The notes under the pieces are model-generated. The model did not search any database, was not told where the DNA came from, and saw only the letters and a list, made by a program, of their open reading frames with translations. The translations under genes were made by a program, and so were the position numbers. A stretch of DNA of 44,108 nucleotides. Origin: a virus. How positions within the stretch are numbered: position 1 is the first letter of the stretch; each line of letters opens with the position of its first letter. Location: UHGV virus genome UHGV-0106768. The stretch is one strand, 5' to 3'. Positions 1 through 44,108 of the stretch are shown here, piece after piece.

Positions 1-104
1 TACTGACAACTTCGCCATCAACCCACTTCGCCACGATAGATATACAGAACAAGAGACTGGAGCTATGTTGGAAATACCATAAGTTGCGAAACAGGAGGGC
101 GTAA

Positions 105-1097
105 ATGACTATATATCTTGAAAGAGGACCGTTTCTCACCATTCCCGATAAGCTGCATCCGGGACAGTACAGAGTGATCCGTAACCCCGACTGGCACGGA
201 GAACTGCCGGAGATCGTGTCCTTCACCGATTTTCTCAAATGGAACTACACACTGGAGTACGGTCAGTATATCCGAAAACTGCACTGCTATCGTCGGCTTC
301 CGCTGCCGTGGGGCGTTCCACAGGATGCCGAGATCGAAACTGTCATCATCGAGGAAGGCAGATATGACCGCATTGATCACGATTCCTTTGATATGTATGT
401 GATATGCGATGTCGTGTTCGAGATGAACGGCTGCCGGCAATGCCAGAAGTATATCGTGCACGGCTTTTACTGCTCTTACGGCGGTTCAGACTTTCTGTGT
501 GATGCGGAGCTGTACGATGGGCAGTTTATCCGGCTGAACAATCCTCTGGATGAGTTTCTGGTTCCCGTTCTCTCAAAGAAAGACTTTGAGAGCATTGCAC
601 AGGATATCCTCAACAGCTACTATTCATATAAGTCGAATTATCCTTGCCGCATCAATACTGCTTCGATTGCAAAGGCTATGGGGCTTGACATCAAGTATGC
701 CCGACTGTCAAAAAACGGAAATGTCAAGTCCAAGCTGATCCTGGACAAGCGGGATACGACCGTCTATGATAAGGAATGCAAAGCTGTCAAAATGCGGATC
801 GACAGTCCTACGATCCTTGTGGACGAGTCATTGGAGGAGGATGAAGCGCAGAACGCCATTATTCATGAGTGCGTTCACGCTTACCTTCACAACCTCTTCT
901 ATGAGCTGCAGAGCTACTATCGGAAAATGGTCGGCAGGAAGATGCCGGAGTTCAATGACTACTTCTATTCCAAGACGCAGCGTAGCTGCCTGAAATGGAT
1001 GGAAACACAGGCAAATGCCATCCCACGCTTTATTCAGATGCCGGAGGAGCAGGCATCCGATGTCATCCTGAACTTCTTCGAGCGACTCCCCGGATAG
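105..1097 (+). CDS. ImmA/IrrE-type (M78-like) zinc metallopeptidase domain protein; upstream part of a gene broken by an in-frame TAG
   Basis: AGGAGGG RBS just upstream of ATG 105. HExxH in AIIHECVHAYLH, followed by METQANAIPRFIQMPEE (E-x-x-AN...MP pattern of ImmA/IrrE). Ends at TAG 1095-1097, but the same frame stays open into 1134..2033. Confidence 0.7.
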   Translation: MTIYLERGPFLTIPDKLHPGQYRVIRNPDWHGELPEIVSFTDFLKWNYTLEYGQYIRKLHCYRRLPLPWGVPQDAEIETVIIEEGRYDRIDHDSFDMYVICDVVFEMNGCRQCQKYIVHGFYCSYGGSDFLCDAELYDGQFIRLNNPLDEFLVPVLSKKDFESIAQDILNSYYSYKSNYPCRINTASIAKAMGLDIKYARLSKNGNVKSKLILDKRDTTVYDKECKAVKMRIDSPTILVDESLEEDEAQNAIIHECVHAYLHNLFYELQSYYRKMVGRKMPEFNDYFYSKTQRSCLKWMETQANAIPRFIQMPEEQASDVILNFFERLPG

Positions 1098-1133
1098 CCT
1101 GACTGGGACGATTACAGAGAACTGATCGACCTT

Positions 1134-2033
1134 GTGAAATGGAAGTTCGGAGTATCCCGCAATGCTGCGAAGAAGCGTATCATTGAGCTTGGCTGGCCGG
1201 AGGTGCGCGGTGTGTATGTCTACAACACCACAGGATATGTTGAGGACTACGATGTCGAACTGAGATTCCCGGATGACTATACCTATACACTGTCATTCCG
1301 TCATATCTCTGATGTGTTCGCATCCTGCGAGACCTTTGCAGAGCTTGTAAGCTCCAAGAAGTTCATATATCTGGACGGTCATGTTGTCATCAACAGCGAC
1401 AAGTATATCCGTAAGGAACACGGCATCGCTATAGGCTTGACAGAGTATGCTAGACACCACATGGCAGAGTGCTGTCTGGATTTCAAGCGTATCTACGCAG
1501 AATTCGACTACAGCTATACCTATGGCGAGCTACACAAGGATGACCTGACCGAGATCACGGCCGAAAACCGTTCGTTCAGCGATGAACAGCGAAAGAAGAT
1601 CCGCATGGCAATGTATGAGATCACAGAAGAAAACGATAAACTGACCGTTCCTTCAGATGTCAACGAATTCGGCAAGGCGGTGCGTTTCCATATGGAGAGA
1701 TGCGGTCTCACCTCGGATCTGGTTGCAGACCGCAGCGGCATGGGTGTGAACACTGTCAATAAGATGCGCAGCGGTAAGAAAGTGAAGCTCGAAACGGTAC
1801 TGGCATTCTGTGTAGCTTTGGAGCTTGAGGAGTCGTTCCGCATTGACCTTATGCAGAAAGCAAAGGTCGATTATGATATGAACAATCCCGCCCACAGGTT
1901 GTATGTGACGATTTTTGAGCTTATGGAGAAGCCTAATGTGTTTCAGATCAACGAACTGCTGAAGGCAGAAGGCTTTACTCCGTGGACGAGAGACTGCGAG
2001 GAAAAGAAGCGGTACGCTAAGATAAGTATGTAA
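1134..2033 (+). CDS. Downstream part of the ImmA/IrrE-like gene, ending in an XRE-family helix-turn-helix
   Basis: Same frame as 105..1097, with no RBS or ATG of its own (the track start is GTG). FGVSRNAAKKRIIELGW is the usual C-terminal ImmA/IrrE motif. HTH-like segment GLTSDLVADRSGMGVNTVNKMRSGKK. Terminator follows. Confidence 0.65.
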   Translation: MKWKFGVSRNAAKKRIIELGWPEVRGVYVYNTTGYVEDYDVELRFPDDYTYTLSFRHISDVFASCETFAELVSSKKFIYLDGHVVINSDKYIRKEHGIAIGLTEYARHHMAECCLDFKRIYAEFDYSYTYGELHKDDLTEITAENRSFSDEQRKKIRMAMYEITEENDKLTVPSDVNEFGKAVRFHMERCGLTSDLVADRSGMGVNTVNKMRSGKKVKLETVLAFCVALELEESFRIDLMQKAKVDYDMNNPAHRLYVTIFELMEKPNVFQINELLKAEGFTPWTRDCEEKKRYAKISM

Positions 2034-2046
2034 TAACAGCATTTTC

Positions 2047-2073
2047 AGGAGGCTTTCGAGCCTCCTTTTTTTA
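2047..2073 (+). terminator. Rho-independent terminator
   Basis: AGGAGGCT-TTCG-AGCCTCCT stem-loop followed by a T7 tract, directly after the stop at 2033. Confidence 0.85.
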
Positions 2074-2095
2074 TGCCCTGAAATATTTTCATGAA

Positions 2096-2130
2096 GCCCC
2101 CAGAAAAAATGGGGGGCGATTTTTGTTTTT
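2096..2130 (+). terminator. Second rho-independent terminator
   Basis: GCCCCC / GGGGGC stem with an A-rich loop, followed by GATTTTTGTTTTT. Confidence 0.7.
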
Positions 2131-2256
2131 GAAACAGTTTAGAAATAGAATATTTATAAAATATCCATTTAATTTAGATGATGTGAACAAGTGCAGATTA
2201 TATATCAAAGTTGAGATAAGCATAGTGCATAAAAAACAGCCCCCATTTTTTATGTA

Positions 2257-2285
2257 TGTAAAAGAGAATTCGGATATGTTATGAT
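2257..2285 (+). promoter_or_regulatory. Candidate extended -10 promoter for the long leader
   Basis: TGTAAA - 17 nt - TATGAT, with TG one base upstream of the -10, inside an AT-rich tract. The -35 is weak. Confidence 0.3.
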
Positions 2286-2340
2286 ATAGACACAGTCAAG
2301 GACAGGCACCGCCGCCCATGACTGGAAACAACCTCTATAT

Positions 2341-2460
2341 GCCGGATGCATACGGCAGAGGACGGTCATATGAGAGCAGAACTGAACACCACAGGTATAT
2401 CCCGTGTTCGGAATCTGACATCATATGGCTACTCTGTGTCATGCATCCGGCTATTTTTCT
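2341..2460 (+). promoter_or_regulatory. About 111-nt extended hairpin plus T-tract (attenuator or terminator-like) in an untranslated leader
   Basis: Five nested helices (2341-51/2441-51, 2356-60/2432-36, 2364-72/2422-30, 2377-80/2414-17, 2384-89/2404-09), then CTATTTTTCT. Confidence 0.6.
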
Positions 2461-2520
2461 GCCGCGGCATTCGGAGCATGGCAAATCGATCATTACATTT
2501 GTTAGTCAGGGCGCGCACTG

Positions 2521-2644
2521 GCGGACAGATGCTCATAACGGAAAACAATGCCTGTGGTCTGTATAGACCGGAACAGGTACCGAAAGATTTTCCGTGTGGA
2601 CATTGTCTGCCTGCGTGCCTTTTCGCAGTAAGAGCATCTGCCGC
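2521..2644 (+). ncRNA. Three-way-junction structured leader element (unclassified cis-regulatory RNA candidate)
   Basis: Closing helix 2521-2534/2632-2644 (13 bp, one bulge). Inner helices 2538-45/2588-95, 2551-55/2573-77, 2556-60/2565-69 and 2611-15/2624-28. No credible ORF. Confidence 0.5.
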
Positions 2645-2650
2645 TGAGTG

Positions 2651-2671
2651 CGTTCCTTGCAGAAAGGAACG
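2651..2671 (+). promoter_or_regulatory. RBS-sequestering hairpin
   Basis: CGTTCCTT (2651-58) pairs perfectly with AAGGAACG (2664-71). The 3' arm is the only Shine-Dalgarno-like sequence before ATG 2675. Confidence 0.6.
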
Positions 2672-2674
2672 ATT

Positions 2675-3397
2675 ATGGAAAACGTGAATGTTCAGAATGC
2701 TGCCGCTATTACCGATCAGACCACACTCGGAGAACTGCTTGCAATGCTTGACCTCGCTGATAAGGCAGGCAAGATGCCGACACCGAGAGAACTGTTTGAG
2801 ACCGCCGGTGAGACGATTGCCGACATGAACGGCTGCACGCTCTTCAGCAACGGGTTCGCTGTCTACCAGAATATCACCGGACGTACTGTTGTCTGGCTGC
2901 CTTACTGTAAGAGCTTCACCTATTACTTCGGCAAGCTCCGTGATTCCGAGAAAGACACGCTGACAGAGACCTATGAGCTGCCGGATGGATTTCTGGAAAC
3001 ACAGCCGTGGGTGATCGCAGTAACACTGATCGGCGACCATCGTGTGGAGGCAAACAGCATGAACCGCACCGGCAGCCGCAAGGATACCACAGATTATGAC
3101 AGCGCCGATAACGGCGATAAAGACGGTGATGCAGAGGAGGCTTTGGCAGATCCGTATCGCAGGGCATTCAACTGGTATGACGGACGCATGGGCGAGAATC
3201 CGCAGGATGCCGTGGAGCGCAGAGAGACACGCGAGGAGATGCTTGCAGACATGACGGACAAGCAGCGTGAAGCCTTTATTATGTACTTCAGGGATGGTAT
3301 GACGCAGGAAGAGATTGCTTCATATATAGGGGTAAGCCGTGATTCCATAAATGACAGGCTTGAAGGTGCATTGAAAAAAGCAAAAAAATATTTTTGA
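2675..3397 (+). CDS. Sigma-70 region-4-like HTH regulator (sigma-factor-like protein of the kind seen in Clostridial ICEs and phages)
   Basis: The C-terminus DKQREAFIMYFRDGMTQEEIASYIGVSRDSINDRLEGALKKAKKYF matches the region-4 HTH pattern. The start is taken at ATG 2675 after AAGGAA. The track ORF starts at GTG 2648. Confidence 0.7.
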   Translation: MENVNVQNAAAITDQTTLGELLAMLDLADKAGKMPTPRELFETAGETIADMNGCTLFSNGFAVYQNITGRTVVWLPYCKSFTYYFGKLRDSEKDTLTETYELPDGFLETQPWVIAVTLIGDHRVEANSMNRTGSRKDTTDYDSADNGDKDGDAEEALADPYRRAFNWYDGRMGENPQDAVERRETREEMLADMTDKQREAFIMYFRDGMTQEEIASYIGVSRDSINDRLEGALKKAKKYF

Positions 3398-3441
3398 GGA
3401 TACCCACAAAAAGACCTCTCCCATGACAGTATATGAGAGGG
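3398..3441 (+). repeat. Copy 1 of a conserved 44-nt motif (GGATACCCACAAAA-N4-CCTCTCCCAYGACAGTATATGAGRGG)
   Basis: Nearly identical to 17237-17279. Contains hairpin CCTCTC/GAGAGG with a conserved 14-nt loop. Sits right after a gene end and a T-rich run. Confidence 0.7.
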
Positions 3442-3529
3442 CTTGAAAAGAAACCAAACCGCAAGCGGCTGCAAAGCCCTCGCAGCCGAACCATTATTAC
3501 ATCGGTCGAAAGACCTGAACAGAAAGGAA

Positions 3530-3895
3530 ATGCTTATGCCTATGGAAAACAGAGTCCCGAAAAACCGCTACAACGGCGGTGCCGCGCCCAATGCTGACAA
3601 ACAGGACAAGCCCGATGTGCTGAAGATGATCGAAACGGCAATGGACAAGCGTGCGGCTGGCATAGCACAGACGGTCACGGATATGTTCCGTTTCATGTCG
3701 ATGGCATCCGCCATGCTCCCGAATATGGAGATGGATGTCGGTGTGTTCCGTCTGAAGATCGACGATGACGGCGTGTTCTTTGAAATCCGCTACCCGTCCG
3801 GCTTCAGGCGCAAGCACAAGCCCGATGAGGACGGCGAAAAGCTGCCGGACAACTATGACGATAACGAGGAGGGACTGATCTATGACGGAGACTGA
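3530..3895 (+). CDS. Hypothetical protein
   Basis: Open frame with AAAGGA RBS before ATG 3530/3536. Its end overlaps the next gene. Confidence 0.55.
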   Translation: MLMPMENRVPKNRYNGGAAPNADKQDKPDVLKMIETAMDKRAAGIAQTVTDMFRFMSMASAMLPNMEMDVGVFRLKIDDDGVFFEIRYPSGFRRKHKPDEDGEKLPDNYDDNEEGLIYDGD

Positions 3896-4376
3896 GAAGA
3901 AGTTCACTGTGCCGGGACCGGTGCCTGTGGACGCAAAGAAGCTGATCGATGGGCTTGGTACGATCTTCGGCGGCGTGATCCAGATTCTGGCGGCAATGGA
4001 GCCGGGCATGGCAAAGGAACTGGCAGACATGGCGTTGGGCGGTGTGCCGAAGGAGCAGGTGCCGGAGACCATTAATCCGGACGATTTCGAGGAGATCATC
4101 GCTGCTGACGATCTGCCGTGGGATACAGAGCCGGAGCAGCCTGAACCGCCCAAGCCTGCGGAAAAATCCAAGCCGAAGAAGGCAGCAAAGAAGGCGGAGC
4201 CTGCATCGGAGCTGACCGCCGACGATCTCATCCGTGTGGTGACGCAGAAGATCAAGAAGGACCGCACCAACAAGGACAAAGTGCTGGCACTGCTGAAGTC
4301 CTACGGTGCGGCAAAGGTCAGCGACATTCCGCAGGAAAAGTATGAGGCGTTCCTCACGGATGTGTCGCAGCTCTGA
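3882..4376 (+). CDS. Hypothetical protein with a Pro/Lys-rich linker
   Basis: ATG 3882 preceded by GAGGAGGG. 164-aa ORF with protein-like composition. Confidence 0.6.
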   Translation: MTETEKKFTVPGPVPVDAKKLIDGLGTIFGGVIQILAAMEPGMAKELADMALGGVPKEQVPETINPDDFEEIIAADDLPWDTEPEQPEPPKPAEKSKPKKAAKKAEPASELTADDLIRVVTQKIKKDRTNKDKVLALLKSYGAAKVSDIPQEKYEAFLTDVSQL

Positions 4377-4390
4377 TCGGGGGTGGCATC

Positions 4391-5233
4391 ATGCCTGACG
4401 TTCACGCACTGCTCAGTGCGTCCAGTTCAAAACAGTGGCTACACTGTCCGCCGTCAGTCCGTTTGCAGGAGGGATTTCCGAATGAGAGTTCAGTCTACGC
4501 CGCAGAGGGCACGTTTGCCCACGAGATCTGCGAATACAAGGTACGTAAGTACCTGAAGGAGCGTGTGAAGCGTCCGCAGTCCGAGGAATATGACACCGAG
4601 GAAATCGAGCAGATCACAGATGTGTATGCGGAGTTCGTGATCTCCATCATTGAGCAGATGAAGGAGAACGGCTGTGAGCCGCTTGCTTTTGTTGAGGAGC
4701 GTGTGGACTACAGCCACATTGCCCCTTCCGGCTTTGGCACGGCAGATATGCTCATCATCGGTAAGGACGAGCAGGGACGCGGAATCCTTCATGTATGCGA
4801 TTTCAAGACGGGTGCAGGCGTGTTTGTGGATGCAGACCACAACAGCCAGATGATGCTCTATGCGATCGGAGCTTTAGCCGCCTACGGCTTTTTGTATGAT
4901 TTTGAGATCGTGCGTATGAGCATCATTCAGCCTCGTCTGGATAATATCAGCACATTCGAGTGTAGCAGAGCCGAGCTTGAGGAATGGGGCGAGAGCATCA
5001 AGCCCATTGCGAAACTTGCCTACGAGGGCAAAGGTGAACAGCACCCCGGCGACTGGTGTCGGTTCTGCCGTGCAAAGCCTGTTTGCAAAGCGTGTGCCAA
5101 TGAAGCACTGGCACTCTGCCGTGAGGATTTCCTTGACCTCGATGCCGGAGCATTCGATGATACTGCGGAGGAAAGCGATATGACCGCACCATACGAAGCG
5201 GATATACAGACTGCCGTATTCAAGCAGCCGTGA
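4391..5233 (+). CDS. DUF2800-type PD-(D/E)XK (Cas4-like) nuclease; upstream part, ends at an in-frame TGA
   Basis: N-terminus MPDVHALLSASSSKQWLHCPPS and the Cys cluster CRFCRAKPVCKAC are typical of DUF2800. The frame continues open after TGA 5231-5233. Confidence 0.75.
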   Translation: MPDVHALLSASSSKQWLHCPPSVRLQEGFPNESSVYAAEGTFAHEICEYKVRKYLKERVKRPQSEEYDTEEIEQITDVYAEFVISIIEQMKENGCEPLAFVEERVDYSHIAPSGFGTADMLIIGKDEQGRGILHVCDFKTGAGVFVDADHNSQMMLYAIGALAAYGFLYDFEIVRMSIIQPRLDNISTFECSRAELEEWGESIKPIAKLAYEGKGEQHPGDWCRFCRAKPVCKACANEALALCREDFLDLDAGAFDDTAEESDMTAPYEADIQTAVFKQP

Positions 5234-5362
5234 CTGATTCCTATCAGCGAACTTGCGGAGATCCTGCCGACTCTGAACCGCATCAGCTCTTGGATCGAGG
5301 CGGTATTCGCATTCGTATCCTCCGAGGCGATCAATCACGGTGTACCGATTCCCGGCTATAAG

Positions 5363-5638
5363 GTGGTCGAAGGGCGCAGCAAGCGTGTATTCACAGATAC
5401 AAAAGCTGTGGTCGATACCGCTGTTCAGAACGGGTACACCGACCTTTACAAGCAGACGCTCATCACGCTGACGGAATTTGAAAAGATGATGGGCAAGAAA
5501 AAGTTCAACGAGCTGCTCGGTGAGTATGTCGCCAAGCCACCCGGAAAGCTGGCACTTGTGCCGGAGAGCGATCCGAGAGAACCCGTTGATCTCACAACAC
5601 CCGGTCAGGAATTTGAAGTTCTCTCTGATGATGAGTGA
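5363..5638 (+). CDS. Downstream part of the DUF2800 nuclease gene
   Basis: Same frame as 4391..5233 and open from 5234. The sequence LIPISELAEILPTLNRISSWIEAV...GYKVVEGRSKRVFTD reads as the usual DUF2800 C-terminal region. No RBS of its own. Confidence 0.6.
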   Translation: MVEGRSKRVFTDTKAVVDTAVQNGYTDLYKQTLITLTEFEKMMGKKKFNELLGEYVAKPPGKLALVPESDPREPVDLTTPGQEFEVLSDDE

Positions 5639-5711
5639 GGATCATACAATAATGCCGCAATTATTCTGTTTGGTGAATACGCAAAATTGAATGAAATATA
5701 GGAGGTATACT

Positions 5712-6287
5712 ATGGCAAACACAACACCCGCGACTAAAGTGGTTATTCCCTGTCGCATTTCTTTTGCGAACATCTGGGAGCCAAAATCAATTAATGGCAG
5801 CGAAGAGAAGTATTCCGTTTCCCTACTGATCCCGAAGGATGACAAGGCAACGCTCGCCAAGATCAAGAAGGCAATTGAGGCGGCAAAGGAAGCGGCGAAG
5901 GAGAAGAAGTGGGGCGGCAAGATCCCGCCGAACCTCAAGCTGCCGATGCATGACGGCGACATCGACCGTCCTGATGACGAGAACTATGCCGGTCACTTCT
6001 TCTTCAATGCCACGAGCAAGGATGCACCGCAGATCGTTGACCGCCATGTGCAGCCGATTCTCGATCCGATGGAGTGCGGCAGCGGTGACTATTGCAATGT
6101 CAGCGTGAACTTCTACGGTTTTGCAGCATCCGGCAACAAGGGCATCGCAGCAGGACTCCAGAACATCCAGCTTGTCCGCCACGGTGAGCGTCTTGCCGGC
6201 AGGCCGACCGCCGCATCCGACTTCGTTGAGGTCGAGGGTGATGATGCGGATGATCTCGCAGACGATGATCTGGATTTCCTGAACTGA
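5712..6287 (+). CDS. DUF2815 family protein (phage SSB-like)
   Basis: GGAGG RBS before ATG 5712. The VVIPCRISFANIWEPKS N-terminus and acidic C-terminal tail (DDADDLADDDLDFLN) are typical of the DUF2815 partner of DUF2800 and PolA modules. Confidence 0.7.
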   Translation: MANTTPATKVVIPCRISFANIWEPKSINGSEEKYSVSLLIPKDDKATLAKIKKAIEAAKEAAKEKKWGGKIPPNLKLPMHDGDIDRPDDENYAGHFFFNATSKDAPQIVDRHVQPILDPMECGSGDYCNVSVNFYGFAASGNKGIAAGLQNIQLVRHGERLAGRPTAASDFVEVEGDDADDLADDDLDFLN

Positions 6288-6327
6288 CGCATAAGGGAGG
6301 CTTGCCTCCCTGTACATACACAAACAG

Positions 6328-9213
6328 GTGGTGATTTTATTGAGCAGACGTGTACTTTCTATCGACCTTGAGACCTACAGCGATGTTGACCTTCCGAACT
6401 GCGGTGTGTACCGCTATGTTGAGGGGGATTTTCATATCCTGCTGTTCGCATATGCATTCGATGATGAAGAAACAAAGTGTATCGACATGGCCTGCGGTGA
6501 ACAGCTTCCCGCAGAGGTTGTGGATGCCATACACAATGAAAATATCATCAAATCTGCGTGGAATGCGCAGTTTGAGCGCATCTGTCTGTCAAAATATCTC
6601 GGCATCAGGCTTTCTCCGGACTCGTGGCAATGCACGATGGTATGGGCGGCATCGCTGTCCCTGCCGCTGAAGCTGGCAACGGCAGCACAGGCTTTGAAAA
6701 CTGCACAGCAGAAAGACAGTGTCGGTGAACGGCTGATCCGCTACTTTTCGATTCCGTGTAAGCCTACCAAATCTAACGGCGGTCGCACACGCAATCTGCC
6801 GGAACACGCTCCGGAGGACTGGGCGCTGTTCAAAAGCTACTGTATTCAGGATGTGGAAACGGAACGGGATATCCGCCGAAGACTTGAAAAGTTTCCGCTG
6901 ATGCCGCAGGAATGGGATTTTTATCACATGGATCAGCGGATCAATGACCGCGGCATCCTGATCGACAGAGAGCTTGTGCAGCAGGCAATTATCTGTAATA
7001 TGGCAATGTCTGAGGAGATGACCAAACGCGCCTATGCACTGACGGGACTTGAAAATCCCAATTCTGTATCTCAGCTGAAGTCATGGCTGGAAGATCGCGG
7101 CATCGAGGTGGATTCCCTCGGCAAAAAGAATGTCGCTTCTCTGATCACAGACCTTGACAAGCACAGTGCGGACGGTGAAGCTCTGGATATGATGAAGCTG
7201 CGGTTGCAGATGGCAAAGTCCTCTGTGAAAAAGTATCAGGCGGCAGAGAGATACATCTGTCAGGACGGCAGGGCGCACGGACTGTTTCAGTTTTCCGGAG
7301 CTCAGCGAACACAGCGCTGGTGTCTTACCGGCGATCATGAAATACTGACAGATAAAGGCTGGCTCAGGCTTGATAATTGGCAGGGCGGTAAGATTGCTTG
7401 TTGGAATCCTAATCAGGAAATGGTCTCGTTCCAGAAAGCGAACGTATTGTGCTTTGAATATGACGGTCCTATCTACCGCTATGAGGACAAACGGATCGAT
7501 CAGATCAGCACGCCGGATCACAAAATGCGTGTAAAGAAACGGTATAACGGCGAGTGGACGGATGACACTGTTGGCAATATGGAAAAGTATCGTCCTTCTA
7601 TTCCGTTTACCGGACGCAGACAAACGATGCCCGGCTTGGAGCACGCAGAACTGAGGGTACTGGTGATGACGCAGGCTGACGGCAGCTATAAAGAAGATGG
7701 AATGCTCTGCTTCCATTTCAAGAAGAAAAGGAAAATAGAACGGTGCAAACATCTGCTCAGACAGGCGGGCATTTATTTCACAGTGAATGAATGCAGGACA
7801 GATGGAACAACGCAGATCAAGATTCCTTCCCGTGAGCAGCCGATGTATCTAAGAATGTTTCATAACAAGACATTTGGAATGTGGCTTCTCGATGAAAGCC
7901 CGGATGTTTTCTTTGATGAGCTTCGGTATTGGGACGGATCGCAAAGCGCCAAAAACAGTATCCAATATACCACAACGAACAAAGTGAATGCCGATATTGT
8001 TCAGGCTTTTGCTCATACAAGTGGTCGCTGTGCAAAAATGAAACCGGTCATCCGGGATAAAGAACACCCGAATTGGAGCGATGCATACTATCTCGATATA
8101 TGGCTCACTCCGAAAAACTGTCATGAAATCAGAGTGAAGCCGACTATCTCGCAATTCAGCGGCAAAATATACTGTGCTGAAACCCCAACCGGATACTTCC
8201 TTGTAAGACGTAATGGTAAAGTGTGGGTAACAGGAAACAGCGGGCGCGGCATTCAATTACAGAACCTGCCGCAGAACCACATCTCTACCCTCGATGAAGC
8301 AAGAGAACTTGTCAAAATGGGCTGCTTTGACATGATCGAAGCACTGTACGGCAATACGCCGGATATCCTGTCACAGCTTATCCGCACGATGCTCATTCCG
8401 AAGGACGGCTGTGAATTTATCGTGGCAGACTTCTCCGCCATTGAAGCGAGAGTACTTGCGTGGCTTGCCGGAGAACAGTGGCGGCTCGATGCCTTCAAGC
8501 GTGGCGAGGATATTTACTGTGCATCCGCATCGCAAATGTTCGGTGTTCCGGTCGTGAAGCACGGCATCAACGGTGAACTGCGGCAGAAAGGCAAGGTCGC
8601 AGAATTGGCCTGCGGTTACGGCGGCGGTGCCGGTGCGCTGATCTCAATGGGCGCACTGGATATGGGACTGAAAGAGGACGAACTTCCCGACATCATTTCA
8701 AGCTGGCGCGACGCAAACCCGGAGATCGTGAAATTCTGGTATGCTGTGGAAAAAGCCGCGATTGAAACAGTCAAGGATCACAATGACAGATCGGTCGGCC
8801 GGATCGGATTTCAGTTTTCAGCAAATACACTGTGGATCGTTCTTCCGTCCGGACGCAGGCTTGCCTACATCAAACCGAGATTACAGCCGAACCGCTTCGG
8901 GCGTATGGCACTGACATTTGAGGGGCTTGGTGCAAACAACAAGTGGGTGCGCGGCGAAACCTATTCCGGCAAGCTGACAGAGAACATCACACAGGCAACT
9001 GCCCGTGATCTCCTTGCAGAAGCAATGCGCCGTATAGAACTTGCAGGGCTTGGAATCGTCGGGCATGTGCATGATGAGGTCATTCTCGAAGTGCCGAAAG
9101 GACAATACACGGTCGATGATGTATGCAGCATCATGAATCAGAATCCGAAATGGGCGGAGGACTTACCGTTGTCAAGTGCAGGATATACGGGTGCATGGTA
9201 CTACAAAGATTAA
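6328..9213 (+). CDS. Family A DNA polymerase with 3'-5' exonuclease domain, interrupted by an intein
   Basis: Exo I SIDLETYSD, RT(Q)RW...SGRGIQLQNLPQ, motif A IVADFSAIEARVLAWL, motif C HVHDEV. The true start may be TTG 6340. Confidence 0.9.
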   Translation: MVILLSRRVLSIDLETYSDVDLPNCGVYRYVEGDFHILLFAYAFDDEETKCIDMACGEQLPAEVVDAIHNENIIKSAWNAQFERICLSKYLGIRLSPDSWQCTMVWAASLSLPLKLATAAQALKTAQQKDSVGERLIRYFSIPCKPTKSNGGRTRNLPEHAPEDWALFKSYCIQDVETERDIRRRLEKFPLMPQEWDFYHMDQRINDRGILIDRELVQQAIICNMAMSEEMTKRAYALTGLENPNSVSQLKSWLEDRGIEVDSLGKKNVASLITDLDKHSADGEALDMMKLRLQMAKSSVKKYQAAERYICQDGRAHGLFQFSGAQRTQRWCLTGDHEILTDKGWLRLDNWQGGKIACWNPNQEMVSFQKANVLCFEYDGPIYRYEDKRIDQISTPDHKMRVKKRYNGEWTDDTVGNMEKYRPSIPFTGRRQTMPGLEHAELRVLVMTQADGSYKEDGMLCFHFKKKRKIERCKHLLRQAGIYFTVNECRTDGTTQIKIPSREQPMYLRMFHNKTFGMWLLDESPDVFFDELRYWDGSQSAKNSIQYTTTNKVNADIVQAFAHTSGRCAKMKPVIRDKEHPNWSDAYYLDIWLTPKNCHEIRVKPTISQFSGKIYCAETPTGYFLVRRNGKVWVTGNSGRGIQLQNLPQNHISTLDEARELVKMGCFDMIEALYGNTPDILSQLIRTMLIPKDGCEFIVADFSAIEARVLAWLAGEQWRLDAFKRGEDIYCASASQMFGVPVVKHGINGELRQKGKVAELACGYGGGAGALISMGALDMGLKEDELPDIISSWRDANPEIVKFWYAVEKAAIETVKDHNDRSVGRIGFQFSANTLWIVLPSGRRLAYIKPRLQPNRFGRMALTFEGLGANNKWVRGETYSGKLTENITQATARDLLAEAMRRIELAGLGIVGHVHDEVILEVPKGQYTVDDVCSIMNQNPKWAEDLPLSSAGYTGAWYYKD
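7321..8238 (+). mobile_element. Class-1-type intein with LAGLIDADG homing-endonuclease domain inside the DNA polymerase
   Basis: Starts CLTGDHEILT and ends VWVTGN followed by Ser. Block B is TPDH. LAGLIDADG-like motifs LRVLVMTQADGS and FFDELRYWDGS. Removing it restores GAQRTQRW-SGRGIQLQNLP. Confidence 0.85.
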
Positions 9214-9247
9214 GTGTATAAACAATATTTCAGAGGAGGATATCTTT

Positions 9248-10297
9248 ATGAAACAAGGCAGATCATTACCGGAAGTGCTGACTGAGCTTCAGCGTCAGAA
9301 TGCGGCAAAGCAGGACTACATCGGTGCAGCGGAGGCTTTCCGTCTGGACGAGGACGGCAGCACATTCAATATTGGCACCGACCACAGCTTCGGCACCACG
9401 CAGCTTTTTCATCGTCAGGTGGCATCGGCGCTTGGCATTCCGGCGAAATACTACGATATGATGCAGAAACAGAAGCCCGATCTTCTGGCAGACAATGTGA
9501 ATGCATGGTTCAGTGACAAGGGCAGCAGCTACATGGTGCGTACCCTTGATTACGGCAGCGGACAGGTTGCGAGAGCCTTTCTGTCTGACCGTTACCGCCG
9601 TATCGATAACCTTGAAATTGCCTCGGCTGTTCTCCCGATTTTCGCCGGACAGGAAGGCATGGAGGTCATGAGCTGCGAGGTCACAGAGAATAAGCTGTAT
9701 CTGAAGATCGTCAATCACCGTCTGGAAATGGCGTGTGTCGGTGACCGTGTGCAGGCAGGTGTCATCATCTCCAATTCGGAGGTTGGACTCGGTGCTGTGT
9801 CTGTTCAGCCGCTTGTCTATACACTTGCCTGCACCAACGGCATGGTGGTCAACAGTATGGGCGAACGCCGTACCCATGTGGGCAGAGCTGCGAAGGCGCT
9901 GGAAGACAGCTTCAATATCTACACAGATGAAACCCTCGAAGCCGAAGATAAGGCATTCATGCTGAAGCTCCGTGATACCACAATGGCAGCAATTGAAGAG
10001 GCTCGTTTCGCACAGATCATCGGTGTGTTGGAGCAGAGCCACGGCGCAAAGATCACAGGACGTGTGCAGGATGTCATCGAACTGACCGGCAAGGCGTATG
10101 ACCTGAATCAGCCGGAACAGGACAGCATTCTGAACTATCTCATCAAGGGCGGCGATCTTTCCCTCTATGGTCTGAGCAATGCCATCACACGCGCTTCGCA
10201 GGATGTAGATTCCTACGACAGAGCCACTGCGTTAGAGGGCATCGGCTGGCAGGTGGCGACCATGCCTGCAAATCAGTGGAAGGAGATCAACGCATGA
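9248..10297 (+). CDS. DUF932 domain protein
   Basis: GAGGAGGA RBS. The IISNSEVGLGAVSVQPLVYTLACTNGMV core resembles the DUF932 signature. Confidence 0.65.
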   Translation: MKQGRSLPEVLTELQRQNAAKQDYIGAAEAFRLDEDGSTFNIGTDHSFGTTQLFHRQVASALGIPAKYYDMMQKQKPDLLADNVNAWFSDKGSSYMVRTLDYGSGQVARAFLSDRYRRIDNLEIASAVLPIFAGQEGMEVMSCEVTENKLYLKIVNHRLEMACVGDRVQAGVIISNSEVGLGAVSVQPLVYTLACTNGMVVNSMGERRTHVGRAAKALEDSFNIYTDETLEAEDKAFMLKLRDTTMAAIEEARFAQIIGVLEQSHGAKITGRVQDVIELTGKAYDLNQPEQDSILNYLIKGGDLSLYGLSNAITRASQDVDSYDRATALEGIGWQVATMPANQWKEINA

Positions 10298-10527
10298 GCA
10301 GAACCTGGAAAGACAGAAAAGGATATAAAACACGCAGAAAACGACACGGATATCCTGTGCCGGAAATCTGCAATTACACACGCGGCAGCTATGAAGATTA
10401 TGACCACAGCGATGAGGAACTGTATGTCGATGACCAGTGCTGCGAGAACTGCCGCTTTTGCGGATGTTGCCGTCATACACCGTTCCCGTCGGGCTGGTGC
10501 GAATACTGGAAGGACGGCACACATTGA
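10294..10527 (+). CDS. Small Cys-rich hypothetical protein
   Basis: ATGA start/stop overlap with the upstream gene. CCENCRFCGCCRH cluster. Confidence 0.5.
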   Translation: MSRTWKDRKGYKTRRKRHGYPVPEICNYTRGSYEDYDHSDEELYVDDQCCENCRFCGCCRHTPFPSGWCEYWKDGTH

Positions 10528-10964
10528 GAGAATATGTTGTCGAAAACGAGTTTATCAAGGCGGTAAAAGCGGCAGGCGGTGTGGCATACAAGCTGACATC
10601 GCAGACCGCAAACGGACTGCCGGACAGACTCGTTCTGTTCCCGGCGGCAAAGACGATTTTCGTGGAGCTGAAAGCACCGGGGAAAATGATGCGACCGTTG
10701 CAGCGTAAAAGACGGTATCAGCTTATGAAACTCGGCTTTCCGGTGCTGTGCATTGACAGGATGCCGCAGATCAAGCCGTTCATATCAGCAGCATTGTCAT
10801 GGACACCCGGTGAGCCGTTCCCGGAAGGCATCGGTGCGAAGATACCCGATCTGGAAAGGGCAACGCTGCCGACGGATATGGATAACTTCGGGGAAACGCT
10901 TGAACCCATCGATCCAGACAATCTGATAGAGTTTTATGAAATAGAGGACGGTGATGATGCATGA
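10524..10964 (+). CDS. VRR-NUC domain nuclease
   Basis: EFIKAVKAAGGVAYKL...GLPDRLVLFP...IFVELKAPGK matches the VRR-NUC (PD-(D/E)XK) pattern. The start is uncertain (TTG 10524 overlaps the upstream stop). Confidence 0.7.
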   Translation: MREYVVENEFIKAVKAAGGVAYKLTSQTANGLPDRLVLFPAAKTIFVELKAPGKMMRPLQRKRRYQLMKLGFPVLCIDRMPQIKPFISAALSWTPGEPFPEGIGAKIPDLERATLPTDMDNFGETLEPIDPDNLIEFYEIEDGDDA

Positions 10965-11458
10965 TTAACCCTAAACGCAGAGCTGTGAGAAAAAGCTGCT
11001 CATACTGCGGAACTGTCTTTACCTATGTCGGAAGTCATGGTACAAGAAATAAGCATTTTTTCTGTTCTCATGAATGCTATATTGCCTTTAAGACAAAGAA
11101 AGCAGAAGTGAAATGCGATTGGTGCGGCAAATCAATGCTGAAAAAACGCTCTGAAATATGGAGAACGGATCACAATTTCTGCTGCCCCGAATGCTGTTTA
11201 CTGTATAGGCAAAAGCAAGGCGAAACTTCATGGAATCATCGTGTGAATGGAATAACCGTACACAGGGGCATTTTGGAGAAGAAGCTCGGACGAGAACTGC
11301 GTGCGGATGAAGAAGTACACCATATCGATGGTAACCATTTCAATAATGATCCGGACAATCTCATCGCCCTTTCCAAATCGGAACACGCCAAAATTCATTC
11401 TTCTTGGAAAGCGAGGGACGAGTATGGAAAATACGTTAAAACGCAGTCAGATTCATGA
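10961..11458 (+). CDS. HNH endonuclease with N-terminal Cys4 zinc-finger-like motifs (possible free-standing homing endonuclease)
   Basis: EEVHHIDGNHFNNDPDNLIALSKSEHAKIH. CSYCG...CSHEC and CDWCG...CCPEC pairs. Confidence 0.8.
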   Translation: MINPKRRAVRKSCSYCGTVFTYVGSHGTRNKHFFCSHECYIAFKTKKAEVKCDWCGKSMLKKRSEIWRTDHNFCCPECCLLYRQKQGETSWNHRVNGITVHRGILEKKLGRELRADEEVHHIDGNHFNNDPDNLIALSKSEHAKIHSSWKARDEYGKYVKTQSDS

Positions 11459-12806
11459 ATACCAAAAATACTGTGTTGACTTTATTAAGTCTCATCCCGT
11501 ATCAGCACTCTTTTTGGATTGCGGACTTGGAAAGACGATCATTTCATTGACTGCAATATATGATCTAATGTTTGATGAGCTGAAGGTATTTAAAGTTCTT
11601 GTAATTGCCCCTCTAAGAGTGACAAATGTCTGGAAAGCGGAGGTTCAGAAATGGAGTCATCTGCAAGATGTTGATGTTGCGATAGTAGTCGGAACTGTAA
11701 AACAGCGGATTGCTGCGATTAACAGTAACGCTCTTGTTTACGCTGTCAACCGTGAAAATGTGAAGTGGCTCGTAGAGTATTACGAGAAAAACGGTCTTCG
11801 TTGGGATTTTGACATGATTGTCATTGACGAGCTGAGTTCCTTCAAAAACTACCAGTCACAGCGGTTCAAATGGTTGCGTAAGGTTCGGCCTTTCGTGAAG
11901 CGCTGGGTAGGCTTGACAGGTACGCCGACTTCCAACGGACTCATGGACTTATGGGCAGAGATCGGTATCCTTGACGGCGGTGAGAGGCTTGGACGATTTA
12001 TCGGGCGTTTCCGAGAGTCTTACTTCAAGCCTGCATCCATGAACCCAAGTACGGGTGTGGTGTTCTCATATACACCCCGTCCCGGTGCGGAGGAACAGAT
12101 ATATCAGAAGATCTCCGACATCACCATTTCTATGAAAGCACTGGACTATCTGGATATGCCTGAATGCGTGTATGTCAATCATGAGGTCGAGATGAATGCA
12201 GCGGAGCGAAAGCTCTACGATCAGTTGAAGCACGACCTCATTATCCCGCTTGAGGACGGCGACATTGATGCCGCCAACGCTGCATCGCTTTCCAATAAAC
12301 TGCTCCAGATGGCGAACGGCGCGGTCTATGATGAGAACAAGGAAACACGCACCATTCACAGCCGCAAGCTGGAGATGCTGGAAGACCTGATCGAATCGGC
12401 AAACGGACAACCTGTGCTGATCGGTTACTGGTTCAAGCATGACCGCACCCGAATTATAGAGCATCTGACCGCTTGTGGTTATGCTCCGAGGGATATTAAG
12501 GATTCCGACGATATCACTGACTGGAACGCCGGAAAGATCAGTGTTGCTCTGATACATCCGGCTTCGGCAGGACACGGACTGAATATCCAGTCCGGCGGTC
12601 ATATCCTGATCTGGTTTGGCCTGACATGGAGTCTGGAGCTGTATCAGCAGACCAATGCAAGACTCTGGCGGCAGGGGCAGCAGCACACTGTTACTATCCA
12701 TCACATCGTAACAAAAGACACAGTAGATGAAGATGTCCTGAAAGCTCTCGCTTCAAAGGACGTGACGCAGGAGAAGCTGATCGCAGCAGTCAAGGCAAGA
12801 TTGTAA
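11424..12806 (+). CDS. SNF2-family helicase
   Basis: LDCGLGKT (motif I), VIDELSSFKN (DExx box), and C-terminal helicase motifs GHGLNIQ and QTNARLWRQGQ. Confidence 0.9.
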   Translation: MENTLKRSQIHEYQKYCVDFIKSHPVSALFLDCGLGKTIISLTAIYDLMFDELKVFKVLVIAPLRVTNVWKAEVQKWSHLQDVDVAIVVGTVKQRIAAINSNALVYAVNRENVKWLVEYYEKNGLRWDFDMIVIDELSSFKNYQSQRFKWLRKVRPFVKRWVGLTGTPTSNGLMDLWAEIGILDGGERLGRFIGRFRESYFKPASMNPSTGVVFSYTPRPGAEEQIYQKISDITISMKALDYLDMPECVYVNHEVEMNAAERKLYDQLKHDLIIPLEDGDIDAANAASLSNKLLQMANGAVYDENKETRTIHSRKLEMLEDLIESANGQPVLIGYWFKHDRTRIIEHLTACGYAPRDIKDSDDITDWNAGKISVALIHPASAGHGLNIQSGGHILIWFGLTWSLELYQQTNARLWRQGQQHTVTIHHIVTKDTVDEDVLKALASKDVTQEKLIAAVKARL

Positions 12807-12902
12807 CAATATACAGTCTGTATGATCCACCCCTTATTGACGACAGGAAGACGGCAAAGCGGCGACAATTCGGTTACGCCGCAAACCACGGAGGTGAAAA
12901 CT

Positions 12903-13388
12903 ATGGCTCGTAAGAACAAACGCCTAAAAACAGAATACCACAGAGGGCTCGGCTTTGATCCGAGAAAATATATTACGGCACCGGTGCAGCACCACACCAT
13001 CGCTCACAAGCCGCAGCGCGGTGACATCTGGTTTGCGGATCTTGGCTGTCATCCGGATTCCAGCGTGCAGAGCGGCATCCGTCCGGTTATCATTCTCTCG
13101 AATGATATGGGCAATGCACACGCCGACACGGTCAATATCATTCCCATGACGCGGCATCTGAAAAAGCCGGAGCTGCCGTGCCATACGCATCTGTTCCCCG
13201 ACAGTATTTCCGATCTTCATCAGCATCTATATCCGTCCATGATCCTGGCGGAGCAGCTCACGACTGTCAGCAAGCATGCGCTTCGCAGCTATGCCGGACA
13301 TATCTCGGACGCCGATGCGATGAACCGTATTGAAACCGCTGTCATTGCACAGCTTTTCATTGAAAGGAGACATTCCGAATGCCTGTAA
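12903..13388 (+). CDS. PemK/MazF-fold toxin-like protein
   Basis: GGAGGTG RBS. PQRGDIWFADLG...SGIRPVIILSNDMGN...VNIIPMT matches the PemK/MazF core. No antitoxin-like ORF is adjacent. Confidence 0.65.
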   Translation: MARKNKRLKTEYHRGLGFDPRKYITAPVQHHTIAHKPQRGDIWFADLGCHPDSSVQSGIRPVIILSNDMGNAHADTVNIIPMTRHLKKPELPCHTHLFPDSISDLHQHLYPSMILAEQLTTVSKHALRSYAGHISDADAMNRIETAVIAQLFIERRHSECL

Positions 13389-15808
13389 ATTTCGTAAATA
13401 TCCCGGACGCACTGAAGCAGTCGGCATCCTTCTGTGTCTGGAAGCTGGAAAAGAGATCCGGACGCCCCACAAAAGTGCCGTACAATCCGAGAACCGGCAA
13501 CATGGCAAAAACCAACGAGCCGGACACCTTCACCGACTTCAAGACCGCTATGAAAGCGTATGCGATTGGCGGCTGGAACGGCATCGGCTACAGAGTTTCC
13601 GAGGGAATCGGTGCAATCGACATCGACCACTGTATCCGGGAGGACGGCAGCCTGAATGATGTGGCAGCATCCATTCTCGGTATCTTCAGCACTGCCTACT
13701 TTGAACGCTCTCCATCCGGCACCGGACTGCGCGGCTTCTTCAAACTCAGCCCTGAGTTTGCCTACGATAAGACTGTGTACTACATCAACAACCGCAAACA
13801 CGGTCTGGAGGTCTATCTGCCCGGAACGACCAACCGCTTTGTAACTGTTACGGGAGATATGTTCCGTCCCGGTACCGTTGAGCGTGATGATGATGCACTC
13901 CGCAATCTGCTTGACACCTTCATGAAGCGCAGCACCCGTGTATCAAATAAGACGATCGAGCCTGCATCCTATCTTGATGACGAGGGTGTCATCGCACACG
14001 CATTCGCCTCTGCTTCTGGTGATAAATTCAAAGCACTCTACGAGGGACACTGGGAGGAAGGCTATGATTCGCAGTCTGATGCAGACATGGCGTTCGTGTC
14101 CATGCTGTGCTTCTGGTGCGGCAATGTGGAGGAGCAGATCGACCGTATCTTCCGAACTTCCGGTCTGATGCGTGATAAGTGGGATCGTATGACCGGTGAC
14201 AGGACCTACGGTCAGATCACGATCCGCAATGCCATCGCATCGACATCCGAGATCTATACACCTATTGCGGACTCCTCCGCAGAGGATGATTTTGAAGATA
14301 TTGAGGGCGAGACAGATACAGAGCAGCTGATGTTTGAGCCGGATTTCACCCACATCACCCTGACGCTGGAACAGATGCAGCCGCACACAAATCCTCGCTA
14401 TCAGCGTGACGAGATCGGTATTGGCTATGCATTTGCGGATTACTATAAGCCAATCGCTCATTTCGACCGTGAGCGCGGTATCTGGTATGTCTTTGACGGG
14501 AAGGTGTGGCAGCCGGACGAAAATGCTCTCGCTGTGGCGGAGATTGCAAAGCGTCTGGCAGACAGGCTGTATACCTTCGCCCTTCAGATCAAGGATGAGG
14601 ATACTCGAAACAGGTATATCAAGCGTGTACAGAAGCTCCAACTCCGCAAAAACCGCCGCACCATGATCGAAGATGCGAAATCCGTGTATCCAGTGCCGCA
14701 CGCTATCTTTGACCGCAATACCGATCTGTTCAACAGTCAGAACGGCACGCTGAACCTCACCACAGGTGAATTCCGTCCGCACGATCCGGCAGACTTTCTC
14801 ACCATGATGTCCGGTGTCACCTATGATCCGAATGCCACCTGTCCGAGATGGGAGCAGTTCATTTCCGAAGTTATGTGTAACGATGCTGACCTCGCATTAT
14901 ACTTGCAAAAAGCCCTCGGATATGCGCTTACCGGCGACACATCGCTCGAATGCCTGTTCATCCTCTACGGTGCGACCTCCCGAAACGGAAAAGGCACCAC
15001 AATGGAGACATTTCTGAAGATCATGGGTGATTACGGCAAAACCTCCAATCCGGAGATGCTGTCTACAAAATTCGGCAACACCAATGCGTCCGGACCGTCT
15101 GAGGAGATTGCTCGCCTTGCGGGTGTGCGTTTCGTTAATATCTCCGAGCCGGAGAAGAAGATCACCTTCAATGCAGCACTGGTAAAGCGTATGACGGGTA
15201 ACGATACACTGAATGCTCGTTTTCTGCATGAGAACAGCTTCGATTTCAAGCCGAATTTCAAGATCTTCATCAATACGAATTACAAACCGTCCGTTTCTGA
15301 TATGACACTGTTTTACTCCAACCGTCTGAAGCTCATTCCGTTCAAACGCCATTTTGAGGAGCATGAGCAGGACAAAGGTCTGAAAGCATTTTTCAGTACG
15401 GATGTCTGCCTCTCTGCCATCTTTAACTGGTGCTATGAAGGATATAAGCGGTTTCGTTCCGAAGGTCTGGAGGATCCGGCTGCTGTTTCTCAGGCAACCA
15501 AGGAGTATCAGGAGGAGTCTGACCGCATCGGTCAGTTTGTGGATGCATGGCTCGAAGAAGGCGAAGCATTTGAAGTTCGTACCTCTGCGGCATATAAGCT
15601 GTACGGTGAATGGTGCGATAAGTATGGCTACCGCAAGGAGAACAGCACCAACTTCAATAATGCGATTCAGCGTTTCTTCCCCATCGTGCGTAAGCGTCCG
15701 AACGATACAAAGGGTGCGCAGAAAACAACAATGCTTGTGGGGTGCCGTTTCCTGGATCATGAAAACGGCGAAGCTGACGAACCGGATGAGTTTGCTGCCT
15801 TGGAGTAA
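13379..15808 (+). CDS. Bifunctional primase-polymerase / D5-P4-type primase-helicase
   Basis: N-terminal prim-pol (GIGAIDIDHC), PriCT-like SDADMAFVSMLCFWCG, and Walker A ILYGATSRNGKGT of phage/plasmid P4-family primases. Confidence 0.85.
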   Translation: MPVNFVNIPDALKQSASFCVWKLEKRSGRPTKVPYNPRTGNMAKTNEPDTFTDFKTAMKAYAIGGWNGIGYRVSEGIGAIDIDHCIREDGSLNDVAASILGIFSTAYFERSPSGTGLRGFFKLSPEFAYDKTVYYINNRKHGLEVYLPGTTNRFVTVTGDMFRPGTVERDDDALRNLLDTFMKRSTRVSNKTIEPASYLDDEGVIAHAFASASGDKFKALYEGHWEEGYDSQSDADMAFVSMLCFWCGNVEEQIDRIFRTSGLMRDKWDRMTGDRTYGQITIRNAIASTSEIYTPIADSSAEDDFEDIEGETDTEQLMFEPDFTHITLTLEQMQPHTNPRYQRDEIGIGYAFADYYKPIAHFDRERGIWYVFDGKVWQPDENALAVAEIAKRLADRLYTFALQIKDEDTRNRYIKRVQKLQLRKNRRTMIEDAKSVYPVPHAIFDRNTDLFNSQNGTLNLTTGEFRPHDPADFLTMMSGVTYDPNATCPRWEQFISEVMCNDADLALYLQKALGYALTGDTSLECLFILYGATSRNGKGTTMETFLKIMGDYGKTSNPEMLSTKFGNTNASGPSEEIARLAGVRFVNISEPEKKITFNAALVKRMTGNDTLNARFLHENSFDFKPNFKIFINTNYKPSVSDMTLFYSNRLKLIPFKRHFEEHEQDKGLKAFFSTDVCLSAIFNWCYEGYKRFRSEGLEDPAAVSQATKEYQEESDRIGQFVDAWLEEGEAFEVRTSAAYKLYGEWCDKYGYRKENSTNFNNAIQRFFPIVRKRPNDTKGAQKTTMLVGCRFLDHENGEADEPDEFAALE

Positions 15809-15846
15809 AAGTAGACTTTTCTCCGTATTTGCGCTGTTTTCCGCAG

Positions 15847-15938
15847 TTGGGGCAACGTGGGGCAAGTTTTTTCGGTGGTTATTATTATTACTTCTCTTTA
15901 TATATATTACTATTTTTACTTGCCCCTACTTGCCCCAA
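15847..15938. repeat. 21-nt inverted repeat flanking a 50-nt AT-rich spacer; candidate origin core
   Basis: TTGGGGCAACGTGGGGCAAGT (15847-67) versus the reverse complement of ACTTGCCCCTACTTGCCCCAA (15918-38). The spacer is TTTTTCGGTGGTTATTATTATTACTTCTCTTTATATATATTACTATTTTT. Confidence 0.5.
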
Positions 15939-16114
15939 ATAAATAAAAACAATAGAAAAGATAAGAAGAATAGAGGATTTTCACTGATTTGAACCATTAC
16001 CCATTTTGCACTGTTTTGAACCTTGCCCGATGCTGTCACTGACAAAGAGTGTGTAAGCGACAAAGCGTGGCAAGGTCAAAATCCAACGATCAATCATGCA
16101 GGAGGAACAAGAAT

Positions 16115-17209
16115 ATGAGAATCATCACTTCAGAACAGGTATCCGCAGGACACCCCGACAAGATCTGTGACCAGATCGCAGATGCTATCGTGACCGACTG
16201 CCTGCAGCATGACCACAACAGCCGTGTCGCCATCGAGTGCCTTTTCAAGAACCGCTTCCTTGTGATCGCCGGTGAACTGACCAGCACCCATGAGCCCGAC
16301 TACAAGGCACTGGTGCAGAGCGTGTTTGACCGCATCAACAACGGCGGAGCAGAGAGTACCGATGCAGGTTTTGATTACAAGCTGGATTTCACAGCCGATG
16401 ATCTGGACATTGCGATTCTGGTCGATCACCAGAGTAGCGACATTGCCCTCGGTGTGAATACCGGCGGTGCAGGAGATCAGGGTATGATGTACGGCTATGC
16501 GACCAACGAAACGCCGGAGATGCTCCCGATCCCCTTCGTGCTGGCTACCAGATTTCTGGAACTGCTGAAAGCCTACCCCTGCCGTATGCTGAAAGCCGAC
16601 GCAAAGGCACAGGTCAGCTATGACTATGACAGCGGTCGCATTACCACCTTCCTCTGCTCGGTGCAGCATACACACGATGTGGATGTTGAGGACTTCAAGC
16701 CCATCATCGAAAAGCTGATGGTGAGAACGGCAACCGAATACGGGCTGAATACAGACTTTGCAAAGCTCGTCAACCCGACCGGCAGATTTGTCATAGGCAG
16801 TTCCTTTGCGGACTGCGGCGTTACCGGACGCAAGCTCGCCTGCGATACCTATGGCGGTATCGGGCATATCGGCGGCGGTGCAATGTCCGGCAAAGATCCG
16901 TCTAAGGTTGACCGCAGCGGCGCATATGCAGCAAGAAAAATCGCAAGGGATATCGTCAGTGCCGGATATGCGGATATGGCAGAGGTGCAGATCGCATATG
17001 CCATCGGCGTGGCAGAACCCGTATCCGTGTATGTGGAAACCTTCGGCACGGAGCATCAGGATACGGAGTTCATCAGCCAGTATGTCCGTGAGAACTACGA
17101 CCTGACACCGAGAGGTATCATTGAAGGACTGCATTTGCTGGATGTGGACTACAACGCTGTTTCCGCATACGGACACTTCGGAAAACAGAACCTTCCGTGG
17201 GAACTATAA
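16115..17209 (+). CDS. metK: S-adenosylmethionine synthetase
   Basis: GGAGGA RBS. SAGHPDKICDQIADAI, GAGDQGMMYGYA and GGGAMSGKDPSKVDRSGAY motifs. Confidence 0.9.
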   Translation: MRIITSEQVSAGHPDKICDQIADAIVTDCLQHDHNSRVAIECLFKNRFLVIAGELTSTHEPDYKALVQSVFDRINNGGAESTDAGFDYKLDFTADDLDIAILVDHQSSDIALGVNTGGAGDQGMMYGYATNETPEMLPIPFVLATRFLELLKAYPCRMLKADAKAQVSYDYDSGRITTFLCSVQHTHDVDVEDFKPIIEKLMVRTATEYGLNTDFAKLVNPTGRFVIGSSFADCGVTGRKLACDTYGGIGHIGGGAMSGKDPSKVDRSGAYAARKIARDIVSAGYADMAEVQIAYAIGVAEPVSVYVETFGTEHQDTEFISQYVRENYDLTPRGIIEGLHLLDVDYNAVSAYGHFGKQNLPWEL

Positions 17210-17236
17210 TAAATTTTTTGAAATTTTTTTTTGATT

Positions 17237-17279
17237 GGATACCCACAAAATGCCCTCTCCCACGACAGTATATGAGGGG
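17237..17279 (+). repeat. Copy 2 of the conserved 44-nt motif
   Basis: GGATACCCACAAAATGCCCTCTCCCACGACAGTATATGAGGGG. The stem is kept through an A-to-G change giving a G-U pair. Again follows a gene end and a T-run. Confidence 0.7.
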
Positions 17280-17360
17280 CGTTGCTCAGACCGAACAACA
17301 CATCATTTGCGGGGCTGACCGTCCCTCACCAAATATCAACACAGGAAGGAGGCAGAGACA

Positions 17361-17720
17361 ATGCCGAGCAGACCAAAGACACCATGCCGTCACCCCGGCT
17401 GTGCGGCGCTCGTACCCTACGGTGCGAAGTACTGCGGCAAGCACCGTTCTCTCCATCCGGAGGATACACGCTCCGCAGGCAGTCGAGGCTATGGCACCGC
17501 ATGGAACAAGGCCCGCAAGCGTTACCTTGAGACGCATCCGCTGTGTGTGGAGTGCATGAAGCAAGGACGCTACGTCAAGGCGACCGATGTGGATCACATC
17601 ATGCCGCACCGAGGAGACAATGTTCTCTTCTGGGATCAGAGCAACTGGCAGAGCCTCTGCCACCGACACCACAGCATCAAAACCAGAAACGAGGATCACA
17701 CCCCTGAGTACAAGTACTGA
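17361..17720 (+). CDS. HNH endonuclease (the type usually found next to phage terminase genes)
   Basis: GGAAGGAGG RBS. CVECMKQGRYVKATDVDHIMPHRGD...WQSLCHRHHSIKT. Confidence 0.8.
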   Translation: MPSRPKTPCRHPGCAALVPYGAKYCGKHRSLHPEDTRSAGSRGYGTAWNKARKRYLETHPLCVECMKQGRYVKATDVDHIMPHRGDNVLFWDQSNWQSLCHRHHSIKTRNEDHTPEYKY

Positions 17721-18177
17721 CTGCGGCTCACCAACTTACTCTGCGATTCAGACTCGGCTCAGGGGTGTACCTATGGGCGGGGCTGGGGGCTGGGGCTGCC
17801 CGCCGGGGCGGGTTCATTTCTCTGTGTGAAAGCGAACACAAGACCGTCGGCCCCTCTCGTGTGAAAAAACGCGAATTTGCAAGGGCCCCGGTCATTTGGG
17901 ACACTGACAGAGATATATTAGCTGTAAATGAAATACTGTGCAGAAAACAGAAAACGCAGATTTTTCGTGCTTTTCCATATGCTGCCGTAGGAAACTGCGG
18001 CCGCAGGATACATACAGAGTTTCGTTACAAAATGCACTGTAAAACGGCGAATTTACGTCAAAAAGCGATAGAATTAGCACATTTTTAGCGCCAAACCGCA
18101 TTTTACAGTTTTATTCTTGGCGGAGCCCGTGTGGATACCGAAAACCGCATAAAATCAGAAGTTTCGAGGTGAATCAG

Positions 18178-18471
18178 ATGACAGATTCTCAAAAATATCA
18201 AGTACGAATTATGCGGATGCAGGGCATTGGATATAAGGCAATAGCAAGGTCGCTGGGCTTGAAAACCAATCAGGTGCAGCTCTTTTGCAAGGCTCACGGT
18301 CTTGCAGGAGACAATCATCTGGTCGATGTCAACTATCAAATCTGGTGTCAGCAAAACAACCGCTGTCCGGTCTGCGGTGCAAAAATCGATCAGCCGAGAA
18401 TCGGACGCAGGAAGAGATTCTGCTCCGGTCGGTGCAGAACGAAATACTGCCGTGAGCAGAAAGGAGAATGA
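18178..18471 (+). CDS. HTH (sigma region-4/LuxR-like) plus C-terminal zinc-ribbon protein
   Basis: VRIMRMQGIGYKAIARSLGLKTNQV, then CPVCG...CSGRC. Confidence 0.55.
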   Translation: MTDSQKYQVRIMRMQGIGYKAIARSLGLKTNQVQLFCKAHGLAGDNHLVDVNYQIWCQQNNRCPVCGAKIDQPRIGRRKRFCSGRCRTKYCREQKGE

Positions 18472-18473
18472 GA

Positions 18474-18647
18474 ATGCTTGTAACAGTTTTATGCCTTACC
18501 TACATGATGATCATTATCCTGATCCATGCGATCTGGATCAGCTCAATCATCAAGCATGACGGCAAATGCCACTTTGGTAACTGCAGCCGCTGTCCGTATG
18601 ACGGCTATTGCCCGATGCAGGAAGGAGATACACATGGAGACAAGTAA
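18474..18647 (+). CDS. 57-aa putative membrane peptide with a Cys-rich tail (below the ORF-track cut-off)
   Basis: My own translation is MLVTVLCLTYMMIIILIHAIWISSIIKHDGKCHFGNCSRCPYDGYCPMQEGDTHGDK. It starts 3 nt after the upstream stop, with AGGAGAA upstream. Confidence 0.35.
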   Translation: MLVTVLCLTYMMIIILIHAIWISSIIKHDGKCHFGNCSRCPYDGYCPMQEGDTHGDK

Positions 18648-18915
18648 TGGCAGCAGAGTAGCAGGTGCGGTAATCGCGCCGAAGGCAAATGATGAAATCA
18701 ACCATCCCTCACACTATACCGCCGGCAGCATTGAGGTCATCGACTTCCTCGAAGCATGGGACTTCCCTTTCCATCTGGCGAACGCGATCAAATATATCTG
18801 CCGCGCAGGGCGGAAAGATAAGAACGCTCTCGTCACCGATCTGAAGAAGGCAGTGTGGTATATCAACCGCTACATCGATTATGTTGAGAAGGGTGGCAAG
18901 GAGGGCAAGGCATGA
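18634..18915 (+). CDS. DUF3310 family protein
   Basis: INHPSHYTAGSIEVIDFLEAW...ANAIKYICRAGRKD pattern. GGAAGGAGA RBS. Confidence 0.7.
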   Translation: METSNGSRVAGAVIAPKANDEINHPSHYTAGSIEVIDFLEAWDFPFHLANAIKYICRAGRKDKNALVTDLKKAVWYINRYIDYVEKGGKEGKA

Positions 18916-19397
18916 CGCTGACTGAGAACTTCATTCAGAATGCCATCCATCTCGATGCGGGTGCGGAGGTCATGTACGGCAGCGATCAGATGTACGACAC
19001 CTACCCTTGCCGTTTTCCGGCTGTGGAGTTTCAACTTATGGCAACGGATGCTCTTGTTGAGGTTGCAGACCGCATCCGCATGGAGAAGGGCTACCTTCCG
19101 ATGCATCCGAGAGACGGCAAGACAGACGATGTGGACTGCGATGGTTTCTATGATTTTTATGTCGGGATTTCAAAGCTCCCCGGCGACCATCAGCAGTGCC
19201 AGCTTGACAGCAGCATCAGCTTTATGGTTGTCAATTCGGATTCGGATGACAACGAGGATATGTACAATATCGACTTGACAGAAGCAGAACGGGAATATGT
19301 GTATGAGATACTGAACCGACAGTGCCGGAGGTATCACGGCAAGGACTGCGCCGAACTTCTGGCAGAGTCTGAAAAGGAGCTGATGGATACAGCATGA
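18912..19397 (+). CDS. Hypothetical protein
   Basis: ATGA-type overlaps with both neighbours. 161-aa ORF. Confidence 0.55.
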   Translation: MTLTENFIQNAIHLDAGAEVMYGSDQMYDTYPCRFPAVEFQLMATDALVEVADRIRMEKGYLPMHPRDGKTDDVDCDGFYDFYVGISKLPGDHQQCQLDSSISFMVVNSDSDDNEDMYNIDLTEAEREYVYEILNRQCRRYHGKDCAELLAESEKELMDTA

Positions 19398-21541
19398 GAA
19401 TTATCAAGCGAAACGGCGCAGAGGTGCCGTATGACTGTGAAAAGATCAGAGCCGCAATTACTGCGGCAAACGATGAGATGGATTCCGGCGACAGGATCAC
19501 AGATACAGTAATCGGCTTTATTGCTGGTAATGTAGAAAAGCGATGTGAGGCACTTGCAAGGCCTGTCCATGTCGAAGAAGTCCAGGACATGGTTCTTGAT
19601 GAACTGGACAGGGCCGAAGCGTACAAACTTGCACGGCACTACAGCGAGTACCGCCTGCGTCATGAACAGCAGCGCCGGATGAACACAACGGACGGCAAGA
19701 TTCTCAGTCTCCTTGAGAGGAACAACGAGGAGGCAAAACAGGAGAACGCCAACAAGAACCCGATCATCAACAGCACGCTCCGTGACTATATGGCGGGGGA
19801 GGTCAGCCGAGACATCTGCCGCCGATTCCTGTTTCCCGAAGATGTAATCGCTGCCCACGATGACGGCATCATTCATGTACACGATCTGGACTACATCGCA
19901 GAGCCGATGCATAACTGCTGTCTGGTGAATCTGGAGGATATGCTTCAGAACGGCACAGTGGTATCCGGTACTATAATTGAGAAGCCGCACAGCTTTTCGA
20001 CTGCCTGCAATATCGCAACGCAGATCATTGCACAGGTCGCCTCGAATCAGTACGGTGGACAGACCGTCAGCCTTGCACATCTTGCACCTTTCGTGGATGT
20101 GAGCAGAAAAAAGATCCGCACCGAGGTGTTCGAGGATGTGAACTGCGACTGCGGTGCAAAGCTGTCTGAAAAAGAACTGGACTACATCGTAGAAAAGCGT
20201 GTGCGACGGGAGGTCAAGCGTGGCGTGCAGACGATACAGTATCAGATCAACACGCTGCTCACTACCAACGGACAGACGCCGTTCGTCACAGTGTTTATGT
20301 ATCTTGATGAAGTGCCGGAGGGACAGACCCGTGATGACCTTGCGCTCATCATCGAGGAAACACTGCTTCAGCGTATCGAGGGTGTGAAAAACGAAAAGGG
20401 CATCTGGATCACACCGGCATTTCCGAAGCTGATCTATGTTCTTGATGAGGATAACATTCAGCCCGGTTCCAAGTATTACTATCTCACCGAGCTTGCCGCC
20501 AAGTGTACTGCAAAGCGCATGGTTCCCGACTATATTTCCGCAAAGGTGATGAAACGTCTGAAGGGTGATGTGTATGCCTGCATGGGCTGCCGATCTTTCC
20601 TGACACCTTCGGATGACCACAAATACTACGGGCGATTCAATCAGGGAGTCATCACGATCAACCTTGTGGATGTTGCGTGTAGCGCAGGCGGAGACGAAGA
20701 TAAATGCTGGCAGCTTCTTGATGAACGCTGCGAACTGTGCCGCAAAGCGCTTGTGTGTCGGCATGACCGCCTGAAAGGGACACCGTCCGATGTTGCACCA
20801 ATCCTCTGGCAGTATGGCGCACTTGCGAGACTGAAGAACGGCGAGGTCATTGACGATCTGCTGTATAACAACTACAGCACGATCTCGCTCGGCTATGCCG
20901 GCATCGCGGAAATGACCTATCACATGACAGGCCGTTCGCATACAGAGCCAGAAGGAAAAGCGTTTGCACTGAAGGTCATGCGATTCCTGAACGATAAGTG
21001 CAGCAAATGGAGAGCTGAAAGCAATATCTCGTTCTCGCTGTACGGCACGCCGATGGAGAGCGTCACCTACAAATTTGCACAATGTTTGCAGCGCAGACAC
21101 GGCATCATTCCTCATGTGACCGACAAGAGCTATATCACCAACAGCTATCATGTCCATGTGACTGAGCCGATCGATGCCTTCAGCAAGCTAATTTTTGAGG
21201 CAGAGTTTCAGGAGCTTTCTCCGGGCGGTGCGATCAGTTATGTGGAAGTACCGAATCTGCAAAACAATATCCCTGCAGTGCTGGTGCTCATGAGACACAT
21301 CTACGAAACGATTCTGTACGCCGAACTGAATACCAAGTCCGATTACTGTCAGGCTTGCGGCTATGACGGCGAGATCGGGATCGTGGAAGAAGACGGCAAG
21401 CTGATCTGGGAATGTCCGAACTGCGGCAACCGCGATCAGCGAACACTGAATGTCTGCCGCCGCACCTGCGGTTACCTCGGAACGCAGTTCTGGAATCAGG
21501 GACGCACTGCTGAGATCAAGGATCGGGTGATGCACCTGTGA
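19394..21541 (+). CDS. nrdD: Anaerobic ribonucleoside-triphosphate reductase
   Basis: N-terminal ATP-cone (MRIIKRNGAEVPYDCEKI), C-terminal CxxC...CPNCG zinc site, and glycyl-radical motif RRTCGYLG. Confidence 0.92.
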   Translation: MRIIKRNGAEVPYDCEKIRAAITAANDEMDSGDRITDTVIGFIAGNVEKRCEALARPVHVEEVQDMVLDELDRAEAYKLARHYSEYRLRHEQQRRMNTTDGKILSLLERNNEEAKQENANKNPIINSTLRDYMAGEVSRDICRRFLFPEDVIAAHDDGIIHVHDLDYIAEPMHNCCLVNLEDMLQNGTVVSGTIIEKPHSFSTACNIATQIIAQVASNQYGGQTVSLAHLAPFVDVSRKKIRTEVFEDVNCDCGAKLSEKELDYIVEKRVRREVKRGVQTIQYQINTLLTTNGQTPFVTVFMYLDEVPEGQTRDDLALIIEETLLQRIEGVKNEKGIWITPAFPKLIYVLDEDNIQPGSKYYYLTELAAKCTAKRMVPDYISAKVMKRLKGDVYACMGCRSFLTPSDDHKYYGRFNQGVITINLVDVACSAGGDEDKCWQLLDERCELCRKALVCRHDRLKGTPSDVAPILWQYGALARLKNGEVIDDLLYNNYSTISLGYAGIAEMTYHMTGRSHTEPEGKAFALKVMRFLNDKCSKWRAESNISFSLYGTPMESVTYKFAQCLQRRHGIIPHVTDKSYITNSYHVHVTEPIDAFSKLIFEAEFQELSPGGAISYVEVPNLQNNIPAVLVLMRHIYETILYAELNTKSDYCQACGYDGEIGIVEEDGKLIWECPNCGNRDQRTLNVCRRTCGYLGTQFWNQGRTAEIKDRVMHL

Positions 21542-22005
21542 ATTACTGCGGACTGAATAAAAACGATATCGCCAACGGCGAAGGTGTCCGTGTATCGCTG
21601 TTTGTATCCGGATGCCGGAATCAATGCAAGGGCTGTCACAACCCAGAGGCATGGGATTTCAGCTATGGACAGCCCTTCACAAAAGAAACTGAAGATGAGA
21701 TCATCGAAGCCCTGCGTCCTTCTTGGATACAGGGCATTTCCATACTCGGTGGTGAACCCTGTGAGCCGGAAAATGAAAAAACACTCCTGCCTCTGCTGAA
21801 AAAGATCTGGTGGGAGATGCCAGAAAAAGATATCTGGCTGTACAGCGGATACACTTACGAGCAGTTGCAAGGCAGAGCCATACTTCGGTATGTGGATGTT
21901 CTGGTTGACGGGCCGTTCCTAATCGACCAGAAGGATATCTCCCTTGCATTTCGAGGCAGTCGGAATCAACGGATCCTCCGATTAAGAAATGGGGTGCGGG
22001 TATGA
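21538..22005 (+). CDS. nrdG: Anaerobic RNR activating protein (radical SAM)
   Basis: GEGVRVSLFVSGCRNQCKGCHN cluster. Start overlaps the nrdD stop (GTGA). Confidence 0.88.
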   Translation: MNYCGLNKNDIANGEGVRVSLFVSGCRNQCKGCHNPEAWDFSYGQPFTKETEDEIIEALRPSWIQGISILGGEPCEPENEKTLLPLLKKIWWEMPEKDIWLYSGYTYEQLQGRAILRYVDVLVDGPFLIDQKDISLAFRGSRNQRILRLRNGVRV

Positions 22006-22319
22006 GAGCCAGACTGAAACCGCCGGGAGATGCCGTTCGCTGCGATGCCTGCGGATGTGCCTTTGTGCCGGAGCCGAAAATGCAGCGTGAGGGCGAGATC
22101 GAATACAGCTTCTTCAACTGTGATTACTGTGGCAAAGCGTATATCGTGTCTGTGACCGATGCCGCACTCCGCCGGAGCATCCGCAAGTACCGGACGCTTG
22201 CCGAAAAGCTGAAGGACAAGCCGCTGAGTGAAGAAACGCTCCGTGAAGTCACGGCGCTGAAGGATGCGAACACAAAAAGAGCCGCAGAGCTGCGGCAGAT
22301 GTATATACGGGAGGGATGA
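22002..22319 (+). CDS. Hypothetical zinc-ribbon protein
   Basis: CDACGCAF...CDYCGKAY pairs. ATGA overlap with nrdG. Confidence 0.55.
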   Translation: MRARLKPPGDAVRCDACGCAFVPEPKMQREGEIEYSFFNCDYCGKAYIVSVTDAALRRSIRKYRTLAEKLKDKPLSEETLREVTALKDANTKRAAELRQMYIREG

Positions 22320-22320
22320 G

Positions 22321-23592
22321 ATGAAAACAGCAGAACTTCGCATGATCCCTGTCTCGGAACTGAAGCCTGCGGAATACAACCCGCGTAAAAAGCTGAAGCC
22401 CGGCGACAAGGAATACGAGAAGATCAAAAACAGCATCGAGGAATTCGGTTTTGCCGACCCTTTGGTAGTCAACGCCGATATGACCATCATCGGCGGACAT
22501 CAGAGACTGACCGTAGCGATGGCGCTCGGCTACACGGAAGTTCCGTGTGCGGTGGTAGACATCGACAAGGTTCGTGAGAAGGCACTGAACATCGCACTGA
22601 ACAAGATCACGGGTGCGTGGGACGAGAACCTTCTTGCTGAACTTCTGGAGGATATTCAGAACAGTGATTTCGATCTTGGCAAGACCGGCTTTGACCCGCC
22701 GGAGATCGAGCAGCTTTTCAATCAGGTACACGATAAGCAGGTCAAAGAGGACAGCTTCGATGTGGAGGAGGAGCTTCAGAAACCGACCTTCTCTCAGCCG
22801 GGAGATACCTGGATCCTCGGCAGGCACAGAGTCATCTGCGGCGACAGCACAGTTGCGGAGACATACACAAAGCTGATGGACGGACAGAAAGCAAATCTCG
22901 TCCTGACGGACCCGCCTTACAATGTGGATGTTGAGGAGACCGCCGGCAAGATCATGAACGATAACATGAGCGACAGCGATTTCTACAACTTCCTGCTTGC
23001 CGCCTATAAGTGTATGTATGACAGTCTTGCCGATGACGGCAGCATCTATGTATGGCACGCCGACACCGAGGGGCTGAATTTCAGAAAGGCATTCAAGGAC
23101 GCAGGATTCCAGCTTTCCGGCTGCTGTATCTGGAAGAAGAATTCGCTGGTGCTCGGGCGCAGTCCTTACCAGTGGATCCATGAACCGTGCCTGTTCGGCT
23201 GGAAGCAGAAGGGCAAGCATCAGTGGTACGCCGACCGCAAGCAGACGACCGTCTGGGAATACGACAAGCCGAAAAGCAGTCCCGATCATCCGACCACAAA
23301 GCCCATCCCGCTGATGGCGTACCCGATCAAGAACAGCACCATGACAAACGGCATCGTCCTCGATCCATTTCTCGGCTCTGGCTCTACGCTGATCGCCTGC
23401 TGTGAGACAGACCGTGTCTGCCGGGGCATCGAGCTTGACCCGAAGTTCGTGGATGTCATCGTGAAACGTTACCTCGCATGGTGTCAGGAGAAGCAGACCG
23501 CAGAGGTCGCATATGTTCTCCGTGACGGCCAGAAGCTGTCATACGAGGAAGCGATTGCAGTAATGCCGCAGGACGGTGATGCTGTTGAGTGA
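22321..23592 (+). CDS. ParB-like nuclease domain fused to an N6/N4 DNA methyltransferase
   Basis: N-terminal ParB/Srx pattern (IPVSELKPAEYNPRK...IIGGHQRL). LVLTDPPYNVD motif IV. C-terminal DPFLGSGST motif I. Confidence 0.88.
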   Translation: MKTAELRMIPVSELKPAEYNPRKKLKPGDKEYEKIKNSIEEFGFADPLVVNADMTIIGGHQRLTVAMALGYTEVPCAVVDIDKVREKALNIALNKITGAWDENLLAELLEDIQNSDFDLGKTGFDPPEIEQLFNQVHDKQVKEDSFDVEEELQKPTFSQPGDTWILGRHRVICGDSTVAETYTKLMDGQKANLVLTDPPYNVDVEETAGKIMNDNMSDSDFYNFLLAAYKCMYDSLADDGSIYVWHADTEGLNFRKAFKDAGFQLSGCCIWKKNSLVLGRSPYQWIHEPCLFGWKQKGKHQWYADRKQTTVWEYDKPKSSPDHPTTKPIPLMAYPIKNSTMTNGIVLDPFLGSGSTLIACCETDRVCRGIELDPKFVDVIVKRYLAWCQEKQTAEVAYVLRDGQKLSYEEAIAVMPQDGDAVE

Positions 23593-23935
23593 AGTAAAAT
23601 GCGTTCTCATACACGACAATTTCCAGAATTACAAGGGCTACAGCATTCCGAGGGCACAGCTCGTCATTGCGGATATCCCGTATAACATTGGCGGAGATTT
23701 TTACGCAAGTCGCCCGGACTGGTATGTGAATGGCGACAATCAGAACGGCGAAAGCAGCAAAGCGCACAAGGCGGCATTCCACACGGACTACTCTTTCAAC
23801 ATCGCTGAGTATTTCGCATTCTGCAACCGACTGCTCAAAAAGGAACCGTCCAAAGGTGAAAAGGATGCTCCCTGCATGATCATGTTCTGCGCCTTCCAGC
23901 AGATCCCGGAGGTCATCCGGCAGGCGGAGAAATAA
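23579..23935 (+). CDS. N6/N4 DNA methyltransferase, upstream part (motif IV), ends at an in-frame TAA
   Basis: LVIADIPYNIG is a DPPY-type motif. The frame continues open past TAA 23933-23935. Confidence 0.65.
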   Translation: MLLSEVKCVLIHDNFQNYKGYSIPRAQLVIADIPYNIGGDFYASRPDWYVNGDNQNGESSKAHKAAFHTDYSFNIAEYFAFCNRLLKKEPSKGEKDAPCMIMFCAFQQIPEVIRQAEK

Positions 23936-23965
23936 GGCTTCAAGCACTACCAGTTTTTATGCTTT

Positions 23966-24352
23966 ATGAAGAACTACAGTCCGCAGGTGCTGAAAGCAAA
24001 CATGAGGATCGTTGGTGCTACCGAATATGCGCTGGTGCTGTATCGGGGCAAGCTGCCGAAGTTCCGCAATACCGATGCGGACGGCAAGCGGCACATGATC
24101 TTCGACCATTTCGACTGGGTGCGGGACGGCAAAGATATCCCGAAGATACATCCAAGCCAGAAGCCGGTGAATCTGCTGAAGCGCCTGATTGGGATATTTA
24201 CCGATGAGGGCGATGTGGTCATCGACCCCTGTGCGGGTTCAGGAAGTACACTGAGAGCCGCAAGAGAAATGGGACGCAACAGCTACGGCTTTGAGGTCAG
24301 CAGGGATTTCTATACCAAAGCCCGTGAGCAGATGCTCGGAGGTGCGGAATGA
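23966..24352 (+). CDS. N6/N4 DNA methyltransferase, downstream part (motif I)
   Basis: HPSQKPVNLLKRLIGIFTDEGDVVIDPCAGSGSTLRAA. Same frame as 23579..23935 and open from 23936 (GFKHYQFLCFMKNY...). Confidence 0.65.
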   Translation: MKNYSPQVLKANMRIVGATEYALVLYRGKLPKFRNTDADGKRHMIFDHFDWVRDGKDIPKIHPSQKPVNLLKRLIGIFTDEGDVVIDPCAGSGSTLRAAREMGRNSYGFEVSRDFYTKAREQMLGGAE

Positions 24353-24594
24353 CGAAACAGGAATGTGCCATCGTGACAGCGTACACAGGGTTCGCTATGC
24401 TGAAGGGCAGCGACCTGAAATATCTGTACAATTATCTCTCCGGTCTCATCGGCAGGCCGGTGTATTCACACGAGATCCCTGCGGTCGCAGAAGCCTGCAA
24501 GGAACAAATACGAGAAGATTTCCTTGCCCTGTGCAGGAACGCAAAGGAGGCGGATGATGGATCATACAACAATGACGCTCGGCAGTCTGTTTGA
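24349..24594 (+). CDS. Hypothetical protein
   Basis: ATGA overlap with the upstream gene. 81-aa ORF. Confidence 0.5.
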   Translation: MTKQECAIVTAYTGFAMLKGSDLKYLYNYLSGLIGRPVYSHEIPAVAEACKEQIREDFLALCRNAKEADDGSYNNDARQSV

Positions 24595-26848
24595 CGGCTC
24601 CGGGGGCTTTCCGCTTGGTGGCATCCTCGCAGGGATCGAGCCAAGGTGGAGCAGCGAAATTGAACCTTTTCCGGTGCTTGTCACGCACAAGCGGCTGCCG
24701 CAGGTGCAGCACTACGGTGATGTATCTACGCTGAACGGCGCAGAGCTTCCGCCGGTGGATATCATCACCTTAGGCAGTCCTTGTCAGGACCTGTCTATTG
24801 CGGGCAAGCGTGCCGGAATCCATGACGGTGATCGGTCGAACCTGTTCTTTCAGGCGATCCGCATCATCAAAGAAATGAGGGATGCAACAAATGGACGATA
24901 TCCGCGATACTGCGTCTGGGAAAATGTCCCCGGCGCTTTCTCATCCAACGGAGGAAACGACTTCAAGGCTGTCCTCGAAGCAGTTATCGGAGTTAAAGAA
25001 AAAGGGATCGAGGTGCCTGCGCCTGAAAATCACAGATGGGCAAAATCAGACGTATATCTGGGAGACGGATGGAGCGTGGCTTACCGAGTTTTCGATGCTC
25101 AATACTGGGGTGTCCCCCAACGCAGAGCAAGAATCTACCTTGTCGCAGATTTTGCTGGCGAAAGTGCCGGAGAAATACTATTTAAGTCCGAAGGCGTGTC
25201 TTGGTATACTCCGCAGGGCTTCCGTGCGTGGCAAGGAGCTGCCGGAGGTGCTGAAGAAGGCACTGGAGAAACAGGCGGGCGGTCTGACGCTGGAGGTGGA
25301 ACCCTCTGCCTGAATACACAGGGCAACAGCGGCGTCGGCATCACCGAGGACAAGGCTCTCGCACTGGTCGCACAGGATCACGGGAATCATCCTGCCGTTC
25401 TTGCCGCAGGTTTTTCCACAGAGCATAGTGCAAAAGCACGCAGCATCGGATACGAGGAGGAAGTCTCCCCGACACTGAGAGCAGGTGTTGTTCCTGCGGC
25501 ACTCTCGGTCGAAAACCATCCGACAGACGGTCGTGTGAAGATCCGTGAGGACGACACCTGCCAGACACTTTGCAGCAGAGCCGGGACGGGCGGCAACAAT
25601 GTACCGCTTGTCGCTGAACCGATCACGCTGAAAATCAGGTCAGGCTGCGAAGGCGGCGGCAAGGGCGCTCTCTGGCAAACTGATAAATCTGCTACGCTTG
25701 CTACCAACAACAACCAGACACTCTTTCAGCCAGAGATCAAAGCCTTCGGTGTATGTAGCAAGCATTCCAATGCGATGATGTCAGACAATCCGCACAGTGG
25801 CTTTTACGAAGCGACCACGAGCAGAACGCTTGACCAGAGCGGTGGAAACTCCGTAACATCGAATCAGGGCGGCATCTGCGTGGTAGCACCTGCGCCGGAG
25901 ACATTCGATGTGCGTTTCACATCGGACGGCACGAAAAATGCTCGTGGGCATTGTTACCCGACAGACATTTCCCGATGCCTTGATACGAGCGAGGGATCGC
26001 CAGACTCGAATCACGGCGGTGTCGCTGTGGTGGCTCTTGAACCGGGGGCTGCATCACGTGTCGGCGGTCATGTGTACAGTGACGGCAAAAGCGGTACGCT
26101 TCGAGCCAATGCCGGCGATAATCAGCAGGCTGTTGTGGTCGCCGAGCCGGAGACCTATGCTCTGCAAGGCTCGATGATCGGTCGTGCCGACAAGAACGGT
26201 CCGCAGGGTGACGGCATCAATGAGGATGTGTGCTTTACGCTCAATACTTCAGACAGGCACGCTATTGCCGCACCCGATCCGTCTTTCACGATTTCCCGTG
26301 ACAATCACTTCGCCGTTTCGGAAGATATATCTGTTACGGCAGTTGCGAGAGGTCCTGCAACGGTCGCAGCCCCGGCAGATCACTACTGCACAAGCAAGAA
26401 TTCACACCACACGGTCGCTGTGCATGAGCAGGCAAACACGCTGGTCGCATCCGACTGGAAGGATCCGCCGCTTGTGAACGACCTTCCGAATGACGAGCCG
26501 GTATATATCGTAAGAAGGCTGACTCCGGTGGAGTGCGCCAGATTGCAGGGATTCCCGGACTGGTGGTGTGCCGACCTTGCGATTCCTGATCCTTCTGACG
26601 AGGAGATCGCCTTCTGGATGGAAGTATGGGAAACTTGGAGACAGATCACAAATCCCAAGGGCAAACCGAAAACGGAAAAGCAGATCCGCAAATGGCTGGC
26701 TAATCCGTACACGGACAGTGCCGAGTACAAGTTATGGGGCAACGGTGTCTCAGAGCCCGTTGTGTTCTTCGTGCTATCCGGCATTGCCTGGGCGGCACAG
26801 AATTCTGAAACTAATGCAGCAAATTGTGAACATTCTGATACTATGTAA
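24554..26848 (+). CDS. dcm: DNA (cytosine-5) methyltransferase with a variable region of about 450 aa made of tandem TRD-like repeats (probably multispecific)
   Basis: Motif I LFDGSGG, IV GSPCQDLS, VI WENVPG, VIII QRRARIYLVADF, IX RRLTPVECARLQGFP, X GNGVSEPV. AAGGAGG RBS before ATG 24554. Confidence 0.9.
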   Translation: MMDHTTMTLGSLFDGSGGFPLGGILAGIEPRWSSEIEPFPVLVTHKRLPQVQHYGDVSTLNGAELPPVDIITLGSPCQDLSIAGKRAGIHDGDRSNLFFQAIRIIKEMRDATNGRYPRYCVWENVPGAFSSNGGNDFKAVLEAVIGVKEKGIEVPAPENHRWAKSDVYLGDGWSVAYRVFDAQYWGVPQRRARIYLVADFAGESAGEILFKSEGVSWYTPQGFRAWQGAAGGAEEGTGETGGRSDAGGGTLCLNTQGNSGVGITEDKALALVAQDHGNHPAVLAAGFSTEHSAKARSIGYEEEVSPTLRAGVVPAALSVENHPTDGRVKIREDDTCQTLCSRAGTGGNNVPLVAEPITLKIRSGCEGGGKGALWQTDKSATLATNNNQTLFQPEIKAFGVCSKHSNAMMSDNPHSGFYEATTSRTLDQSGGNSVTSNQGGICVVAPAPETFDVRFTSDGTKNARGHCYPTDISRCLDTSEGSPDSNHGGVAVVALEPGAASRVGGHVYSDGKSGTLRANAGDNQQAVVVAEPETYALQGSMIGRADKNGPQGDGINEDVCFTLNTSDRHAIAAPDPSFTISRDNHFAVSEDISVTAVARGPATVAAPADHYCTSKNSHHTVAVHEQANTLVASDWKDPPLVNDLPNDEPVYIVRRLTPVECARLQGFPDWWCADLAIPDPSDEEIAFWMEVWETWRQITNPKGKPKTEKQIRKWLANPYTDSAEYKLWGNGVSEPVVFFVLSGIAWAAQNSETNAANCEHSDTM

Positions 26849-26925
26849 GCTGTTCTGTATGGGCTTTCCGTGATATGCACAATCTCAGGGGCGTAAAAGC
26901 CCCGTACACTCTACGATTTACAGTC

Positions 26926-26954
26926 TTGATATATCCGCCGTAATGGCGTAATAT
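26926..26954 (+). promoter_or_regulatory. Cassette promoter 1: TTGATA-17-TAATAT
   Basis: Exact 17-nt spacer. Conserved leader and GGAGG RBS follow, then ATG 27011. Confidence 0.7.
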
Positions 26955-27010
26955 GTGACTACCGCAAGGGAAAACCGAGCGGAATCAAAAACGAAACGGA
27001 GGATTCACAT

Positions 27011-28132
27011 ATGAAAACTTATGCAATGATCATTGGAAACCGCAAGGAACTCACAAAGAGAATCGAGGCACTCACCGGAGAGCGCAGCGTATACACCTTC
27101 ATGCCGAGATGCGCCTATGAGATCGGGGCATTCGCAGTCGAGAAGGACGGCACACTTACGGCACAGGACGATGCCGACCAGAGCGTGATCGACACCCTGA
27201 GAGCCGAGGGTATGATCGGTGGTGAGATCATCGCAGAGAGCATCAAGGCAGTCGAGCCGGAGCAGACCGATGAGACCGCAGAGCCGGAACAGCCTGCACC
27301 GCCCGTAAGCACCGATGAATGGGACGATGATGAGGATGACGACGATGAGAACAGCGTCGAGGGCGAGAATGCGGAAGCGGAAGAGCCGGAGGAGTCCGAA
27401 GAAAATGCCGATAAGTCGGAGCCTTCCGCAGAGCCAGAAGCCGCACCTCCTGCGACCGAGGATGCCTGGGATGATGAACCGGAGGATGAACCCGGCGACG
27501 AGCCGGAAGAAACCACCGAGCTTCCTGAACCGCTGACCGCAGAGATCAGCTTCCCGCTGAGCCATCACACGGTGCAGAGCCTTACAAACCTCATCTGCAT
27601 GATCCACTCCCGCGGCGCACTTCTCAGCAAGGCAACCGGCGGACAGTTTTACGCTGACAAGAGCCTCGCCGATGCGATCCTCGATGACAAGACCTTCCGC
27701 AGCATTCACGAGCTGATCGCCTACATCAGAGAATGGGAGGAGACGAATCCTGAACTGAAGGGCATCCGCTTCGCCGATGACAAGCTAATCTTTGACGGCT
27801 TCGGTGCAGCGCAGGATGCCGAAACGGTGCAGACCTTCACCAAGCTCGCCACAGCCATGAACAGGATGGCGATCACGCAGAAACGTGTGCAGGCAAAGGA
27901 TGTCGATGACAGCAACGAAAAGTACGCACTCCGCATCTGGCTGATCCGCCTTGGGCTGAACGGCGCAGACTGCAAGGTTGACCGCAAGCGCCTCATGGCT
28001 CCGCTTTCCGGACACACCGCATTCCGCAACGATGCGGAGCGTGTGCGCTGGGAGGCAAAGCAAAAGGCAAAGCGTGATGCTGCCAGAACCGAACTGACCG
28101 AGGAGGATGAAAACGATGCAGTTTCCGAATGA
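27011..28132 (+). CDS. Hypothetical protein with an acidic low-complexity region of about 90 aa and an amidoligase-like C-terminal tail
   Basis: 373-aa ORF. Acidic tract EPEQTDETAEPEQ...DDDEDDDDENSVEGENAEAEEPEESEE. The C-terminus EKYALRIWLIRLGLNG...LSGHTAFR parallels KKFAMRTWLMRMGFIG...LTGDNSFR of the neighbouring amidoligase. Confidence 0.6.
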   Translation: MKTYAMIIGNRKELTKRIEALTGERSVYTFMPRCAYEIGAFAVEKDGTLTAQDDADQSVIDTLRAEGMIGGEIIAESIKAVEPEQTDETAEPEQPAPPVSTDEWDDDEDDDDENSVEGENAEAEEPEESEENADKSEPSAEPEAAPPATEDAWDDEPEDEPGDEPEETTELPEPLTAEISFPLSHHTVQSLTNLICMIHSRGALLSKATGGQFYADKSLADAILDDKTFRSIHELIAYIREWEETNPELKGIRFADDKLIFDGFGAAQDAETVQTFTKLATAMNRMAITQKRVQAKDVDDSNEKYALRIWLIRLGLNGADCKVDRKRLMAPLSGHTAFRNDAERVRWEAKQKAKRDAARTELTEEDENDAVSE

Positions 28133-28364
28133 AAGACAGCTCAGAGCCTTGCGGGAGCGTTATCCCGCAGGAACCCGCATCCGACTGAAGCATATGGATG
28201 ACCCTTATGCACCCGTACCGCCCGGCACGGTCGGAGAGGTTCAGATGGTCGATGACGGCGGCAACATACACATGGTCTGGGAGAATGGCAGAACGCTCTC
28301 CCTTATAGACGGTGTCGATGATTTCCAAGTCATTTCTGACCGCAATGGGGGCTCCGGAAAATAA
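28116..28364 (+). CDS. DUF4314 domain protein
   Basis: GAGGAGGA RBS. RYPAGTRIRLKHMDDPYAPVPPGTVGEVQMVDDGGNIHMVWENGRTLSL is the DUF4314 pattern. Confidence 0.7.
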   Translation: MQFPNERQLRALRERYPAGTRIRLKHMDDPYAPVPPGTVGEVQMVDDGGNIHMVWENGRTLSLIDGVDDFQVISDRNGGSGK

Positions 28365-28477
28365 GAGATCCTATTCCATTGTATCCGAGTATACCATAGA
28401 ATTTCAAGTATATCAAGTGTACACATACACCAGATATGAGCAATGTATTTTCCTCGATATTCTGTGGTTTTAGCGGC

Positions 28478-28506
28478 TTGCTATATCCTCCGAAAGACGG
28501 TAACAT
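28478..28506 (+). promoter_or_regulatory. Cassette promoter 2: TTGCTA-17-TAACAT
   Basis: Exact 17-nt spacer. Leader hairpin GGGC-AAAC-GCCC at 28521-28532. GGAGG RBS. Confidence 0.7.
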
Positions 28507-28561
28507 GTGACACAACGGAAGGGCAAACGCCCACCGAAAAACCGAATCGGAGGATACCAAA

Positions 28562-29506
28562 ATGACTGAGAAAACCGCACAGCAGATCAACAGAATGAAG
28601 GAGCAGACCATCGGGGTTGAGATCGAGATGAACAACATCACCCGCAAGGCTGCCGCAAAGCTCGCCGCCAACTTCTTCGGCACCAGCCGCACCGAGTACA
28701 CCGCACACCGCAACGGCTACGAAACCTACAGCGCATGGGATGCACAGGGCAGAGAGTGGAAATTCCAGAAGGACGTCAGCATCGCAGGCCCCGACAGCGA
28801 AAAGTGCGAACTGGTCACACCGATCCTGCACTACGCAGACATCGAAACCCTGCAGGAGCTTGTGAGAAGGCTCAGAAAGGCAGGAGCGCGCAGTGATTAC
28901 ACGCGGGGATGTGGAGTCCACTGCCACATTGGAGCCCAGGGACACACACCGCAGACCTTGAGAAACCTCGCAAACCTGATGGCAAGCCACGAAACCCTGA
29001 TCGCCGAGGCAATCAGAGTAGACCAGAGCAGAATGCGCCGCTACTGCAGAACAGTTGACCCGAGATTCCTTGAACAGCTCAACCGCAAAAAGCCCACCAC
29101 GATGGCACAGCTTGCGGACATCTGGTACGGCGCACAGGGCTGCGAATACGGCAGAACCCACCACTACAACGACAGCCGCTATCACATGCTCAACCTCCAC
29201 GCTACCTTCACCAAAGGCACGGTCGAGTTCAGACTTTTCCAGTTCGCACCGCCTTCCAACGGCAAGCAGAACGGGCTCCACGCAGGCAAGCTCAAGAGCT
29301 ACATTCAGCTCTGCCTCGCAATGAGCCAGATGGCAAAGGACCTGCGGAGCGCCAGCCCCAAGGAACAGCAGAAGGAAAACAAAAAGTTCGCCATGCGGAC
29401 TTGGCTGATGAGAATGGGATTCATCGGGGACGAATTCGCAACCGCAAGGGAAACCCTCACCGAGAACCTTACAGGCGACAACAGCTTCCGCTTCGGCAGA
29501 CCTTAA
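28562..29506 (+). CDS. Amidoligase (glutamine-synthetase-like COOH-NH2 ligase family of phages and ICEs)
   Basis: N-terminus TIGVEIEMNNITRKAAAKLAANFFG and the core CGVHCHIG...GTVEFRLFQ match my recollection of the 'putative amidoligase enzyme' family. Confidence 0.7.
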   Translation: MTEKTAQQINRMKEQTIGVEIEMNNITRKAAAKLAANFFGTSRTEYTAHRNGYETYSAWDAQGREWKFQKDVSIAGPDSEKCELVTPILHYADIETLQELVRRLRKAGARSDYTRGCGVHCHIGAQGHTPQTLRNLANLMASHETLIAEAIRVDQSRMRRYCRTVDPRFLEQLNRKKPTTMAQLADIWYGAQGCEYGRTHHYNDSRYHMLNLHATFTKGTVEFRLFQFAPPSNGKQNGLHAGKLKSYIQLCLAMSQMAKDLRSASPKEQQKENKKFAMRTWLMRMGFIGDEFATARETLTENLTGDNSFRFGRP

Positions 29507-29542
29507 AGCCTGCCCTGCGGGGCGGAAGAACAAGCGGAACGT

Positions 29543-29670
29543 CACGGCGGCGCACACAGCACCCTCATCGCCACGTGTGGGGCGGAAGGGTATCCTCCGA
29601 ACACATACCCAACTCAGTCAACCGAGCCACACAGCGCAAATGTAGGCAAGGCATAAAATGCACAACATAC
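29543..29670. repeat. GC-rich intergenic S-module, copy 1 (divergent, hairpin arms apparently in inverted order)
   Basis: CACGGCGGCGCACAC...CCACGTGTGGGGCGG...GGCAAGGCATAAAATGCACAACA shares blocks with the copies at 32.2, 33.1 and 34.4 kb. Confidence 0.5.
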
Positions 29671-29709
29671 GGCACAGAATCGCCCTCGATGATCTGTTCA
29701 TTTACTCGC

Positions 29710-29738
29710 TTGATAATGCCGCCGAAAAGAGTTAACAT
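29710..29738 (+). promoter_or_regulatory. Cassette promoter 3: TTGATA-17-TAACAT
   Basis: Exact 17-nt spacer. Leader variant CTACCGCAAGG. AGGAG RBS. Confidence 0.65.
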
Positions 29739-29777
29739 GGCACTACCGCAAGGAAAAAACGCAAAGGAGAACATAGC

Positions 29778-30239
29778 ATGAACAAGAAAAAATACTACAT
29801 AGCCTACGGCAGCAACCTCAACATCCGCCAGATGCGGTTCCGCTGCCCAGGCGCAAAGCCCATCGGCATTTCCGCGATTCCTGACTACGAACTGCTCTTC
29901 AAGAGCAGCAAGACGGGAGCGTACCTCACCATCGAGCCGAAGGACGGCGGGCTTGTTCCGGTCGCCGTGTGGGAAGTGACAGCCGACGATGAGAAGCACC
30001 TCGACATCTACGAGGGCTACCCGAACTTCTACTACAAAAAAGAAGTACGCCTGCCGATCAAGCTGGCAAACGGCAAGACCAAAAAGGTCACGGCATTTGT
30101 CTACATCATGCACGAGGAGCGTGAGATTGCGATCCCGTCAATGACCTACATCCGCACCTGCGAGGAAGGCTACCGCAACTTCGGATTTGATGTGAAGTAC
30201 CTTGACAGGGCATACATGAGAAGCACAAAGGAGGACTGA
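29778..30239 (+). CDS. Gamma-glutamyl cyclotransferase / AIG2-like protein
   Basis: YYIAYGSNLNIRQMRFRCPGA N-terminus, and ...YEGYPNFY, typical of the GGCT/AIG2 fold. Confidence 0.7.
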   Translation: MNKKKYYIAYGSNLNIRQMRFRCPGAKPIGISAIPDYELLFKSSKTGAYLTIEPKDGGLVPVAVWEVTADDEKHLDIYEGYPNFYYKKEVRLPIKLANGKTKKVTAFVYIMHEEREIAIPSMTYIRTCEEGYRNFGFDVKYLDRAYMRSTKED

Positions 30240-30241
30240 AA

Positions 30242-30445
30242 ATGAAAGAACAGGTTTTTGAGAAGCGTACATGTCCGCAATGCGGACGCACCTACACCGA
30301 GCGTCCTGCCCTATCCCGCTACGACAACGACACGATCATCTGCCCGGACTGCGGCACGAGGGAGGCACTCGAAAGCATGGGCATCAGCATCGAGGAACAG
30401 GACAAGATCCTCGGCATCATCCACGAGAAGTACAACGGCGAATAA
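30242..30445 (+). CDS. Small zinc-ribbon protein
   Basis: CPQCG...CPDCG pairs. Starts 2 nt after the upstream stop. Confidence 0.55.
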   Translation: MKEQVFEKRTCPQCGRTYTERPALSRYDNDTIICPDCGTREALESMGISIEEQDKILGIIHEKYNGE

Positions 30446-30516
30446 GGCGACATAAAGGGGCGTTACAGCCCCTTTCCGCATTCTCAGGGATAACTTTATC
30501 CCCCACTTTCCGGGCG

Positions 30517-30565
30517 TGACACGGCGCGTTCTGGCGCAAACTGTGGGCTTGTGTATATGTACCTG
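30517..30565. repeat. S-module, partial copy
   Basis: TGACACGGCGCGTTCTGGCGCAAACTGTGGGCTTGTGTATATGTACC matches the 3' half of the other copies. Confidence 0.5.
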
Positions 30566-30617
30566 TTCAGCTTGCTGAAAACGGCGATTCTTCTACGATT
30601 TATTTTGCATATAGGCG

Positions 30618-30646
30618 TGGACATATCGCCGGGATCATGGTAATAT
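30618..30646 (+). promoter_or_regulatory. Cassette promoter 4: TGGACA-17-TAATAT
   Basis: Exact 17-nt spacer. AT-rich upstream block TTTATTTTGCA. Leader hairpin GGGC-AGACA-GCCC. Confidence 0.65.
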
Positions 30647-30704
30647 GCTACACAACGGCAGGGGCAGACAGCCCACCGGAATTCATAACATGGAGGATAC
30701 GAAC

Positions 30705-31175
30705 ATGAACGAAAGCTACTTTGAGGAGATGACCTTCCAGTGCGCCGCCTATGAACGCGCCAAAAAGGAGCGCGCCGAGCGCAAGGCTCAGATTGCCGAA
30801 GCCCACGGCTACGACAGCCCGGAGATGGACGCTTGGTACGCTGAGGAGAAGGCGGCGGGTCCTTACCCCTACAGCGGCGGTGAGATGAAAGCCTACTGGG
30901 TGTACAAGATGCGCCGCGAGAACGACGGTGACGAGTTCGAGATGAGCGATTACTGCTGGGACAAGGAATTCCACGATTTCATCGAAACGCTCCGCAAGCT
31001 AGGCATCACCGAGTTCACGATCACCAATCAGAGCACGGCGCTGATGGAGAACATCTACGGATTTATTGCAGAAGGCTGCACGATGGTCGGAACGCACACC
31101 ATCACCAAGAAGAGCCTGCGCTGGAGCGAGGAAGAATACGAAACGGCACAGGGCATCCTTTTCAAGGTGAACTGA
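30705..31175 (+). CDS. Hypothetical protein
   Basis: GGAGGATACGAAC-ATG. 156-aa ORF. Confidence 0.6.
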   Translation: MNESYFEEMTFQCAAYERAKKERAERKAQIAEAHGYDSPEMDAWYAEEKAAGPYPYSGGEMKAYWVYKMRRENDGDEFEMSDYCWDKEFHDFIETLRKLGITEFTITNQSTALMENIYGFIAEGCTMVGTHTITKKSLRWSEEEYETAQGILFKVN

Positions 31176-31183
31176 TATCGACA

Positions 31184-31207
31184 GGAGCAGGGCTTCGGCT
31201 CTGCTCC
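31184..31207 (+). terminator. GC-rich TTCG-loop hairpin after a cassette gene
   Basis: GGAGCAGGGC-TTCG-GCTCTGCTCC. Near-identical copy at 33632-33655. A C/T-rich tail follows, but no clean U-tract. Confidence 0.5.
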
Positions 31208-31293
31208 CCCTCCCCCTTTTCCTCATGTGTAACTCCTACAATACGAAAGGCTGAGATCGGCGATTCTTCTACGTTTTATTTTGCACATAGGCG

Positions 31294-31322
31294 TGGACTT
31301 ATCAGCAGGATCATGGTAATAT
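31294..31322 (+). promoter_or_regulatory. Cassette promoter 5: TGGACT-17-TAATAT
   Basis: Exact 17-nt spacer. Upstream block shared with promoter 4. Leader hairpin GGGC-AGAAC-GCCT. Confidence 0.65.
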
Positions 31323-31377
31323 GTGACACAACGGAAGGGCAGAACGCCTACCGAAAAACGAAACGGAGGATAACACC

Positions 31378-31698
31378 ATGAACCCCTACACACTGAGAAA
31401 GAGCCTGAACCTGATTGATGCCAACACGGCGATCACCCGCGAGGACTTCGAGAGCCTCTTCTGCAAGACTGCAGAGCGTGTCACCTTTACCTTCAACGGT
31501 TGGGACGGCAAGAGCTATGATGGCGAGAGCCGCAGCGGTTACGTTTACCGCACCATCATCGAGGGCTACGAGAATGTGAGATTCGTTAAGGTCGGCAAGG
31601 GACTGCATTACATCGATGAGGACAGCAGCATTACCGAGAAGGCTACGGGCATCGCCCACAAGGAAGCAGAGTGGCTGGTCGATGTGAAGAGAGCATAA
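31378..31698 (+). CDS. Hypothetical protein
   Basis: GGAGGATAACACC-ATG. 106-aa ORF. Confidence 0.6.
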   Translation: MNPYTLRKSLNLIDANTAITREDFESLFCKTAERVTFTFNGWDGKSYDGESRSGYVYRTIIEGYENVRFVKVGKGLHYIDEDSSITEKATGIAHKEAEWLVDVKRA

Positions 31699-31763
31699 GC
31701 AAAACAGCGGAGCCCTTCCTGCGGGGAGGGCTTACCGCAGAAAAAACATGGAGGTTTACGAAC

Positions 31764-32147
31764 ATGAGTACGAATTCAAGAGTCGGAATCCTGCATCAGG
31801 ACGGCGCCACGGAGACAATCTACTGCCATTGGGACGGCTACCCCGAACACCAGATGCCCATCCTCACCGAGCATTATAACACCGCCGAGAAGGTCAAGGC
31901 ACTGCTTGCCCTTGGAGACATCAGCATCCTCGGCGAGCGCCTTGCTCCCGATGCGGATGAGCCGCACAGCTTTGAAAAGCCTGCCGATGGTGTGACGGTT
32001 GCTTACCACCGCGACCGCAAAGAGCCGATGCAGCCTGCGGTCACCCACAAGAGCGTTGTTTCCCTGATGAGCGATGACTGGGGCATTCCGTATTACTACC
32101 TTTTCGATGAGGAAAAAGGAGCATGGCTTCCGCCGACCGAGGACTGA
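31764..32147 (+). CDS. Hypothetical protein
   Basis: GGAGG RBS before ATG 31764. 127-aa ORF. Confidence 0.6.
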   Translation: MSTNSRVGILHQDGATETIYCHWDGYPEHQMPILTEHYNTAEKVKALLALGDISILGERLAPDADEPHSFEKPADGVTVAYHRDRKEPMQPAVTHKSVVSLMSDDWGIPYYYLFDEEKGAWLPPTED

Positions 32148-32170
32148 TAGGTTCAGCCCTGCGGTGCTGA

Positions 32171-32290
32171 CTTGCCCCACGTTGTCCTTTGTGCGGTTTT
32201 CCTGCGATAAGCTTGCCCCTGCGGAAAGCCGCCTCACACGGCGCGTTTGTGTGCCTCCTGTGGGCTTGGTGCTATGTATACAACAAATGG
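32171..32290. repeat. S-module, copy 3
   Basis: CTTGCCCCACGTTG...GCTTGCCCCTGCGGAAAGCCGCCTCACACGGCGCGTTTGTGTGCCTCCTGTGGGCTTGG...TATACAACAA. Confidence 0.6.
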
Positions 32291-32327
32291 CGCAGATACG
32301 CCGATTTTGTTCTGAACATTTAGCCGC

Positions 32328-32356
32328 TTGCTATTCCGGAAAGATCATGGTAATAT
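32328..32356 (+). promoter_or_regulatory. Cassette promoter 6: TTGCTA-17-TAATAT
   Basis: Exact 17-nt spacer. Leader identical in its core to that of promoter 2 (ACACAACGGAAGGGCAAACGCCCACCGAA). Confidence 0.7.
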
Positions 32357-32412
32357 GCTACACAACGGAAGGGCAAACGCCCACCGAATACAAAACACGG
32401 AGGTAAACCACC

Positions 32413-32778
32413 ATGACAAAGAAGGAAATGAAAGCCGCAGTTGACAAGCTGAAGATGCTGCAGAACGGCAAAGCCGCCCTTGAGGGAATGACCGAAGCGG
32501 ACTGCCTTGAGCTTTTCGGGATCAGCAGAGCGCAGGCACTTGCAAACACAAACGCCGCCCTTGCCAAAACCGAGCAGGAGATTTTCAGAGCCGAGCATCC
32601 GCTGACAGGCATCGACAAACAGCTCTTCGAGATCGCAGCAAAGCACCTGATCACGGTGCAGGAGCGCGGAGACCTTGAAGCCCGCCACTGCGACAGCGAG
32701 GACTTCATCGAGGTTTCGGTCTGGGGGCTGGAAGCCGCCCTCAAGGATGCCTACGAGGCAGGACGCAAGAGCAAGTAA
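32413..32778 (+). CDS. Hypothetical protein
   Basis: GGAGGTAAACCACC-ATG. 121-aa ORF. Confidence 0.6.
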   Translation: MTKKEMKAAVDKLKMLQNGKAALEGMTEADCLELFGISRAQALANTNAALAKTEQEIFRAEHPLTGIDKQLFEIAAKHLITVQERGDLEARHCDSEDFIEVSVWGLEAALKDAYEAGRKSK

Positions 32779-32843
32779 CCAAACGGAACAGCGCAGCCCT
32801 TCCGCAGGGAGGAGGGGCTGCCAATCCCGAAGGAGGAAAGAAC

Positions 32844-33023
32844 ATGGATACATACGCACAGCTTGAAATGCTGACCGCAGTCATCGCAAACCTGTCGGCC
32901 ACGGGAACATGGACGGAGCGAGAAGTGATGGAAACGCTGCTGGATGTCTTTGAACCGAAGGAGCTTGAACAGCTCGGCTACGGCGACTGCGTGAACGCAT
33001 ACTTGGAAGAGTACGGCGGATAG
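32844..33023 (+). CDS. 59-aa hypothetical protein (below the ORF-track cut-off)
   Basis: GAAGGAGGA RBS. My own translation is MDTYAQLEMLTAVIANLSATGTWTEREVMETLLDVFEPKELEQLGYGDCVNAYLEEYGG. Confidence 0.5.
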   Translation: MDTYAQLEMLTAVIANLSATGTWTEREVMETLLDVFEPKELEQLGYGDCVNAYLEEYGG

Positions 33024-33034
33024 CGACGACACAC

Positions 33035-33145
33035 GCACCACGTTGCCTCGTGTGGGGCGGTGCCGGGGAGATGCGTACAGCTTGCCCCTGCGAAAAGCCG
33101 CCTTACACGGCGCGTTCTGGCGCGTCCTATACGATGTACAATTCC
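33035..33145. repeat. S-module, copy 4
   Basis: CACCACGTTGCCTCGTGTGGGGCGG...GCTTGCCCCTGCGAAAAGCCGCCTTACACGGCGCGTTCTGGCGCG. An 11-bp stem joins 33050-60 and 33098-108. Confidence 0.6.
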
Positions 33146-33193
33146 GCCCGACTTCCCGCCTCATGTTTGTCACATTTATTTTGCAGACAGACG

Positions 33194-33222
33194 TGGACTT
33201 TTCTGCGAAAAGACGGTAATAT
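33194..33222 (+). promoter_or_regulatory. Cassette promoter 7: TGGACT-17-TAATAT
   Basis: Exact 17-nt spacer. Leader variant GTGACTACCGCAAGAGAAGCGG, as for promoter 1. Confidence 0.65.
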
Positions 33223-33269
33223 GTGACTACCGCAAGAGAAGCGGAATCAATCAAAAGGAGCGAATCTAC

Positions 33270-33623
33270 ATGAAAATTCTGGTATGCGAACCCGGCAAGC
33301 ACCCCTACGTCAAGGACATCGAGTCGGGGCTGGAGAACCTTCAGCACGAGGTGGACGGACTGATTCAGGCCCTCTACCCATTTTCCGAAGAGGCGGCTGT
33401 TGTGTGCAACGAAGAAGGGCTGTTCCGCGATGACCTCGAATGGAACAGAACGGTCGATCCCTATGGTCCGATCAAGGGAACATTCTTCATTTGTGGGCTC
33501 GGCTTTGAAGATTTTACAGGACTGACCGATGAACAGATCGAAAAGTACACTAAGCTCTTCTGGCCTCCTGAGCTTTTCATCCCGACACCGAACGGCATGG
33601 TGGTGCTTCACATTGTGGAATGA
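33270..33623 (+). CDS. DUF3846 domain protein
   Basis: MKILVCEPGKHPYVKDIESGLENLQHEVDGLIQALYPF...VVCNEEG...GTFFICG pattern. Confidence 0.7.
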   Translation: MKILVCEPGKHPYVKDIESGLENLQHEVDGLIQALYPFSEEAAVVCNEEGLFRDDLEWNRTVDPYGPIKGTFFICGLGFEDFTGLTDEQIEKYTKLFWPPELFIPTPNGMVVLHIVE

Positions 33624-33631
33624 CCGCAACA

Positions 33632-33655
33632 GGGGCAGGGCTTCGGCTCTGCTCC
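33632..33655 (+). terminator. GC-rich TTCG-loop hairpin after a cassette gene (copy of 31184-31207)
   Basis: GGGGCAGGGC-TTCG-GCTCTGCTCC, with two G-U pairs. Confidence 0.5.
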
Positions 33656-33726
33656 GCACCATTCCCCGGTCATAATGTACACAACTGAACGCCGAAAAAT
33701 GCAGAAATGATCGTGATTACTCACGC

Positions 33727-33755
33727 TTGATAATGTAGGCAAGAAGAGTTATACT
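33727..33755 (+). promoter_or_regulatory. Cassette promoter 8: TTGATA-17-TATACT
   Basis: Exact 17-nt spacer. Leader hairpin GGGC-GGAAA-GCCC. Confidence 0.7.
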
Positions 33756-33812
33756 GTGTACAACGGAAGGGCGGAAAGCCCAGCCGAAAACGAAAATGCG
33801 GAGGTACACACC

Positions 33813-33992
33813 ATGAAAACGAAGCAGGAACTGATCGAGAAGGCAAAGAAAGAGTGGGGCGAGACTTGGAACGAGGGCATGATCGAGTACGATGCCGAGT
33901 ACAACGAGTACATCGTCTGGGTAGGCAAGCCGGACATCTACAAAGCCTTCTTCGATGCCGACACCCTCAGATGCATTGGCACGAAGTGCTGA
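33813..33992 (+). CDS. 59-aa hypothetical protein
   Basis: GGAGGTACACACC-ATG. The track ORF 33756..33992 contains it. Confidence 0.55.
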   Translation: MKTKQELIEKAKKEWGETWNEGMIEYDAEYNEYIVWVGKPDIYKAFFDADTLRCIGTKC

Positions 33993-34000
33993 GAACAACC

Positions 34001-34018
34001 GCCGCCCTTCGGGGCGGC
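34001..34018 (+). terminator. GC-rich TTCG-loop hairpin
   Basis: GCCGCCC-TTCG-GGGCGGC. No U-tract. Confidence 0.4.
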
Positions 34019-34047
34019 ACAACACCAATACTAAGGAGGACATTTAC

Positions 34048-34321
34048 ATGAGCGAGAACACAGAAAAGCGCGATGCAGCCGAAGAACTAAGAACTTACCG
34101 ATGCACAGGCAGACCGCAACGATGACATCTACGAGGCAGCTTTTGAATTCTGCAAGGTGCTGACCGAGAACCCCGACCTCGAATGGGACATGGCGTTCCT
34201 CGGTGAGATCGCCGACCTTGCCGCTGGCATCATGACCGAGCAGGGACACAAGGTGCGGTTCCCCAGTGTGGTCACCGAGCAGGACGGCACGCAGTACATT
34301 GAAGAATACTACGGCGGCTGA
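34048..34321 (+). pseudogene. Small cassette gene disrupted by a frameshift near codon 14
   Basis: A strong AAGGAGGA RBS precedes ATG 34048. Frame 1 (MSENTEKRDAAEELRTYR...) stops at 34123-25. The +1 frame is open from 34091 to TGA 34319-21 and reads LTDAQADRNDDIYEAAFEFCKVLTENPDLEWDMAFLGEIADLAAGIMTEQGHKVRFP... Confidence 0.55.
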
Positions 34322-34361
34322 TCGGCAAAACGGAGCAGTCCTTCTGCGGAGGGGCTGTTCC

Positions 34362-34485
34362 ACGCCACGTTCGCTTGTGTGGGGGGCTTACGGCTTTCTG
34401 CGGATATCTTGCCCCGCGATAAAAGCCGCCCACACGGCGCATTTGTGTGCCTCCTGCGGCAAGGCATAATATGTACAACAACCGA
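34362..34485. repeat. S-module, copy 5
   Basis: ACGCCACGTTCGCTTGTGTGGGGGGC...CTTGCCCCGCGATAAAAGCCGCCCACACGGCGCATTTGTGTGCCTCCTGCGGCAAGGCATAATATGTACAACAA. Confidence 0.6.
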
Positions 34486-34522
34486 CAAAAAATCACCTTG
34501 CACATTCTGGTAGTTTAGCCGC

Positions 34523-34551
34523 TTGATATATCTGCCGAAAAGAGTTATAGT
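34523..34551 (+). promoter_or_regulatory. Cassette promoter 9: TTGATA-17-TATAGT
   Basis: Exact 17-nt spacer. Leader GTGTACAACGGAACGGGAAACCGAG. Confidence 0.7.
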
Positions 34552-34607
34552 GTGTACAACGGAACGGGAAACCGAGCCGAAAACTACGAAAGAACGAGGT
34601 AAACACT

Positions 34608-34844
34608 ATGTGGCACGAAGGCACGATTCTGGCACCGACCAAGGAAGGCAAGACGGTGGTTCACTACTGGGCAAAGGTCTACGACGAGGGCAGCCAGTAC
34701 GGCATCAACGAGGGCAGAATCAGTAAACTGACACTCAAGGAGAATGGCAAGGTCATCTACAACTACGACAGAGGCGAGGATGTACCCGAGCAGAACGAGG
34801 CTGCGGAGATTGCCCTTGCGATCCTGATGTACGAGTACAAGTAA
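34608..34844 (+). CDS. Hypothetical protein
   Basis: 78-aa ORF after cassette promoter 9. GAGGT RBS. Confidence 0.6.
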   Translation: MWHEGTILAPTKEGKTVVHYWAKVYDEGSQYGINEGRISKLTLKENGKVIYNYDRGEDVPEQNEAAEIALAILMYEYK

Positions 34845-34933
34845 ATAGAACGGTCGGTGGGCGGTAGCATTAAGCCGCCCATCCAAACCAAGACGGACAC
34901 ACATATAAATTCAAGGTGGATATACATAGGAGA

Positions 34934-34961
34934 GGCTTGCAGTTTTGCAGGCCTTTTCTTT
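34934..34961 (+). terminator. Rho-independent terminator closing the accessory array
   Basis: GGCTTGCA-GTTT-TGCAGGCC (one G-U pair), followed by TTTTCTTT. Confidence 0.6.
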
Positions 34962-34992
34962 ATGCACATTTTTATTGGAAGGAGTGATGCGG

Positions 34993-35466
34993 ATGGCTCA
35001 GAGAGGCAGAAAACCAACGCCTACGGCGATCAAAGAGCTGGAAGGCAATCCGGGCAAGCGTCCGCTGAATGATGCAGAGCCGAAGCCGGAACGCAAGGCA
35101 CCGCCCTGTCCGAAGTGGCTGGAGCCCGAAGCAAAAAAGGAATGGCGCAGGCTGTCAAAGCAACTGGAGCAGATTGGTGTGCTGACCGAGGTCGATCAGG
35201 CGGCATTCGCATCCTACTGTCAGGCATACGCACGATGGAAAGAAGCCGAGGAATTCATGACCCAGCACGGCACGATCGTAAAAACAAAATCAGGTTACTG
35301 GCAGCAGGTTCCGCAGGTATCCATTGCGCAAACTTATCTGAAGATCATGAACAAGATCGCAGAGCAGTTTGGCCTGACCCCGGCGGCAAGAAGCCGTATC
35401 ACTGCCGGCGCAGATATGAAAAACGCTGCCGTTGACGATATGGATGAACTTCTCGGAGGTGGCTGA
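34993..35466 (+). CDS. terS: Terminase small subunit, P27 family
   Basis: MAQRGRKPTPTAIKELEGNPGKRPLN N-terminus typical of the P27 family. GGAAGGAG RBS. Confidence 0.85.
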   Translation: MAQRGRKPTPTAIKELEGNPGKRPLNDAEPKPERKAPPCPKWLEPEAKKEWRRLSKQLEQIGVLTEVDQAAFASYCQAYARWKEAEEFMTQHGTIVKTKSGYWQQVPQVSIAQTYLKIMNKIAEQFGLTPAARSRITAGADMKNAAVDDMDELLGGG

Positions 35467-38132
35467 TGGCGAGAACGGCAAAGGCAAGAGAAAGACCTGC
35501 CAACTATCCGAAACTGAAGGATTATAAACCGACACGCTTTATGCTGCCGGAATCGCACTACGATGCGGCAAAGGCTGACCGAGCTGTGCGGTTCATCGAG
35601 AATCTCTGCCATACCAAAGGACGCTGGGCAGGCAAACCGTTCTGGCTGCTTCCGTGGCAGGAACAGATCATCCGGGATATTTTCGGCATCGTCAAAGAGG
35701 ACGATATGCGGCAATTTCGTACCGCCTATGTCGAAATTCCAAAGAAAAATGGGAAGCAGCTTGCACTGGATACACCGATCCCGACTCCGCAGGGATTCAC
35801 CAATATGGGAGATCTGAAGGTCGGAGATACAGTATTCGATGAAAACGGCATTCCGTGCCATGTGGTTGCGAAAAGTCCTGTGGATGATACAGAGCAAGCC
35901 TACAAGCTGACCTTCAAGGACGGCACCTCGATCATTGCCGGGGAAAGGCATCTGTGGAACTGTCAGTATATTTACGGCAAACGCAAGGATGTTCTCTGGA
36001 CGACCGGCGAGATCTATCGCAGGACAACGGAATACAGACAGCGTTTTTCCGACAGACCACAGACAAAGCGGGATTCCCTTATCCGAATTCCGGTGTGCGG
36101 TGTCCTTCAGACAGAAGCGGCAGTTTTACCGATTGATCCGTATCTGTACGGCTACTGGCTCGGAAACGGTAATGTGACCATGCCGGAGATCACTGTTCGG
36201 ACGGAGGATGTCGAGGATATCATCTCGAATATTCCGTATAAGGTACACAACCGTTATCCGCAGAAATGCGGCGGCAGTGAGATCATAAAGTACAATGAAC
36301 TGAAAGCAGTACTACTTGACAGCTTCCGTGAAAAGAAGATCCGACCAGAATATCTGAGGGCATCCGCAGAGCAGAGATGGGCATTACTGCAAGGGCTTAT
36401 GGATTCGGACGGCTGTATCGGTGAACGCAAAGGGCAAAGTGTGTATGTCACAACGCTGCGAGAGCTGGCGCTTTCCGTCAGAGAACTGCTGTGGTCACTC
36501 GGCATCAAAAATGCAGTGAAATGTGAGCCTTCTACACGGCATGGGTGGCCGACCGGCGAGATTTTGTATATCGTCCGTTTTACAACCTTTGATGACCAAC
36601 CGACATCAAGGCTTAAACGCAAAAATACACGCACACAGGCGCGGTTAAAGGAAACTCGCTCCTGTTTTCATTATCTGCTGGATATTCAACCTGTAAATCA
36701 TCCTGTAAAAATGCAGTGCATTCAGGTGGACAGTCCGAGTCACCAATATCTCGCAGGACCGTCATTTGTGCCTACGCACAACAGTGAGCTTGCAGCGGCA
36801 ATTGCACTGTATCTGCTCTACGCCGACAACGAGCCGTCTGCTGAGGTCTACGGCGCTGCTGCTGATCGTGGGCAGGCATCCATTGTATTCGATGTCGCCA
36901 AAAGAATGGTTGAGATGACACCGGCACTTCTGAAACGCTCAAAAATCATGGCGGCGACAAAGCGTCTGGTGAATTACAGTAATGTTGGCTTTTATCAGGT
37001 GCTTTCAGCGGAAGTCGGTACAAAGCACGGATTGAATGTATCCGGTCTGGTTTTGGATGAACTTCATGCCCAACCGAACCGCAGCCTTGTGGATGTTCTC
37101 ACAAAGGGTTCCGGTGATGCCCGTACTCAGCCGCTGTACTTCCTGATCACAACCGCCGGAACGGATCGCAACAGCATCTGCTACGAGTATCACACGAAAG
37201 CAAAAGATATTCTGGACGGCAGGCGCATTGATCCGTCCTTCTATCCTGTGATCTACGGCTTGAACGATGATGACGACTGGAACGCAGAGGAGTCATGGTA
37301 TAAGGCAAATCCCTCGCTCGGATACACTATCGCCATCGACCGAGTCCGCGATGCTCACCGGGAAGCCCTTACAAATCCCGCTGAAGAAAATGTATTCCGT
37401 CAGCTGAGGCTTGACCAGTGGGTAGGCAGTGCGGTGGCATGGATTCCGGAGCATATCTACGACAGGGGCAATCTTCCGATCGACCTCGAAAAGCTCCGGG
37501 GACGGGAGTGCTACGCAGGTCTTGACCTATCCAGCACATCGGATATCACGGCATTTGTGCTGGTGTTCCCTCCGCTGCATGACGGCGAGAAATACATCGT
37601 TGTCCCGCACTTCTGGCTGCCGAGAGAAACGCTCGATTTACGAGTACGGCGAGACCATGTTCCCTACGATGTATGGGAGCGCATGGGATTATTTCATATC
37701 ACCGAGGGCAATGTGGTCGATTACAATTTCGTGCGGAAAACGATCAACGAGCTGCACACGATGTACAACATCAAGGAAATTGCTGCCGACCGCTGGAATG
37801 CCACACAGCTTATCACAGACCTTGAGGGAGACGGATTTACCGTTGTTCCGATGGGCATGGGCTTCAAGGATATGTCCCCGCCGATGAAGGAACTGTACAA
37901 GCTCATACTCGAAGGGCAGTTTATCCACGGCGGCAACCCTGTACTCCGCTGGATGGCAGGAAATGTGGTCGCTGAAATTGATGCAGCGGAGAACATCAAA
38001 CCAAGTAAAAAGAAAAGTACAGAAAAGATTGACGGTATCGTGGCATGGATCATGGCACTTGACCGCTGCATCCGCCACGAAATGCAGGGCAGTGTCTATG
38101 ACGAACCCGGCCACGATCTTGTGGTCATCTGA
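35466..38132 (+). CDS. terL: Terminase large subunit interrupted by an intein in the Walker A motif
   Basis: PKKNGK / SELAAAIALYLL flank the insert. Walker B LVLDELH. C-terminal nuclease region. ATGA overlap with terS. Confidence 0.9.
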   Translation: MARTAKARERPANYPKLKDYKPTRFMLPESHYDAAKADRAVRFIENLCHTKGRWAGKPFWLLPWQEQIIRDIFGIVKEDDMRQFRTAYVEIPKKNGKQLALDTPIPTPQGFTNMGDLKVGDTVFDENGIPCHVVAKSPVDDTEQAYKLTFKDGTSIIAGERHLWNCQYIYGKRKDVLWTTGEIYRRTTEYRQRFSDRPQTKRDSLIRIPVCGVLQTEAAVLPIDPYLYGYWLGNGNVTMPEITVRTEDVEDIISNIPYKVHNRYPQKCGGSEIIKYNELKAVLLDSFREKKIRPEYLRASAEQRWALLQGLMDSDGCIGERKGQSVYVTTLRELALSVRELLWSLGIKNAVKCEPSTRHGWPTGEILYIVRFTTFDDQPTSRLKRKNTRTQARLKETRSCFHYLLDIQPVNHPVKMQCIQVDSPSHQYLAGPSFVPTHNSELAAAIALYLLYADNEPSAEVYGAAADRGQASIVFDVAKRMVEMTPALLKRSKIMAATKRLVNYSNVGFYQVLSAEVGTKHGLNVSGLVLDELHAQPNRSLVDVLTKGSGDARTQPLYFLITTAGTDRNSICYEYHTKAKDILDGRRIDPSFYPVIYGLNDDDDWNAEESWYKANPSLGYTIAIDRVRDAHREALTNPAEENVFRQLRLDQWVGSAVAWIPEHIYDRGNLPIDLEKLRGRECYAGLDLSSTSDITAFVLVFPPLHDGEKYIVVPHFWLPRETLDLRVRRDHVPYDVWERMGLFHITEGNVVDYNFVRKTINELHTMYNIKEIAADRWNATQLITDLEGDGFTVVPMGMGFKDMSPPMKELYKLILEGQFIHGGNPVLRWMAGNVVAEIDAAENIKPSKKKSTEKIDGIVAWIMALDRCIRHEMQGSVYDEPGHDLVVI
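35757..36782 (+). mobile_element. Class-3-like intein (Gln1, Trp-Cys-Thr triad) with LAGLIDADG homing endonuclease in terL
   Basis: Starts QLALDTPIPTPQGF and ends FVPTHN followed by Ser. Block B is GERHLW (W codon 35955-57). Block F is MQCIQVD (C codon 36717-19). Block G is PTHN. LAGLIDADG-like YGYWLGNGN and LLQGLMDSDG. Confidence 0.8.
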
Positions 38133-38147
38133 CAGGAGGTAATGTTT

Positions 38148-39530
38148 ATGAGCTTTTTAAGCTGGCTCGGCATCAGCAAGCCGAGAGATGCGCCGATGCT
38201 GCCTGATATTCAGGACAATGTCCGTGATTCTGGAAATCTGTTCGTATTCGGCATGACGCACAGCGGTGAACGTGTCGATGAGCGCACGGCGATGCAGATC
38301 GTGACTGTTTACGCCTGTGTTCGACTGCTCTCCAATACGATTGCTGGACTGCCGCTGCACCTATACAGATACACCGGCAAGGGCGATGATAAGGAATTAG
38401 CCATTGACCATCCGCTGTACAAAATACTCTATCGGCAGCCGAATCCCGAAATGAGTTCATTCTCGTTCTGGGAAGCACTGATGTGCCACCTTTTACTATG
38501 GGGCAACGCCTATGCACAGATTGTCCGGGACGGCAAAAACGGCATCCTCGGTCTCTATCCCCTGCTTCCCGAAAATGTCGAGATCGACCGTGATCCGAAA
38601 TCCGGCGACCTGATCTACACTTACCACGCCTACACCGACGAAAAGCCCGGTGAGCATGACAAGGATATTATCTTCCGCAGGGATGAAATCTTACACATCC
38701 CCGGTCTGGGATTCAATGGACTGGTCGGTTTCTCACCGATAGCGATGATGAAAAATGCACTCGGTGCGGTCATGGCAGTAGAGCGATACGGCAGCGCCTT
38801 CTTCAAAAACGGAGCGCAGCCTGCCGGAGTTCTCGAACATCCGGGCGTGCTGAAGGATCCGCAGAAGATCCGCGACAACTGGACAAAGGCATACGGCGGC
38901 GCACGGAACGCACACCGCATCGCAGTCCTCGAAGAAGGTATGCAGTATAAGCCAATCTCCCTGCCGCCGGAGGATTCGCAGTTTCTGTCCACAAGAGAAT
39001 TCGATGTGGAGGAAATCTGCCGGATGTTTCAGGTTCCGCCGCATCTGGTACAAGACCTCAAACGCAGTACCTTCAATAACATCGAGCATCAGGGTATTGC
39101 ATTTGTGCAGTATTCTCTTATGCCGTGGATCATTCGCATCGAAAAGGGCATCATGAAAGATTTGCTGCTTGAAGAGGAACAGGATGTATATTTTCCGAAG
39201 TTCAATGTGGACGGTCTCATGCGAGGTGATTATCAGAGCCGCATGAACGCCTATGCCATAGGTGTGGGTAACGGCTTTATGTCGCCCAATGATGTGCGCC
39301 GTCTTGAAAATATGGACTTGATCCCTGACGATCAGGGCGGCAACGACTACTACCTGAACGGCTCGTATAACAAGCTGGAGGATGCAGGTGCGGCATATGC
39401 TCTGAATCAGCCGCAGGAACAGCCGGATACCGAGGAACAGGATGAGCCGGACGAGAATCCGGGCGAAGAAACCGATGACAGATTCCTGCGAAAAAAGCGC
39501 AGGAAGAAATACAAGAATGGGGGTATGTAA
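38148..39530 (+). CDS. Portal protein, HK97 family
   Basis: Position after terL. FSFWEALMCHLLLWGNAYAQIVRD and FLSTREFDVEEICRMFQVPPHL patterns. Confidence 0.88.
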   Translation: MSFLSWLGISKPRDAPMLPDIQDNVRDSGNLFVFGMTHSGERVDERTAMQIVTVYACVRLLSNTIAGLPLHLYRYTGKGDDKELAIDHPLYKILYRQPNPEMSSFSFWEALMCHLLLWGNAYAQIVRDGKNGILGLYPLLPENVEIDRDPKSGDLIYTYHAYTDEKPGEHDKDIIFRRDEILHIPGLGFNGLVGFSPIAMMKNALGAVMAVERYGSAFFKNGAQPAGVLEHPGVLKDPQKIRDNWTKAYGGARNAHRIAVLEEGMQYKPISLPPEDSQFLSTREFDVEEICRMFQVPPHLVQDLKRSTFNNIEHQGIAFVQYSLMPWIIRIEKGIMKDLLLEEEQDVYFPKFNVDGLMRGDYQSRMNAYAIGVGNGFMSPNDVRRLENMDLIPDDQGGNDYYLNGSYNKLEDAGAAYALNQPQEQPDTEEQDEPDENPGEETDDRFLRKKRRKKYKNGGM

Positions 39531-40466
39531 ATGGAAAAGTTCTGGAATTGGATCCACGATGACAGCGGCGGCAGAGTTCTTCGTCTCGAAGGTCCTATCG
39601 ACTCGGAGAGCTTCTGGGGTGATGAAATTACGCCGCAATCTTTCCGCGATGAACTGTATGCCGAGGAGGGTGACATTACACTTTGGCTGAATAGTCCAGG
39701 CGGCAATGTGTTCGCAGCAGCAGAAATTTACACGATGATACGTGATTATCCGCACAGGGTAACGATAAAAATCGCAAGCATTGCAGCATCGGCGGCGAGC
39801 GTGATTGCTATGGCAGGAAATACTGTGCAGATGTCTCCGACCGCACTCCTGTTCGTGCATGATCCGTCCACAATTGCGATGGGAAACGCCAAGGACATGG
39901 AAAAAGCCATCGCAACACTGAATGAGGTCAAAGAGAGCATCATCAACGCATATGCCGCAAAAACCGGACTCAGCAGAAACCGCATCAGCAAGCTCATGTC
40001 GGACGAGACATGGATCAATGCGAAAAAGGCGGTGGAGCTTGGCTTTGCCGATGTGATCCTCTTTGACGAAAAGAAGCCCGAACAGCCTGATCCGGAAAAG
40101 AAGGAGGAGGAAGATCCGGACGAGCCTGAGAAGCCTGATCAGGAAGGCGGTGACGATGAGGGTGATGAAAAGAAAGAGACCGAAAAGAAGCCGTTCAAGT
40201 TGGACACCGACGATGCCCTTTGGGAGTACAGTACCCGTGTCATGGGACAGACCATTCTGGGAAAGATCACCGCTTCCGCAGCAACGGAAGGCACAGAGCC
40301 GTCCGATGACGGCAAGGCAGAGGATGCACAGAAACCTTCCGAGGAAGGGCTGACCGCACCGACAGTTACAGTGCCGGATATGCCTGTGATCGGCATGGAC
40401 GGTAAAACCGCAGACGGCGCAATGCCGTATGAAATTCTGAAACAGCAGCTTGCATTTTTGAGATAA
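39531..40466 (+). CDS. ClpP-like (S14) head maturation protease with an acidic C-terminal extension
   Basis: LWLNSPGGNVFAAAEIYTMI...SIAASAASVIAMAG...FVHDPS. Confidence 0.88.
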   Translation: MEKFWNWIHDDSGGRVLRLEGPIDSESFWGDEITPQSFRDELYAEEGDITLWLNSPGGNVFAAAEIYTMIRDYPHRVTIKIASIAASAASVIAMAGNTVQMSPTALLFVHDPSTIAMGNAKDMEKAIATLNEVKESIINAYAAKTGLSRNRISKLMSDETWINAKKAVELGFADVILFDEKKPEQPDPEKKEEEDPDEPEKPDQEGGDDEGDEKKETEKKPFKLDTDDALWEYSTRVMGQTILGKITASAATEGTEPSDDGKAEDAQKPSEEGLTAPTVTVPDMPVIGMDGKTADGAMPYEILKQQLAFLR

Positions 40467-40522
40467 GGCTGGCTGTATTTTTATGCGACACCGGATTTTA
40501 TCCGGAGAAATGGAGAAAAGAT

Positions 40523-41749
40523 ATGAGCAAGATCATGGAACTTCGCAGTAAACGTAATACCCTGTGGGAGCAGACAAAGGCATTCCTTGAAAAGCACCGT
40601 GGTGAGAACGGTCTCGTGGAGGCATCCGCAGTTGAGCAGTACAACAAAATGGCCGGTGAGGTGCAGGCTCTCGGTGCAGAGATCGAGCGTCTGGAACAGC
40701 AGGCAGCCGTGGATGCGGCACTTTCCGCACCGACCTCCAAGCCCGTCACCAACGCTCCCGGCGCAAAGAACACGCCGCCCACTAACCCGACCGCAACGGA
40801 CGAGTACAAGTGTGCGTTCTGGGATATGATCCGCAACAAGGGCGATCAGCTTGTAGTCCGCAACGCACTCTCTGTCGGTGAGGACACCGAGGGCGGCTAC
40901 ACTGTGCCCGACGAGTTCGAGCGCCGTCTGATTCAGGCGCTTGAGGAAAACAACATCTTCCGCCAGATGGCAACGGTCATCAAGACCAATTCCGGTACCC
41001 GCAAGATCCCGATCGCCAATGACACGATGGAAGCACAGTGGATCGATGAGGGTGAGGAGATCCCGGAGACCGATACTCGTTTCGGTCAGACCACGCTCTC
41101 CGCATACAAGCTCGGCACAATGATCAAGATCAGCAACGAGCTTCTGCACGATTCCGCCTTCGACCTCGCAAGCTATATCGCTGCACGTTTCGGTGTAGCA
41201 ATGGGCAATGCCGAGGAGCGTGCTTTCTTCACCGGTGACGGCGACAAGAAGCCTCTCGGTATTCTCGCAGACACAGGTGGTGCGGAGCTTGGTGTGACAA
41301 CGGCATCGCAGACAACGGTCACTTTCGATGAGATTTTCGACCTCTATTACAGTCTACGTTCTCCCTACCGCCGCAACGCTGTGTTCGTCTGCAATGAAAC
41401 GCTCCTTCTCCAGCTCATGAAGATCAAGGACAAGAACGACAACTATATCTGGAAGCCTTCGCTCGACATTGCAAAGCCCGATACTATTCTTGGCAGACCG
41501 GTTCGCACCAGTTCCTTTATGCCGGCAATTGGCAAGGGCGAACGTGTGCTTCTCTTCGGCGACATGAAAAATTATTGGGTGGCTGACCGTCAGAACCGCA
41601 CCTTCCGCCGCCTGAATGAGCTGTATGCCCGCACCGATCAGGTGGGATTTATGACCACCCAGCGTGTGGACGGCCGTTTGATTCTGCCGGAATCTGTGAA
41701 AGTACTGAAAATGGCAGGCACTAAGGTAGCCGCAGGCGGCAATGCCTGA
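40523..41749 (+). CDS. Major capsid protein, HK97 family
   Basis: N-terminal coiled-coil delta-like region, then the ...EGGYTVPDEFERRLI... pattern. Position after the protease. Confidence 0.88.
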   Translation: MSKIMELRSKRNTLWEQTKAFLEKHRGENGLVEASAVEQYNKMAGEVQALGAEIERLEQQAAVDAALSAPTSKPVTNAPGAKNTPPTNPTATDEYKCAFWDMIRNKGDQLVVRNALSVGEDTEGGYTVPDEFERRLIQALEENNIFRQMATVIKTNSGTRKIPIANDTMEAQWIDEGEEIPETDTRFGQTTLSAYKLGTMIKISNELLHDSAFDLASYIAARFGVAMGNAEERAFFTGDGDKKPLGILADTGGAELGVTTASQTTVTFDEIFDLYYSLRSPYRRNAVFVCNETLLLQLMKIKDKNDNYIWKPSLDIAKPDTILGRPVRTSSFMPAIGKGERVLLFGDMKNYWVADRQNRTFRRLNELYARTDQVGFMTTQRVDGRLILPESVKVLKMAGTKVAAGGNA

Positions 41750-41762
41750 TGAGGGCAGATAA

Positions 41763-42041
41763 GTGACTCTGATCTCACTGCCTGAAACAAAAAACTATCT
41801 CCGTGTAGATCATTGCGAGGATGACAAGCTCATCCTCACTCTGATCGATACGGCACAGCGGCTCGTGATGGATGTGGGGCGCATGACCGAAAAGCAGCTC
41901 GCGGAAAATGAGGAAACCTCCCGGCAGGCTATGCTGTATACTGTTTCGTACCTCTATGGAAACCGCAATACTGCTGATTATCATGCACTGACGCTGACAC
42001 TCAGGGCTCTGCTGTTCGCACAGAGGGAGGGCATTGTCTGA
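41763..42041 (+). CDS. Head-tail connector (gp6-like)
   Basis: LPETKNYLRVDHCEDDKLILTLIDTA pattern and position. Confidence 0.7.
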   Translation: MTLISLPETKNYLRVDHCEDDKLILTLIDTAQRLVMDVGRMTEKQLAENEETSRQAMLYTVSYLYGNRNTADYHALTLTLRALLFAQREGIV

Positions 42042-42400
42042 TGGAGATCGGTAAACTGAATCAGCGCATCGCCGTCCTTGAAAATCATGTCAAAAAAGAT
42101 GCGATCGGCAATCACAAGGCTCAGTGGGAGGAGGTGTTCTCACTCTGGGCATCTGTGACTGTATCCAATAACGGTGCTTCTGAGGAGACGGATACCGGCG
42201 TGACCAGAGCGATTCAGAAGATTGAGGTCATCATCCGGCAAACTCCGCAGACAAAAAGAATGTCCTCAACGCTTTATCGCATCCGCTTTGACGGTCTGGA
42301 CTACGACATCAAAGGCATTGTGCCGAATTACCAGACGCAGGACTATATGAAGCTGATCTGCGAATCCAGAAAGGCAGGTGCGAAGGATGACATCTATTGA
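42041..42400 (+). CDS. Head closure / head-tail adaptor protein
   Basis: ATGG overlap with the upstream gene. LNQRIAVLE...W..V..LWASV pattern and position. Confidence 0.65.
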   Translation: MEIGKLNQRIAVLENHVKKDAIGNHKAQWEEVFSLWASVTVSNNGASEETDTGVTRAIQKIEVIIRQTPQTKRMSSTLYRIRFDGLDYDIKGIVPNYQTQDYMKLICESRKAGAKDDIY

Positions 42401-42755
42401 CGATCTGGCATCGGAGGTCATGAAAGGGCTGACGGAATACGCAGAGCTTGCCGATACAGCCATGAAAAAGGCTGTGAAAAAGACAGCGACCGCAGTCAAG
42501 AACGAAATTTCCGCCAATGCTCCGAAAAAGTCCGGCAGATACAAAAAGAGCTGGGCTACAAAAAAGGTCAAGGAAAACAGCCACAGCCTTGAAATGACCG
42601 TTCACAGCAAGAACCGCTATCAGATCGCACATCTGCTGGAACACGGTCATGCGAAAAGGGGCGGCGGCAGAGTTGCGGCTATCCCGCATATCGCTCCTGC
42701 CGAAGCAAACGGTGCAGATATGCTCGAAACGCTCATCAAGAAGGAGTTATCGTGA
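42387..42755 (+). CDS. HK97 gp10 family morphogenesis protein
   Basis: APKKSGRYKKSW...YQIAHLLEHGH pattern. Confidence 0.7.
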   Translation: MTSIDDLASEVMKGLTEYAELADTAMKKAVKKTATAVKNEISANAPKKSGRYKKSWATKKVKENSHSLEMTVHSKNRYQIAHLLEHGHAKRGGGRVAAIPHIAPAEANGADMLETLIKKELS

Positions 42756-43069
42756 GCTACGAAGAGATCAATGAGATGATGCAGGAGATCGGGCTGCCAT
42801 TTGCGTATCATCACTTCGCAGAGGGTGAAAGCCCCGATCCGCCCTTCACATTGTTTCTGTCTCCCGGCGAGGATACCTTTTCCGCAGATAATTTCATGTA
42901 CCACAGCTTCAAAGAGCTGCACATCGAGCTTTATACGGATGAAAAATCGCCGGATACGGAACAGCGTGTGGAGGAAGTGCTGACACAGCACAACATCTAT
43001 TACACAAAATCTGAGGTATGGATAGAGTCTGAAAAGCTCTACGAAGTCCTCTATATCATGGAGGTATGA
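42752..43069 (+). CDS. Tail component (tail terminator/completion-like), hypothetical
   Basis: GTGA overlap, AAGGAG RBS, and position between gp10-like and major tail genes. Confidence 0.5.
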   Translation: MSYEEINEMMQEIGLPFAYHHFAEGESPDPPFTLFLSPGEDTFSADNFMYHSFKELHIELYTDEKSPDTEQRVEEVLTQHNIYYTKSEVWIESEKLYEVLYIMEV

Positions 43070-43073
43070 AAAA

Positions 43074-43715
43074 ATGGCACTTCAGAAAAACAAAGTCAAG
43101 TTCGGTCTGAACAAGGTCCACTATGCGAAGATCACCGCATGGAGCGATGAGGGTGTGCCCACCTTTGCAACTCCGGTGCGCCTGCCCGGTGCGGTGTCGC
43201 TTTCTATCGATGCCAACGGCGAGAACGAGAACTTTTTTGCCGATAACGGCGTGTACTACGTCATCAACAACAATGCTGGCTACGAGGGTGACCTTGAGGT
43301 GGCGCTCATCACCACCGACTTTGCAACAGCAATTCTCGGTGAACAGCTTGATGCAAAGGGTGTTCTTGTGGAGCGTAACGATGCCGAGACCTCGCAGTTT
43401 GCACTGCTCTTCGAGTTCAACGGCGACAAGAACCACATCCGTCATGTGCTGTACTGCTGCTCGGCATCCCGTCCCTCGACCGAGAGTTCCACTACGGAGG
43501 AGTCCACTGAGGTCAAGACGGAGACTCTCTCGATGAAGGCAACGGCACTTCCTGACGGTCTGGTGAAGTCCAAGACCTGTGAAAGCACCGACCAAACAGC
43601 GTATGATAACTGGTACAGCTCTGTGTATATCCCTGTGGCGGCAACCACCAACAGCACAAGGTCGGCTGCAAGCAGTTCCGGCACATCGACTGCATCTACA
43701 AGCACAACGAAGTAA
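43074..43715 (+). CDS. Major tail protein
   Basis: Position. N-terminus FGLNKVHYAKIT...PVRLPGAVSLSIDANGE, typical of siphovirus major tail proteins. Ser/Thr-rich C-terminus. Confidence 0.75.
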   Translation: MALQKNKVKFGLNKVHYAKITAWSDEGVPTFATPVRLPGAVSLSIDANGENENFFADNGVYYVINNNAGYEGDLEVALITTDFATAILGEQLDAKGVLVERNDAETSQFALLFEFNGDKNHIRHVLYCCSASRPSTESSTTEESTEVKTETLSMKATALPDGLVKSKTCESTDQTAYDNWYSSVYIPVAATTNSTRSAASSSGTSTASTSTTK

Positions 43716-43727
43716 GGAGAGAATATC

Positions 43728-44108
43728 ATGGCTATCAAGAAAAATATCACAATCGACGGCATCGAGGTTCCTTTCAAGGCGAGTGCTTCCCTGCCCCGCA
43801 TTTACCGTGCAAAATTCCGCAAGGACATCTTCAAGGATTTCGCCGCACTGAAGGACTCTGTGGACGAGAGCGATGAGCAGGATTCCGGTCTCGGCATCGA
43901 GAGCCTTGAGGTCTTCGAGAATATCGCATGGACGATGGCGAAGCACGCCGATCCGGAGAACGTTCCCGACAGCCCGGACGACTGGCTCGAACAGTTCAAC
44001 TGCTTCTCGATCTATGAGGTGCTGCCGCAGCTTTTCGAGCTGTGGGGCATGAATCTGGAGACACAGGCAGAGTCAAAAAAAAATCTCGCCCAGTTGACCG
44101 CGAGATGA
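43728..44108 (+). CDS. Tail assembly chaperone (G-like), with an A9 slippery run near its 3' end
   Basis: Position immediately after the major tail gene. A-run at 44074-44082. The stop codon is the last 3 nt of the window. Confidence 0.6.
   Translation: MAIKKNITIDGIEVPFKASASLPRIYRAKFRKDIFKDFAALKDSVDESDEQDSGLGIESLEVFENIAWTMAKHADPENVPDSPDDWLEQFNCFSIYEVLPQLFELWGMNLETQAESKKNLAQLTAR

Follow-up and report, generated by a model that had tools for sequence, protein, structure and literature searches.

A phage C5-cytosine methyltransferase gene with a modular, possibly multispecific recognition region and a conserved peptide in the +1 frame

How many DNA targets might one cytosine methyltransferase recognise? 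The question is raised by a gene in the virus genome UHGV-0106768, whose 44,108 nucleotides are the window analysed here. The window is that of a phage, with terminase, portal, capsid and replication genes, and the gene encodes a C5-cytosine DNA methyltransferase (C5-MTase) whose motifs VIII and IX are separated by a greatly enlarged stretch. A sequence-only reading had described that stretch as about nine tandem T-L units, each resembling a target-recognising domain (TRD), and had proposed a highly multispecific enzyme. The explanation we favour, to which we give a probability of roughly 55%, is a phage-borne orphan multispecific C5-MTase that carries an array of TRD modules and acts against restriction. 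We regard multispecificity as well motivated, if unproven, because single cassettes are gained and lost among relatives, the modules are under purifying selection, and one of them (M8) is homologous to a unit of multispecific enzymes from Bacillus phages.

A canonical core and an array of ten modules

The catalytic core is conventional. Aligned with M.HhaI and M.HaeIII, two monospecific enzymes of solved structure, the protein has the PF00145 motifs I, IV, VI, VIII, IX and X in the same, canonical order (Table 1). Their signatures are FxGxG (I), PCQ (IV), ENV (VI), QxRxR (VIII), RxLTxxE (IX) and GN (X). Invariance was judged in an alignment of 113 homologous sequences, 47–99% identical. The family runs to thousands of members (more than 8000 matches), and in the homologues translation starts at the second Met, 24557.

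Table 1 Features of the C5-MTase gene and its neighbourhood (window positions; aa, residues of the C5-MTase)
Feature	Position	Strand	Details	Basis
C5-cytosine DNA methyltransferase CDS	24554..26848	+	764 aa	ORF list, translation, PF00145 E 3.9e-37
Motif I LFDGSGGF	24587..24610	+	AdoMet binding; invariant in 113 sequences	Aligned to M.HhaI motif I
Motif IV GSPCQ	24773..24787	+	Catalytic Cys77; invariant	Aligned to HhaI PCQ motif
Motif VI ENVPG	24920..24934	+		M.HhaI and 113-homologue alignments
Motif VIII QRRARIYLVADF	25118..25153	+		Sequence position, M.HhaI alignment
Linker, aa 201-250	25154..25303	+	G/A/E-rich; holds T250-L251; unconserved in MTase frame; not a TRD unit	
Module M1, aa 251-283, LCLNTQGNSGVGITEDKALALVAQDHGNHPAVL	25304..25402	+	Anchor A270-L271 (T-L in homologues)	HMM annotation, alignments
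Module M2, aa 284-317	25403..25504	+	Anchor T307-L308, invariant	HMM annotation
Module M3, aa 318-355	25505..25618	+	Anchor T338-L339	HMM annotation
Module M4, aa 356-393	25619..25732	+	Anchor T381-L382, invariant; further T358-L359, T389-L390	
Module M5, aa 394-446	25733..25891	+	Anchor T425-L426; near-universal in family	
Module M6, aa 447-494	25892..26035	+	Anchor C475-L476; M5 paralogue	hhalign 99.9%
Module M7, aa 495-531	26036..26146	+	Anchor T515-L516	HMM annotation
Module M8, aa 532-575, ...GINEDVCFTLNTSDRHAIA	26147..26278	+	Anchor T562-L563; homologous to EPAFTVNTIDRHGVA unit of Bacillus phage enzymes	
Module M9, aa 576-607	26279..26374	+	Anchor T579-I580	HMM annotation
Module M10, aa 608-650	26375..26503	+	Anchor T629-L630, 25 aa before motif IX	
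Motif IX RRLTPVECARLQGFP	26513..26557	+		Sequence position, PDB-sequence match
Motif X GNGVS	26738..26752	+	G729, N730, G731 invariant or nearly so	
Whole +1-frame ORF	24882..25313	+	143 aa; ATG 24882 to TGA 25311-25313	ORF list
Conserved +1-frame peptide STLSQILLAKVPEKYYLSPKACLGILRRASVRGKELPEVLKKALEKQ	25134..25274	+	~47 aa; overlaps end of motif VIII and linker	
ParB_N + N6/N4 DNA methyltransferase fusion	22264..23592	+		Pfam
Second N6/N4 methyltransferase	23576..24352	+	In-frame TAA interruption at 23933-23935	Pfam
S-adenosylmethionine synthetase (MetK), phage-encoded	16049..17209	+	Three S-AdoMet_synt domains	Pfam

Between motif VIII (25118) and motif IX (26513) lies a variable region of 453 aa; its bounds and both motifs had been placed exactly, and all nine peptides assigned to its units are where they were said to be. 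The repetition of T-L is genuine, with 10 dipeptides against 1.8 expected and none of 20,000 shuffles reaching 10. The count of units needed revision. The array is modular as proposed, but HMM annotation and comparison with homologues divide it into ten contiguous modules of 32–53 aa, each with its own (T/C/A)-(L/I) anchor, and the one that had been missed is M9. The first unit does correspond to a module, but on the wrong anchor: T250-L251 is not conserved, falls within a hypervariable linker, and its window aligns out of register by hhalign, the true anchor being A270-L271. Nor are the first ~50 aa of the region TRD-like; they are a linker, to which we return below. No module anchor is less than 90% conserved across the 113 homologues, and some are invariant.

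Direct similarity within the protein is weak, and it is comparison with homologues that carries the modular reading. No tandem or direct DNA repeats were found in the gene, and a self dot-plot and TL-anchored profile comparisons gave mostly weak signals. Only M5 and M6 stand clearly above shuffles; hhalign gives 60–93% for the pairs 2/7, 3/7 and 6/7, and the other pairs are near noise. An iterative profile search for T-L units was circular and is left out of the evidence. FTISRDNHFAV in M9 resembles FTLNTSDRHAI in M8.

Relatives are far more telling. Proteins that are 82–100% identical differ by clean indels of 32–43-aa cassettes, each with its own anchor: M7 is cleanly missing in P0110, and M9 in P0073 and P0105. 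Extra cassettes (XA, XB or XD) occur in P0042, P0085 and P0052. With 17 module HMMs, 234 unique variable regions (200–693 aa) resolve into 73 collinear presence/absence architectures of 5–13 modules per protein, some of them with M3 in duplicate. The description of this protein as an extreme case therefore fails within its own family, whose thousands of members include relatives with 13 modules and a region of up to 693 aa. Among 50 unique phage genes, M1–M5, M8 and M10 have occupancies of 93–99%, and M6 (53%), M7 (48%) and M9 (36%) are facultative. Beyond these genes, some architectures of the family lack one or another of the 'constant' modules too, XB-M5-M8-XF-M10 and M1-XB-M4-M5-M8-M10 among them. 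All ten modules are under purifying selection (pi3/mean(pi1,pi2) of 1.9–4.5, against 2.55–2.65 for the catalytic domain), and natural variants in which single modules have been cleanly lost or gained stay under selection.

Kinship with known multispecific enzymes

The layout is that of the multispecific enzymes of Bacillus phages, as had been suggested: contiguous units (~32–53 aa here), an anchor of the T-L type and an enlarged region between motifs VIII and IX. M.SPRI, M.phi3TI, M.rho11sI and M.H2I are likewise phage-borne orphans with one core and contiguous units of ~40–50 aa anchored on T-(L/V/I). They had been credited with 3–4 TRDs; the sequences we retrieved show 2–4 T-(L/V/I) units in 179–272 aa. 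Our region of 453 aa holds 10 units, and relatives have as many as 13. The last unit of the phi3T, SPR, rho11s and H2 enzymes, EPAFTVNTIDRHGVA, is homologous to M8 (hhalign 85%, E 6e-6), and BLAST aligns aa 469–582 with residues 330–443 of the H2 enzyme (E 3e-5). For the other nine modules hhalign stays below 20% against the Bacillus phage TRDs, and none shows detectable homology to any TRD whose specificity is known. These module comparisons used sub-alignments, because whole-protein hhalign covered the catalytic N-terminus only; the cores themselves are distant, at 34% identity over 162 aligned columns.

None of these enzymes has more specificities than units. The two numbers are equal in phi3T and SPR, and units are in excess in rho11s and H2, which have four each but two and three specificities, respectively; this matches the inactive pseudo-domains described in the rho11s and SPbeta enzymes. 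Trautner, Noyer-Weidner and colleagues are said to have deleted and exchanged TRDs experimentally in the Bacillus phage enzymes, and the natural cassette variation seen here mirrors those manipulations. M.(phi)BssHII, from a prophage of Bacillus stearothermophilus, has five specificities, to our knowledge the most of any multispecific C5-MTase. It shares a prophage location with enzymes of the present family; as described, it differs from ours, in which the array is contiguous between motifs VIII and IX.

The monospecific enzymes offer a different yardstick. M.HhaI and M.HaeIII have a single TRD of about 80–100 aa where ours has a ten-module array. In monospecific C5-MTases the T-L (T250-L251 in M.HhaI) lies ~20–25 aa upstream of motif IX, and T629-L630 of M10 occupies this canonical position; ANTLVASDWK in M10 also resembles SHTLSASDWR in the SPR enzyme. 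When the whole protein, M8 or M10 was searched against PDB sequences, only catalytic motifs matched; for the module queries the sole match was to motif IX. The Dmt enzyme of phage P1 and related Dcm-like MTases of Vibrio, Pseudomonas, Mycobacterium, Streptococcus and Roseobacter phages belong with ours to a common subfamily of catalytic cores. Like ours, they have the conserved +1-frame peptide, more than one T-(L/V) unit and, following motif VIII, the signature (E/A)(I/V)LFE.EG; their arrays are shorter than ours, and P1 Dmt also carries a fused Dam domain. Our literature searches found no paper on many-TRD C5-MTases of gut phages and no characterised member of the family.

What the array may do

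In the explanation we favour, one catalytic core (motifs I–VIII and IX–X) would serve ten small modules for target recognition, arranged in line between motifs VIII and IX, each built on the (T/C/A)-(L/I) anchor with a Gly/Asn/Ser turn and then a hydrophobic strand. If M.SPRI, M.phi3TI, M.rho11sI and M.H2I are a guide, the modules would take turns docking on the core, each presenting one DNA target. Several unrelated short sequences would then be methylated on replicating phage DNA before packaging, blunting several host restriction systems, and the gain, loss, duplication and exchange of cassettes throughout this very large family of enzymes from Clostridia phages and prophages would tune the spectrum of protection. 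We infer that the modules are TRDs with one specificity each from their anatomy, the cassette variation, selection and the homology of M8; the ten-module enzyme probably shields its phage against many restriction enzymes simultaneously.

The phage context suits such a role. The gene is phage-encoded, with the ParB–N6 MTase fusion, the second N6 MTase and MetK nearby, and the adjoining ORFs that were scanned hold MTases, a DUF7736 protein and an acidic protein without Pfam matches; no nuclease domain, and hence no cognate restriction endonuclease, was found among them. The genome strongly avoids many palindromes, among them CCWGG, CGCG, ACGT and many 6-mers, which indicates heavy restriction pressure; GATC, AGCT, TCGA and GCNGC escape such avoidance. 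Of the 4-mer palindromes, none is avoided in the window as strongly as GGCC (O/E 0.16). GGCC is also, we presume, the target assignable to an M8-like unit, and its avoidance would be unexpected if the phage methylated and protected GGCC by means of such a unit.

That discrepancy feeds the most serious alternative, which we nonetheless consider unlikely: that active TRDs number only one to three (M10, before motif IX, together with facultative M6, M7 and M9, for example) and the near-universal modules are scaffold or pseudo-domains. The phage still avoids GGCC and the other palindromes as if its protection were narrow, only M6, M7 and M9 vary appreciably among the 50 phage genes, and the rho11s and H2 enzymes set a precedent for surplus units. 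An occupancy of at least 93% in seven modules fits a scaffold as well as a TRD. Yet the 'constant' modules are individually dispensable in some architectures of the wider family, and selection on every module is as strong as on the catalytic core, which would be unusual for relics. Our preferred explanation allows for such modules as well. Given their occupancy, M1–M5, M8 and M10 may be framework or pseudo-domains, with near-universal M1, M2, M5 and M10 probably the ones to suspect, and as some modules are perhaps of this kind, the enzyme likely has three or more specificities, though fewer than ten.

Could the array instead be one composite domain that wraps DNA and reads a single long or degenerate target, or methylates cytosines almost nonspecifically? 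A repetitive fold could accommodate the short strand–turn repeats and the Gly/Asn-rich composition, and an MTase of relaxed specificity would serve anti-restriction too. That no single module could be modelled would also fit: the full-length AlphaFold2 model from the 113-sequence alignment has a mean pLDDT of 39, and TRD folds could not be counted because pLDDT is ~22 over the whole array (aa 213–675), which is rich in Gly, Ala, Ser and Thr. We consider this reading improbable, as single modules of 32–43 aa come and go cleanly in proteins otherwise 90–97% identical, across 73 architectures, which argues that modules are structurally autonomous, and the homologue of M8 belongs to enzymes whose TRDs act independently. 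That the array is a disordered spacer, or a tether or protein-interaction region unrelated to target choice, is very improbable indeed: low AlphaFold confidence and a scarcity of aromatic or large hydrophobic residues would suit it, but dozens of positions are invariant in the 113 homologues, every module is under codon-level purifying selection, the space between motifs VIII and IX, where an active C5-MTase must have a TRD, offers no other candidate, and the truly unconstrained stretch, aa 201–250, looks quite different.

If the modules are active TRDs, the family would be a natural combinatorial library of cytosine-methylation specificities in phages and prophages of gut and rumen Clostridia. 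The ability of these phages to get past many restriction barriers would then be explained. The family would also affect methylation-based linking of phages to hosts in metagenomes, and would offer compact, swappable recognition modules for engineered 5mC writers. Facultative M6, M7 and M9 make the hypothesis of one module, one motif directly testable.

A possible second message in the +1 frame

The linker at aa 201–250 has a story of its own. Its diversity by codon position is inverted (pos3/mean(pos1,pos2) of 0.73, against 1.9–4.5 elsewhere), and 31–36% of sequences are gapped at its end in the alignment. On this codon evidence, the main-frame linker sequence is dictated by an overlapping +1 frame. 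The +1 frame is itself under purifying selection (27 non-redundant loci), confined to the last ~60 codons of the +1 ORF. A stretch of 23 codons shows 69% identity among phages of four phyla, where the MTase frame has 37%, and in all comparisons it is +1 relative to motif VIII. C5-MTase genes of phages, prophages and plasmids, P1 dmt included, conserve the peptide at one and the same position, with hosts among Bacillota, Pseudomonadota, Actinomycetota and marine Alphaproteobacteria. At 81 loci the stop-to-stop run spans 133–166 codons, and the openness of the frame upstream of the conserved peptide is weakly non-random. An antisense reading of the conserved stretch was rejected by test. Upstream of motif VIII, +1-frame similarity such as 'RTSP', which arises from ENVPG, follows from conservation of the main frame.

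What might the peptide be? Pfam returned no match to it, simulating a +1 fusion left the PF00145 score no higher, and the AlphaFold model, three helices at a pLDDT of 62, found no match in the PDB by Foldseek. Searches for a conserved ATG, Shine-Dalgarno sequence or slippery site found none for this frame, and none of 78 bacterial genome loci has an in-frame fusion version. Even so, we think it fairly probable that the gene is dual-coding. The ~47-aa basic, helical peptide would be translated either by a +1 frameshift, yielding a motif I–VIII isoform with a tail, or by internal initiation, and would be functionally tied to the MTase; layered on this, all ten modules might be active TRDs, the largest set of specificities known for one MTase. 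A class of enzymes that has been well studied, even in phage P1, would then harbour an overlapping coding sequence of ancient origin, and the peptide poses the question of recoding or internal initiation in C5-MTase genes.

A conserved +1 peptide in C5-MTase genes appears to be undescribed; our literature searches found no account of a +1 ORF there. A precedent for an ORF concealed in a different frame of a phage methylase gene is the 'ShiLan domain', an HNH endonuclease encoded out of frame within actinophage methylase genes for which the host frame forms a tolerated loop (PMC11855218). That domain is a sporadic mobile insertion encoding a nuclease (PMC11855218), whereas the +1 peptide is no insertion, has ~47 aa without a nuclease motif and keeps a fixed position across four phyla. 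The peptide also resembles an element, 'L..ILE..V.EKYYLS', that follows motif VIII in frame in other C5-MTases. The Bacillus enzymes have their LREILEEYVDEKYYLSEE element after motif VIII in frame, with no +1 ORF, whereas here a similar element occurs in the +1 frame only.

Modules of the variable region

The region between motifs VIII and IX of the C5-methyltransferase (C5-MTase) had been proposed, in a sequence-only reading, to hold about nine tandem T-L units resembling target-recognising domains (TRDs). The coordinates of that region proved exact (the interval is 453 aa), and all nine quoted peptides are in the translated protein, whose sole Pfam match is PF00145 (E 3.9e-37). T-L occurs there 10 times against 1.8 expected, a count reached in 0 of 20,000 shuffles. 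A search for a DNA-level repeat found none, and protein similarity among units is mostly at noise level, units 5 and 6 excepted. Profile-profile comparison of TL-anchored unit families gave 99.9% for 425/475, 92.6% for 307/515 and ~60% for 338/515 and 475/515; the remaining pairs are weak, and weak values say little because TL-anchoring itself favours in-register matches.

Homologues supply the decisive evidence. In twelve proteins that share 82-100% identity with the C5-MTase, nearly all differences are clean indels of 32-43 aa, most of which bring their own T-L (HAVGIDGYNAAVTDDTAATLGVNCGMSTGRNGILQ and VPFVKGTRPHSAEEGQTWKPGEVANTLNTFDVGESRCNELVVE are examples); the SGTLRAN unit is lost in one and aa 576-607 in two. 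More distant relatives (47-67% identity) combine these module types as mosaics. With HMMs for the ten modules of our protein (M1-M10) and seven further cassette types, 234 unique variable regions (200-693 aa) resolved into 73 architectures of 5-13 modules each, collinear and differing by module presence or absence, with a median 81% of each region covered. Conservation across 113 sequences is complete or at least 90% at the anchors T307-L308, T338-L339, T381-L382, T425-L426, T562-L563 and L630. The tandem array is real, then, with two corrections. T250-L251, taken earlier as the anchor of unit 1, is not conserved among homologues; ITEDKALALVAQDH aligns with INEDVCFTLNTSDRH and with the homologues' TLRAEAH, and the true M1 anchor is therefore A270-L271. 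M9 (FTISRDNHFAV, anchor T579-I580) had been overlooked.

When 50 unique phage genes were aligned by codon, the ratio of third-position diversity to that at the first two positions came to 1.9-4.5 in every module, and to 2.55 and 2.65 in the catalytic halves. M1-M5, M8 and M10 are each present in at least 93% of these genes, and M6, M7 and M9 are facultative (occupancy 0.53, 0.48 and 0.36). The C5-MTase has more than 8000 homologues in a 90%-clustered database. Searched alone against 50%-identity cluster representatives, the variable region matched 2968 at E up to 0.001, 1172 at up to 1e-10 and 163 at up to 1e-30. Because there are thousands of relatives, with arrays of up to 13 modules and regions of up to 693 aa, the protein is typical of a large, apparently uncharacterised family and is not the extreme case it was first proposed to be.

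Features of the locus and its relatives (motif positions set by alignment to M.HhaI and M.HaeIII)
Feature	Nucleotides	Residues	Remarks
SAM synthetase (MetK)	16049-17209		all three Pfam domains
ParB_N-N6/N4 MTase	22264-23592		
Second N6/N4 MTase	23576-24352		
DUF7736 ORF	24349-24594		between N6 and C5 MTase genes
C5-MTase ORF	24554-26848 (+)	764 aa	
Motif I		12	LFDGSGGF
Motif IV		76	PCQ
Motif VI		123	ENV
Motif VIII	25118	189	QRRARIYLVADF
M1		251-283	
M2		284-317	
M3		318-355	
M4		356-393	
M5		394-446	
M6		447-494	
M7		495-531	
M8		532-575	
M9		576-607	
M10		608-650	
Motif IX	26513	654	RRLTPVECARLQGFP
Motif X		729	GNG
+1-frame ORF	24882-25313		ends with ...STLSQILLAKVPEKYYLSPKACLGILRRASVRGKELPEVLKKALEKQ...
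+1-frame peptide	25134-25274	~47 aa	overlaps motif VIII end and linker
Split C5-MTase, Mycobacterium phage Thibault (L088)	335-2136		
Split C5-MTase, NihilNomen (L084)	1559-2676		

Multispecific relatives and proposed function

We compared the array with four classic multispecific enzymes of Bacillus phages, phi3T, SPR, rho11s and H2, whose VIII-IX regions span 179-272 aa and hold 2, 3, 4 and 4 T-(L/V/I) units. Unit counts in these enzymes equal or exceed the published specificity numbers, the excess being described pseudo-domains. In paper titles SPR is given a 'triple sequence specificity' and H2 is called 'multispecific'. Within this small set, BLAST aligned aa 469-582 of the C5-MTase with H2 330-443 (E 3e-5), and hhalign scored M8 at 85% against the last unit common to the Bacillus enzymes, EPAFTVNTIDRHGVA. 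M10 (ANTLVASDWK) bears at most a resemblance to SPR SHTLSASDWR: the match covers 10 aa, and its E is 1.9 even among four sequences. For the other modules hhalign detected no counterparts in the four enzymes. PDB sequence searches matched motif IX alone, and AlphaFold2 (113-sequence alignment) gave a pLDDT of ~22 over the array.

A multispecific methyltransferase is to our minds the best explanation, at odds a little better than even (about 0.55), and an anti-restriction role for such an enzyme is the best-supported reading. A single catalytic core would draw on several small TRDs in turn, with just one in use at any moment and each directing methylation at one short target; the near-universal modules may be scaffold or pseudo-domains. 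Across the whole window GGCC is strongly avoided (28 observed, 176 expected, O/E 0.16), as are CCWGG (~0.2), CGCG (0.32) and ACGT (0.37), and the 6-mer palindromes AAGCTT, CTCGAG, CCATGG, GAGCTC, GGCGCC, GTGCAC and TTCGAA are near zero. GATC, TCGA and AGCT (~1.0) and GCNGC (0.8-1.0) are not avoided and are candidates for protection by methylation. The avoidance of GGCC sits awkwardly with the likeness of M8 to the unit that the GGCC-methylating Bacillus enzymes have in common. Three methyltransferases and a SAM synthetase lie directly upstream of the packaging genes, and together with palindrome avoidance they fit heavy restriction pressure, met by avoidance combined with methylation.

A conserved peptide in the +1 frame

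In the MTase frame the variable region shows no conservation over its first ~50 codons. The +1 frame there holds a peptide that is conserved in the C5-MTase genes of phages, plasmids and prophages from four phyla, P1 dmt included. With it, tblastn found 138 phage and 532 plasmid records (the plasmids mostly P1-like 'Dam family' Dmt), and it recurs at 421 loci in IMG/VR and at more than 585 in bacterial genomes. It is +1 relative to motif VIII in every case checked: Streptococcus phage Javan105, P1, a P1-like plasmid, Vibrio, Pseudomonas, Roseobacter, Enterobacter and Mycobacterium phages, and 78/78 genome loci, never in frame. In 27 non-redundant loci the codon positions exchange roles between the end of motif VIII and ~aa 240: main-frame position 1 (position 3 of the +1 frame) is the most variable there and positions 2 and 3 are nearly fixed, and the usual pattern returns past the +1 stop. 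Eight sequences drawn from four phyla and compared over 23 codons share 69% identity in the +1 frame versus 37% in the annotated one. The peptide is under purifying selection, and the annotated frame is unconstrained there. Antisense coding was rejected: 69 of 123 unique segments contain stops in the codon-aligned antisense frame, whose substitutions are non-conservative.

Upstream, the +1 frame is open for 82-112 codons and mildly non-random (synonymous resampling, combined p ~2e-4). Its TTG is invariant among loci; no conserved ATG, Shine-Dalgarno sequence or slippery site was found. The peptide resembles LREILEEYVDEKYYLSEE (z about 4), an element that the Bacillus phage enzymes carry in frame after motif VIII; unlike the C5-MTase of the window, these have no open +1 frame. 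In the Roseobacter and Mycobacterium phage genes, the +1-frame ORFs are matched by PHROG 16143. No prior description of the peptide turned up in the literature searched, the nearest precedent for a hidden frame being an HNH insertion that lies out of frame within methylases of actinophages (PMC11855218). The peptide is the newest element of the locus and merits experimental follow-up.

Cluster-J mycobacteriophages carry the homologous C5-MTase as a pair of split genes, one with motifs I-VIII and the other with TRD-IX-X. Thibault's is further disrupted by an HNH endonuclease gene, and the +1-frame peptide survives, annotated as a separate 81-aa gene, gp104. Several mouse-gut Lachnospiraceae assemblies (L114, L115, L150, L156, L158, L167) break off or run into unrelated sequence (…LYIIFRFTL|AQFWG…) at one shared point of the homologous MTase, shortly before motif VIII and ~100 nt upstream of the match, which suggests a repeated or mobile element inserted there.

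Neighbouring genes

By gene content the window is a tailed-phage genome, with a family A DNA polymerase, D5-type primase-helicase, SNF2 helicase, PD-(D/E)XK protein, NrdD and NrdG, and with small and large terminase, portal, ClpP protease and HK97-type capsid. The C5-MTase gene is 100% identical on a 54.6-kb IMG/VR contig, and its close homologues are in Oscillospiraceae and Ruminococcus MAGs and Caudoviricetes. The MetK gene lies a few kb upstream of the three methyltransferase genes, which suggests that the phage raises SAM supply for self-methylation. The DUF7736 ORF runs ~40 nt into the C5-MTase gene. The second N6/N4 MTase carries one in-frame TAA at 23933-23935 (…RQAEK*GFKHYQF…), and its two halves share one reading frame; the gene may be a pseudogene or be read through, or the stop may be a sequencing error. 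In the large terminase (35466-38132, 888 aa), aa 303-370 match LAGLIDADG_3 and precede the ATPase and nuclease domains; they may mark an intein or homing-endonuclease insertion.

What the first reader, a model, noticed from the sequence alone, without database searches (positions are those of the whole stretch)
26849..34992. ICE-type accessory repertoire inside a phage late-early junction
Several proteins here belong to families I associate mainly with the accessory or leading regions of Clostridial conjugative elements, not with phages. They are:
- the sigma-like protein 2675..3397
- DUF4314
- DUF3846
- the amidoligase
- the GGCT-like protein
- the multi-TRD dcm
- the ParB-methylase

In conjugative plasmids and ICEs such genes are thought to be expressed first on entry and to counter host defences. 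Finding the same set in a capsid-encoding element, wrapped in strong repeated promoters, suggests exchange of an 'entry-protection' toolkit between ICEs and phages. The array is a good hunting ground for new anti-defence proteins.
Basis: inference. Interest (0 to 1): 0.55.

Follow-up and report, generated by a model that had tools for sequence, protein, structure and literature searches.

The report
Accessory gene-cassette array in a gut phage
The stretch between the DNA-methylase genes and the packaging genes of a gut Clostridia phage is a row of about 14 small, separately promoted accessory genes, two of which belong to families found mostly in conjugative elements next to anti-restriction genes; it is a plausible but untested anti-defence island of a kind already described in principle.

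Summary
Window 26849-34992 lies between a 774-aa multi-TRD Dcm and TerS. It encodes DUF4314, Amidoligase_2, a GGACT/AIG2 cyclotransferase, DUF3846, DUF7698, DUF6900, DUF7678 and several orphans. Nine sigma-70-type promoters, each with a conserved hairpin leader, drive these genes.

- **DUF3846** is mainly an ICE domain. Of the 60 genome loci of at least 10 kb, 45-49 are ICEs and 2 are phages. In 23 of all 80 loci it sits in one ORF with ArdA.
- **DUF4314** occurs in both phages and ICEs.
- **The amidoligase and the GGCT** are phage-typical: 75 and 45 phage records against 4 and 8 plasmid records, none conjugative, and none in the ICE loci.

The element is a Ca. Heliusvirales-like siphovirus with no conjugation genes. 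The head of the array (acidic protein, DUF4314, amidoligase, GGCT, Zn-ribbon) keeps its order across this phage order. The tail varies from 2 to about 11 genes among close relatives, with breakpoints in the repeated intergenic units. The set is therefore long resident in phages, not a recent ICE import.

Sharing of counter-defence domains between phages and ICEs is already published. An anti-defence function is plausible but untested. Interest is moderate to low.

The parts
2675..3397 (+). Sigma-like protein. It is outside the array but is named in the finding.
   Evidence: Sigma70_r4_2 E 7e-10. TIGR02937 matches region 4 only. tblastn finds 2 phage fragments and 0 plasmids.
22264..23592 (+). 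ParB_N-N6_N4 DNA methyltransferase
   Evidence: Pfam. It is 47-58% identical and in the same position in L001, L002, L003, L005 and L096.
24524..26848 (+). Multi-TRD C5 cytosine methyltransferase. The likely start is near 24557, giving about 763 aa.
   Evidence: PF00145 E 4e-37 in two stretches. TIGR00675 dcm. About ten xTL motifs in residues 258-640. Relatives are 722-764 aa.
26926..27010 (+). Promoter P1 (TTGATA-17-TAATAT) with type-B hairpin leader
   Evidence: Leader fold -10.1 kcal/mol against -2.6 for shuffles.
27011..28132 (+). Acidic 373-aa protein. It has an N-terminal domain, a disordered linker (residues 76-170, 45% D/E) and a C-terminal domain. It shares only the C-terminal ~70 aa with the amidoligase.
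   Evidence: No Pfam family. phrog_2443 E 2e-34. BLASTP against the amidoligase gives E 6e-10 over residues 269-339. AF2 model. No significant PDB fold match. 906 homologues, none with a Pfam domain.
28116..28364 (+). DUF4314 protein. It overlaps the preceding gene by 17-26 nt, so the two are probably translationally coupled.
   Evidence: PF14192 E 7e-29. phrog_3782. The same overlap is seen in relatives.
28388..28416 (-). Antisense sigma-70-like promoter (TTGATA-17-TATACT, TG-extended) that points back into the DUF4314/acidic-protein operon
   Evidence: It is conserved in place and orientation in close relatives and in NatCom_23091.
28478..28561 (+). Promoter P2 (TTGCTA-17-TAACAT) with type-A hairpin leader
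28562..29506 (+). Amidoligase_2 (glutamine-synthetase-like COOH-NH2 ligase)
   Evidence: PF12224 E 9e-56 over the full profile. phrog_2443 E 1e-112. 75 phage records against 4 plasmid records.
29710..29777 (+). Promoter P3 (TTGATA-17-TAACAT) with a short type-B leader that has no stable hairpin
29778..30239 (+). GGACT/AIG2-like gamma-glutamyl cyclotransferase. The N-terminal YGSNL motif is present.
   Evidence: PF06094 E 1e-12 and PF13772. phrog_2520 E 5e-53. 45 phage records against 8 plasmid records.
30242..30445 (+). 67-aa zinc-ribbon protein. It starts 2 nt after the GGCT stop, so it is in the same transcription unit.
   Evidence: All Zn-ribbon Pfam hits are below their cut-offs. phrog_2945 E 2e-22. 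It keeps this position in L001, L002 and L011-L018.
30618..30704 (+). Promoter P4 (TGGACA-17-TAATAT) with type-A hairpin leader
30705..31175 (+). DUF7698 protein (156 aa)
   Evidence: PF24753 E 4e-13. phrog_21141.
31294..31377 (+). Promoter P5 (TGGACT-17-TAATAT) with type-A hairpin leader
31378..31698 (+). 106-aa orphan protein
   Evidence: No Pfam or PHROG family. It is present in relatives.
31764..32147 (+). 127-aa protein of phrog_1987
32328..32412 (+). Promoter P6 (TTGCTA-17-TAATAT) with type-A hairpin leader
32413..32778 (+). DUF6900 protein
   Evidence: PF21841 E 2e-19.
32844..33023 (+). 59-aa acidic orphan (pI 4.1)
   Evidence: An RBS and ORF can be read. 71% identical in L004. No family.
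33194..33269 (+). Promoter P7 (TGGACT-17-TAATAT) with type-B hairpin leader
33270..33623 (+). Solo DUF3846 protein (117 aa)
   Evidence: PF12957 E 5e-29. AF2 pLDDT 94. No PDB fold match. Relatives are mostly in ICEs and often fused to ArdA.
33727..33812 (+). Promoter P8 (TTGATA-17-TATACT) with type-A hairpin leader
33813..33992 (+). 59-aa orphan
34049..34321 (+). Frameshifted copy of a 90-aa gene, caused by a 1-nt insertion near 34091
   Evidence: Alignment with the intact copies in L004 and L015. The same frameshift is present in independent assemblies.
34523..34607 (+). Promoter P9 (TTGATA-17-TATAGT) with hairpin leader
34608..34844 (+). DUF7678 protein
   Evidence: PF24726 E 9e-29. phrog_4709.
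34987..35466 (+). Terminase small subunit, the right-hand boundary of the array
   Evidence: PF05119 E 3e-31.

Best explanation
**What it is**
The region is a lineage-typical accessory-gene island of a temperate, Ca. Heliusvirales-like siphovirus of gut Clostridia. It sits between the DNA-modification genes (ParB-methylase, multispecific Dcm) and the terminase genes.

**How it is built**
- There are about nine moron-like transcription units.
- Each unit has a host sigma-A-type promoter, a 40-58-nt leader that starts with a two-tier hairpin and ends in a strong GGAGG ribosome-binding site, one or two small and mostly acidic genes, and a G+C-rich hairpin.
- The head of the island is conserved and probably works as one system: acidic protein + DUF4314, then Amidoligase_2, then GGCT + Zn-ribbon.
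- The tail is a fast-changing set of single-domain proteins, gained and lost by recombination in the repeated promoter/leader/spacer DNA.

**What it most likely does (inferred, not shown)**
- The products most likely act on the host, as counter-defence or host-takeover factors that complement the neighbouring methylases.
- The strongest link is DUF3846. In ICEs it is a module of ArdA anti-restriction proteins, or it sits next to oriT-proximal mobC-relaxase genes.
- For the enzyme pair, I infer that the amidoligase makes an ATP-dependent amide (gamma-glutamyl-type) bond on a host or phage target. The cyclotransferase would then reverse or trim that bond.

**Shown:** the gene families, the architecture, the conservation, the cassette turnover and the ICE/phage distribution.
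**Inferred:** the function, the timing of expression and the enzyme chemistry.
For: - **Phage identity.** The window carries TerS, TerL, portal, ClpP protease, HK97 capsid, DUF2800 nuclease, Enc34-type SSB, PolA and an SNF2 helicase. TerL, portal and MCP are 47-62% identical to NatCom_991, NatCom_23091 and Javan105. No ICE hallmark is found in the window.
- **Conserved head.** The same gene order is seen in L001 and L002, partly in L003, and in eight close relatives.
- **Variable tail.** It holds 2, 4, 6, 7-8, 9 or about 11 genes between the Zn-ribbon gene and TerS. blastn breakpoints against L004 fall in the intergenic repeats. Promoter-leader 'ghosts' without a gene lie at 29645-29672 and 34458-34484.
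- **Promoters and leaders.**. Eight of nine leaders fold to -5.7 to -13 kcal/mol, against about -3 for shuffles, and their stems differ in sequence.
- **Link to anti-restriction.** DUF3846 shares an ORF with ArdA in 23 of 80 loci, and 45-49 of the 60 long loci are ICEs. A DUF4314-DUF3846 fusion lies next to the relaxase in L009.
- **Acidity.** 11 of 13 array proteins have pI below 6. The median is 4.9, against 5.5 for the other window proteins and 8.4 for the other small ones (p = 0.035).
- **Not a known defence system.** PADLOC gives no credible hit.
- **Published frame.** PMC5512222 and PMC11541004.
Against: - No array protein matches a known anti-defence family such as ArdA, Ocr or an Acr.
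- The two structure models gave no informative fold match.
- The timing of expression is unknown. Sigma-A promoters fit expression from the prophage just as well as immediate-early expression.
- The hairpins after the genes mostly lack U-tracts. The terminator scan shows no excess: 10 found against 11.1 expected.
- The amidoligase and GGCT have no tie to ICEs or to defence, and they could serve a metabolic or structural role.
- The excess of acidic proteins is modest.
- The ICE/phage census rests on one domain, on 80 loci, and on tblastn with hallmark proteins from only two ICEs.
Confidence: 0.5

Rival explanations
1. The cassettes are lysogenic-conversion or superinfection-exclusion morons. 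They are expressed from the resident prophage by host RNA polymerase and protect or alter the lysogen, so they act in defence or host fitness rather than counter-defence.
For: - The promoter-gene-hairpin units lie between conserved modules and use sigma-A-type promoters that need no phage factor.
- Ca. Heliusvirales are 97.9% temperate (PMC11283538).
- A prophage study files the same amidoligase and GGCT genes under 'host metabolism, phage defence' (PMC11318856).
- A conserved antisense promoter suggests regulated expression.
Against: - PADLOC gives no credible hit.
- No protein looks like a membrane or exclusion protein in the translations.
- DUF3846 is fused to the anti-restriction protein ArdA in ICEs.
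- The island sits next to orphan methylases, which protect the incoming element.
Confidence: 0.22
2. The conserved head (acidic protein, DUF4314, amidoligase, GGCT, Zn-ribbon) is an enzymatic modification pathway that serves the phage itself and is unrelated to host immunity. Examples would be peptide tagging of a virion or replication protein, cell-wall precursor modification, or small-molecule synthesis. The tail genes would then be miscellaneous.
For: - The head keeps its order across phages whose TerL is only 55-62% identical.
- The two enzymes are basic (pI 9-9.5), unlike the other array proteins.
- The acidic protein and the amidoligase share a C-terminal module, which suggests a complex or a common partner.
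- As relayed by PMC11318856, Iyer 2009 predicted cell-wall or peptide modification for phage amidoligases.
Against: - Streptococcus phage Javan105 keeps only the acidic-protein homologue, DUF4314 and a short fragment with the shared C-terminal module. It lacks a full-length amidoligase and the GGCT.
- In L005-L008 the enzyme block lies on the opposite strand, and no DUF4314 homologue was detected there. The head is therefore not an indivisible core pathway.
- No substrate or partner is known.
Confidence: 0.15
3. The whole set is an ICE 'entry-protection' toolkit that this capsid-encoding element acquired fairly recently by horizontal transfer from conjugative elements.
For: - DUF3846 and DUF4314 are shared with ICEs.
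- One phage DUF3846 (L048) nests among ICE sequences in a crude NJ tree, so some transfer does occur.
Against: - The array is syntenic across an order-level phage lineage.
- The window's DUF3846 is only 42-53% identical to ICE copies, and it groups with other phage copies.
- Amidoligase, GGCT, Zn-ribbon, DUF7698, DUF6900 and DUF7678 occur only in the phage loci among the 80 sampled.
- The promoter-leader motif occurs at about 0.3 per kb, on the + strand only, in close phages. In ICE loci it is at background, about 0.03 per kb on both strands.
- G+C content shows no anomaly: 0.53-0.58 in the array against about 0.52 elsewhere.
Confidence: 0.05

Closest known systems
Polyvalent-protein / early-effector domain repertoire shared by phages and conjugative elements (Iyer, Burroughs, Anand, Aravind 2017; PMC5512222)
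   Same: The same logic applies: domains occur as modules of large ICE proteins (ArdA-DUF3846, DUF4314-DUF3846) and as solo proteins in phages. That paper already reports about 40% of such proteins in T4SS elements and about 35% in phages or prophages.
   Different: Here the domains are solo genes with their own promoters, not parts of one giant polypeptide that is packaged or transferred. The terms 'amidoligase' and 'cyclotransferase' do not occur in that paper, and 'DUF3846' does not occur in it either.
Anti-defence islands in the leading region of conjugative plasmids (Samuel et al. 2024; PMC11541004)
   Same: Both show clusters of small genes beside orphan methyltransferases, with many uncharacterised families. 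That paper notes phage-associated annotations in nearly 10% of leading-region families. In 13 ICE loci DUF3846 lies just upstream of mobC-relaxase.
   Different: Leading regions are defined by oriT and by first entry as ssDNA, and they use ssDNA promoters. This array has ordinary double-stranded -35/-10 promoters. No oriT or relaxase was found in the window, and its order of entry is unknown.
Phage morons (promoter-gene-terminator units inserted between conserved phage genes; own knowledge, Hendrix and colleagues 2000)
   Same: Each unit has its own promoter and a downstream hairpin. Content varies between close relatives, and the units lie between conserved modules.
   Different: This is a tandem array of about nine units that share homologous promoter and leader sequences. 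Part of the array (the head) is conserved across an order rather than sporadic. The hairpins mostly lack U-tracts.
Phage amidoligase / gamma-glutamyl cyclotransferase genes (PHROG 2443 and 2520; noted in C. clostridioforme LM41 prophages, PMC11318856; predicted by Iyer et al. 2009, which could not be read here)
   Same: The pattern is the same: two phrog_2443 genes separated by one ORF, then GGCT two ORFs further on. These are orfs 35, 37 and 39 in LM41 phi13alpha and orfs 206, 208 and 210 in phi13epsilon.
   Different: This work shows that the first 'amidoligase' is not an amidoligase. It shares only the C-terminal ~70-aa module. The ORF between the two is DUF4314.
Multispecific C5 methyltransferases of Bacillus phages SPR, phi3T and rho11s (own knowledge; SPR is cited in PMC11541004, ref. 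36)
   Same: A single Dcm core carries several target-recognising domains in its variable region, is encoded by a temperate phage, and is taken to protect against many restriction systems.
   Different: This protein is much larger (763-774 aa, with about ten TL motifs). Its specificities are unknown.
Integron gene-cassette arrays
   Same: Both are tandem arrays of single-gene units whose number and content vary between close relatives, with repeats at the unit boundaries.
   Different: There is no integrase and no attC site, and every unit has its own promoter. Exchange would have to rely on homologous recombination between promoter/leader repeats. This is an analogy only.

Membership tests
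Ca. Heliusvirales (de Jonge et al. 2024, PMC11283538) | [quoted passage not shown] | tested here: met
   DUF2800/PD-(D/E)XK, Enc34-type SSB, PolA, HNH, SNF2 helicase, TerL, portal, ClpP protease and HK97 MCP are all present. Which window gene corresponds to the 'endonuclease' marker is my assumption.
Ca. Heliusvirales | TerL inside the heliusvirus clade (HMM bit-score above 700 with the authors' model) | not testable with these tools
   The authors' HMM is not available. As a proxy, TerL is 61-62% identical to NatCom_991 and NatCom_23091, and portal and MCP are 47-53% identical.
Integrative conjugative element (for the window as a whole) | Relaxase, coupling protein and a T4SS (VirB4, PrgI and others) | tested here: not met
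   No such Pfam family among about 50 ORFs. tblastn with 18 ICE hallmark proteins from L009 and L010 finds nothing at E <= 1e-3. The window covers 44 kb of a 45.6-kb contig.
DUF3846 (PF12957) | Score above the gathering cut-off over the whole profile | tested here: met
   100.9 bits against 27.5, profile positions 1-102 of 103.
DUF4314 (PF14192) | Score above the gathering cut-off | tested here: met
   100 bits against 27, profile positions 2-69 of 69.
Amidoligase_2 (PF12224, glutamine-synthetase-like ligases) | Full-length profile match | tested here: met
   190 bits against 22, profile positions 1-244 of 245. This applies to 28562-29506 only.
Amidoligase_2 | Membership of the upstream 373-aa protein, which PHROG labels 'amidoligase' | tested here: not met
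   No Pfam hit at E <= 0.01. Similarity to the amidoligase is limited to residues 269-339. Only insignificant glutamine-synthetase fold hits were found, with E above 1.6.
Amidoligase_2 | ATP-dependent ligase activity and an intact active site | not testable with these tools
   The motifs GVEIE, ELVTP, HCH and EFR can be read in the translation. Their catalytic role is recalled from memory, not tested.
GGACT/AIG2 gamma-glutamyl cyclotransferase (PF06094) | Profile match above the cut-off, plus the N-terminal YGS(N/L) motif | tested here: met
   49.1 bits against 22.8. 'YGSNL' lies at residues 10-14. Activity was not tested.
Multispecific (multi-TRD) phage C5 methyltransferase | A single catalytic core with several target-recognising domains in the variable region | tested here: inconclusive
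   The PF00145 match is split between the N and C termini around a variable region of about 450 aa. About ten xTL motifs are present. TRDs were not aligned to characterised ones, and the specificities are unknown.
Known anti-defence proteins (ArdA, Ocr, Acr and others) | Sequence or fold similarity to a characterised inhibitor | tested here: not met
   No such Pfam, PHROG or NCBIfam hit. The two models have no significant PDB match. No dedicated anti-defence library was available.
Known anti-phage defence systems (PADLOC) | A match to a defence-system protein model | tested here: not met
   Only sub-threshold zinc-ribbon noise for the 67-aa protein.
Moron | Own promoter, own terminator, and variable presence between related phages | tested here: inconclusive
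   Promoters are present. Variable presence is met for the tail. Hairpins exist, but intrinsic-terminator-like sites show no excess. The head is conserved rather than sporadic.
Plasmid/ICE leading-region anti-defence island | Lies next to oriT on the first-transferred side and is expressed first on entry | not testable with these tools
   No oriT or relaxase was found in the window. Phage genome ends and the order of entry are unknown.

The most novel reading that the evidence does not exclude
The repeated promoter / 5'-hairpin-leader units might be more than expression signals. They could form a recombinase-free cassette-exchange system that lets Ca. Heliusvirales phages shuffle counter-defence genes, and they could place all cassettes under one regulator. 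The conserved head (acidic protein with the shared C-terminal module, DUF4314, amidoligase, GGCT, Zn-ribbon) could be a new enzymatic counter-defence mechanism. It would attach and trim an amide (gamma-glutamyl-type) tag on a host immune protein or signalling molecule.
Probability: 0.12. Interest if true: 0.7.

Novelty: new member of a known kind. Interest (0 to 1): 0.33.

Why it matters
- Ca. Heliusvirales are among the most widespread temperate phages of the human gut (PMC11283538). Anti-defence biology is almost unexplored for phages of strictly anaerobic Clostridia.
- The array gives a well-delimited shortlist of about 20 small proteins across relatives. Two conserved enzymes and one domain (DUF3846) are tied to ArdA in ICEs. 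Natural presence/absence variants can guide screens.
- The work corrects two likely annotation errors:
  - The upstream 'amidoligase' is not an amidoligase.
  - The set is not an ICE import.
- It adds no new principle. The sharing of such domains between phages and conjugative elements is already established.

Tried and rejected
1. Megablast of the array and of the head-gene block against GenBank phages found only a 77% match over the amidoligase, or nothing. No close published relative exists.
2. Iyer et al. 2009 (PMC3268129) could not be read. Its content is cited only as relayed by PMC11318856.
3. Full-text searches for DUF4314 or DUF3846, and for amidoligase together with anti-defense, found nothing useful.
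4. A sequence search of the PDB with the amidoligase found no match.
5. Structure models gave no informative fold.
   - Acidic protein: only insignificant glutamine-synthetase hits.
6. Rfam scan of the region gave only a chance-level hit.
7. Covariance model of the leader was abandoned.
   - The MAFFT alignments put the stems out of register.
   - I used per-sequence folding and motif counts instead.
It worked with six sequences.
9. For the sigma-like protein, tblastn found 2 phage fragments and 0 plasmids, which is too little to place it.
10. I considered and rejected these readings:
    - the element is an ICE or a phage-ICE hybrid;
    - the array is compositionally foreign;
    - the array proteins are known defence systems.
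11. PLSDB is a poor test for Clostridial ICEs, because they are chromosomal. I therefore based the ICE/phage statement for DUF3846 on the genome scan.

Full report
**1. What is in the sequence**

All credible genes of the 44-kb window lie on the + strand. Pfam gives the following map.
- Left end: an HTH regulator and a sigma-like protein with region 4 only.
- Replication block: DUF2800 nuclease, Enc34-type SSB, PolA, DUF932, HNH, SNF2 helicase, a MazF-like toxin and a D5-type primase-helicase.
- Metabolism and modification: SAM synthetase, NrdD/NrdG, a ParB-N6_N4 methylase, a methylase remnant and a 774-aa C5 methylase.
- The region of the finding.
- Packaging and head genes: TerS, TerL with a LAGLIDADG insert, portal, ClpP protease, HK97 capsid and head-tail genes.

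The window is a siphovirus genome segment. It equals ENA contig ERZ1303852 NODE_435, with the same coordinates. No conjugation gene is present.

**2. Check of the observation**

The family assignments hold, all well above Pfam's cut-offs.
- DUF4314: 7e-29.
- Amidoligase_2: 9e-56.
- GGACT/AIG2: 1e-12.
- DUF3846: 5e-29.
- ParB-methylase.
- Dcm, with its catalytic core split around a variable region of about 450 aa that carries about ten xTL motifs.

The array also holds:
- DUF7698, DUF6900 and DUF7678;
- a 67-aa zinc-ribbon protein;
- three orphans of 106, 59 and 59 aa;
- a 127-aa protein of phrog_1987;
- a frameshifted copy of a 90-aa gene.

The 'strong repeated promoters' are real.
- TTGMTA-N17-TAWMMTG gives 7 hits against 0.37 expected, all inside 26926-34552.
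- Read directly, there are nine + strand promoters with a 17-nt spacer.
- They come in two upstream types, TTGMTA and TGGACW, combined with two leader types, ACAACGGAAGGGC... and ACTACCGCAAG....
- Eight of the nine leaders fold into a two-tier hairpin close to the 5' end, at -5.7 to -13 kcal/mol against about -3 for shuffles. The stems differ in sequence: CGG/CCG or CCGC/GCGG for the outer stem, and GGGC/GCCC, CGG/CCG or GG/CC for the inner stem.
- No Rfam family matches.

**3. Which element this is**

- TerL, portal and capsid are 47-62% identical to the Ca. Heliusvirales phages NatCom_991 and NatCom_23091, and to Streptococcus phage Javan105.
- The window carries all nine marker categories of that order (PMC11283538).
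- That paper reports the order as 97.9% temperate, with C5 methylases in 67% of genomes and SAM synthetase in 58.9%.

**4. The array is a lineage feature with a conserved head and a variable tail**

- In NatCom_991 and NatCom_23091 the order is: methylase, large Dcm-like protein, homologue of the acidic protein, DUF4314, amidoligase, GGCT, small Zn-ribbon protein, a few small ORFs, TerL.
- Javan105 keeps adenine methylase, Dcm, 'virulence-related protein' (the acidic-protein homologue) and DUF4314, followed by terminase.
- Eight close relatives from gut metagenomes, found through a 90%-identical DUF4314, keep the head unchanged.
- Between the Zn-ribbon gene and TerS those relatives carry 2, 4, 6, 7-8 or 9 genes. 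The nine-gene version equals the window. L004 has three further genes of 92 aa, 120 aa and DUF6809.
- blastn of L004 against the window is collinear. The unmatched blocks are bounded by the repeated intergenic DNA.
- Two promoter-leader 'ghosts' without a gene remain at 29645-29672 and 34458-34484.
- The same families co-occur, in another arrangement, in a second heliusvirus type (L005-L008). There DUF3846 follows the helicase, and the amidoligase-GGCT block lies on the opposite strand.

**5. Phage or ICE families?**

Every named family has a PHROG family. tblastn record counts, GenBank phages against PLSDB plasmids:

| Family | Phage records | Plasmid records | Conjugative |
|---|---|---|---|
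| Amidoligase | 75 | 4 | 0 |
| GGCT | 45 | 8 | 0 |
| DUF4314 | 159 (97 Streptococcus phages) | 15 | 5 |
| DUF3846 | 18 | 5 | 0 |

PLSDB under-represents Clostridial ICEs, which are chromosomal. Two of the plasmid hits were in fact ICEs inside megaplasmids.
- In Monoglobus, a 305-aa DUF4314-DUF3846 fusion lies between a TOPRIM primase and MobC-relaxase-VirD4-PrgI-VirB4.
- In Vescimonas, a 590-aa ArdA-DUF3846 protein follows VirB4, DUF4315, DUF4366, TopoIII and DUF3849.

I then scanned one genome per species with a DUF3846 alignment. This gave 513 relatives, of which the 80 most similar to the phage protein were kept.
- Classified by tblastn with ICE and phage hallmark proteins, the 80 split into 49 ICE, 11 probable ICE, 3-4 phage and 17 unclassified.
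- Among the 60 loci of at least 10 kb the split is 45 ICE, 4 probable ICE, 2 phage and 9 unclassified.
- 23 loci have ArdA in the same ORF as DUF3846.
- 45 have an ORF longer than 170 aa.
- 13 have mobC less than 3 kb downstream on the same strand.

By contrast, the amidoligase, GGCT, Zn-ribbon, DUF7698, DUF6900, DUF7678 and the orphans hit only the phage loci in that sample.

A crude NJ tree puts the heliusvirus DUF3846 sequences in one clade, apart from the ICE sequences. The one exception is L048. The tree has no support values.

The promoter-leader motifs occur at about 0.3 per kb, on the + strand only, in close phages. In 1.17 Mb of ICE and other loci they are at background level on both strands.

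**6. The conserved head**

- PHROG labels the first protein (373 aa) 'amidoligase', but it has no Amidoligase_2 match.
- It resembles the true amidoligase only over a C-terminal module of about 70 aa, NEKYA-R-WL-RLG...SG..AFR (E 6e-10). That module lies outside the Pfam domain of the enzyme.
- The AF2 model shows an N-terminal domain, a disordered linker of residues 76-170 with 45% D/E, and a confident C-terminal domain. The linker varies in length among 906 homologues.
- No PDB fold match is significant.
- DUF4314 overlaps the 3' end of this gene in every relative.
- GGCT and the Zn-ribbon gene are 2 nt apart.
- A sigma-70-like antisense promoter between DUF4314 and the amidoligase is conserved, even in NatCom_23091.

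**7. Most likely function**

Shown:
- the architecture, the conservation and the cassette turnover;
- the tie between DUF3846/DUF4314 and ICE anti-restriction or relaxase-proximal genes;
- the position beside three DNA methylases and a SAM synthetase;
- the mostly small, acidic products (11 of 13 with pI below 6);
- no credible match to known defence systems.

Inferred:
- The island encodes counter-defence or host-takeover factors transcribed by host RNA polymerase.
- The 5' hairpin plus GGAGG leader gives stable, well-translated mRNAs. This is my own inference, by analogy with 5' stabilisers in Firmicutes.
- The amidoligase makes an amide bond that the cyclotransferase removes or trims.

Nothing here shows when the array is expressed. 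'Expressed first on entry' remains a hypothesis, and expression from the prophage is a serious rival.

**8. Comparison with what is known, and novelty**

- Phages and conjugative elements are already known to draw on one pool of early counter-defence domains, as solo genes or fused (PMC5512222).
- Plasmid leading regions are known anti-defence islands rich in orphan methylases and unknown families, some with phage annotations (PMC11541004).
- The amidoligase - x - amidoligase - x - GGCT pattern has been listed in C. clostridioforme prophages without analysis (PMC11318856).
- In the searchable library I found no description of the array as a conserved-head, variable-tail cassette island of Ca. 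Heliusvirales with shared promoter-leader units. I also found no report that DUF3846 is mostly an ArdA-linked ICE domain.
- I rate the finding as a new member of a known kind: useful as a target list, not surprising in principle.

**9. Limits**

- The ICE/phage census covers one domain and 80 loci. It uses hallmark proteins from two ICEs and a few phages, so 17 loci stay unclassified and phages unlike heliusviruses would be missed.
- No equivalent genome-wide census could be run for the other families.
- Promoter and hairpin calls are consensus-based.
- The tree is crude.
- No function was tested.

Noticed in passing
window 28388-28416 (- strand): A strong sigma-70-like antisense promoter (TTGATA-17-TATACT, TG-extended) lies between DUF4314 and the amidoligase and points back into the DUF4314/acidic-protein operon. 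It is conserved in place and orientation in all close relatives and in the distant NatCom_23091 (L002 14445-14473). It may drive a regulatory antisense RNA.
   Followed up: partly
window 34049-34321: A 1-nt insertion near 34091 frameshifts a 90-aa gene that is intact in L004 and L015. The same frameshift occurs in independent JGI and Logan assemblies (L100, L101), so it is a real allele and not an assembly error.
   Followed up: yes
window 23576-24352: Relatives carry a PAPS-reductase-like gene (267 aa) and a 259-aa N6_N4 methylase between the ParB-methylase and DUF7736/Dcm. The window has only a 119-aa ORF and a 128-aa C-terminal methylase fragment, which points to a deletion of about 800 nt.
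   Followed up: partly
window 35466-38132: TerL is 888 aa and contains a LAGLIDADG homing-endonuclease-like insert that looks like an intein. Close relatives L011, L012 and L017 have a 703-aa TerL without it.
   Followed up: no
window 4391-5233 and 5363-5638: The DUF2800 PD-(D/E)XK nuclease is split into two ORFs (profile positions 1-249 and 294-368) with a gap of about 130 nt. This could be a disrupted gene or a small insertion.
   Followed up: no
window 12822-13388: A MazF/PemK-like toxin domain protein (188 aa) lies inside the replication module, between the SNF2 helicase and the primase-helicase. No obvious antitoxin gene was noted.
   Followed up: no
window 29645-29672 and 34458-34484: Promoter-like -10 elements plus leader starts (GGCAAGGCATAAAATGCACAACATACGG and GGCAAGGCATAATATGTACAACAACCG) have no gene behind them. 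They look like scars of lost cassettes.
   Followed up: partly
window 30514-30561, 32199-32278, 33068-33147, 34395-34459: A second intergenic repeat family (CTTGCCCCTGCG..GCCGCC.CACACGGCGCG.T..GTG) lies between the hairpin of one unit and the promoter of the next. Its function is unknown.
   Followed up: no
L011, L012, L015, L017 (about 8221-8876 in L011): Some close relatives have an extra pair inserted between Dcm and the acidic protein: an Arc-like repressor on the - strand and a YAcAr/SLOG-family protein. They also have a 302-aa acidic protein that lacks the 70-aa poly-acidic insert of the window.
   Followed up: no
L005-L008 (for example L005 13276-16174): In a second heliusvirus type the amidoligase...GGCT block lies on the strand opposite to all other phage genes, which suggests an inverted segment. 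The Heliusvirales paper reports DNA invertases as common in the order.
   Followed up: no
L012 18471-20249: A group II intron-type reverse transcriptase/maturase (RVT_1, Intron_maturas2, HNH) interrupts the head-gene block just after the portal gene in one close relative.
   Followed up: no
[not shown]
   Followed up: partly

What the first reader, a model, noticed from the sequence alone, without database searches (positions are those of the whole stretch)
26926..34607. Nine near-identical promoter-leader cassettes drive an 8-kb array of small accessory genes between the methylase block and terS
**Promoters.** Nine intergenic sites have a -35 (TTGATA, TTGCTA, TGGACA or TGGACT) and a -10 (TAATAT, TAACAT, TATACT or TATAGT), separated by exactly 17 nt in every case. 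Their coordinates are listed in the features.

**Leaders.** Each promoter is followed by a leader of about 45-60 nt belonging to one of two sequence families.
- Family 1 is G(T/C)(G/T)(A)CACAACGGAAGGGC-loop-GCCCACCGAAAA...GGAGG. The short stem covaries between copies: GGGC/GCCC with loops AAAC, AGACA or GGAAA; GGGC/GCCT; and CGG/CCG.
- Family 2 is GTGACTACCGCAAG...GCGG.

In both families a strong RBS sits 6-9 nt before the ATG.

**Upstream blocks.** These are also shared: TTTAGC(C/G)GCTTG, and CGGCGATTCTTCTACGWTTTATTTTGCAYATAGGCGTGGAC.

The array is therefore a set of independently and presumably strongly and simultaneously transcribed mini-operons. That is the layout expected for immediate-early host-takeover or anti-defence genes. 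The repeated flanks would also allow cassette shuffling by homologous recombination. None of the small proteins has a function I can assign.
Basis: partly seen in the sequence, partly recalled or inferred. Interest (0 to 1): 0.75.

Follow-up and report, generated by a model that had tools for sequence, protein, structure and literature searches.

The report
Phage array of promoter–hairpin gene cassettes
A phage of rumen Ruminococcus-type bacteria carries nine copies of a roughly 100-bp "plug-in" promoter, most with a small 5' hairpin, each apparently switching on one or two small accessory genes. The same cassette recurs hundreds of times in related uncultured phages and resembles the shuffling cassettes known from T4-like phages.

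Summary
Nine + strand sites (−35 T[T/G]G…, exactly 17 nt, −10 TAATAT-like, then G) lie 39-58 nt before nine start codons between the methylases and terS. They occur nowhere else in the 44 kb (9 found, 0.32 expected).

Eight of the nine leaders fold into a GC hairpin that starts 8-10 nt after the −10. No Rfam family matches.

The cassette is a lineage feature. The leader core is exact in 101 IMG/VR contigs and in 23 Ruminococcus/Oscillospiraceae genome loci. A promoter-only profile finds 393 co-oriented copies, up to 11 per locus. The same promoter with hairpin-less leaders occurs in a human-gut Ca. Heliusvirales phage and in more than 120 further contigs.

Arrays are mosaic. Genes gain or lose their own cassette. 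One 1.25-kb, two-cassette indel has its crossover inside a second intergenic repeat.

My best reading is autonomous sigma-A-type transcription units, each with a 5'-proximal stabilising hairpin, a strong SD and a 3' hairpin, exchanged by recombination. This is a Gram-positive analogue of T4 PeSL cassettes, morons and the SPO1 host-takeover module.

Early timing and an anti-defence role remain untested. The only functional hints are Pfam domain names (Amidoligase_2, GGACT, DUF3846 and others) and one DUF3846-ArdA fusion.

The parts
26926..27010 (+). Cassette 1. −35 TTGATA 26926-31, −10 TAATAT 26949-54. Leader GTGACTACCGC… with hairpin 26962-26982. GGAGG, then ATG at 27011 (373-aa amidoligase-like protein with an acidic insert, followed by DUF4314 at 28107-28364).
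   Evidence: 36.1 bits; −10.7 kcal/mol; PHROG/Pfam
28478..28561 (+). Cassette 2. −35 TTGCTA, −10 TAACAT 28501-06. Two-step hairpin CGG-AA-GGGC-AAAC-GCCC-A-CCG at 28516-28536. GGAGG, then ATG at 28562 (Amidoligase_2).
   Evidence: E 6e-11; 44.4 bits; Pfam
29710..29777 (+). Cassette 3. −35 TTGATA, −10 TAACAT 29733-38. Short leader GGCACTACCGCAAGG… with no stable hairpin. ATG at 29778 (GGACT/AIG2-like gamma-glutamyl cyclotransferase, followed by a Zn-ribbon protein at 30242-30445).
   Evidence: 30.4 bits; −1.1 kcal/mol; Pfam
30618..30704 (+). Cassette 4. −35 TGGACA, TGgTAATAT extended −10 (30641-46). Hairpin 30656-30678. ATG at 30705 (DUF7698).
   Evidence: 42.7 bits; −13.8; Pfam
31294..31377 (+). 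Cassette 5. −35 TGGACT, −10 TAATAT 31317-22. Hairpin 31332-31353 with one G·U pair. ATG at 31378 (106 aa). The second gene, 31764-32147, follows an intercistronic hairpin at 31711-31732.
   Evidence: (47.4 bits). Homology to relatives starts exactly at the −10.
32328..32412 (+). Cassette 6. −35 TTGCTA, −10 TAATAT 32351-56. Hairpin 32366-32386. ATG at 32413 (DUF6900). The second gene, 32844-33023, follows a hairpin at about 32793-32821.
   Evidence: E 2e-12; 47.4 bits; Pfam
33194..33269 (+). Cassette 7. −35 TGGACT, −10 TAATAT 33217-22. Simple hairpin CCGC-AAGAGAA-GCGG at 33230-33244. ATG at 33270 (DUF3846).
   Evidence: 29.3 bits; −7.1; Pfam
33727..33812 (+). Cassette 8. −35 TTGATA, −10 TATACT 33750-55. 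Hairpin 33764-33786. ATG at 33813 (59 aa). After a hairpin at 34001-34018 comes gene 34048-34321, which is frameshifted.
   Evidence: 38.5 bits; −14.7
34523..34607 (+). Cassette 9. −35 TTGATA, −10 TATAGT 34546-51. Hairpin 34560-34579, where the inner stem is CGG/CCG instead of GGGC/GCCC. ATG at 34608 (78 aa, phrog_4709). This is the last array gene in most relatives.
   Evidence: (39.8 bits)
31184..31207 (+). GC-rich 3' hairpin (10 bp, UUCG loop) just after the stop codon of the unit. It is one of a set: 29510-29525, 30454-30475, 31184-31207, 33632-33655, 34332-34361 and 34856-34883. Most lack a clean U-run.
   Evidence: z −2.9 and −2.7 for the two UUCG hairpins; sequence
33040..33140 (+). D3 block, a conserved GC-rich intergenic element of about 110 nt upstream of promoters. 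It also occurs at about 32176-32270 and 34362-34465, with partial copies at 29565-29600 and 30505-30560. It is the crossover site of a 1.25-kb cassette indel.
   Evidence: D3, D9; 94 copies, all + strand, in 36 loci; no consensus fold
34928..34959 (+). Strong terminator-like hairpin followed by U-rich sequence. It lies between the array and the terS start (34987) and closes the array.
   Evidence: −26.3 kcal/mol, z −5.1

Best explanation
**What it is.** The region is a hyperplastic accessory-gene array in a Heliusvirales-like phage, probably temperate, of rumen Ruminococcus/Oscillospiraceae. It is built from a portable expression cassette of about 100 bp.

**Cassette anatomy.**
- A housekeeping (sigma-A/sigma-70-type) promoter: conserved upstream block, −35 T(T/G)G(A/C)TA, invariant 17-bp spacer length, invariant G two bases before the −10, −10 TAATAT, then G.
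- A transcript predicted to begin about 7 nt after the −10, inside the conserved AC(A/T)AC.
- In most copies the RNA immediately forms a short GC-rich two-step hairpin.
- An A-rich unstructured linker and a strong GGAGG Shine-Dalgarno follow.
- One or two small ORFs come next, and usually a GC-rich 3' hairpin.

**How I infer it works.** Host RNA polymerase fires each unit independently of the phage's main operons. The 5'-proximal hairpin, ribosome loading at the strong SD and the 3' hairpin protect the short mRNAs from 5' and 3' exonucleases. The result would be high, insulated expression of each accessory gene.

**Evolution.** The same promoter, leader and intergenic blocks flank every unit. 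They therefore act as portable homology at which units are inserted, deleted and re-paired by recombination between co-infecting or resident relatives. This explains the mosaic arrays.

**Shown:** the repeats, their restriction to the array, their conservation, the hairpin's fixed position and variable stem sequences, and the mosaicism, including one mapped crossover.

**Inferred:** the sigma factor used, the start site, the stabilising role, and the timing (early after entry and/or constitutive in lysogens).
For: **Repeat and specificity**
- Nine of nine sites are on the + strand before ORFs and none occur elsewhere. The model hits only the array.

**Promoter anatomy across 220 unique copies**
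- T and G of the −35 are at 100%. The G at the −14-equivalent position is at 100%.
- TAATAT is the −10 in 332 of 393 copies.
- The spacing never varies. These are all sigma-A-type features, including the extended −10 G.

**Same promoter type without the window's sigma**
- NatCom_991 carries the same promoter type but has no detectable homologue of the window's sigma-like protein.
- In NatCom_991 the promoter also precedes the serine recombinase gene.

**Hairpin**
- Leaders were collected through a promoter-only profile, independently of leader sequence. Of 183 unique leaders, 90% fold at ≤ −5 kcal/mol, with mean z −3.1.
- The first paired base is 8-10 nt after the −10 in 165 of 183 leaders.
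- At least ten different stem solutions keep the same two-step shape.
- On a MAFFT alignment, 81% of cells pair against 73% in shuffles (0/500). The covariation score is 0.111 against 0.041 (0/500). Slid controls reach at most 53%. Six of seven pairs show double changes.
- The SD is mostly unpaired in the nine window leaders.
- 3' hairpins follow the units.

**Spread**
- 101 viral contigs and 23 Ruminococcus/Oscillospiraceae genome loci, all in the same phage context.
- 393 promoter hits in 121 loci, only 2 on the minority strand. The RNA model finds 399 hits.

**Modularity**
- Gene-order maps, block ends clustering at the cassettes and homology starting exactly at the −10 while the upstream halves differ.
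- Free combination of upstream, spacer and leader types, and cassette present or absent per gene family, for example fam5 15/29.
- A crossover mapped to a shared AAAAGCCGCC inside D3.

**Precedents**
- PeSL cassettes (PMC2839356, PMC4122927).
- 5' stem-loop plus ribosome binding stabilising aprE, ermC and SP82 mRNAs (review PMC7509114).
- The SPO1 host-takeover module, with many strong promoters and RBSs before small early genes (PMC6873191).
Against: - No transcript data exist. The start site, and therefore the "5'-terminal" position of the hairpin, is a prediction.
- In the commonest subtype the stems are invariant, so they say nothing about structure. RNAalifold found no consensus on the mixed alignment. 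Covariation rests on alignment between subtypes.
- The hairpin is almost all G-C, so sense RNA cannot be told from antisense RNA or from a DNA-level hairpin.
- One window cassette and most human-gut relatives lack the hairpin. It is therefore dispensable for the promoter class.
- Unpaired positions (AC-A/T-AC, the AA bulge, the G after the −10) are conserved as strongly as the stems. A pure stabiliser does not need this, which hints at sequence-specific recognition.
- TAATAT is kept rather than drifting to TATAAT.
- The 3' hairpins mostly lack U-runs, so termination between units is uncertain.
- The one mapped crossover lies in D3, not in the promoter-leader.
Confidence: 0.6

Rival explanations
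1. **Co-regulation site.** The conserved −10-to-+30 segment (GTGAC-AC[A/T]AC plus the inverted repeat) is the target of a dedicated phage regulator. This could be a repressor bound to DNA, an RNA-binding protein, or a nuclease acting on the leader. It would switch all cassettes off (or on) together after an initial burst, as Aca proteins do at anti-CRISPR promoters and as T4 RegA/RegB do on early mRNAs. On this view the hairpin is a recognition element rather than a passive stabiliser.
For: - Unpaired leader positions and the base right after the −10 are as conserved as the stems.
- The GTAATATGTGACTACC start is exact in more than 120 further contigs, even where no hairpin exists.
- A single shared site before every unit is the simplest way to co-regulate 3-11 promoters.
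- Precedent: strong early acr promoters need Aca repression (PMC13551039 abstract). An RNA- and DNA-binding Aca2 is recalled from my own knowledge.
Against: - No HTH or known RNA-binding regulator was found among the array genes. The only candidate is a weak Zn-ribbon hit.
- Stem sequences differ between subtypes while pairing is kept. This fits folding better than a sequence-specific duplex operator.
- Loop length varies from 3 to 7 nt.
- This rival is compatible with the best explanation rather than exclusive of it.
Confidence: 0.25
2. **Prophage-expressed morons.** The cassettes are constitutive host-type promoters that express the accessory genes from the resident prophage, as lysogenic conversion or superinfection functions, rather than immediately after DNA entry.
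For: - The units have the moron layout of promoter, gene and hairpin, and vary between otherwise collinear relatives.
- Related elements sit in sequenced Ruminococcus flavefaciens and Ruminococcus sp. genomes.
- NatCom_991 carries serine recombinases.
- A strong terminator separates the array from terS.
Against: - The gene content looks like the entry or establishment repertoire of mobile elements rather than host-benefit cargo. It sits next to three DNA methylases, includes an amidoligase/GGACT pair, and DUF3846 is fused to ArdA elsewhere.
- No PADLOC defence family matches.
- The same promoter type drives a recombinase gene in NatCom_991, a gene needed on entry or excision.
- The two timings are not mutually exclusive.
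Confidence: 0.3
3. **Phage sigma promoters.** The promoters are read by the phage's own sigma-like protein (2675-3397). The array would then be a middle or late regulon rather than a host-polymerase regulon.
For: - The window encodes a protein with sigma-70 region 4.
- TAATAT and the flanking bases are nearly invariant, unlike a typical drifting housekeeping promoter.
- No sigma-70-like promoters are enriched elsewhere in the window.
Against: - The −35 TTG, 17-bp spacer, −14 G and TAnnnT are canonical group-1 sigma features.
- NatCom_991 has four promoters of this type but no detectable homologue of the sigma-like protein.
- Only 4 of the array contigs overlapped the 16 sigma-positive contigs. 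That search finds close relatives only, so it is inconclusive.
Confidence: 0.1
4. **Site-specific cassette capture.** The GGGC/GCCC inverted repeat, or the D3 block, is a DNA-level recombination signal. It would be recognised as a folded single strand or as a duplex by a recombinase, as with integron attC sites, so the array would be an active gene-capture device.
For: - The hairpin cannot be assigned to RNA rather than DNA.
- Cassette-like gain and loss occurs.
- PeSL authors speculated on a GGGG/CCCC-binding recombination protein, and T4 deletions at GGGC/GCCC repeats have been reported (PMC2839356).
Against: - No integrase or recombinase was detected among the window's main ORFs with Pfam.
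- The mapped junction is a plain crossover within about 10 nt of shared sequence inside a 110-nt homology block. This is what general homologous recombination gives.
- Block ends are spread over about 300 nt rather than falling at one point.
Confidence: 0.05
5. **Riboswitch or attenuator.** The leader is a small ligand- or signal-sensing RNA, for example preQ1-I-like with a hairpin and an A-rich tail, that gates translation or termination.
For: A hairpin followed by an A-rich tail (…CCGAAAACUACGAAA…GGAGG) superficially recalls the preQ1-I layout (own knowledge).
Against: - No Rfam match at the gathering threshold in the whole window, or at E ≤ 1 in the array.
- Loops and tails vary freely.
- No U-run follows the hairpin.
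- The SD is not sequestered.
- Unrelated genes share the leader.
Confidence: 0.02

Closest known systems
PeSL (promoter-early stem-loop) mobile regulatory cassettes of T4-like myoviruses (Arbiol et al. 2010, PMC2839356; Comeau et al. 2014, PMC4122927)
   Same: - Repeated composite elements of about 100 bp with a sigma-70-type promoter and a GC stem-loop.
- Concentrated in a hyperplastic region immediately upstream of small orphan genes, ending in an SD and a start codon.
- Indels and replacements between close relatives are bounded by the repeats.
- Proposed to carry their own expression signals and to serve as homology for modular shuffling.
   Different: - No sequence relationship. The host is a Gram-positive anaerobe and the phage is Heliusvirales-like, not a T4-like myovirus.
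- Here the stem-loop lies in the transcribed leader (about +2 to +25) and has no U-run. In PeSLs it sits within or around the promoter and acts as a terminator for upstream transcription.
- Terminator-like hairpins and a further 110-nt repeat (D3) are separate elements here.
- All copies sit in one array before terS, rather than in several regions.
- Promoter activity, termination and mini-circles were shown experimentally for PeSLs. Nothing is shown experimentally here.
Morons of lambdoid and other temperate phages (Juhala/Hendrix 2000; own knowledge, also discussed in PMC2839356)
   Same: Extra genes with their own promoter and a downstream hairpin, inserted between conserved modules, and present or absent among otherwise collinear phages.
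   Different: Morons are usually single, unrelated insertions without shared flanks. Here up to 11 units share one promoter-leader and spacer family. Expression from the prophage, which is typical of morons, is untested.
SPO1 host-takeover module (Stewart et al. 1998, as described in PMC6873191) and T5 pre-early / T4 early regions (own knowledge)
   Same: A cluster of many small genes in several short operons, each with host sigma-A-type promoters and strong ribosome-binding sites, placed at a genome end or module boundary.
   Different: SPO1 is a large lytic phage. Its module lies in a terminal redundancy and its early timing and toxicity are demonstrated. Its promoters are not described as one repeated cassette with a common leader hairpin.
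5' stabiliser leaders (B. subtilis aprE and ermC, phage SP82, E. coli ompA; review PMC7509114)
   Same: A short leader with a stem-loop at or near the 5' end and a strong SD. Together these protect the mRNA.
   Different: The function here is inferred from predicted start sites only. The conserved unpaired bases are not explained by stabilisation.
Aca-controlled anti-CRISPR promoters (PMC13551039) and anti-defence islands in plasmid leading regions (own knowledge: Samuel et al. 2024)
   Same: Strong promoters with inverted repeats in front of small counter-defence genes that must be expressed at once on entry. The regions are hypervariable and next to methylase or ArdA-type genes.
   Different: No Aca-like regulator and no known anti-defence protein were identified here. 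Leading-region promoters are single-strand (Frpo-type) promoters, not canonical duplex promoters.

Membership tests
PeSL cassettes | Repeated intergenic motif containing a sigma-70-type promoter consensus | tested here: met
   Nine sites in the window against 0.32 expected. A position matrix of 220 unique copies shows an invariant TTG-type −35, a 17-bp spacer and TAATAT.
PeSL cassettes | Stable GC stem-loop that is part of the promoter motif and terminates or attenuates upstream transcription | tested here: not met
   A hairpin is present in 8 of 9 window copies and about 90% of all copies. It starts 8-10 nt after the −10, inside the predicted transcript, and is followed by CCGAAAA rather than a U-run. 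Separate 3' hairpins lie upstream. Terminator activity is not testable here.
PeSL cassettes | Concentrated in a hyperplastic region, directly upstream of small variable ORFs | tested here: met
   All copies lie between the methylases and terS. The same position holds in relatives.
PeSL cassettes | Insertions, deletions and replacements between related genomes are bounded by the repeats | tested here: met
   One crossover is mapped in the D3 intergenic repeat. Homology to three relatives begins at the −10.
PeSL cassettes | Formation of excised mini-circles by recombination between neighbouring copies | not testable with these tools
   Needs inverse PCR or long-read data from infected or induced cultures.
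PeSL cassettes | Occurs in T4-like myoviruses | tested here: not met
   The window has DUF2800 nuclease, Enc34-type SSB, PolA, a D5-type primase, P27-family terS and an HK97-like layout. Its closest named relative is a Ca. Heliusvirales phage.
Moron | Gene with its own promoter and terminator inserted between conserved phage genes, variably present among relatives | tested here: inconclusive
   Predicted promoter and variable presence are met. The downstream hairpins mostly lack U-runs, so termination is uncertain.
Moron | Expressed from the repressed prophage | not testable with these tools
   No transcript data are available.
Rfam cis-regulatory RNA families (including the preQ1-I riboswitch) | Match to a curated covariance model | tested here: not met
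   There are 0 matches at the gathering threshold in the whole window. The only hit in the array is a chance-level PhotoRC-I match (17.5 bits against 45) on the opposite strand.
Intrinsic terminator / attenuator | GC hairpin followed by a U-run | tested here: not met
   The leader hairpins are followed by A-rich sequence. The terminator scan listed none of them.
5' stabiliser leader (aprE/ermC/ompA type) | Stem-loop within a few nucleotides of the mRNA 5' end | tested here: inconclusive
   The hairpin starts 8-10 nt after the −10 in 165 of 183 leaders. That is +2 to +4 if initiation is at the usual distance. The start site itself is not known.
5' stabiliser leader (aprE/ermC/ompA type) | Strong, accessible Shine-Dalgarno sequence | tested here: met
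   GGAGG occurs in 113 of 155 unique copies, 8-10 nt before the start codon in the window. It is mostly unpaired in the centroid folds.
5' stabiliser leader (aprE/ermC/ompA type) | The hairpin lengthens mRNA half-life | not testable with these tools
   Needs rifampicin chase or reporter assays.
SPO1-type host-takeover module | Cluster of small genes in several short operons with host-type promoters and strong RBSs | tested here: met
   Nine units hold about 14 ORFs in 7.7 kb.
SPO1-type host-takeover module | Expressed early, with products that shut down host processes | not testable with these tools
   Only domain names are available: Amidoligase_2, GGACT, DUF4314, DUF7698, DUF6900 and DUF3846. 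There are no PDB, NCBIfam or PADLOC assignments.
Integron cassette array | Adjacent integrase and promoterless cassettes ending in attC sites | tested here: not met
   No integrase or recombinase domain was found among the window's main ORFs. Every unit has its own promoter. The mapped junction is an ordinary crossover in a 110-nt repeat. attC models were not searched.

The most novel reading that the evidence does not exclude
The conserved start region and leader hairpin would be the address tag of a phage-specific regulon. A so far unidentified phage or host factor would recognise GTGAC-AC(A/T)AC plus the hairpin, on DNA or on the nascent RNA. It would time a whole interchangeable set of entry or anti-defence genes. 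The same tag and the neighbouring D3 block would make the array an integron-like, recombination-driven gene-capture platform across Ca. Heliusvirales-type gut and rumen phages.
Probability: 0.15. Interest if true: 0.75.

Novelty: new variant of a known kind. Interest (0 to 1): 0.5.

Why it matters
- **A marker for accessory genes.** Heliusvirales-like phages are among the most widespread gut and rumen phages (PMC11283538), and nothing is known about their gene expression. A recognisable promoter-leader tag marks a whole class of accessory genes in hundreds of uncultured genomes. It gives a direct way to list candidate entry, anti-defence or lysogenic-conversion genes, and a defined sequence to test in reporters.
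- **Generality of the PeSL principle.** It would extend regulatory cassettes that double as recombination linkers from T4-like coliphages to an unrelated phage lineage of Gram-positive anaerobes. That would suggest a general way in which phages keep a fast-evolving gene arsenal expressible.
- **A possible tool.** The cassette could serve as a compact expression part for Clostridia.

Tried and rejected
- **Rfam.** The gathering-threshold scan of the window and the E ≤ 1 scan of the array found nothing relevant. Riboswitch and known-leader readings were dropped.
- **Generic scans.** The promoter/terminator scan is not significant on its own: 10 promoter-like sites against 5.4 expected. It listed none of the leader hairpins as terminators.
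- **Near-identity search of the array against 50,697 phage records.** Only the amidoligase and terS genes hit, at 76-79%. A 110-nt cassette query in distant mode found nothing.
- **My first IUPAC pattern was mis-specified** and missed most copies.
- **RNAalifold.** It gave no consensus on the mixed leader alignment or on the D3 alignment.
- **Structure-fitted alignment.** The top 150 model hits have invariant stems, so they give no covariation information.
- **Sense versus antisense folding energies** do not differ (p = 0.42). RNA and DNA hairpins cannot be told apart this way.
- **Sigma co-occurrence.** The search finds only close relatives: 16 loci, 4 shared with array contigs. This is inconclusive.
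- **Protein function.** PDB sequence searches of four small proteins, NCBIfam and PADLOC gave no function.
- **Literature.** I found no description of these arrays in Ruminococcus, rumen or Heliusvirales phages.
- **Rejected idea.** I considered that the short gut-type leaders form a GUGAC/GUCAC stem enclosing the SD. GTGAC most likely lies upstream of the start site, so I dropped it.

Full report
**Observation**

- Each has a −35 hexamer (TTGATA, TTGCTA, TGGACA or TGGACT), exactly 17 nt, and a −10 (TAATAT ×5, TAACAT ×2, TATACT, TATAGT), followed by G.
- An SD follows, and an ATG lies 39-58 nt after the −10.
- A degenerate pattern covering the nine hits only these nine positions, all on the + strand, in the whole 44,108-bp window. 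Shuffles give 0.32 expected. The pattern is post hoc.
- A generic sigma-70 scan is not significant on its own, at 10 against 5.4 ± 2.5.
- The weight of the case therefore lies in the extended similarity: the repeat families, profile E-values down to 1e-12, and a covariance model that finds the nine at 29-47 bits. The model finds one further 20.9-bit hit inside the amidoligase gene and nothing else on either strand.
- Eight of the nine leaders fold into a hairpin (−7 to −15 kcal/mol). The cassette before 29778 does not.

**Context**

The window is a tailed-phage genome segment transcribed in one direction. In order it carries:
- a sigma-70 region-4 protein, DUF2800 nuclease, Enc34-type SSB, PolA, HNH, an SNF2 helicase, a MazF-like protein and a D5-type primase;
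- SAM synthetase, NrdD/NrdG and three DNA methylases;
- the array;
- P27-family terS, terL with a LAGLIDADG insert, portal and capsid.

The array genes carry Amidoligase_2 (plus a second amidoligase-like protein), DUF4314, GGACT/AIG2, a Zn ribbon, DUF7698, DUF6900 and DUF3846. Several ORFs belong to no family.

The nearest named phage is Acutalibacteraceae phage NatCom_991, classified in Ca. Heliusvirales. It shares the replication, methylase, amidoligase-GGACT, terL, portal and capsid genes.

**Spread**

- The leader core ACAACGGAAGGGC-N3-6-GCCYA is exact in 101 IMG/VR contigs, often several times per contig.
- It is exact in 65 genome stretches. Of these, 23 carry promoter-profile hits, all in rumen Ruminococcus, Oscillospiraceae or Clostridia, and those with detectable homologues of window proteins show the same methylase-array-terminase context. 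The other 42, from unrelated phyla, have no promoter match. I take them as chance hits in 596 Gb.
- A profile of the promoter part alone (55 nt ending at the −10) finds 393 copies in 121 loci, up to 11 per locus, with only 2 on the minority strand.
- The RNA model finds 399 hits in 100 viral loci.
- NatCom_991 has four promoters of the same type (TGGATA-17-TAATAT). Three lie in its methylase-to-terL region and one lies before its serine recombinase gene. Their leaders are short and have no hairpin.
- The string GTAATATGTGACTACC is exact in more than 120 further viral contigs. It sits mostly before homologues of the first array gene and the amidoligase.
- The promoter class is therefore a lineage trait. 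The rumen clade has expanded it into long arrays and added the hairpin.

**Promoter anatomy**

Across 220 unique copies in register:
- The T and G of the −35 and the G two bases before the −10 are invariant.
- TAATAT dominates, at 332 of 393 copies.
- The base after the −10 is G in 91%.
- The spacing never changes.
- TTCTGT and TTTAGC blocks upstream of the −35 are conserved.

These are group-1 (housekeeping) sigma features with an extended-−10-like G. The window's sigma-like protein has no detectable homologue in NatCom_991, which has the same promoters. This weakens the idea that it reads them. No sigma-70-like promoters are enriched in the first 19 kb of the window, so the array holds essentially all recognisable host-type promoters.

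**Hairpin**

- Leaders were gathered through the promoter-only profile, so the selection did not depend on their own sequence.
- Of 183 unique leaders, 90% fold at ≤ −5 kcal/mol within nt 6-42, with mean z −3.1.
- The first paired base falls 8-10 nt after the −10 in 165 of 183 leaders. That is about +2 to +4 if initiation is at the usual distance. This last step is inference.
- Loops vary from 3 to 7 nt.
- At least ten different stem solutions keep the same two-step shape. Examples are CGG/CCG, CGC/GCG, CCG/CGG, GGC/GCC, CCGC/GCGG and CCGG/CCGG for the outer stem, and GGGC/GCCC, AGGC/GCCU, GGC/GCC, CGG/CCG, GGGU/ACCC and GCG/CGC for the inner stem.
- On a MAFFT alignment of 119 leaders, the named structure pairs 81% of cells against 73% in shuffles (0/500). 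The covariation score is 0.111 against 0.041 (0/500). Slid controls reach at most 53%. Six of seven pairs have changes on both sides.

Caveats:
- RNAalifold returned no consensus on that alignment.
- The 150 best model hits have invariant stems and so carry no information.
- Sense and antisense folds are equally stable, so RNA is not proven over DNA.
- The hairpin is followed by A-rich sequence, not a U-run, and the SD stays largely open. It is not a terminator or an SD-masking switch.

**Unit ends and spacers**

- Most units end with a GC-rich hairpin right after the stop codon. Two are near-identical 10-bp stems with UUCG loops.
- Two-gene units have a hairpin between the cistrons.
- Several spacers contain a further conserved block of about 110 nt, D3. 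It has 94 copies, all on the + strand, in 36 loci, and usually ends 50-100 nt before the next −10. It has no consensus fold.
- A strong hairpin with a U-run closes the array just before terS.

**Modularity**

- Gene-order maps of 36 loci show the array always between the methylases and the terminase, but with different unit content and order. Examples are "DUF7698 > fam11 fam5" in the window against "> fam10 > fam13 > fam5" or "> fam11 > fam10 > fam5" elsewhere.
- The gene at 31764 has its own cassette in 15 of 29 relatives but not in the window. Other families range from 0% to 100%.
- Upstream, spacer and leader subtypes combine freely.
- Ends of homology blocks between loci pile up from −225 to +75 around the −10 and are nearly absent from the adjacent coding sequence. 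This test does not separate cassettes from intergenic DNA in general.
- Homology of the window's fam11 unit to three relatives begins exactly at the −10, while the upstream promoter halves differ.
- L030 and L047 are 97-99% identical to the window on both sides but lack about 33,107-34,434, which holds two cassettes and three ORFs. Their sequence switches from the window's 33-kb D3 copy to its 34-kb copy within a shared AAAAGCCGCC.

**Interpretation**

The best-supported reading is a set of autonomous host-type transcription units, each with a 5'-proximal hairpin, a strong SD and a 3' hairpin. The repeated regulatory DNA also serves as recombination homology.

The closest known parallels are:
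- the PeSL cassettes of T4-like phages, for which promoter strength, termination and mini-circles were shown (PMC2839356, PMC4122927);
- morons;
- the SPO1 host-takeover module (PMC6873191);
- for the leader, the aprE/ermC/SP82 type of 5' stem-loop plus ribosome-binding stabiliser (PMC7509114).

It is not a member of the PeSL set. It has no sequence relationship, it belongs to a different phage lineage, and the hairpin is in a different place with a different likely role.

Timing and function remain open.
- Hints toward entry or establishment functions: the position next to the methylases and before terS, DUF3846 fused to ArdA in an Oscillospiraceae element, and the same promoter before a recombinase gene.
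- Residence of related elements in sequenced Ruminococcus genomes makes constitutive moron-type expression equally possible.
- The strong conservation of unpaired leader bases, even in hairpin-less relatives, leaves room for a dedicated regulator.

**Verdict**

This is a new variant of a known kind, of moderate interest.

Noticed in passing
window 32176-32270, 33040-33140, 34362-34465 (partial copies 29565-29600, 30505-30560): D3 is a conserved GC-rich intergenic block of about 110 nt (…CCACGTTCGCYYGTGTGGGGC…CTTGCCCCTGCGRAAAGCCGCCYCACACGGCGCG…) just upstream of many promoters. It has 94 copies, all on the + strand, in 36 related loci. It translates into spurious ORFs that cluster as the largest "protein family". 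Single copies fold into long hairpins, but no consensus structure was found. Its function is unknown. It is the crossover site of a 1.25-kb indel.
   Followed up: partly
window 34048-34321: One extra A near 34089 frameshifts this gene. The 97%-identical locus L024 encodes an intact 90-aa protein here. This is either a pseudogene or a sequencing error.
   Followed up: yes
window 29434-29475: A leader-like sequence (…CGCAACCGCAAGGGAAACCCTCACCGAGAAC…) lies inside the 3' end of the amidoligase gene. It scores 20.9 bits with the leader model and has no promoter upstream. It may be chance or a relic.
   Followed up: no
window 34928-34959: A very stable hairpin (−26 kcal/mol, z −5.1) with a U-rich tail sits about 25 nt before the terS start codon. 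Late transcription must therefore start inside this short gap or read through the hairpin, which suggests antitermination-type control of the late operon.
   Followed up: partly
window 35466-38132: The large terminase is 888 aa and carries a LAGLIDADG_3 domain between its N-terminus and the ATPase domain. This is probably an intein or a homing-endonuclease insertion.
   Followed up: no
window 12822-13388: A protein with a PemK/MazF-like toxin domain is encoded inside the replication module, between the SNF2 helicase and the primase.
   Followed up: no
window 2675-3397 (and the AT-rich gap 2034-2370 with two terminators at 2047-2066 and 2097-2115): A sigma-70 region-4 protein is encoded at the head of the replication operon, after a strong terminator and an AT-rich regulatory gap. 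NatCom_991, which shares the array promoter type, has no detectable homologue.
   Followed up: partly
L183 7903-7960, 8890-8970, 10725-10792; PV036413.1 about 2995 (− strand): The human-gut Ca. Heliusvirales phage NatCom_991 has four promoters of the same type (TGGATA-17-TAATAT, then GTGACTACC or similar). One lies in front of its serine recombinase ("DNA invertase") gene.
   Followed up: partly
L185-L299 (IMG/VR contigs): The short gut-type leaders read GTGACTACC-(A-rich)-AAGGAGGTCAC. GTGAC and GTCAC are reverse complements that would enclose the SD in a loop if both were transcribed, for example in read-through RNA from upstream.
   Followed up: no
L301 4332-6104 (Vescimonas fastidiosa pMM35_01): A 590-aa protein annotated as antirestriction protein ArdA contains a DUF3846-like segment 42% identical to the window's 33270-33623 product. 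It sits beside topoisomerase III, DUF3849 and a transposon-transfer assisting protein. This is a polyvalent-protein-style fusion that links DUF3846 to anti-restriction.
   Followed up: partly
window 28365-28477: This is the only AT-rich spacer in the array. It has no 3' hairpin or D3 block, and it holds two overlapping − strand promoter-like sites (TTGATA-17-TATACT with TG, and TTGAAA-18-TACAAT).
   Followed up: no

Follow-up and report, generated by a model that had tools for sequence, protein, structure and literature searches.

A linked amidoligase and gamma-glutamyl cyclotransferase gene pair of phages as a predicted two-enzyme module

Genes and promoter cassettes at the locus

The window analyzed here is the whole 44,108-nucleotide stretch of the virus genome UHGV-0106768. 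It comes from a tailed, Ca. Heliusvirales-type phage of rumen/gut Firmicutes, with terminase, portal, and HK97 capsid genes present, and represents a rumen Ruminococcus-type sublineage. Within an accessory-gene array located between DNA methylases and the terminase, two plus-strand ORFs separated by 272 nt lie directly downstream of two DNA methylase genes, with MetK nearby. An earlier note on this DNA had proposed these ORFs to encode an amidoligase and a gamma-glutamyl cyclotransferase (GGCT)/AIG2-fold enzyme; both were recovered at exactly the coordinates it gave (Table 1), and profile searches bore out both family assignments.

Table 1 Features of the amidoligase–GGCT locus (positions in the window)
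Feature	Coordinates	Strand	Basis
Putative promoter/leader cassette ahead of acidic paralogue	26926..27010	+	TTGATA-17-TAATAT, conserved leader, SD
Acidic pseudo-amidoligase, 373 aa	27011..28132	+	phrog_2443 (E 2e-34)
DUF4314 protein, 85 aa	28107..28364	+	PF14192 (E 7e-29)
Putative amidoligase promoter/leader cassette	28478..28561	+	-35 TTGCTA 28478-28483, -10 TAACAT 28501-28506, SD GGAGGA 28549-28554 ahead of ATG 28562
Amidoligase, 314 aa, predicted GS/GCL-like carboxylate-amine ligase	28562..29506	+	PF12224, phrog_2443
Putative GGCT promoter/leader cassette	29710..29777	+	TTGATA-17-TAACAT 29710-29738, SD AAGGAG 29764-29769 ahead of ATG 29778
Gamma-glutamyl cyclotransferase-fold enzyme, 153 aa	29778..30239	+	PF06094, PF13772, phrog_2520
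Zn-ribbon protein, 67 aa, CPxCG...CPDCG	30242..30445	+	phrog_2945 (E 2e-22)

The amidoligase matched the PF12224 (Amidoligase_2) profile over its full length (positions 1–244 of 245; E 8.7e-56; 190 bits against a curated cut-off of 22), as well as phrog_2443 (E 1e-112). Family-conserved residues comprise E20, E22, E83, H120, H122, R157, R206, H213, E222, and R224, with E20, E22, E83, H120, H122, R206, E222, and R224 conserved in ≥90% of 40 diverse members sharing 37–65% identity; these acidic, His, and Arg residues are candidates for metal and ATP binding. At the structural level, the fold of the catalytic domain is that of the GS/GCL-like carboxylate-amine ligase superfamily, while comparison with solved structures at the sequence level, using either the single sequence or a 40-sequence profile, returned nothing significant. 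A match to AcrIF9 was at chance level (E 0.37). The helical C-terminal tail (about residues 255–314) is shared with the upstream acidic paralogue. In PP197246, PV036458, and further records, two separate BLAST pieces had suggested a gene split by an intron or intein, but inspection of PP197246 identified the pieces as the tail of the paralogue and the true amidoligase, so that a split gene was rejected for this record; the same explanation likely applies to PV036458 and the others. No fusion to GGCT was found among 10 long members of the amidoligase family (398–956 aa), which carried PF12224 only.

For the second enzyme, matches exceeded the curated cut-offs for both PF06094 (E 1e-12; 49.1 bits against 22.8) and PF13772 (E 4e-7; 30.8 bits against 27), and were further obtained to phrog_2520 (E 5e-53) and, by sequence, to human GGCT 2pn7 (E 1e-6). 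The substrate-binding YGSNL loop is present at residues 10–14 (Y10-G11-S12-N13-L14), and E79 aligns with the catalytic E98 of human GGCT, the residue mutated in 3cry; this motif is retained in at least 183 of 186 orthologues. Foldseek searches with an AF2 model (pLDDT 75) matched human GGCT 2i5t with an E-value of 9e-8 and 27% identity (TM 0.73 to 2i5t/2rbh), and ranked GGCT proper as the nearest relative, followed by YkqA and ChaC2, with GGACT more distant. The top 120 homologues were all single-domain proteins, with no fused domains.

The earlier note had also described the pair as flanked by DUF4314, a zinc-ribbon protein, and an acidic amidoligase-related protein, and all of these are found as stated. 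In the acidic protein, the N-domain is conserved, the acidic linker varies in length, and the C-terminal half is amidoligase-like, with homology to amidoligase residues 119–311 (hhalign probability 97.9%; BLASTP E 3e-10 across the common tail). In the family alignment, its H-x-H motif is gone, “VHCHIG” being replaced by “AEISFP”. The DUF4314 gene overlaps the 3′ end of the acidic paralogue gene by 26 nt, and the two are thus probably translationally coupled, while the Zn-ribbon gene starts 2 nt past the GGCT stop codon.

A further claim, that each gene of the pair has its own cassette promoter, holds as a sequence pattern. The amidoligase is preceded by TTGCTA-17-TAACAT (28478-28506), in a cassette that also carries a GGGCAAACGCCC hairpin, and the GGCT gene by TTGATA-17-TAACAT. 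Nine copies of a single promoter/leader cassette family are distributed over 26.9–34.6 kb, and the promoter scan detected 10 sites where 4.5 ± 2.3 were expected by chance. No Rfam family was detected in the window, including in the conserved leaders. Elsewhere, the pair usually forms one operon; separate promoters are a local feature of the sublineage of the window, in which each gene gained its own putative cassette.

Linkage of the two enzymes across phages

We evaluated how consistently the two genes occur together in related elements. GGCT adjoins the amidoligase in all 149 assessable close loci and in all 46 assessable distant loci, the latter from two clades with amidoligases about 40–45% identical to the query and with an intergenic gap of ≤40 nt in 34 of the 46. 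Among GenBank phages, the pair is retained at identities as low as about 36%, and essentially every related element examined includes both genes, in line with the pairing described in the earlier note. Faecalibacterium phages Taranis and Pioen encode the ligase with no recognizable GGCT, which suggests that GGCT is not in every case needed to resolve the ligase product. A divergent GGCT beside the Taranis amidoligase was considered and rejected, as the neighboring proteins (131 and 133 aa) have no Pfam match and no YGSN motif.

If the two genes were unrelated accessory “morons”, i.e., neighbors with no shared pathway, this would fit the presence of a promoter cassette ahead of each, as also seen for seven other, unrelated genes in the array. 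However, all 195 assessable loci, from clades with identities as low as about 40%, have the two genes adjacent, which effectively refutes this scenario, and so does the recurrence of the linkage in phages of Actinobacteria and Proteobacteria, where the gene surroundings have turned over completely (PMC3890496); we consider it highly improbable. No other conserved enzyme was found near the pair in related loci.

The flanking genes, on the other hand, are separable from this near-obligate two-enzyme core. DUF4314 lies upstream of the amidoligase in 127 of 141 close loci and the Zn-ribbon gene lies downstream in 133 of 135, yet the latter is a common but dispensable partner, missing from a 33-locus clade (P0283) that retains both enzymes. 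The acidic pseudo-amidoligase is likewise an accessory, found in Streptococcus and Erysipelothrix phages that have neither enzyme, and the unit it forms with DUF4314 occurs alone elsewhere. These patterns bear on the possibility of reversible protein tagging, in which the ligase would attach gamma-glutamyl groups to phage or host proteins, at lysines or at the N-terminus, and GGCT would erase the marks; in a variant, a small protein tag would be ligated, as PafA does with Pup, with GGCT still erasing free gamma-glutamyl marks. This seems quite unlikely to us, since the small partners are missing from a whole clade that retains both enzymes, the paralogue–DUF4314 unit stands alone elsewhere, and GGACT is more distant from the phage GGCT than the dipeptide enzyme GGCT is. 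The Zn-ribbon protein, which ends in NGE, was rejected as a Pup-like tag as its C-terminus is not conserved: a terminal Glu is found in only 89 of 151 orthologues, and the penultimate residue is variable. At the locus, we found no small protein linked to the pair that has a conserved GG[EQ] at its C-terminus.

Elements with the pair are found as prophages in many isolate genomes, IMG/VR contains copies 99% identical to the window, and the clade of the pair is phage- and prophage-borne. The earlier note had placed this pairing in both phages and conjugative elements: the phage part stands, whereas carriage by plasmids or conjugative elements was not confirmed, as PLSDB contained neither a full-length amidoligase match nor a record with both genes, with the sole exception of OY725859.1, an 8-kb unannotated Subdoligranulum record in which both genes are present. 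The earlier note had further assigned the pair to a putative early or anti-defence array. Membership in a known defence system was rejected, as PADLOC v2 returned no defence-system match for the proteins of the module and only noise for the Zn-ribbon protein (E about 1e-3).

Predicted chemistry and alternative functions

We tentatively favor a reading, which we hold to be somewhat short of probable, in which the pair constitutes a self-contained module, one enzyme forming a gamma-glutamyl amide and the other resolving it. Judging from its fold and conserved residues, the amidoligase would use ATP in activating a carboxylate, with the gamma-carboxyl of free glutamate as the most likely candidate, and join it to an amine X, which would be an amino acid or a different small amine of the host, yielding gamma-Glu-X. 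The second step is predicted from the GGCT active site, which is conserved: the glutamyl group would attack the gamma-amide through its free alpha-amine, with release of 5-oxoproline and X. Because co-transcription is the normal arrangement of the two genes and they are accompanied by no further enzyme, the simplest net outcome would be that ATP drives glutamate to 5-oxoproline while X is recycled, i.e., a truncated gamma-glutamyl cycle; alternatively, X may be transiently masked. By either outcome, the phage would reshape one of the metabolite pools of its host, whether while infecting or as a prophage. That the ligase makes a gamma-glutamyl product, what X is, and what the module is for are all inferred here.

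Some observations count against such a cycle. A purely futile cycle would be of no obvious benefit to a phage, the putative per-gene promoters in the lineage of the window would permit uncoupled expression, Taranis and Pioen retain the ligase with no recognizable GGCT, and the amidoligase has no sequence-detectable relative of solved structure.

A stronger version of this scheme would make the pair a complete metabolic device that burns ATP and converts the large glutamate pool of the host into 5-oxoproline, with a recycled amine as co-substrate. We regard this as unlikely. No phage or defence system is known that works by draining glutamate into 5-oxoproline. If true, such a device could serve host takeover during lytic growth or, when expressed from the host-type promoters of a prophage, poise the lysogen for abortive infection or competitor exclusion.

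The occurrence of the pair in prophages of many isolate genomes, together with its putative host-type promoters, would also fit a lysogenic-conversion gene, as expected if the cell envelope were modified instead: the ligase would equip a peptidoglycan precursor or stem peptide with an atypical peptide link, and GGCT would trim this link, either to block superinfection by other phages or to ready the wall for lysis. Citing papers attribute an envelope proposal to Iyer et al. 2009 for larger phage modules, whereas the Firmicute module is without the amidotransferase and the two additional ligases. The genes linked to the pair include none related to the envelope, and they encode neither a signal peptide nor a membrane protein. 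Moreover, GGCT chemistry requires a free alpha-amine, as established by the enzymology of the family, yet the alpha-amine of the stem-peptide D-Glu is acylated by L-Ala, and we therefore view envelope modification as a rather unlikely role.

Another alternative comes from the position of the pair, which immediately follows two DNA methylases and has MetK nearby, and from other phages in which amidoligase and amidotransferase genes co-occur with genes for thymidine hypermodification (PMC8989533). Here, the gamma-glutamyl group would serve as a protecting group or carrier toward a specialized product, e.g., a modified DNA base or other metabolite: it would be added, a host or unlinked phage enzyme would act, and GGCT would remove it, as in butirosin biosynthesis (BtrJ/BtrG). 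However, the window ORFs scanned included no 5-hmdU/5-hmC synthase, kinase, aGPT-Pplase, or other hypermodification enzyme, and no enzyme acting on an intermediate is conserved beside the pair in any clade, which makes this option distinctly doubtful.

Whichever role applies, the module is very common in public data, with >8000 amidoligase and about 4900 GGCT homologues. Its carriers include phages of the Ca. Heliusvirales type, a lineage that PMC11283538 describes as widespread in the human gut, as well as prophages of rumen and gut Clostridia, with related versions in Actinobacteria and Pseudomonas phages. The functional prediction for the module dates from 2009, and the conserved linkage is carried by a minimal, self-contained two-gene core, on which biochemical work would be cleaner than on five-enzyme modules. 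Should the substrate prove to be a central metabolite or an immune signal, this would represent a new way for phages to manipulate host physiology; if the two are routine auxiliary metabolic genes, little would change.

Relation to known systems

Ligase–GGCT modules had been noted in phages by earlier comparative genomics, as the earlier note stated and in agreement with the passages of PMC11253131, PMC11318856, PMC11945000, and PMC10580990 that cite Iyer et al. 2009; these same passages describe the substrates as not determined. Our literature search for experimental work on a phage amidoligase or GGCT returned annotation-level mentions only, with no biochemical data on any member.

The linkage extends to LUZ24-like phages (PMC3890496). 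In the LUZ24/phiEco32-type “peptidoglycan modification” module, likewise uncharacterized, an Amidoligase_2 and a GGCT-fold protein share one early-gene cluster (PMC3890496, PMC11945000). This module differs from the pair in the window in comprising five enzymes rather than two, and in being carried by lytic phages of Proteobacteria. No class-II amidotransferase, ATP-grasp ligase, or COOH-NH2_lig (PF14395) was found in the ten neighboring proteins or the larger window ORFs, and these were absent from related loci as well. Arthrobacter phages, for instance Salgado (gp97-99), also encode adjacent GGCT (PF06094, 2e-18) and Amidoligase_2 (2.7e-35) proteins, but within a GGCT–amidoligase–GATase_6 trio that has an extra class-II amidotransferase and a gene order reversed relative to the window, and with an amidoligase only about 26% identical to the query.

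Beyond phages, a chemical parallel is the gamma-glutamyl cycle. Eukaryotic glutamate-cysteine ligase and GGCT together run an ATP-consuming loop yielding 5-oxoproline, and both folds match those of the phage pair structurally, with the same predicted chemistry of gamma-Glu-X ligation followed by cyclotransfer to 5-oxoproline. Sequence identity, in contrast, is only 12–17% for the ligase and 27% for GGCT, and the pair in the window comes without glutathione synthetase, GGT, and 5-oxoprolinase. PuuA/PuuD (putrescine) and BtrJ/BtrG (butirosin protecting group) share the principle of adding a gamma-glutamyl group to an amine and later removing it. PuuA is a GS-fold and BtrG a GGCT-fold enzyme, while BtrJ is an ATP-grasp enzyme and PuuD a GATase-type hydrolase. 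Both pathways interpose other enzymes between addition and removal, whereas no such enzyme is linked to the pair in the window.

The nearest counterparts are pairs of phrog_2443 and phrog_2520 in Heliusvirales and Clostridia prophages, e.g., PV036413 NatCom_991, Terrisporobacter phage TPDSL_ph1, and C. clostridioforme LM41 phi13. These share with the window the same families, gene order, paralogue, DUF4314, and Zn-ribbon protein, likewise between methylases and terminase, with 75% identity for the amidoligase and 67% for GGCT; nothing essential is different, and the window has per-gene promoter cassettes. The pair is already named in PHROGs, in GenBank records, and in two prophage papers citing Iyer et al. 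2009, and is thus a known, uncharacterized module rather than a new kind of system.

Family assignment and conserved residues

Both reading frames of the pair are on the + strand at exactly the coordinates given in the earlier note, each preceded by a Shine–Dalgarno site. Its family assignments, an amidoligase and a gamma-glutamyl cyclotransferase (GGCT)/AIG2-like enzyme, were borne out by profile searches: the first frame matched Pfam Amidoligase_2 (PF12224) across the whole profile (E = 8.7e-56, 190 bits, cut-off 22 bits) and phrog_2443 "amidoligase enzyme" (E = 1e-112), while the second matched PF06094 (GGACT/AIG2-like, E = 1e-12), PF13772 (AIG2_2, E = 4e-7), and phrog_2520 "gamma-glutamyl cyclotransferase" (E = 5e-53). 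The flanking DUF4314, zinc-ribbon, and amidoligase-related acidic proteins it had named are also present.

Features of the pair and its surroundings (window positions)
Feature	Position	Strand	Families or basis
MetK; NrdD with activase NrdG	16049-17209, 19394-22005		
C5 cytosine methylase, 774 aa	24524-26848		
Promoter + leader cassettes, nine	26900-34650		
Acidic protein, 373 aa	27011-28132		phrog_2443 match
Acidic protein + DUF4314 unit	27011-28364		
DUF4314 protein	28107-28364		
Amidoligase ORF, 314 aa	28562-29506	+	PF12224, phrog_2443
GGCT ORF, 153 aa	29778-30239	+	PF06094, PF13772, phrog_2520
Zn-ribbon protein, 67 aa	30242-30445		
Small ORF, 59 aa	32844-33023		
Small ORF, 54 aa	34157-34321		
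TerL, 888 aa	35466-38132		

Alignment with human GGCT (2pn7, E = 1e-6) placed the YGSNL loop at residues 10–14 and paired Glu79 with human Glu98, the catalytic Glu altered in PDB 3cry; of 186 distinct orthologues from all sampled clades, at least 183 keep both the loop and Glu79. Human GGCT was also nearest to the AF2 model (pLDDT 75; Foldseek E = 9e-8, TM 0.73, 27% identity), followed by B. subtilis YkqA, ChaC2, and AIG2-like proteins, with GGACT more distant. For the amidoligase, no relative was detectable in the PDB by sequence, with either a single query or a profile. A top-ranked match to Med20 spanned just 100 beta-sheet residues and was judged noise. Across 40 representatives (37–65% identity), the positions conserved at ≥90% were G18, E20, E22, W66, D71, S73, E83, P87, D93, G108, G118, H120, H122, L136, R157, W188, Y189, Y202, R206, Y207, N211, L212, H213, E222, R224, and F226, along with G286, G289, E291, and R296 in the C-terminal tail. 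GS-type ligases bind metals and ATP through an arrangement E-x-E ... E ... H-x-H ... R ... E-x-R, and we infer that the residues so arranged in the amidoligase are equivalent to theirs.

Linkage of the pair and its neighbors

Gene-neighborhood conservation was evaluated in 160 close loci (amidoligase identity to the query ≥74%; IMG/VR and GTDB genomes supplied 80 each), of which 149 were assessable. In 135 of these, a same-strand GGCT lay 79–610 nt downstream of the amidoligase, and the remaining 14 carried two GGCT paralogues immediately upstream, so that the two families were linked in 149/149. In two distant clades (amidoligase ~40–45% identical), GGCT followed the amidoligase in all 46 assessable loci, and GenBank phages keep the pair down to ~36% amidoligase identity. 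Faecalibacterium phages Taranis and Pioen encode an amidoligase without a recognizable GGCT. The linkage census effectively excludes the reading, rated very improbable, that the two enzymes share no pathway. The earlier note had cited comparative-genomic work as placing the pairing in both phages and conjugative elements: carriage by phages is upheld, but among PLSDB plasmids the pair was found only on one unannotated 8-kb Subdoligranulum record (OY725859.1).

The upstream doublets (L008-L012, L014, L017, L019, L020, L045, L048, L082-L084, at ~3400-4720 in each locus) encode GGCT paralogues 57–61% and 40–43% identical to that of the window, and both copies kept the YGSNL loop and catalytic Glu in the two loci inspected. 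In some distant clades, an extra ~120-aa gene with the common motif DY.KE..H..W.F.G...Q.TGDT sits between amidoligase and GGCT (L163, 4777-6424; L172, 4938-5288); in L163, AbrB-like and Macro-domain-like genes, judged by eye from translations, come after GGCT.

The acidic protein is a degenerate amidoligase paralogue forming a separable pseudoenzyme unit. It matches phrog_2443 (E = 2e-34), and its residues 177–340 align with amidoligase 119–311 (hhalign probability 97.9%), with "VHCHIG" replaced by "AEISFP"; its two conserved domains are joined by a variable acidic linker of ~20–110 aa. The paralogue gene overlaps that of DUF4314, and the two are found upstream of the amidoligase in 135/141 and 127/141 close loci, respectively, mostly together. 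Streptococcus phage Javan191 and Erysipelothrix phage phi1605 carry paralogue and small ORF but neither enzyme, whereas a 33-locus clade has both enzymes without paralogue, DUF4314, or Zn-ribbon; the two enzymes are thus the conserved core. No further enzyme was conserved beside them in any clade examined.

The paralogue and an overlapping DUF4314-like gene recur as a unit of their own (also L211, 2051-2734; L212, 2060-2975), which in the enzyme-less phages directly follows DNA methylases, its larger gene annotated "virulence-related protein". The Zn-ribbon protein has a highly conserved core (CPxCG..Y...PALSR.DN.T.ICPDCGTREAL.S.G); a C-terminal Glu is enriched (89/151 orthologues), yet there is no conserved tag-like terminus.

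Promoter cassettes and the surrounding array

The window is a tailed phage whose closest annotated genomes are the "NatCom" phages (Ca. Heliusvirales in the GenBank taxonomy line), and whose closest genomic copies are prophages in rumen Ruminococcus flavefaciens and other Clostridia. Upstream of the pair are encoded a DUF2800 nuclease, PolA, an SNF2 helicase, a D5-type primase-helicase, MetK, NrdD/NrdG, a ParB-N6 methylase, and the C5 methylase; downstream are TerS, TerL, portal, a ClpP-like protease, and an HK97-type capsid protein. Between methylases and terminase is an 8-kb array of small genes to which the pair belongs, and PADLOC defense models matched none of its proteins.

The phage's own SAM synthetase (MetK) and anaerobic ribonucleotide reductase lie near the two DNA methylases. 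The C5 methylase matches its Pfam domain in three separate stretches, which suggests large insertions. TerL carries a LAGLIDADG_3 match (aa 303–370) before its ATPase and nuclease domains; the protein measures 528–537 aa in related phages, that of phi1605 is annotated as intein-containing, and the insert is probably an intein. The two small array ORFs in the table, both putative genes, terminate in ...YGG.

The same promoter/leader cassette occurs in nine copies (26.9–34.6 kb). Its –35 element reads TTGATA or TGGACA and is separated by 17 nt from a –10 element that reads TAATAT, TAACAT, or TATACT; a conserved leader comes next, then SD and ATG, and about half of the leaders contain a short GGGC...GCCC hairpin. 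A consensus scan for promoter-like sites yielded 10, where 4.5 ± 2.3 would be expected, and no Rfam family matched anywhere in the window. One cassette precedes the amidoligase and another GGCT, so the proposal that each gene has its own cassette promoter stands for the window as a sequence pattern. It does not extend to the module in general: 34/46 loci of the distant clades have a gap of ≤40 nt, an operon arrangement. In the close clade the median gap is 134 nt, and the leader motif lies 5' of the amidoligase at 79/159 loci and of GGCT at 32/156. The separate predicted promoters are thus lineage-specific.

The near-identical cassettes front otherwise unrelated small genes, and further shared blocks (repeat families D3, D8, D9, D12, and D15) lie upstream of them; they look like a recombination-prone regulatory set that could reshuffle accessory genes.

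Proposed reaction and known relatives

We tentatively favor, at just short of an even chance, a reading in which the amidoligase would form a gamma-glutamyl amide that GGCT would resolve to 5-oxoproline and the amine. The chemistry of GGCT depends on a gamma-glutamyl group whose alpha-amine is free, which argues for free glutamate as the carboxylate donor. Since the genes are predicted to be normally co-transcribed with nothing acting between them, the default net reaction would be glutamate + ATP -> 5-oxoproline + ADP + Pi, and the amine would be recycled; its two steps correspond to those arms of the gamma-glutamyl cycle that are known to run as a loop of this kind. That the modeled GGCT is closer to the dipeptide-specific human enzyme than to GGACT mildly favors an amino-acid acceptor. 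Envelope peptide modification, which the literature proposes for larger modules, seems an unlikely rival; reversible protein gamma-glutamylation or tagging is slightly more doubtful, and protecting-group chemistry for a metabolite or DNA base slightly more doubtful again.

The earlier observation of the pair was correct and its interpretation sound, and the module is a known, uncharacterized one, as the pair is already labeled in GenBank Heliusvirales records and PHROGs and remarked on, citing Iyer et al. 2009, in papers on C. clostridioforme (PMC11318856) and Terrisporobacter (PMC11253131) prophages. Both papers mention "two amidoligases", which in the Terrisporobacter phage record inspected are the acidic paralogue and the enzyme. 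No experimental characterization of any version was found in the literature searched. The module is an abundant, long-standing unknown of a prevalent gut phage lineage, and the window holds no surprise for a specialist; the present analysis adds a quantitative census of linkage, narrows the module to a minimal core of two enzymes, identifies the acidic protein as a separable pseudoenzyme unit, and shows that the separate predicted promoters are lineage-specific. In LUZ24-like Pseudomonas phages, both families belong to a five-enzyme early cluster (PMC3890496). The Actinobacteria phage Salgado, from Arthrobacter, encodes GGCT, Amidoligase_2 (~26% identity to the query), and a class-II glutamine amidotransferase adjacent in that order (gp97-99; L214, 2072-4648). 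With its three enzymes, this set is intermediate between the pair found in Firmicutes and the LUZ24-type module of five.

Follow-up and report, generated by a model that had tools for sequence, protein, structure and literature searches.

REPs stabilise the upstream mRNA, and the early mRNAs of phage T7 contain intercistronic RNase III sites. Such sites are also present in the early mRNAs of the Bacillus phage SP82, according to the part of PMC4838370 that cites its references 19 and 20. In T4-type phages, "mobile regulatory cassettes" called PeSLs (promoter-early stem-loops) have been described (PMC2839356, PMC4122927). The REP/BIME repeats are extragenic imperfect palindromes located on the transcribed strand, at the 3' ends of genes (PMC1525189, PMC3333891). 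REPs are also recombination junctions, and their loops are targeted by the IS3-family elements IS1397 and ISKpn1 (PMC1525189). The repeat described here, the S-module, resembles these known intergenic palindromes and does not open a long-standing question. It is a real, previously unannotated and lineage-restricted repeat, with a putative function.

The window (UHGV-0106768, the whole stretch of 44,108 nt that was analysed) is a phage genome in which the + strand carries every gene. The left 27 kb codes for an exonuclease, an Enc34-type ssDNA-binding protein, a DNA polymerase, a helicase, a primase, NrdD and two DNA methylases, as well as for a sigma-70 region 4 protein and a PemK/MazF-domain protein. 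The former (2648–3397, 249 aa) showed sigma-70 region 4 only, and the latter (12822–13388, 188 aa, with a PemK/MazF toxin domain) lies within the replication module. Either of the two could act on the repeated promoter/GTACAAC units described below; no link between these proteins and the units was found. In the DNA polymerase ORF (6328–9213, 961 aa), the polymerase matches were confined to residues ~640–960, and residues 332–657 matched PhoH-like and ribonucleotide-reductase PHROGs; this middle part could correspond to an intein or to an inserted domain. In terL, about 700 bp (35961–36660) were exchanged for ~145 nt in three relatives (L007, L022 and L006). By reading, the TerL protein contains LAGLIDADG-like motifs (LLQGLMDSDG), which suggests an intein or a homing-endonuclease insertion, polymorphic in the lineage. 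The nearest deposited relatives are the "Ca. Heliusvirales" gut phages of Clostridia, with which only the amidoligase and GGACT genes are common, at ~70% identity. The host of the S-module is an uncultured, Ruminococcus-type, Heliusvirales-like siphophage.

Approximately nine small cassettes occupy the region from 28.4 to 34.9 kb. Their genes (amidoligase, GGACT, zinc ribbon, DUF7698, DUF6900, DUF3846, DUF7678 and ORFans) are for the most part DUFs. Each cassette possesses its own promoter of the sigma-70 type, close to the consensus (TTGATA-17-TATAGT, for instance), together with a Shine-Dalgarno sequence and a 5' leader that is conserved; eight strong promoter units were recognised in the region by the repeat search and the promoter scan. 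Every cassette mRNA leader (28512–28554, 30655–30700, 31328–31370, 32362–32404, 33760–33802 and 34556–34600) begins with ACAACGG, continues with a small stem-loop (CGG-AGGGC-loop-GCCC-CCG) and then with GAAAA...GGAGG. The letters of the stem differ among cassettes (GGGC/GCCC, CGG/CCG, CCGC/GCGG), and the stem-loop may be a 5'-end stabiliser. GC-rich hairpins were visible 3' of nearly all stop codons of the region (31709–31735, 32794–32820, 34002–34017, 29509–29527, 32155–32170 and 34332–34361), many with a CTGCGG or CCGCAG loop and none with a U-tract. The sole clear + strand hairpin followed by a T-run, by reading, was at ~34929–34960, just before terS, and no other intrinsic terminator was convincing. 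The second gene of the 33.8-kb cassette (34049–34321) showed an apparent frameshift near 34095–34125, where MSENTEKRDAAEEL... ends at the stop 34125 and the downstream part (...DDIYEAAFEFCKVLTENPDLEW...) runs on in a different frame; the gene is either a pseudogene or affected by a sequencing error.

Three good copies of the S-module, two degraded copies and one extra 3' fragment were found in the window by repeat search, MAFFT and an nhmmer profile (Table 1), and the profile confined the five copies to 29.5–34.5 kb. The core ACACGGCGCRTTYKKKKGC occurred four times, compared to 0.38 occurrences expected from shuffles. A previous sequence-only reading had listed five copies. The repeat proved real and all five were recovered, but those at 29.5 and 30.5 kb are weak, and divergent or partial. 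The 30.5-kb copy had been taken for a 3' half only: the 5' arm is the only part missing, with an ordinary GC hairpin (30455–30475) in its place, but the copy reaches back to ~30476 with a degenerate loop. Its orthologue in a relative (u83 in L006) retains CTGCGGATAACTTGCCCC. The 29.5-kb copy had been described as inverted, wrongly, because GTGTGGGGCGG comes before CCGAGCCACAC, an arm order identical to that of the other copies, and nhmmer aligned it on the + strand. This copy has near-identical relatives (u126 and u121) and its subfamily is common in related phages. The arms at 33050–33060 and 33098–33108 do pair as the reading had it, with nine Watson-Crick and two G-U pairs enclosing 37 nt. 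The 32.2-kb hairpin showed a weak stability (z about −0.8 to −1.8). Each copy, as had also been seen, is located after a cassette stop codon or 3' hairpin and ahead of the next promoter. Several cassette junctions in the window are devoid of S-module.

Table 1. Position of the S-modules, their parts and associated features in the window and, for the IS, in related contigs.
Feature	Position	Strand	Remarks
S-module, divergent copy (29.5 kb)	29560–29674	+	nhmmer 29571–29674, E 0.006, weak; "GGGTATCCTCCGA" subfamily
29.5-kb copy, hairpin ACGTGT...ACACAG	29573–29634	+	
29.5-kb copy, arms	29575–29585, then 29622–29632	+	GTGTGGGGCGG, then CCGAGCCACAC
29.5-kb copy, promoter-unit box	29645–29666	+	GGCAAGGCATAAAATGCACAAC
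S-module, partial copy (30.5 kb)	30476–30565	+	nhmmer 30519–30560, E 0.013, weak; repeat family D8
30.5-kb copy, degenerate apical-loop box	30487–30503	+	GGGATAACTTTATCCCC
30.5-kb copy, core	30518–30537	+	GACACGGCGCGTTCTGGCGC
30.5-kb copy, box	30554–30563	+	TATATGTACC
S-module copy on which the sequence-only reading centred (32.2 kb)	32167–32294	+	nhmmer E 1.5e-28
32.2-kb copy, CCACGTT box	32177–32183	+	
32.2-kb copy, shortened 53-nt hairpin	32189–32241	+	GCGGTTTTCC / GGAAAGCCGC; degenerate basal stem
32.2-kb copy, second small hairpin	32240–32255	+	GGCGCGTTTGTGTGCC
32.2-kb copy, box	32270–32284	+	TGCTATGTATACAAC
S-module copy (33.0 kb)	33030–33154	+	nhmmer E 3e-25
33.0-kb copy, CCACGTT box	33038–33044	+	
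33.0-kb copy, 63-nt hairpin	33048–33110	+	−35.9 kcal/mol; u37, interior-shuffle z −3.4
33.0-kb copy, GGCGCGTTCTGGCGCGT	33109–33125	+	
33.0-kb copy, box	33132–33145	+	CGATGTACAATTCC
Two cassettes between the 33.0- and 34.4-kb modules	33114–34398	+	absent from L007, L005 and L002
Isolated 3' box, without S hairpin	33670–33684	+	CATAATGTACACAAC; between ordinary hairpin 33633–33655 and next promoter
S-module, top-scoring copy (34.4 kb)	34355–34490	+	nhmmer E 1.7e-38
34.4-kb copy, CCACGTT box	34365–34371	+	
34.4-kb copy, 63-nt hairpin	34375–34437	+	
34.4-kb copy, GGCGCATTTGTGTGCC	34436–34451	+	
34.4-kb copy, box	34458–34479	+	GGCAAGGCATAATATGTACAAC
terS	start 34993	+	
terL	35466–38132	+	888 aa
462-aa ORF	start 38142	+	portal gene by position only
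IS part in L045	1–123		
IS part in L071	1–124		
IS part in L072	1–123		
IS part in L076	~1–150		

IMG/VR, searched by a pattern scan and with terS as the anchor, provided 97 related loci. The profile detected 241 S-module copies in 76 of them (1–7 per locus), corresponding to 127 unique sequences and to 70 clusters at 88% identity. Mixed-strand loci were never observed, and 195 out of 195 copies were on the gene strand in the terS-oriented loci. Copies at orthologous positions were stable across relatives. When one genome for each of 185,579 species was scanned, a single true locus was found, a contig of an uncultured Ruminococcus MAG (L106) with three copies; the other eight matches were chance matches in high-GC genomes. 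The module had no match in GenBank phages or in PLSDB plasmids. Rfam gave no gathering-threshold match over the whole window, nor any for the modules (29400–34700) when E values as high as 10 were allowed, ARAGORN found no tRNA or tmRNA, and the Heliusvirales paper makes no mention of intergenic repeats. The S-module family is undescribed and restricted to one phage lineage. In this it differs from REPs, which are 20–40 nt in length, reach hundreds of copies in a bacterial genome and go with RAYT transposases. The palindrome of the S-module measures 60–64 nt plus flanks, does not form a set of many short chromosomal palindromes with a RAYT, and is essentially absent from bacterial chromosomes; no RAYT or Y1/HUH gene was seen among the 32 larger phage ORFs scanned.

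The S-module, roughly 130 nt long, is a composite of a hairpin unit joined to a promoter unit, on the upstream side of the latter. The 5' two-thirds are made of a CCACGTT box, a 60–64-nt imperfect palindrome (CYGTGTGGGG...CCCCACACRG) with the apical loop GGATAACTTGCCCC, as well as a short GC hairpin. CATAAT-N-GTACAAC, the 3' third, corresponds to the upstream box of the promoter unit of the next cassette, and the repeat search tied this box to the downstream promoter within repeat family D7. The box that exists alone, at 33670–33684, shows this third to be part of the promoter unit. Over 32 divergent copies the blocks CCACGTT, GTGT...ACAC, CTTG in the loop and GGCGC were invariant. The 3' arm GCGGAAARCCGCCCCACACGG is conserved and the 5' arm varies by subfamily (GGGGGCTTACGGCTTT, GCGGTTTTCC, GGGGCTTTTC or GGCAT); whichever the 5' arm, it pairs with this 3' arm, the register varying as well. 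Ordinary GC hairpins take the same position in the intergenic regions lacking a module, and chimeras were observed in which such hairpins are fused to the 3' halves of modules. Small + strand ORFs overlapping three copies (32189–32323, 33043–33219 and 34379–34513) share "...LPLRKAA.HGAF...", which merely reflects conserved DNA: single-nucleotide indels break the frame (hairpins of 62, 63 or 64 nt; CCGCCCACAC versus CCGCCCCACAC) and a coding role was therefore rejected. A coding sequence on the − strand was equally discarded, GGAGG-N8-ATG being present only in the GCGCATTT variant.

We propose, with about even confidence, that the S-module is a REP/PeSL-like composite intercistronic hairpin spacer, which would buffer the transcripts between cassettes and offer homology for cassette shuffling. 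An insulator or RNA 3'-end barrier is the most plausible, putative function. The module is taken to be transcribed, because it is always on the coding strand and the preceding gene-end hairpins have no U-tract; it would then be at the end of the mRNA of the upstream cassette. There, the long hairpin would most likely constitute a barrier to 3'-exonucleases and/or a point of processing by double-strand RNases or of attenuation. Barrier or processing would uncouple neighbouring cassettes equipped with a promoter. The S-module is dispensable, as several junctions have none and two copies are badly degraded. Its organisation is close to that of the PeSLs: both are composite motifs of ~100 bp, repeated between genes, in which a stem-loop stands beside a promoter of the sigma-70 type, and both cluster in a plastic part of the genome made up of small accessory genes. 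The sequence is unrelated, however, and the host phylum and the phage type are different. The S hairpin is much longer (60–64 nt), with a conserved loop, and stands ~100 bp from the strong promoter; only around one cassette junction in two has it. For PeSLs, a terminator activity has been demonstrated, as well as mini-circles.

The segment from CYGTGT to ACACRG measured 60–64 nt in all 44 sequence clusters (63 nt in 26 of them) and folded to about −25 kcal/mol. It was more stable than dinucleotide shuffles of the whole hairpin (mean z −2.9, with 66 out of 92 below −2) and than shuffles of the interior in which the 6-bp anchors were kept (mean z −2.0, with 20 out of 44 below −2). The gain was limited to this segment, as whole modules folded no better than shuffles (z −0.3 to −1.2). 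No significant covariation was found with MAFFT and RNAalifold or by pair counts in 30 diverse copies compared to shuffles. RNAalifold retained just six basal pairs; the nine-pair basal stem was 93.6% paired, yet it was equalled by 199–466 of 500 column shuffles on every measure. The interior helices are in different registers in each subfamily, which explains the lack of a single consensus structure and of formal covariation, and the structure was judged by folding each sequence against its shuffles, not by a covariance model.

These foldings bear on a first alternative, in which the module has no function of its own and represents inherited intergenic debris, resulting from old duplications of a terminator-hairpin-plus-promoter spacer that hitch-hiked with the cassettes. 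The hairpin would then persist through the slow decay of palindromes and the homogenisation of copies by recombination, and its constant length could result from recent common ancestry, not from selection. The covariation and whole-module results are in agreement with such an origin, as are the tolerance of degraded copies at 29.5 and 30.5 kb and of junctions without module, the restriction to one phage lineage and the existence of breakpoints at all gene boundaries. We nevertheless hold it to be rather unlikely: the stability is kept across subfamilies with differing 5' arms and interiors, including when only the interior is shuffled, four blocks have stayed invariant in copies otherwise so divergent, and the module persists in 76 loci.

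Two of the roles put forward by the sequence-only reading were not supported. The S hairpin is not a canonical terminator, which would be a GC-rich hairpin immediately followed by a U-tract: the stem is followed by CGCGTTTGTG or CGCGTTCTGG, and the terminator scan was silent at the S hairpins, calling just a 5-bp hairpin at 32288–32303, outside the S hairpin. Nor is a small-RNA gene supported, as no promoter was found upstream of the module, and there is no Rfam match and no significant covariation. Pairings of the attenuator type (CCACG with GTGTGG; CACAC with a downstream GTGTG) were considered and rejected, no terminator being present downstream.

The comparison of the two strands gave the following picture. 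The two basal pairs were U-G 22 times and never C-A, and G-U pairs amounted to 105 on the + strand versus 64 on the − strand. In one subfamily, a 12-bp local hairpin with five G-U pairs folded to −23 to −30 kcal/mol on the + strand and to −10 to −16 kcal/mol on the − strand. This hints at the + strand RNA as the selected form of the hairpin. The overall hairpin energy was about equal between strands (the + strand more stable in 39 cases, the − strand in 48), which leaves room for a purely DNA-level palindrome.

It is possible, but unlikely, that the hairpin is a specific site of RNA processing or regulation, a substrate for the RNase III of the host or bound by the MazF/PemK-like protein of the phage, where read-through transcripts would be cut into cassette-sized mRNAs. 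The predicted geometry of the S helix is compatible with an RNase III processing site: irregular, ~20–24 bp in length with little variation, interrupted by internal loops and located between cistrons devoid of U-tract terminators. In phages T7 and SP82, too, sequence-related irregular hairpins of ~50–60 nt are found between co-transcribed genes, often just upstream of promoters, and the SP82 RNase III sites are documented as non-native targets in the part of PMC4838370 relying on references 19 and 20. Cleavage was demonstrated for these sites, to which the S hairpin has no sequence similarity. The conservation of the loop and flanks, the existence of a phage protein with a PemK/MazF domain and the recurrence of GTACAAC wherever a cassette mRNA is predicted to begin would also fit a processing site. 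However, RNase III requires no conserved loop sequence, the overall stability is without strand asymmetry, and the MazF-like protein is not tied to the module.

The 3' box, as had been noticed in the sequence-only reading, matches the −10/+1 part of the promoters, and this in all eight cassette promoters, which lie ~75–95 bp further downstream; the full promoter is just outside the module as first delimited. This resemblance, the TTG-containing hexamer 16–18 bp upstream of the box in most variants and the sigma-70 region 4 protein encoded by the phage would suit a control region acting at the DNA level, namely a weak upstream promoter (TTGTGT-16-CATAAT) and/or an operator (TGTACA or TGTGACACA palindromes), to which a phage regulator such as the sigma-region-4 protein might bind. 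We find this improbable, as the promoter scan called none of these boxes, the box without hairpin between 33.0 and 34.4 kb leaves the 5' two-thirds of the module unexplained, and inverted arms ~44 bp apart are atypical of protein-binding geometry.

The most informative features of the S-module are the clean chimeric junctions and the targeting by an IS. The suggestion that the module is a recombination substrate received direct support from the chimeric modules present at the junctions of cassette deletions or replacements in relatives. In three of these (L007, L005 and L002), the collinearity with the window is interrupted after 33113 and restored at 34399, with one chimeric module at the junction, in which ~41 nt are in common. 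Two distinct chimeras were observed, with the crossover in AAAAGCCGCC (33092–33101 / 34421–34430) or in ACACGGCGC (33105–33113 / 34432–34440), which are the two longest identical stretches of the 33.0- and 34.4-kb copies. In another relative (L022), the segment 30709–34409 is replaced and the junction is in the module loop. A second deletion in L002 has its first limit at 32254, within the 32.2-kb copy. This deletion (window 32255–32868 versus L002 4395–4397) goes from after GTGTGC into the ORF 32844–33023 with a 3-nt microhomology, and is an illegitimate event, not a module-to-module one. The modules are mosaic, the same loop and 3'-arm type being associated with several 5' and 3' types. In relatives, the synteny breakpoints are grouped at gene boundaries in general, and not at the modules only. 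Exchange at the modules looks homology-driven and not site-specific, because the crossovers occurred at several positions, in the longest identical blocks. The conserved blocks demonstrably serve as crossover points. Similarly, the indels between close relatives that involve PeSLs leave a single chimeric motif, with crossovers in or near the stem-loop. At the DNA level, the invariant blocks of 8–10 bp represent a portable homology for deleting, replacing and recombining cassettes.

Five different module copies (in L045, L071, L072, L076 and L109) carried an IS3-family element within the apical loop, and both orientations of the insert were seen. It is a single element (OrfA with HTH_Tnp_1/HTH_28, OrfB with rve; ends TGATATAATCCCC... 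and ...GGGGGCGGGTCA), of which a full copy was found in L109 (~1403–3212). The insertion point in the loop was GGA/TAAC/TTG or equivalent. The first four contigs begin within the IS; L109 shows the two junctions, and a 3-bp duplication is probable there. The IS was found twice more (L108 and L110), outside modules. The five loops recall the targeting of REP loops by IS3-family elements (PMC1525189), with a sampling partly biased, as four of the five IS-bearing contigs came from the terS-anchored sample. The module loop, if extrudable, would be a preferred landing site for this element.

A bolder hypothesis is that the S hairpin is an actively recognised structure-specific site, as extruded DNA or folded RNA, promoting the exchange of cassettes between co-infecting phages. 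It appears very unlikely. If true, it would amount to a version of the integron attC/cassette system carried by phages and independent of an integrase, in which an IS3-family transposase targets the loop and the exchanged genes are promoter-equipped accessory or anti-defence cassettes. The attC sites are also imperfect palindromes with a variable interior at each cassette boundary, but the fixed crossover, the IntI integrase and the promoterless cassettes of integrons have no equivalent here: crossovers are dispersed and follow homology, neither an integron integrase nor a tyrosine recombinase turned up in the scan of the 32 larger ORFs, the cassettes have their own promoters, and reading of the sequence revealed no R/L core-site organisation. 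A site dedicated to recombination or mobility, either an attC-like folded site or a non-autonomous MITE- or REPIN-like element, is the least credible explanation of all: an imperfect palindrome at cassette boundaries, with asymmetric bulges and an interior that varies, the chimeric modules where indels are joined and a loop that is a transposase target would agree with it, but it is disfavoured by the dispersed crossovers coinciding with the longest identical blocks, by the cassette promoters, by the Pfam and PHROG scans, in which 32 of the larger ORFs, none of them downstream of terS, yielded no gene for an integrase, a RAYT or an HUH protein, by the terminal inverted repeats and target duplications not being seen, by the stability of orthologous copies across relatives and by the near absence of the module from bacterial genomes.

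If the S-module is, as we propose, a composite intercistronic hairpin spacer, a Firmicutes gut/rumen phage lineage shares the PeSL design of T4-like phages. Portable spacers made of a hairpin and a promoter would insulate small accessory genes and permit their gain, loss and reshuffling through short homology. The accessory genes concerned are those for the amidoligase, the GGACT enzyme, DNA methylases and many DUFs. The link between intergenic palindromes and the target choice of IS3-family elements, which is of the REP type, would extend to phage DNA. The S-module is a useful marker of cassette boundaries in the comparison of these abundant uncultured phages.
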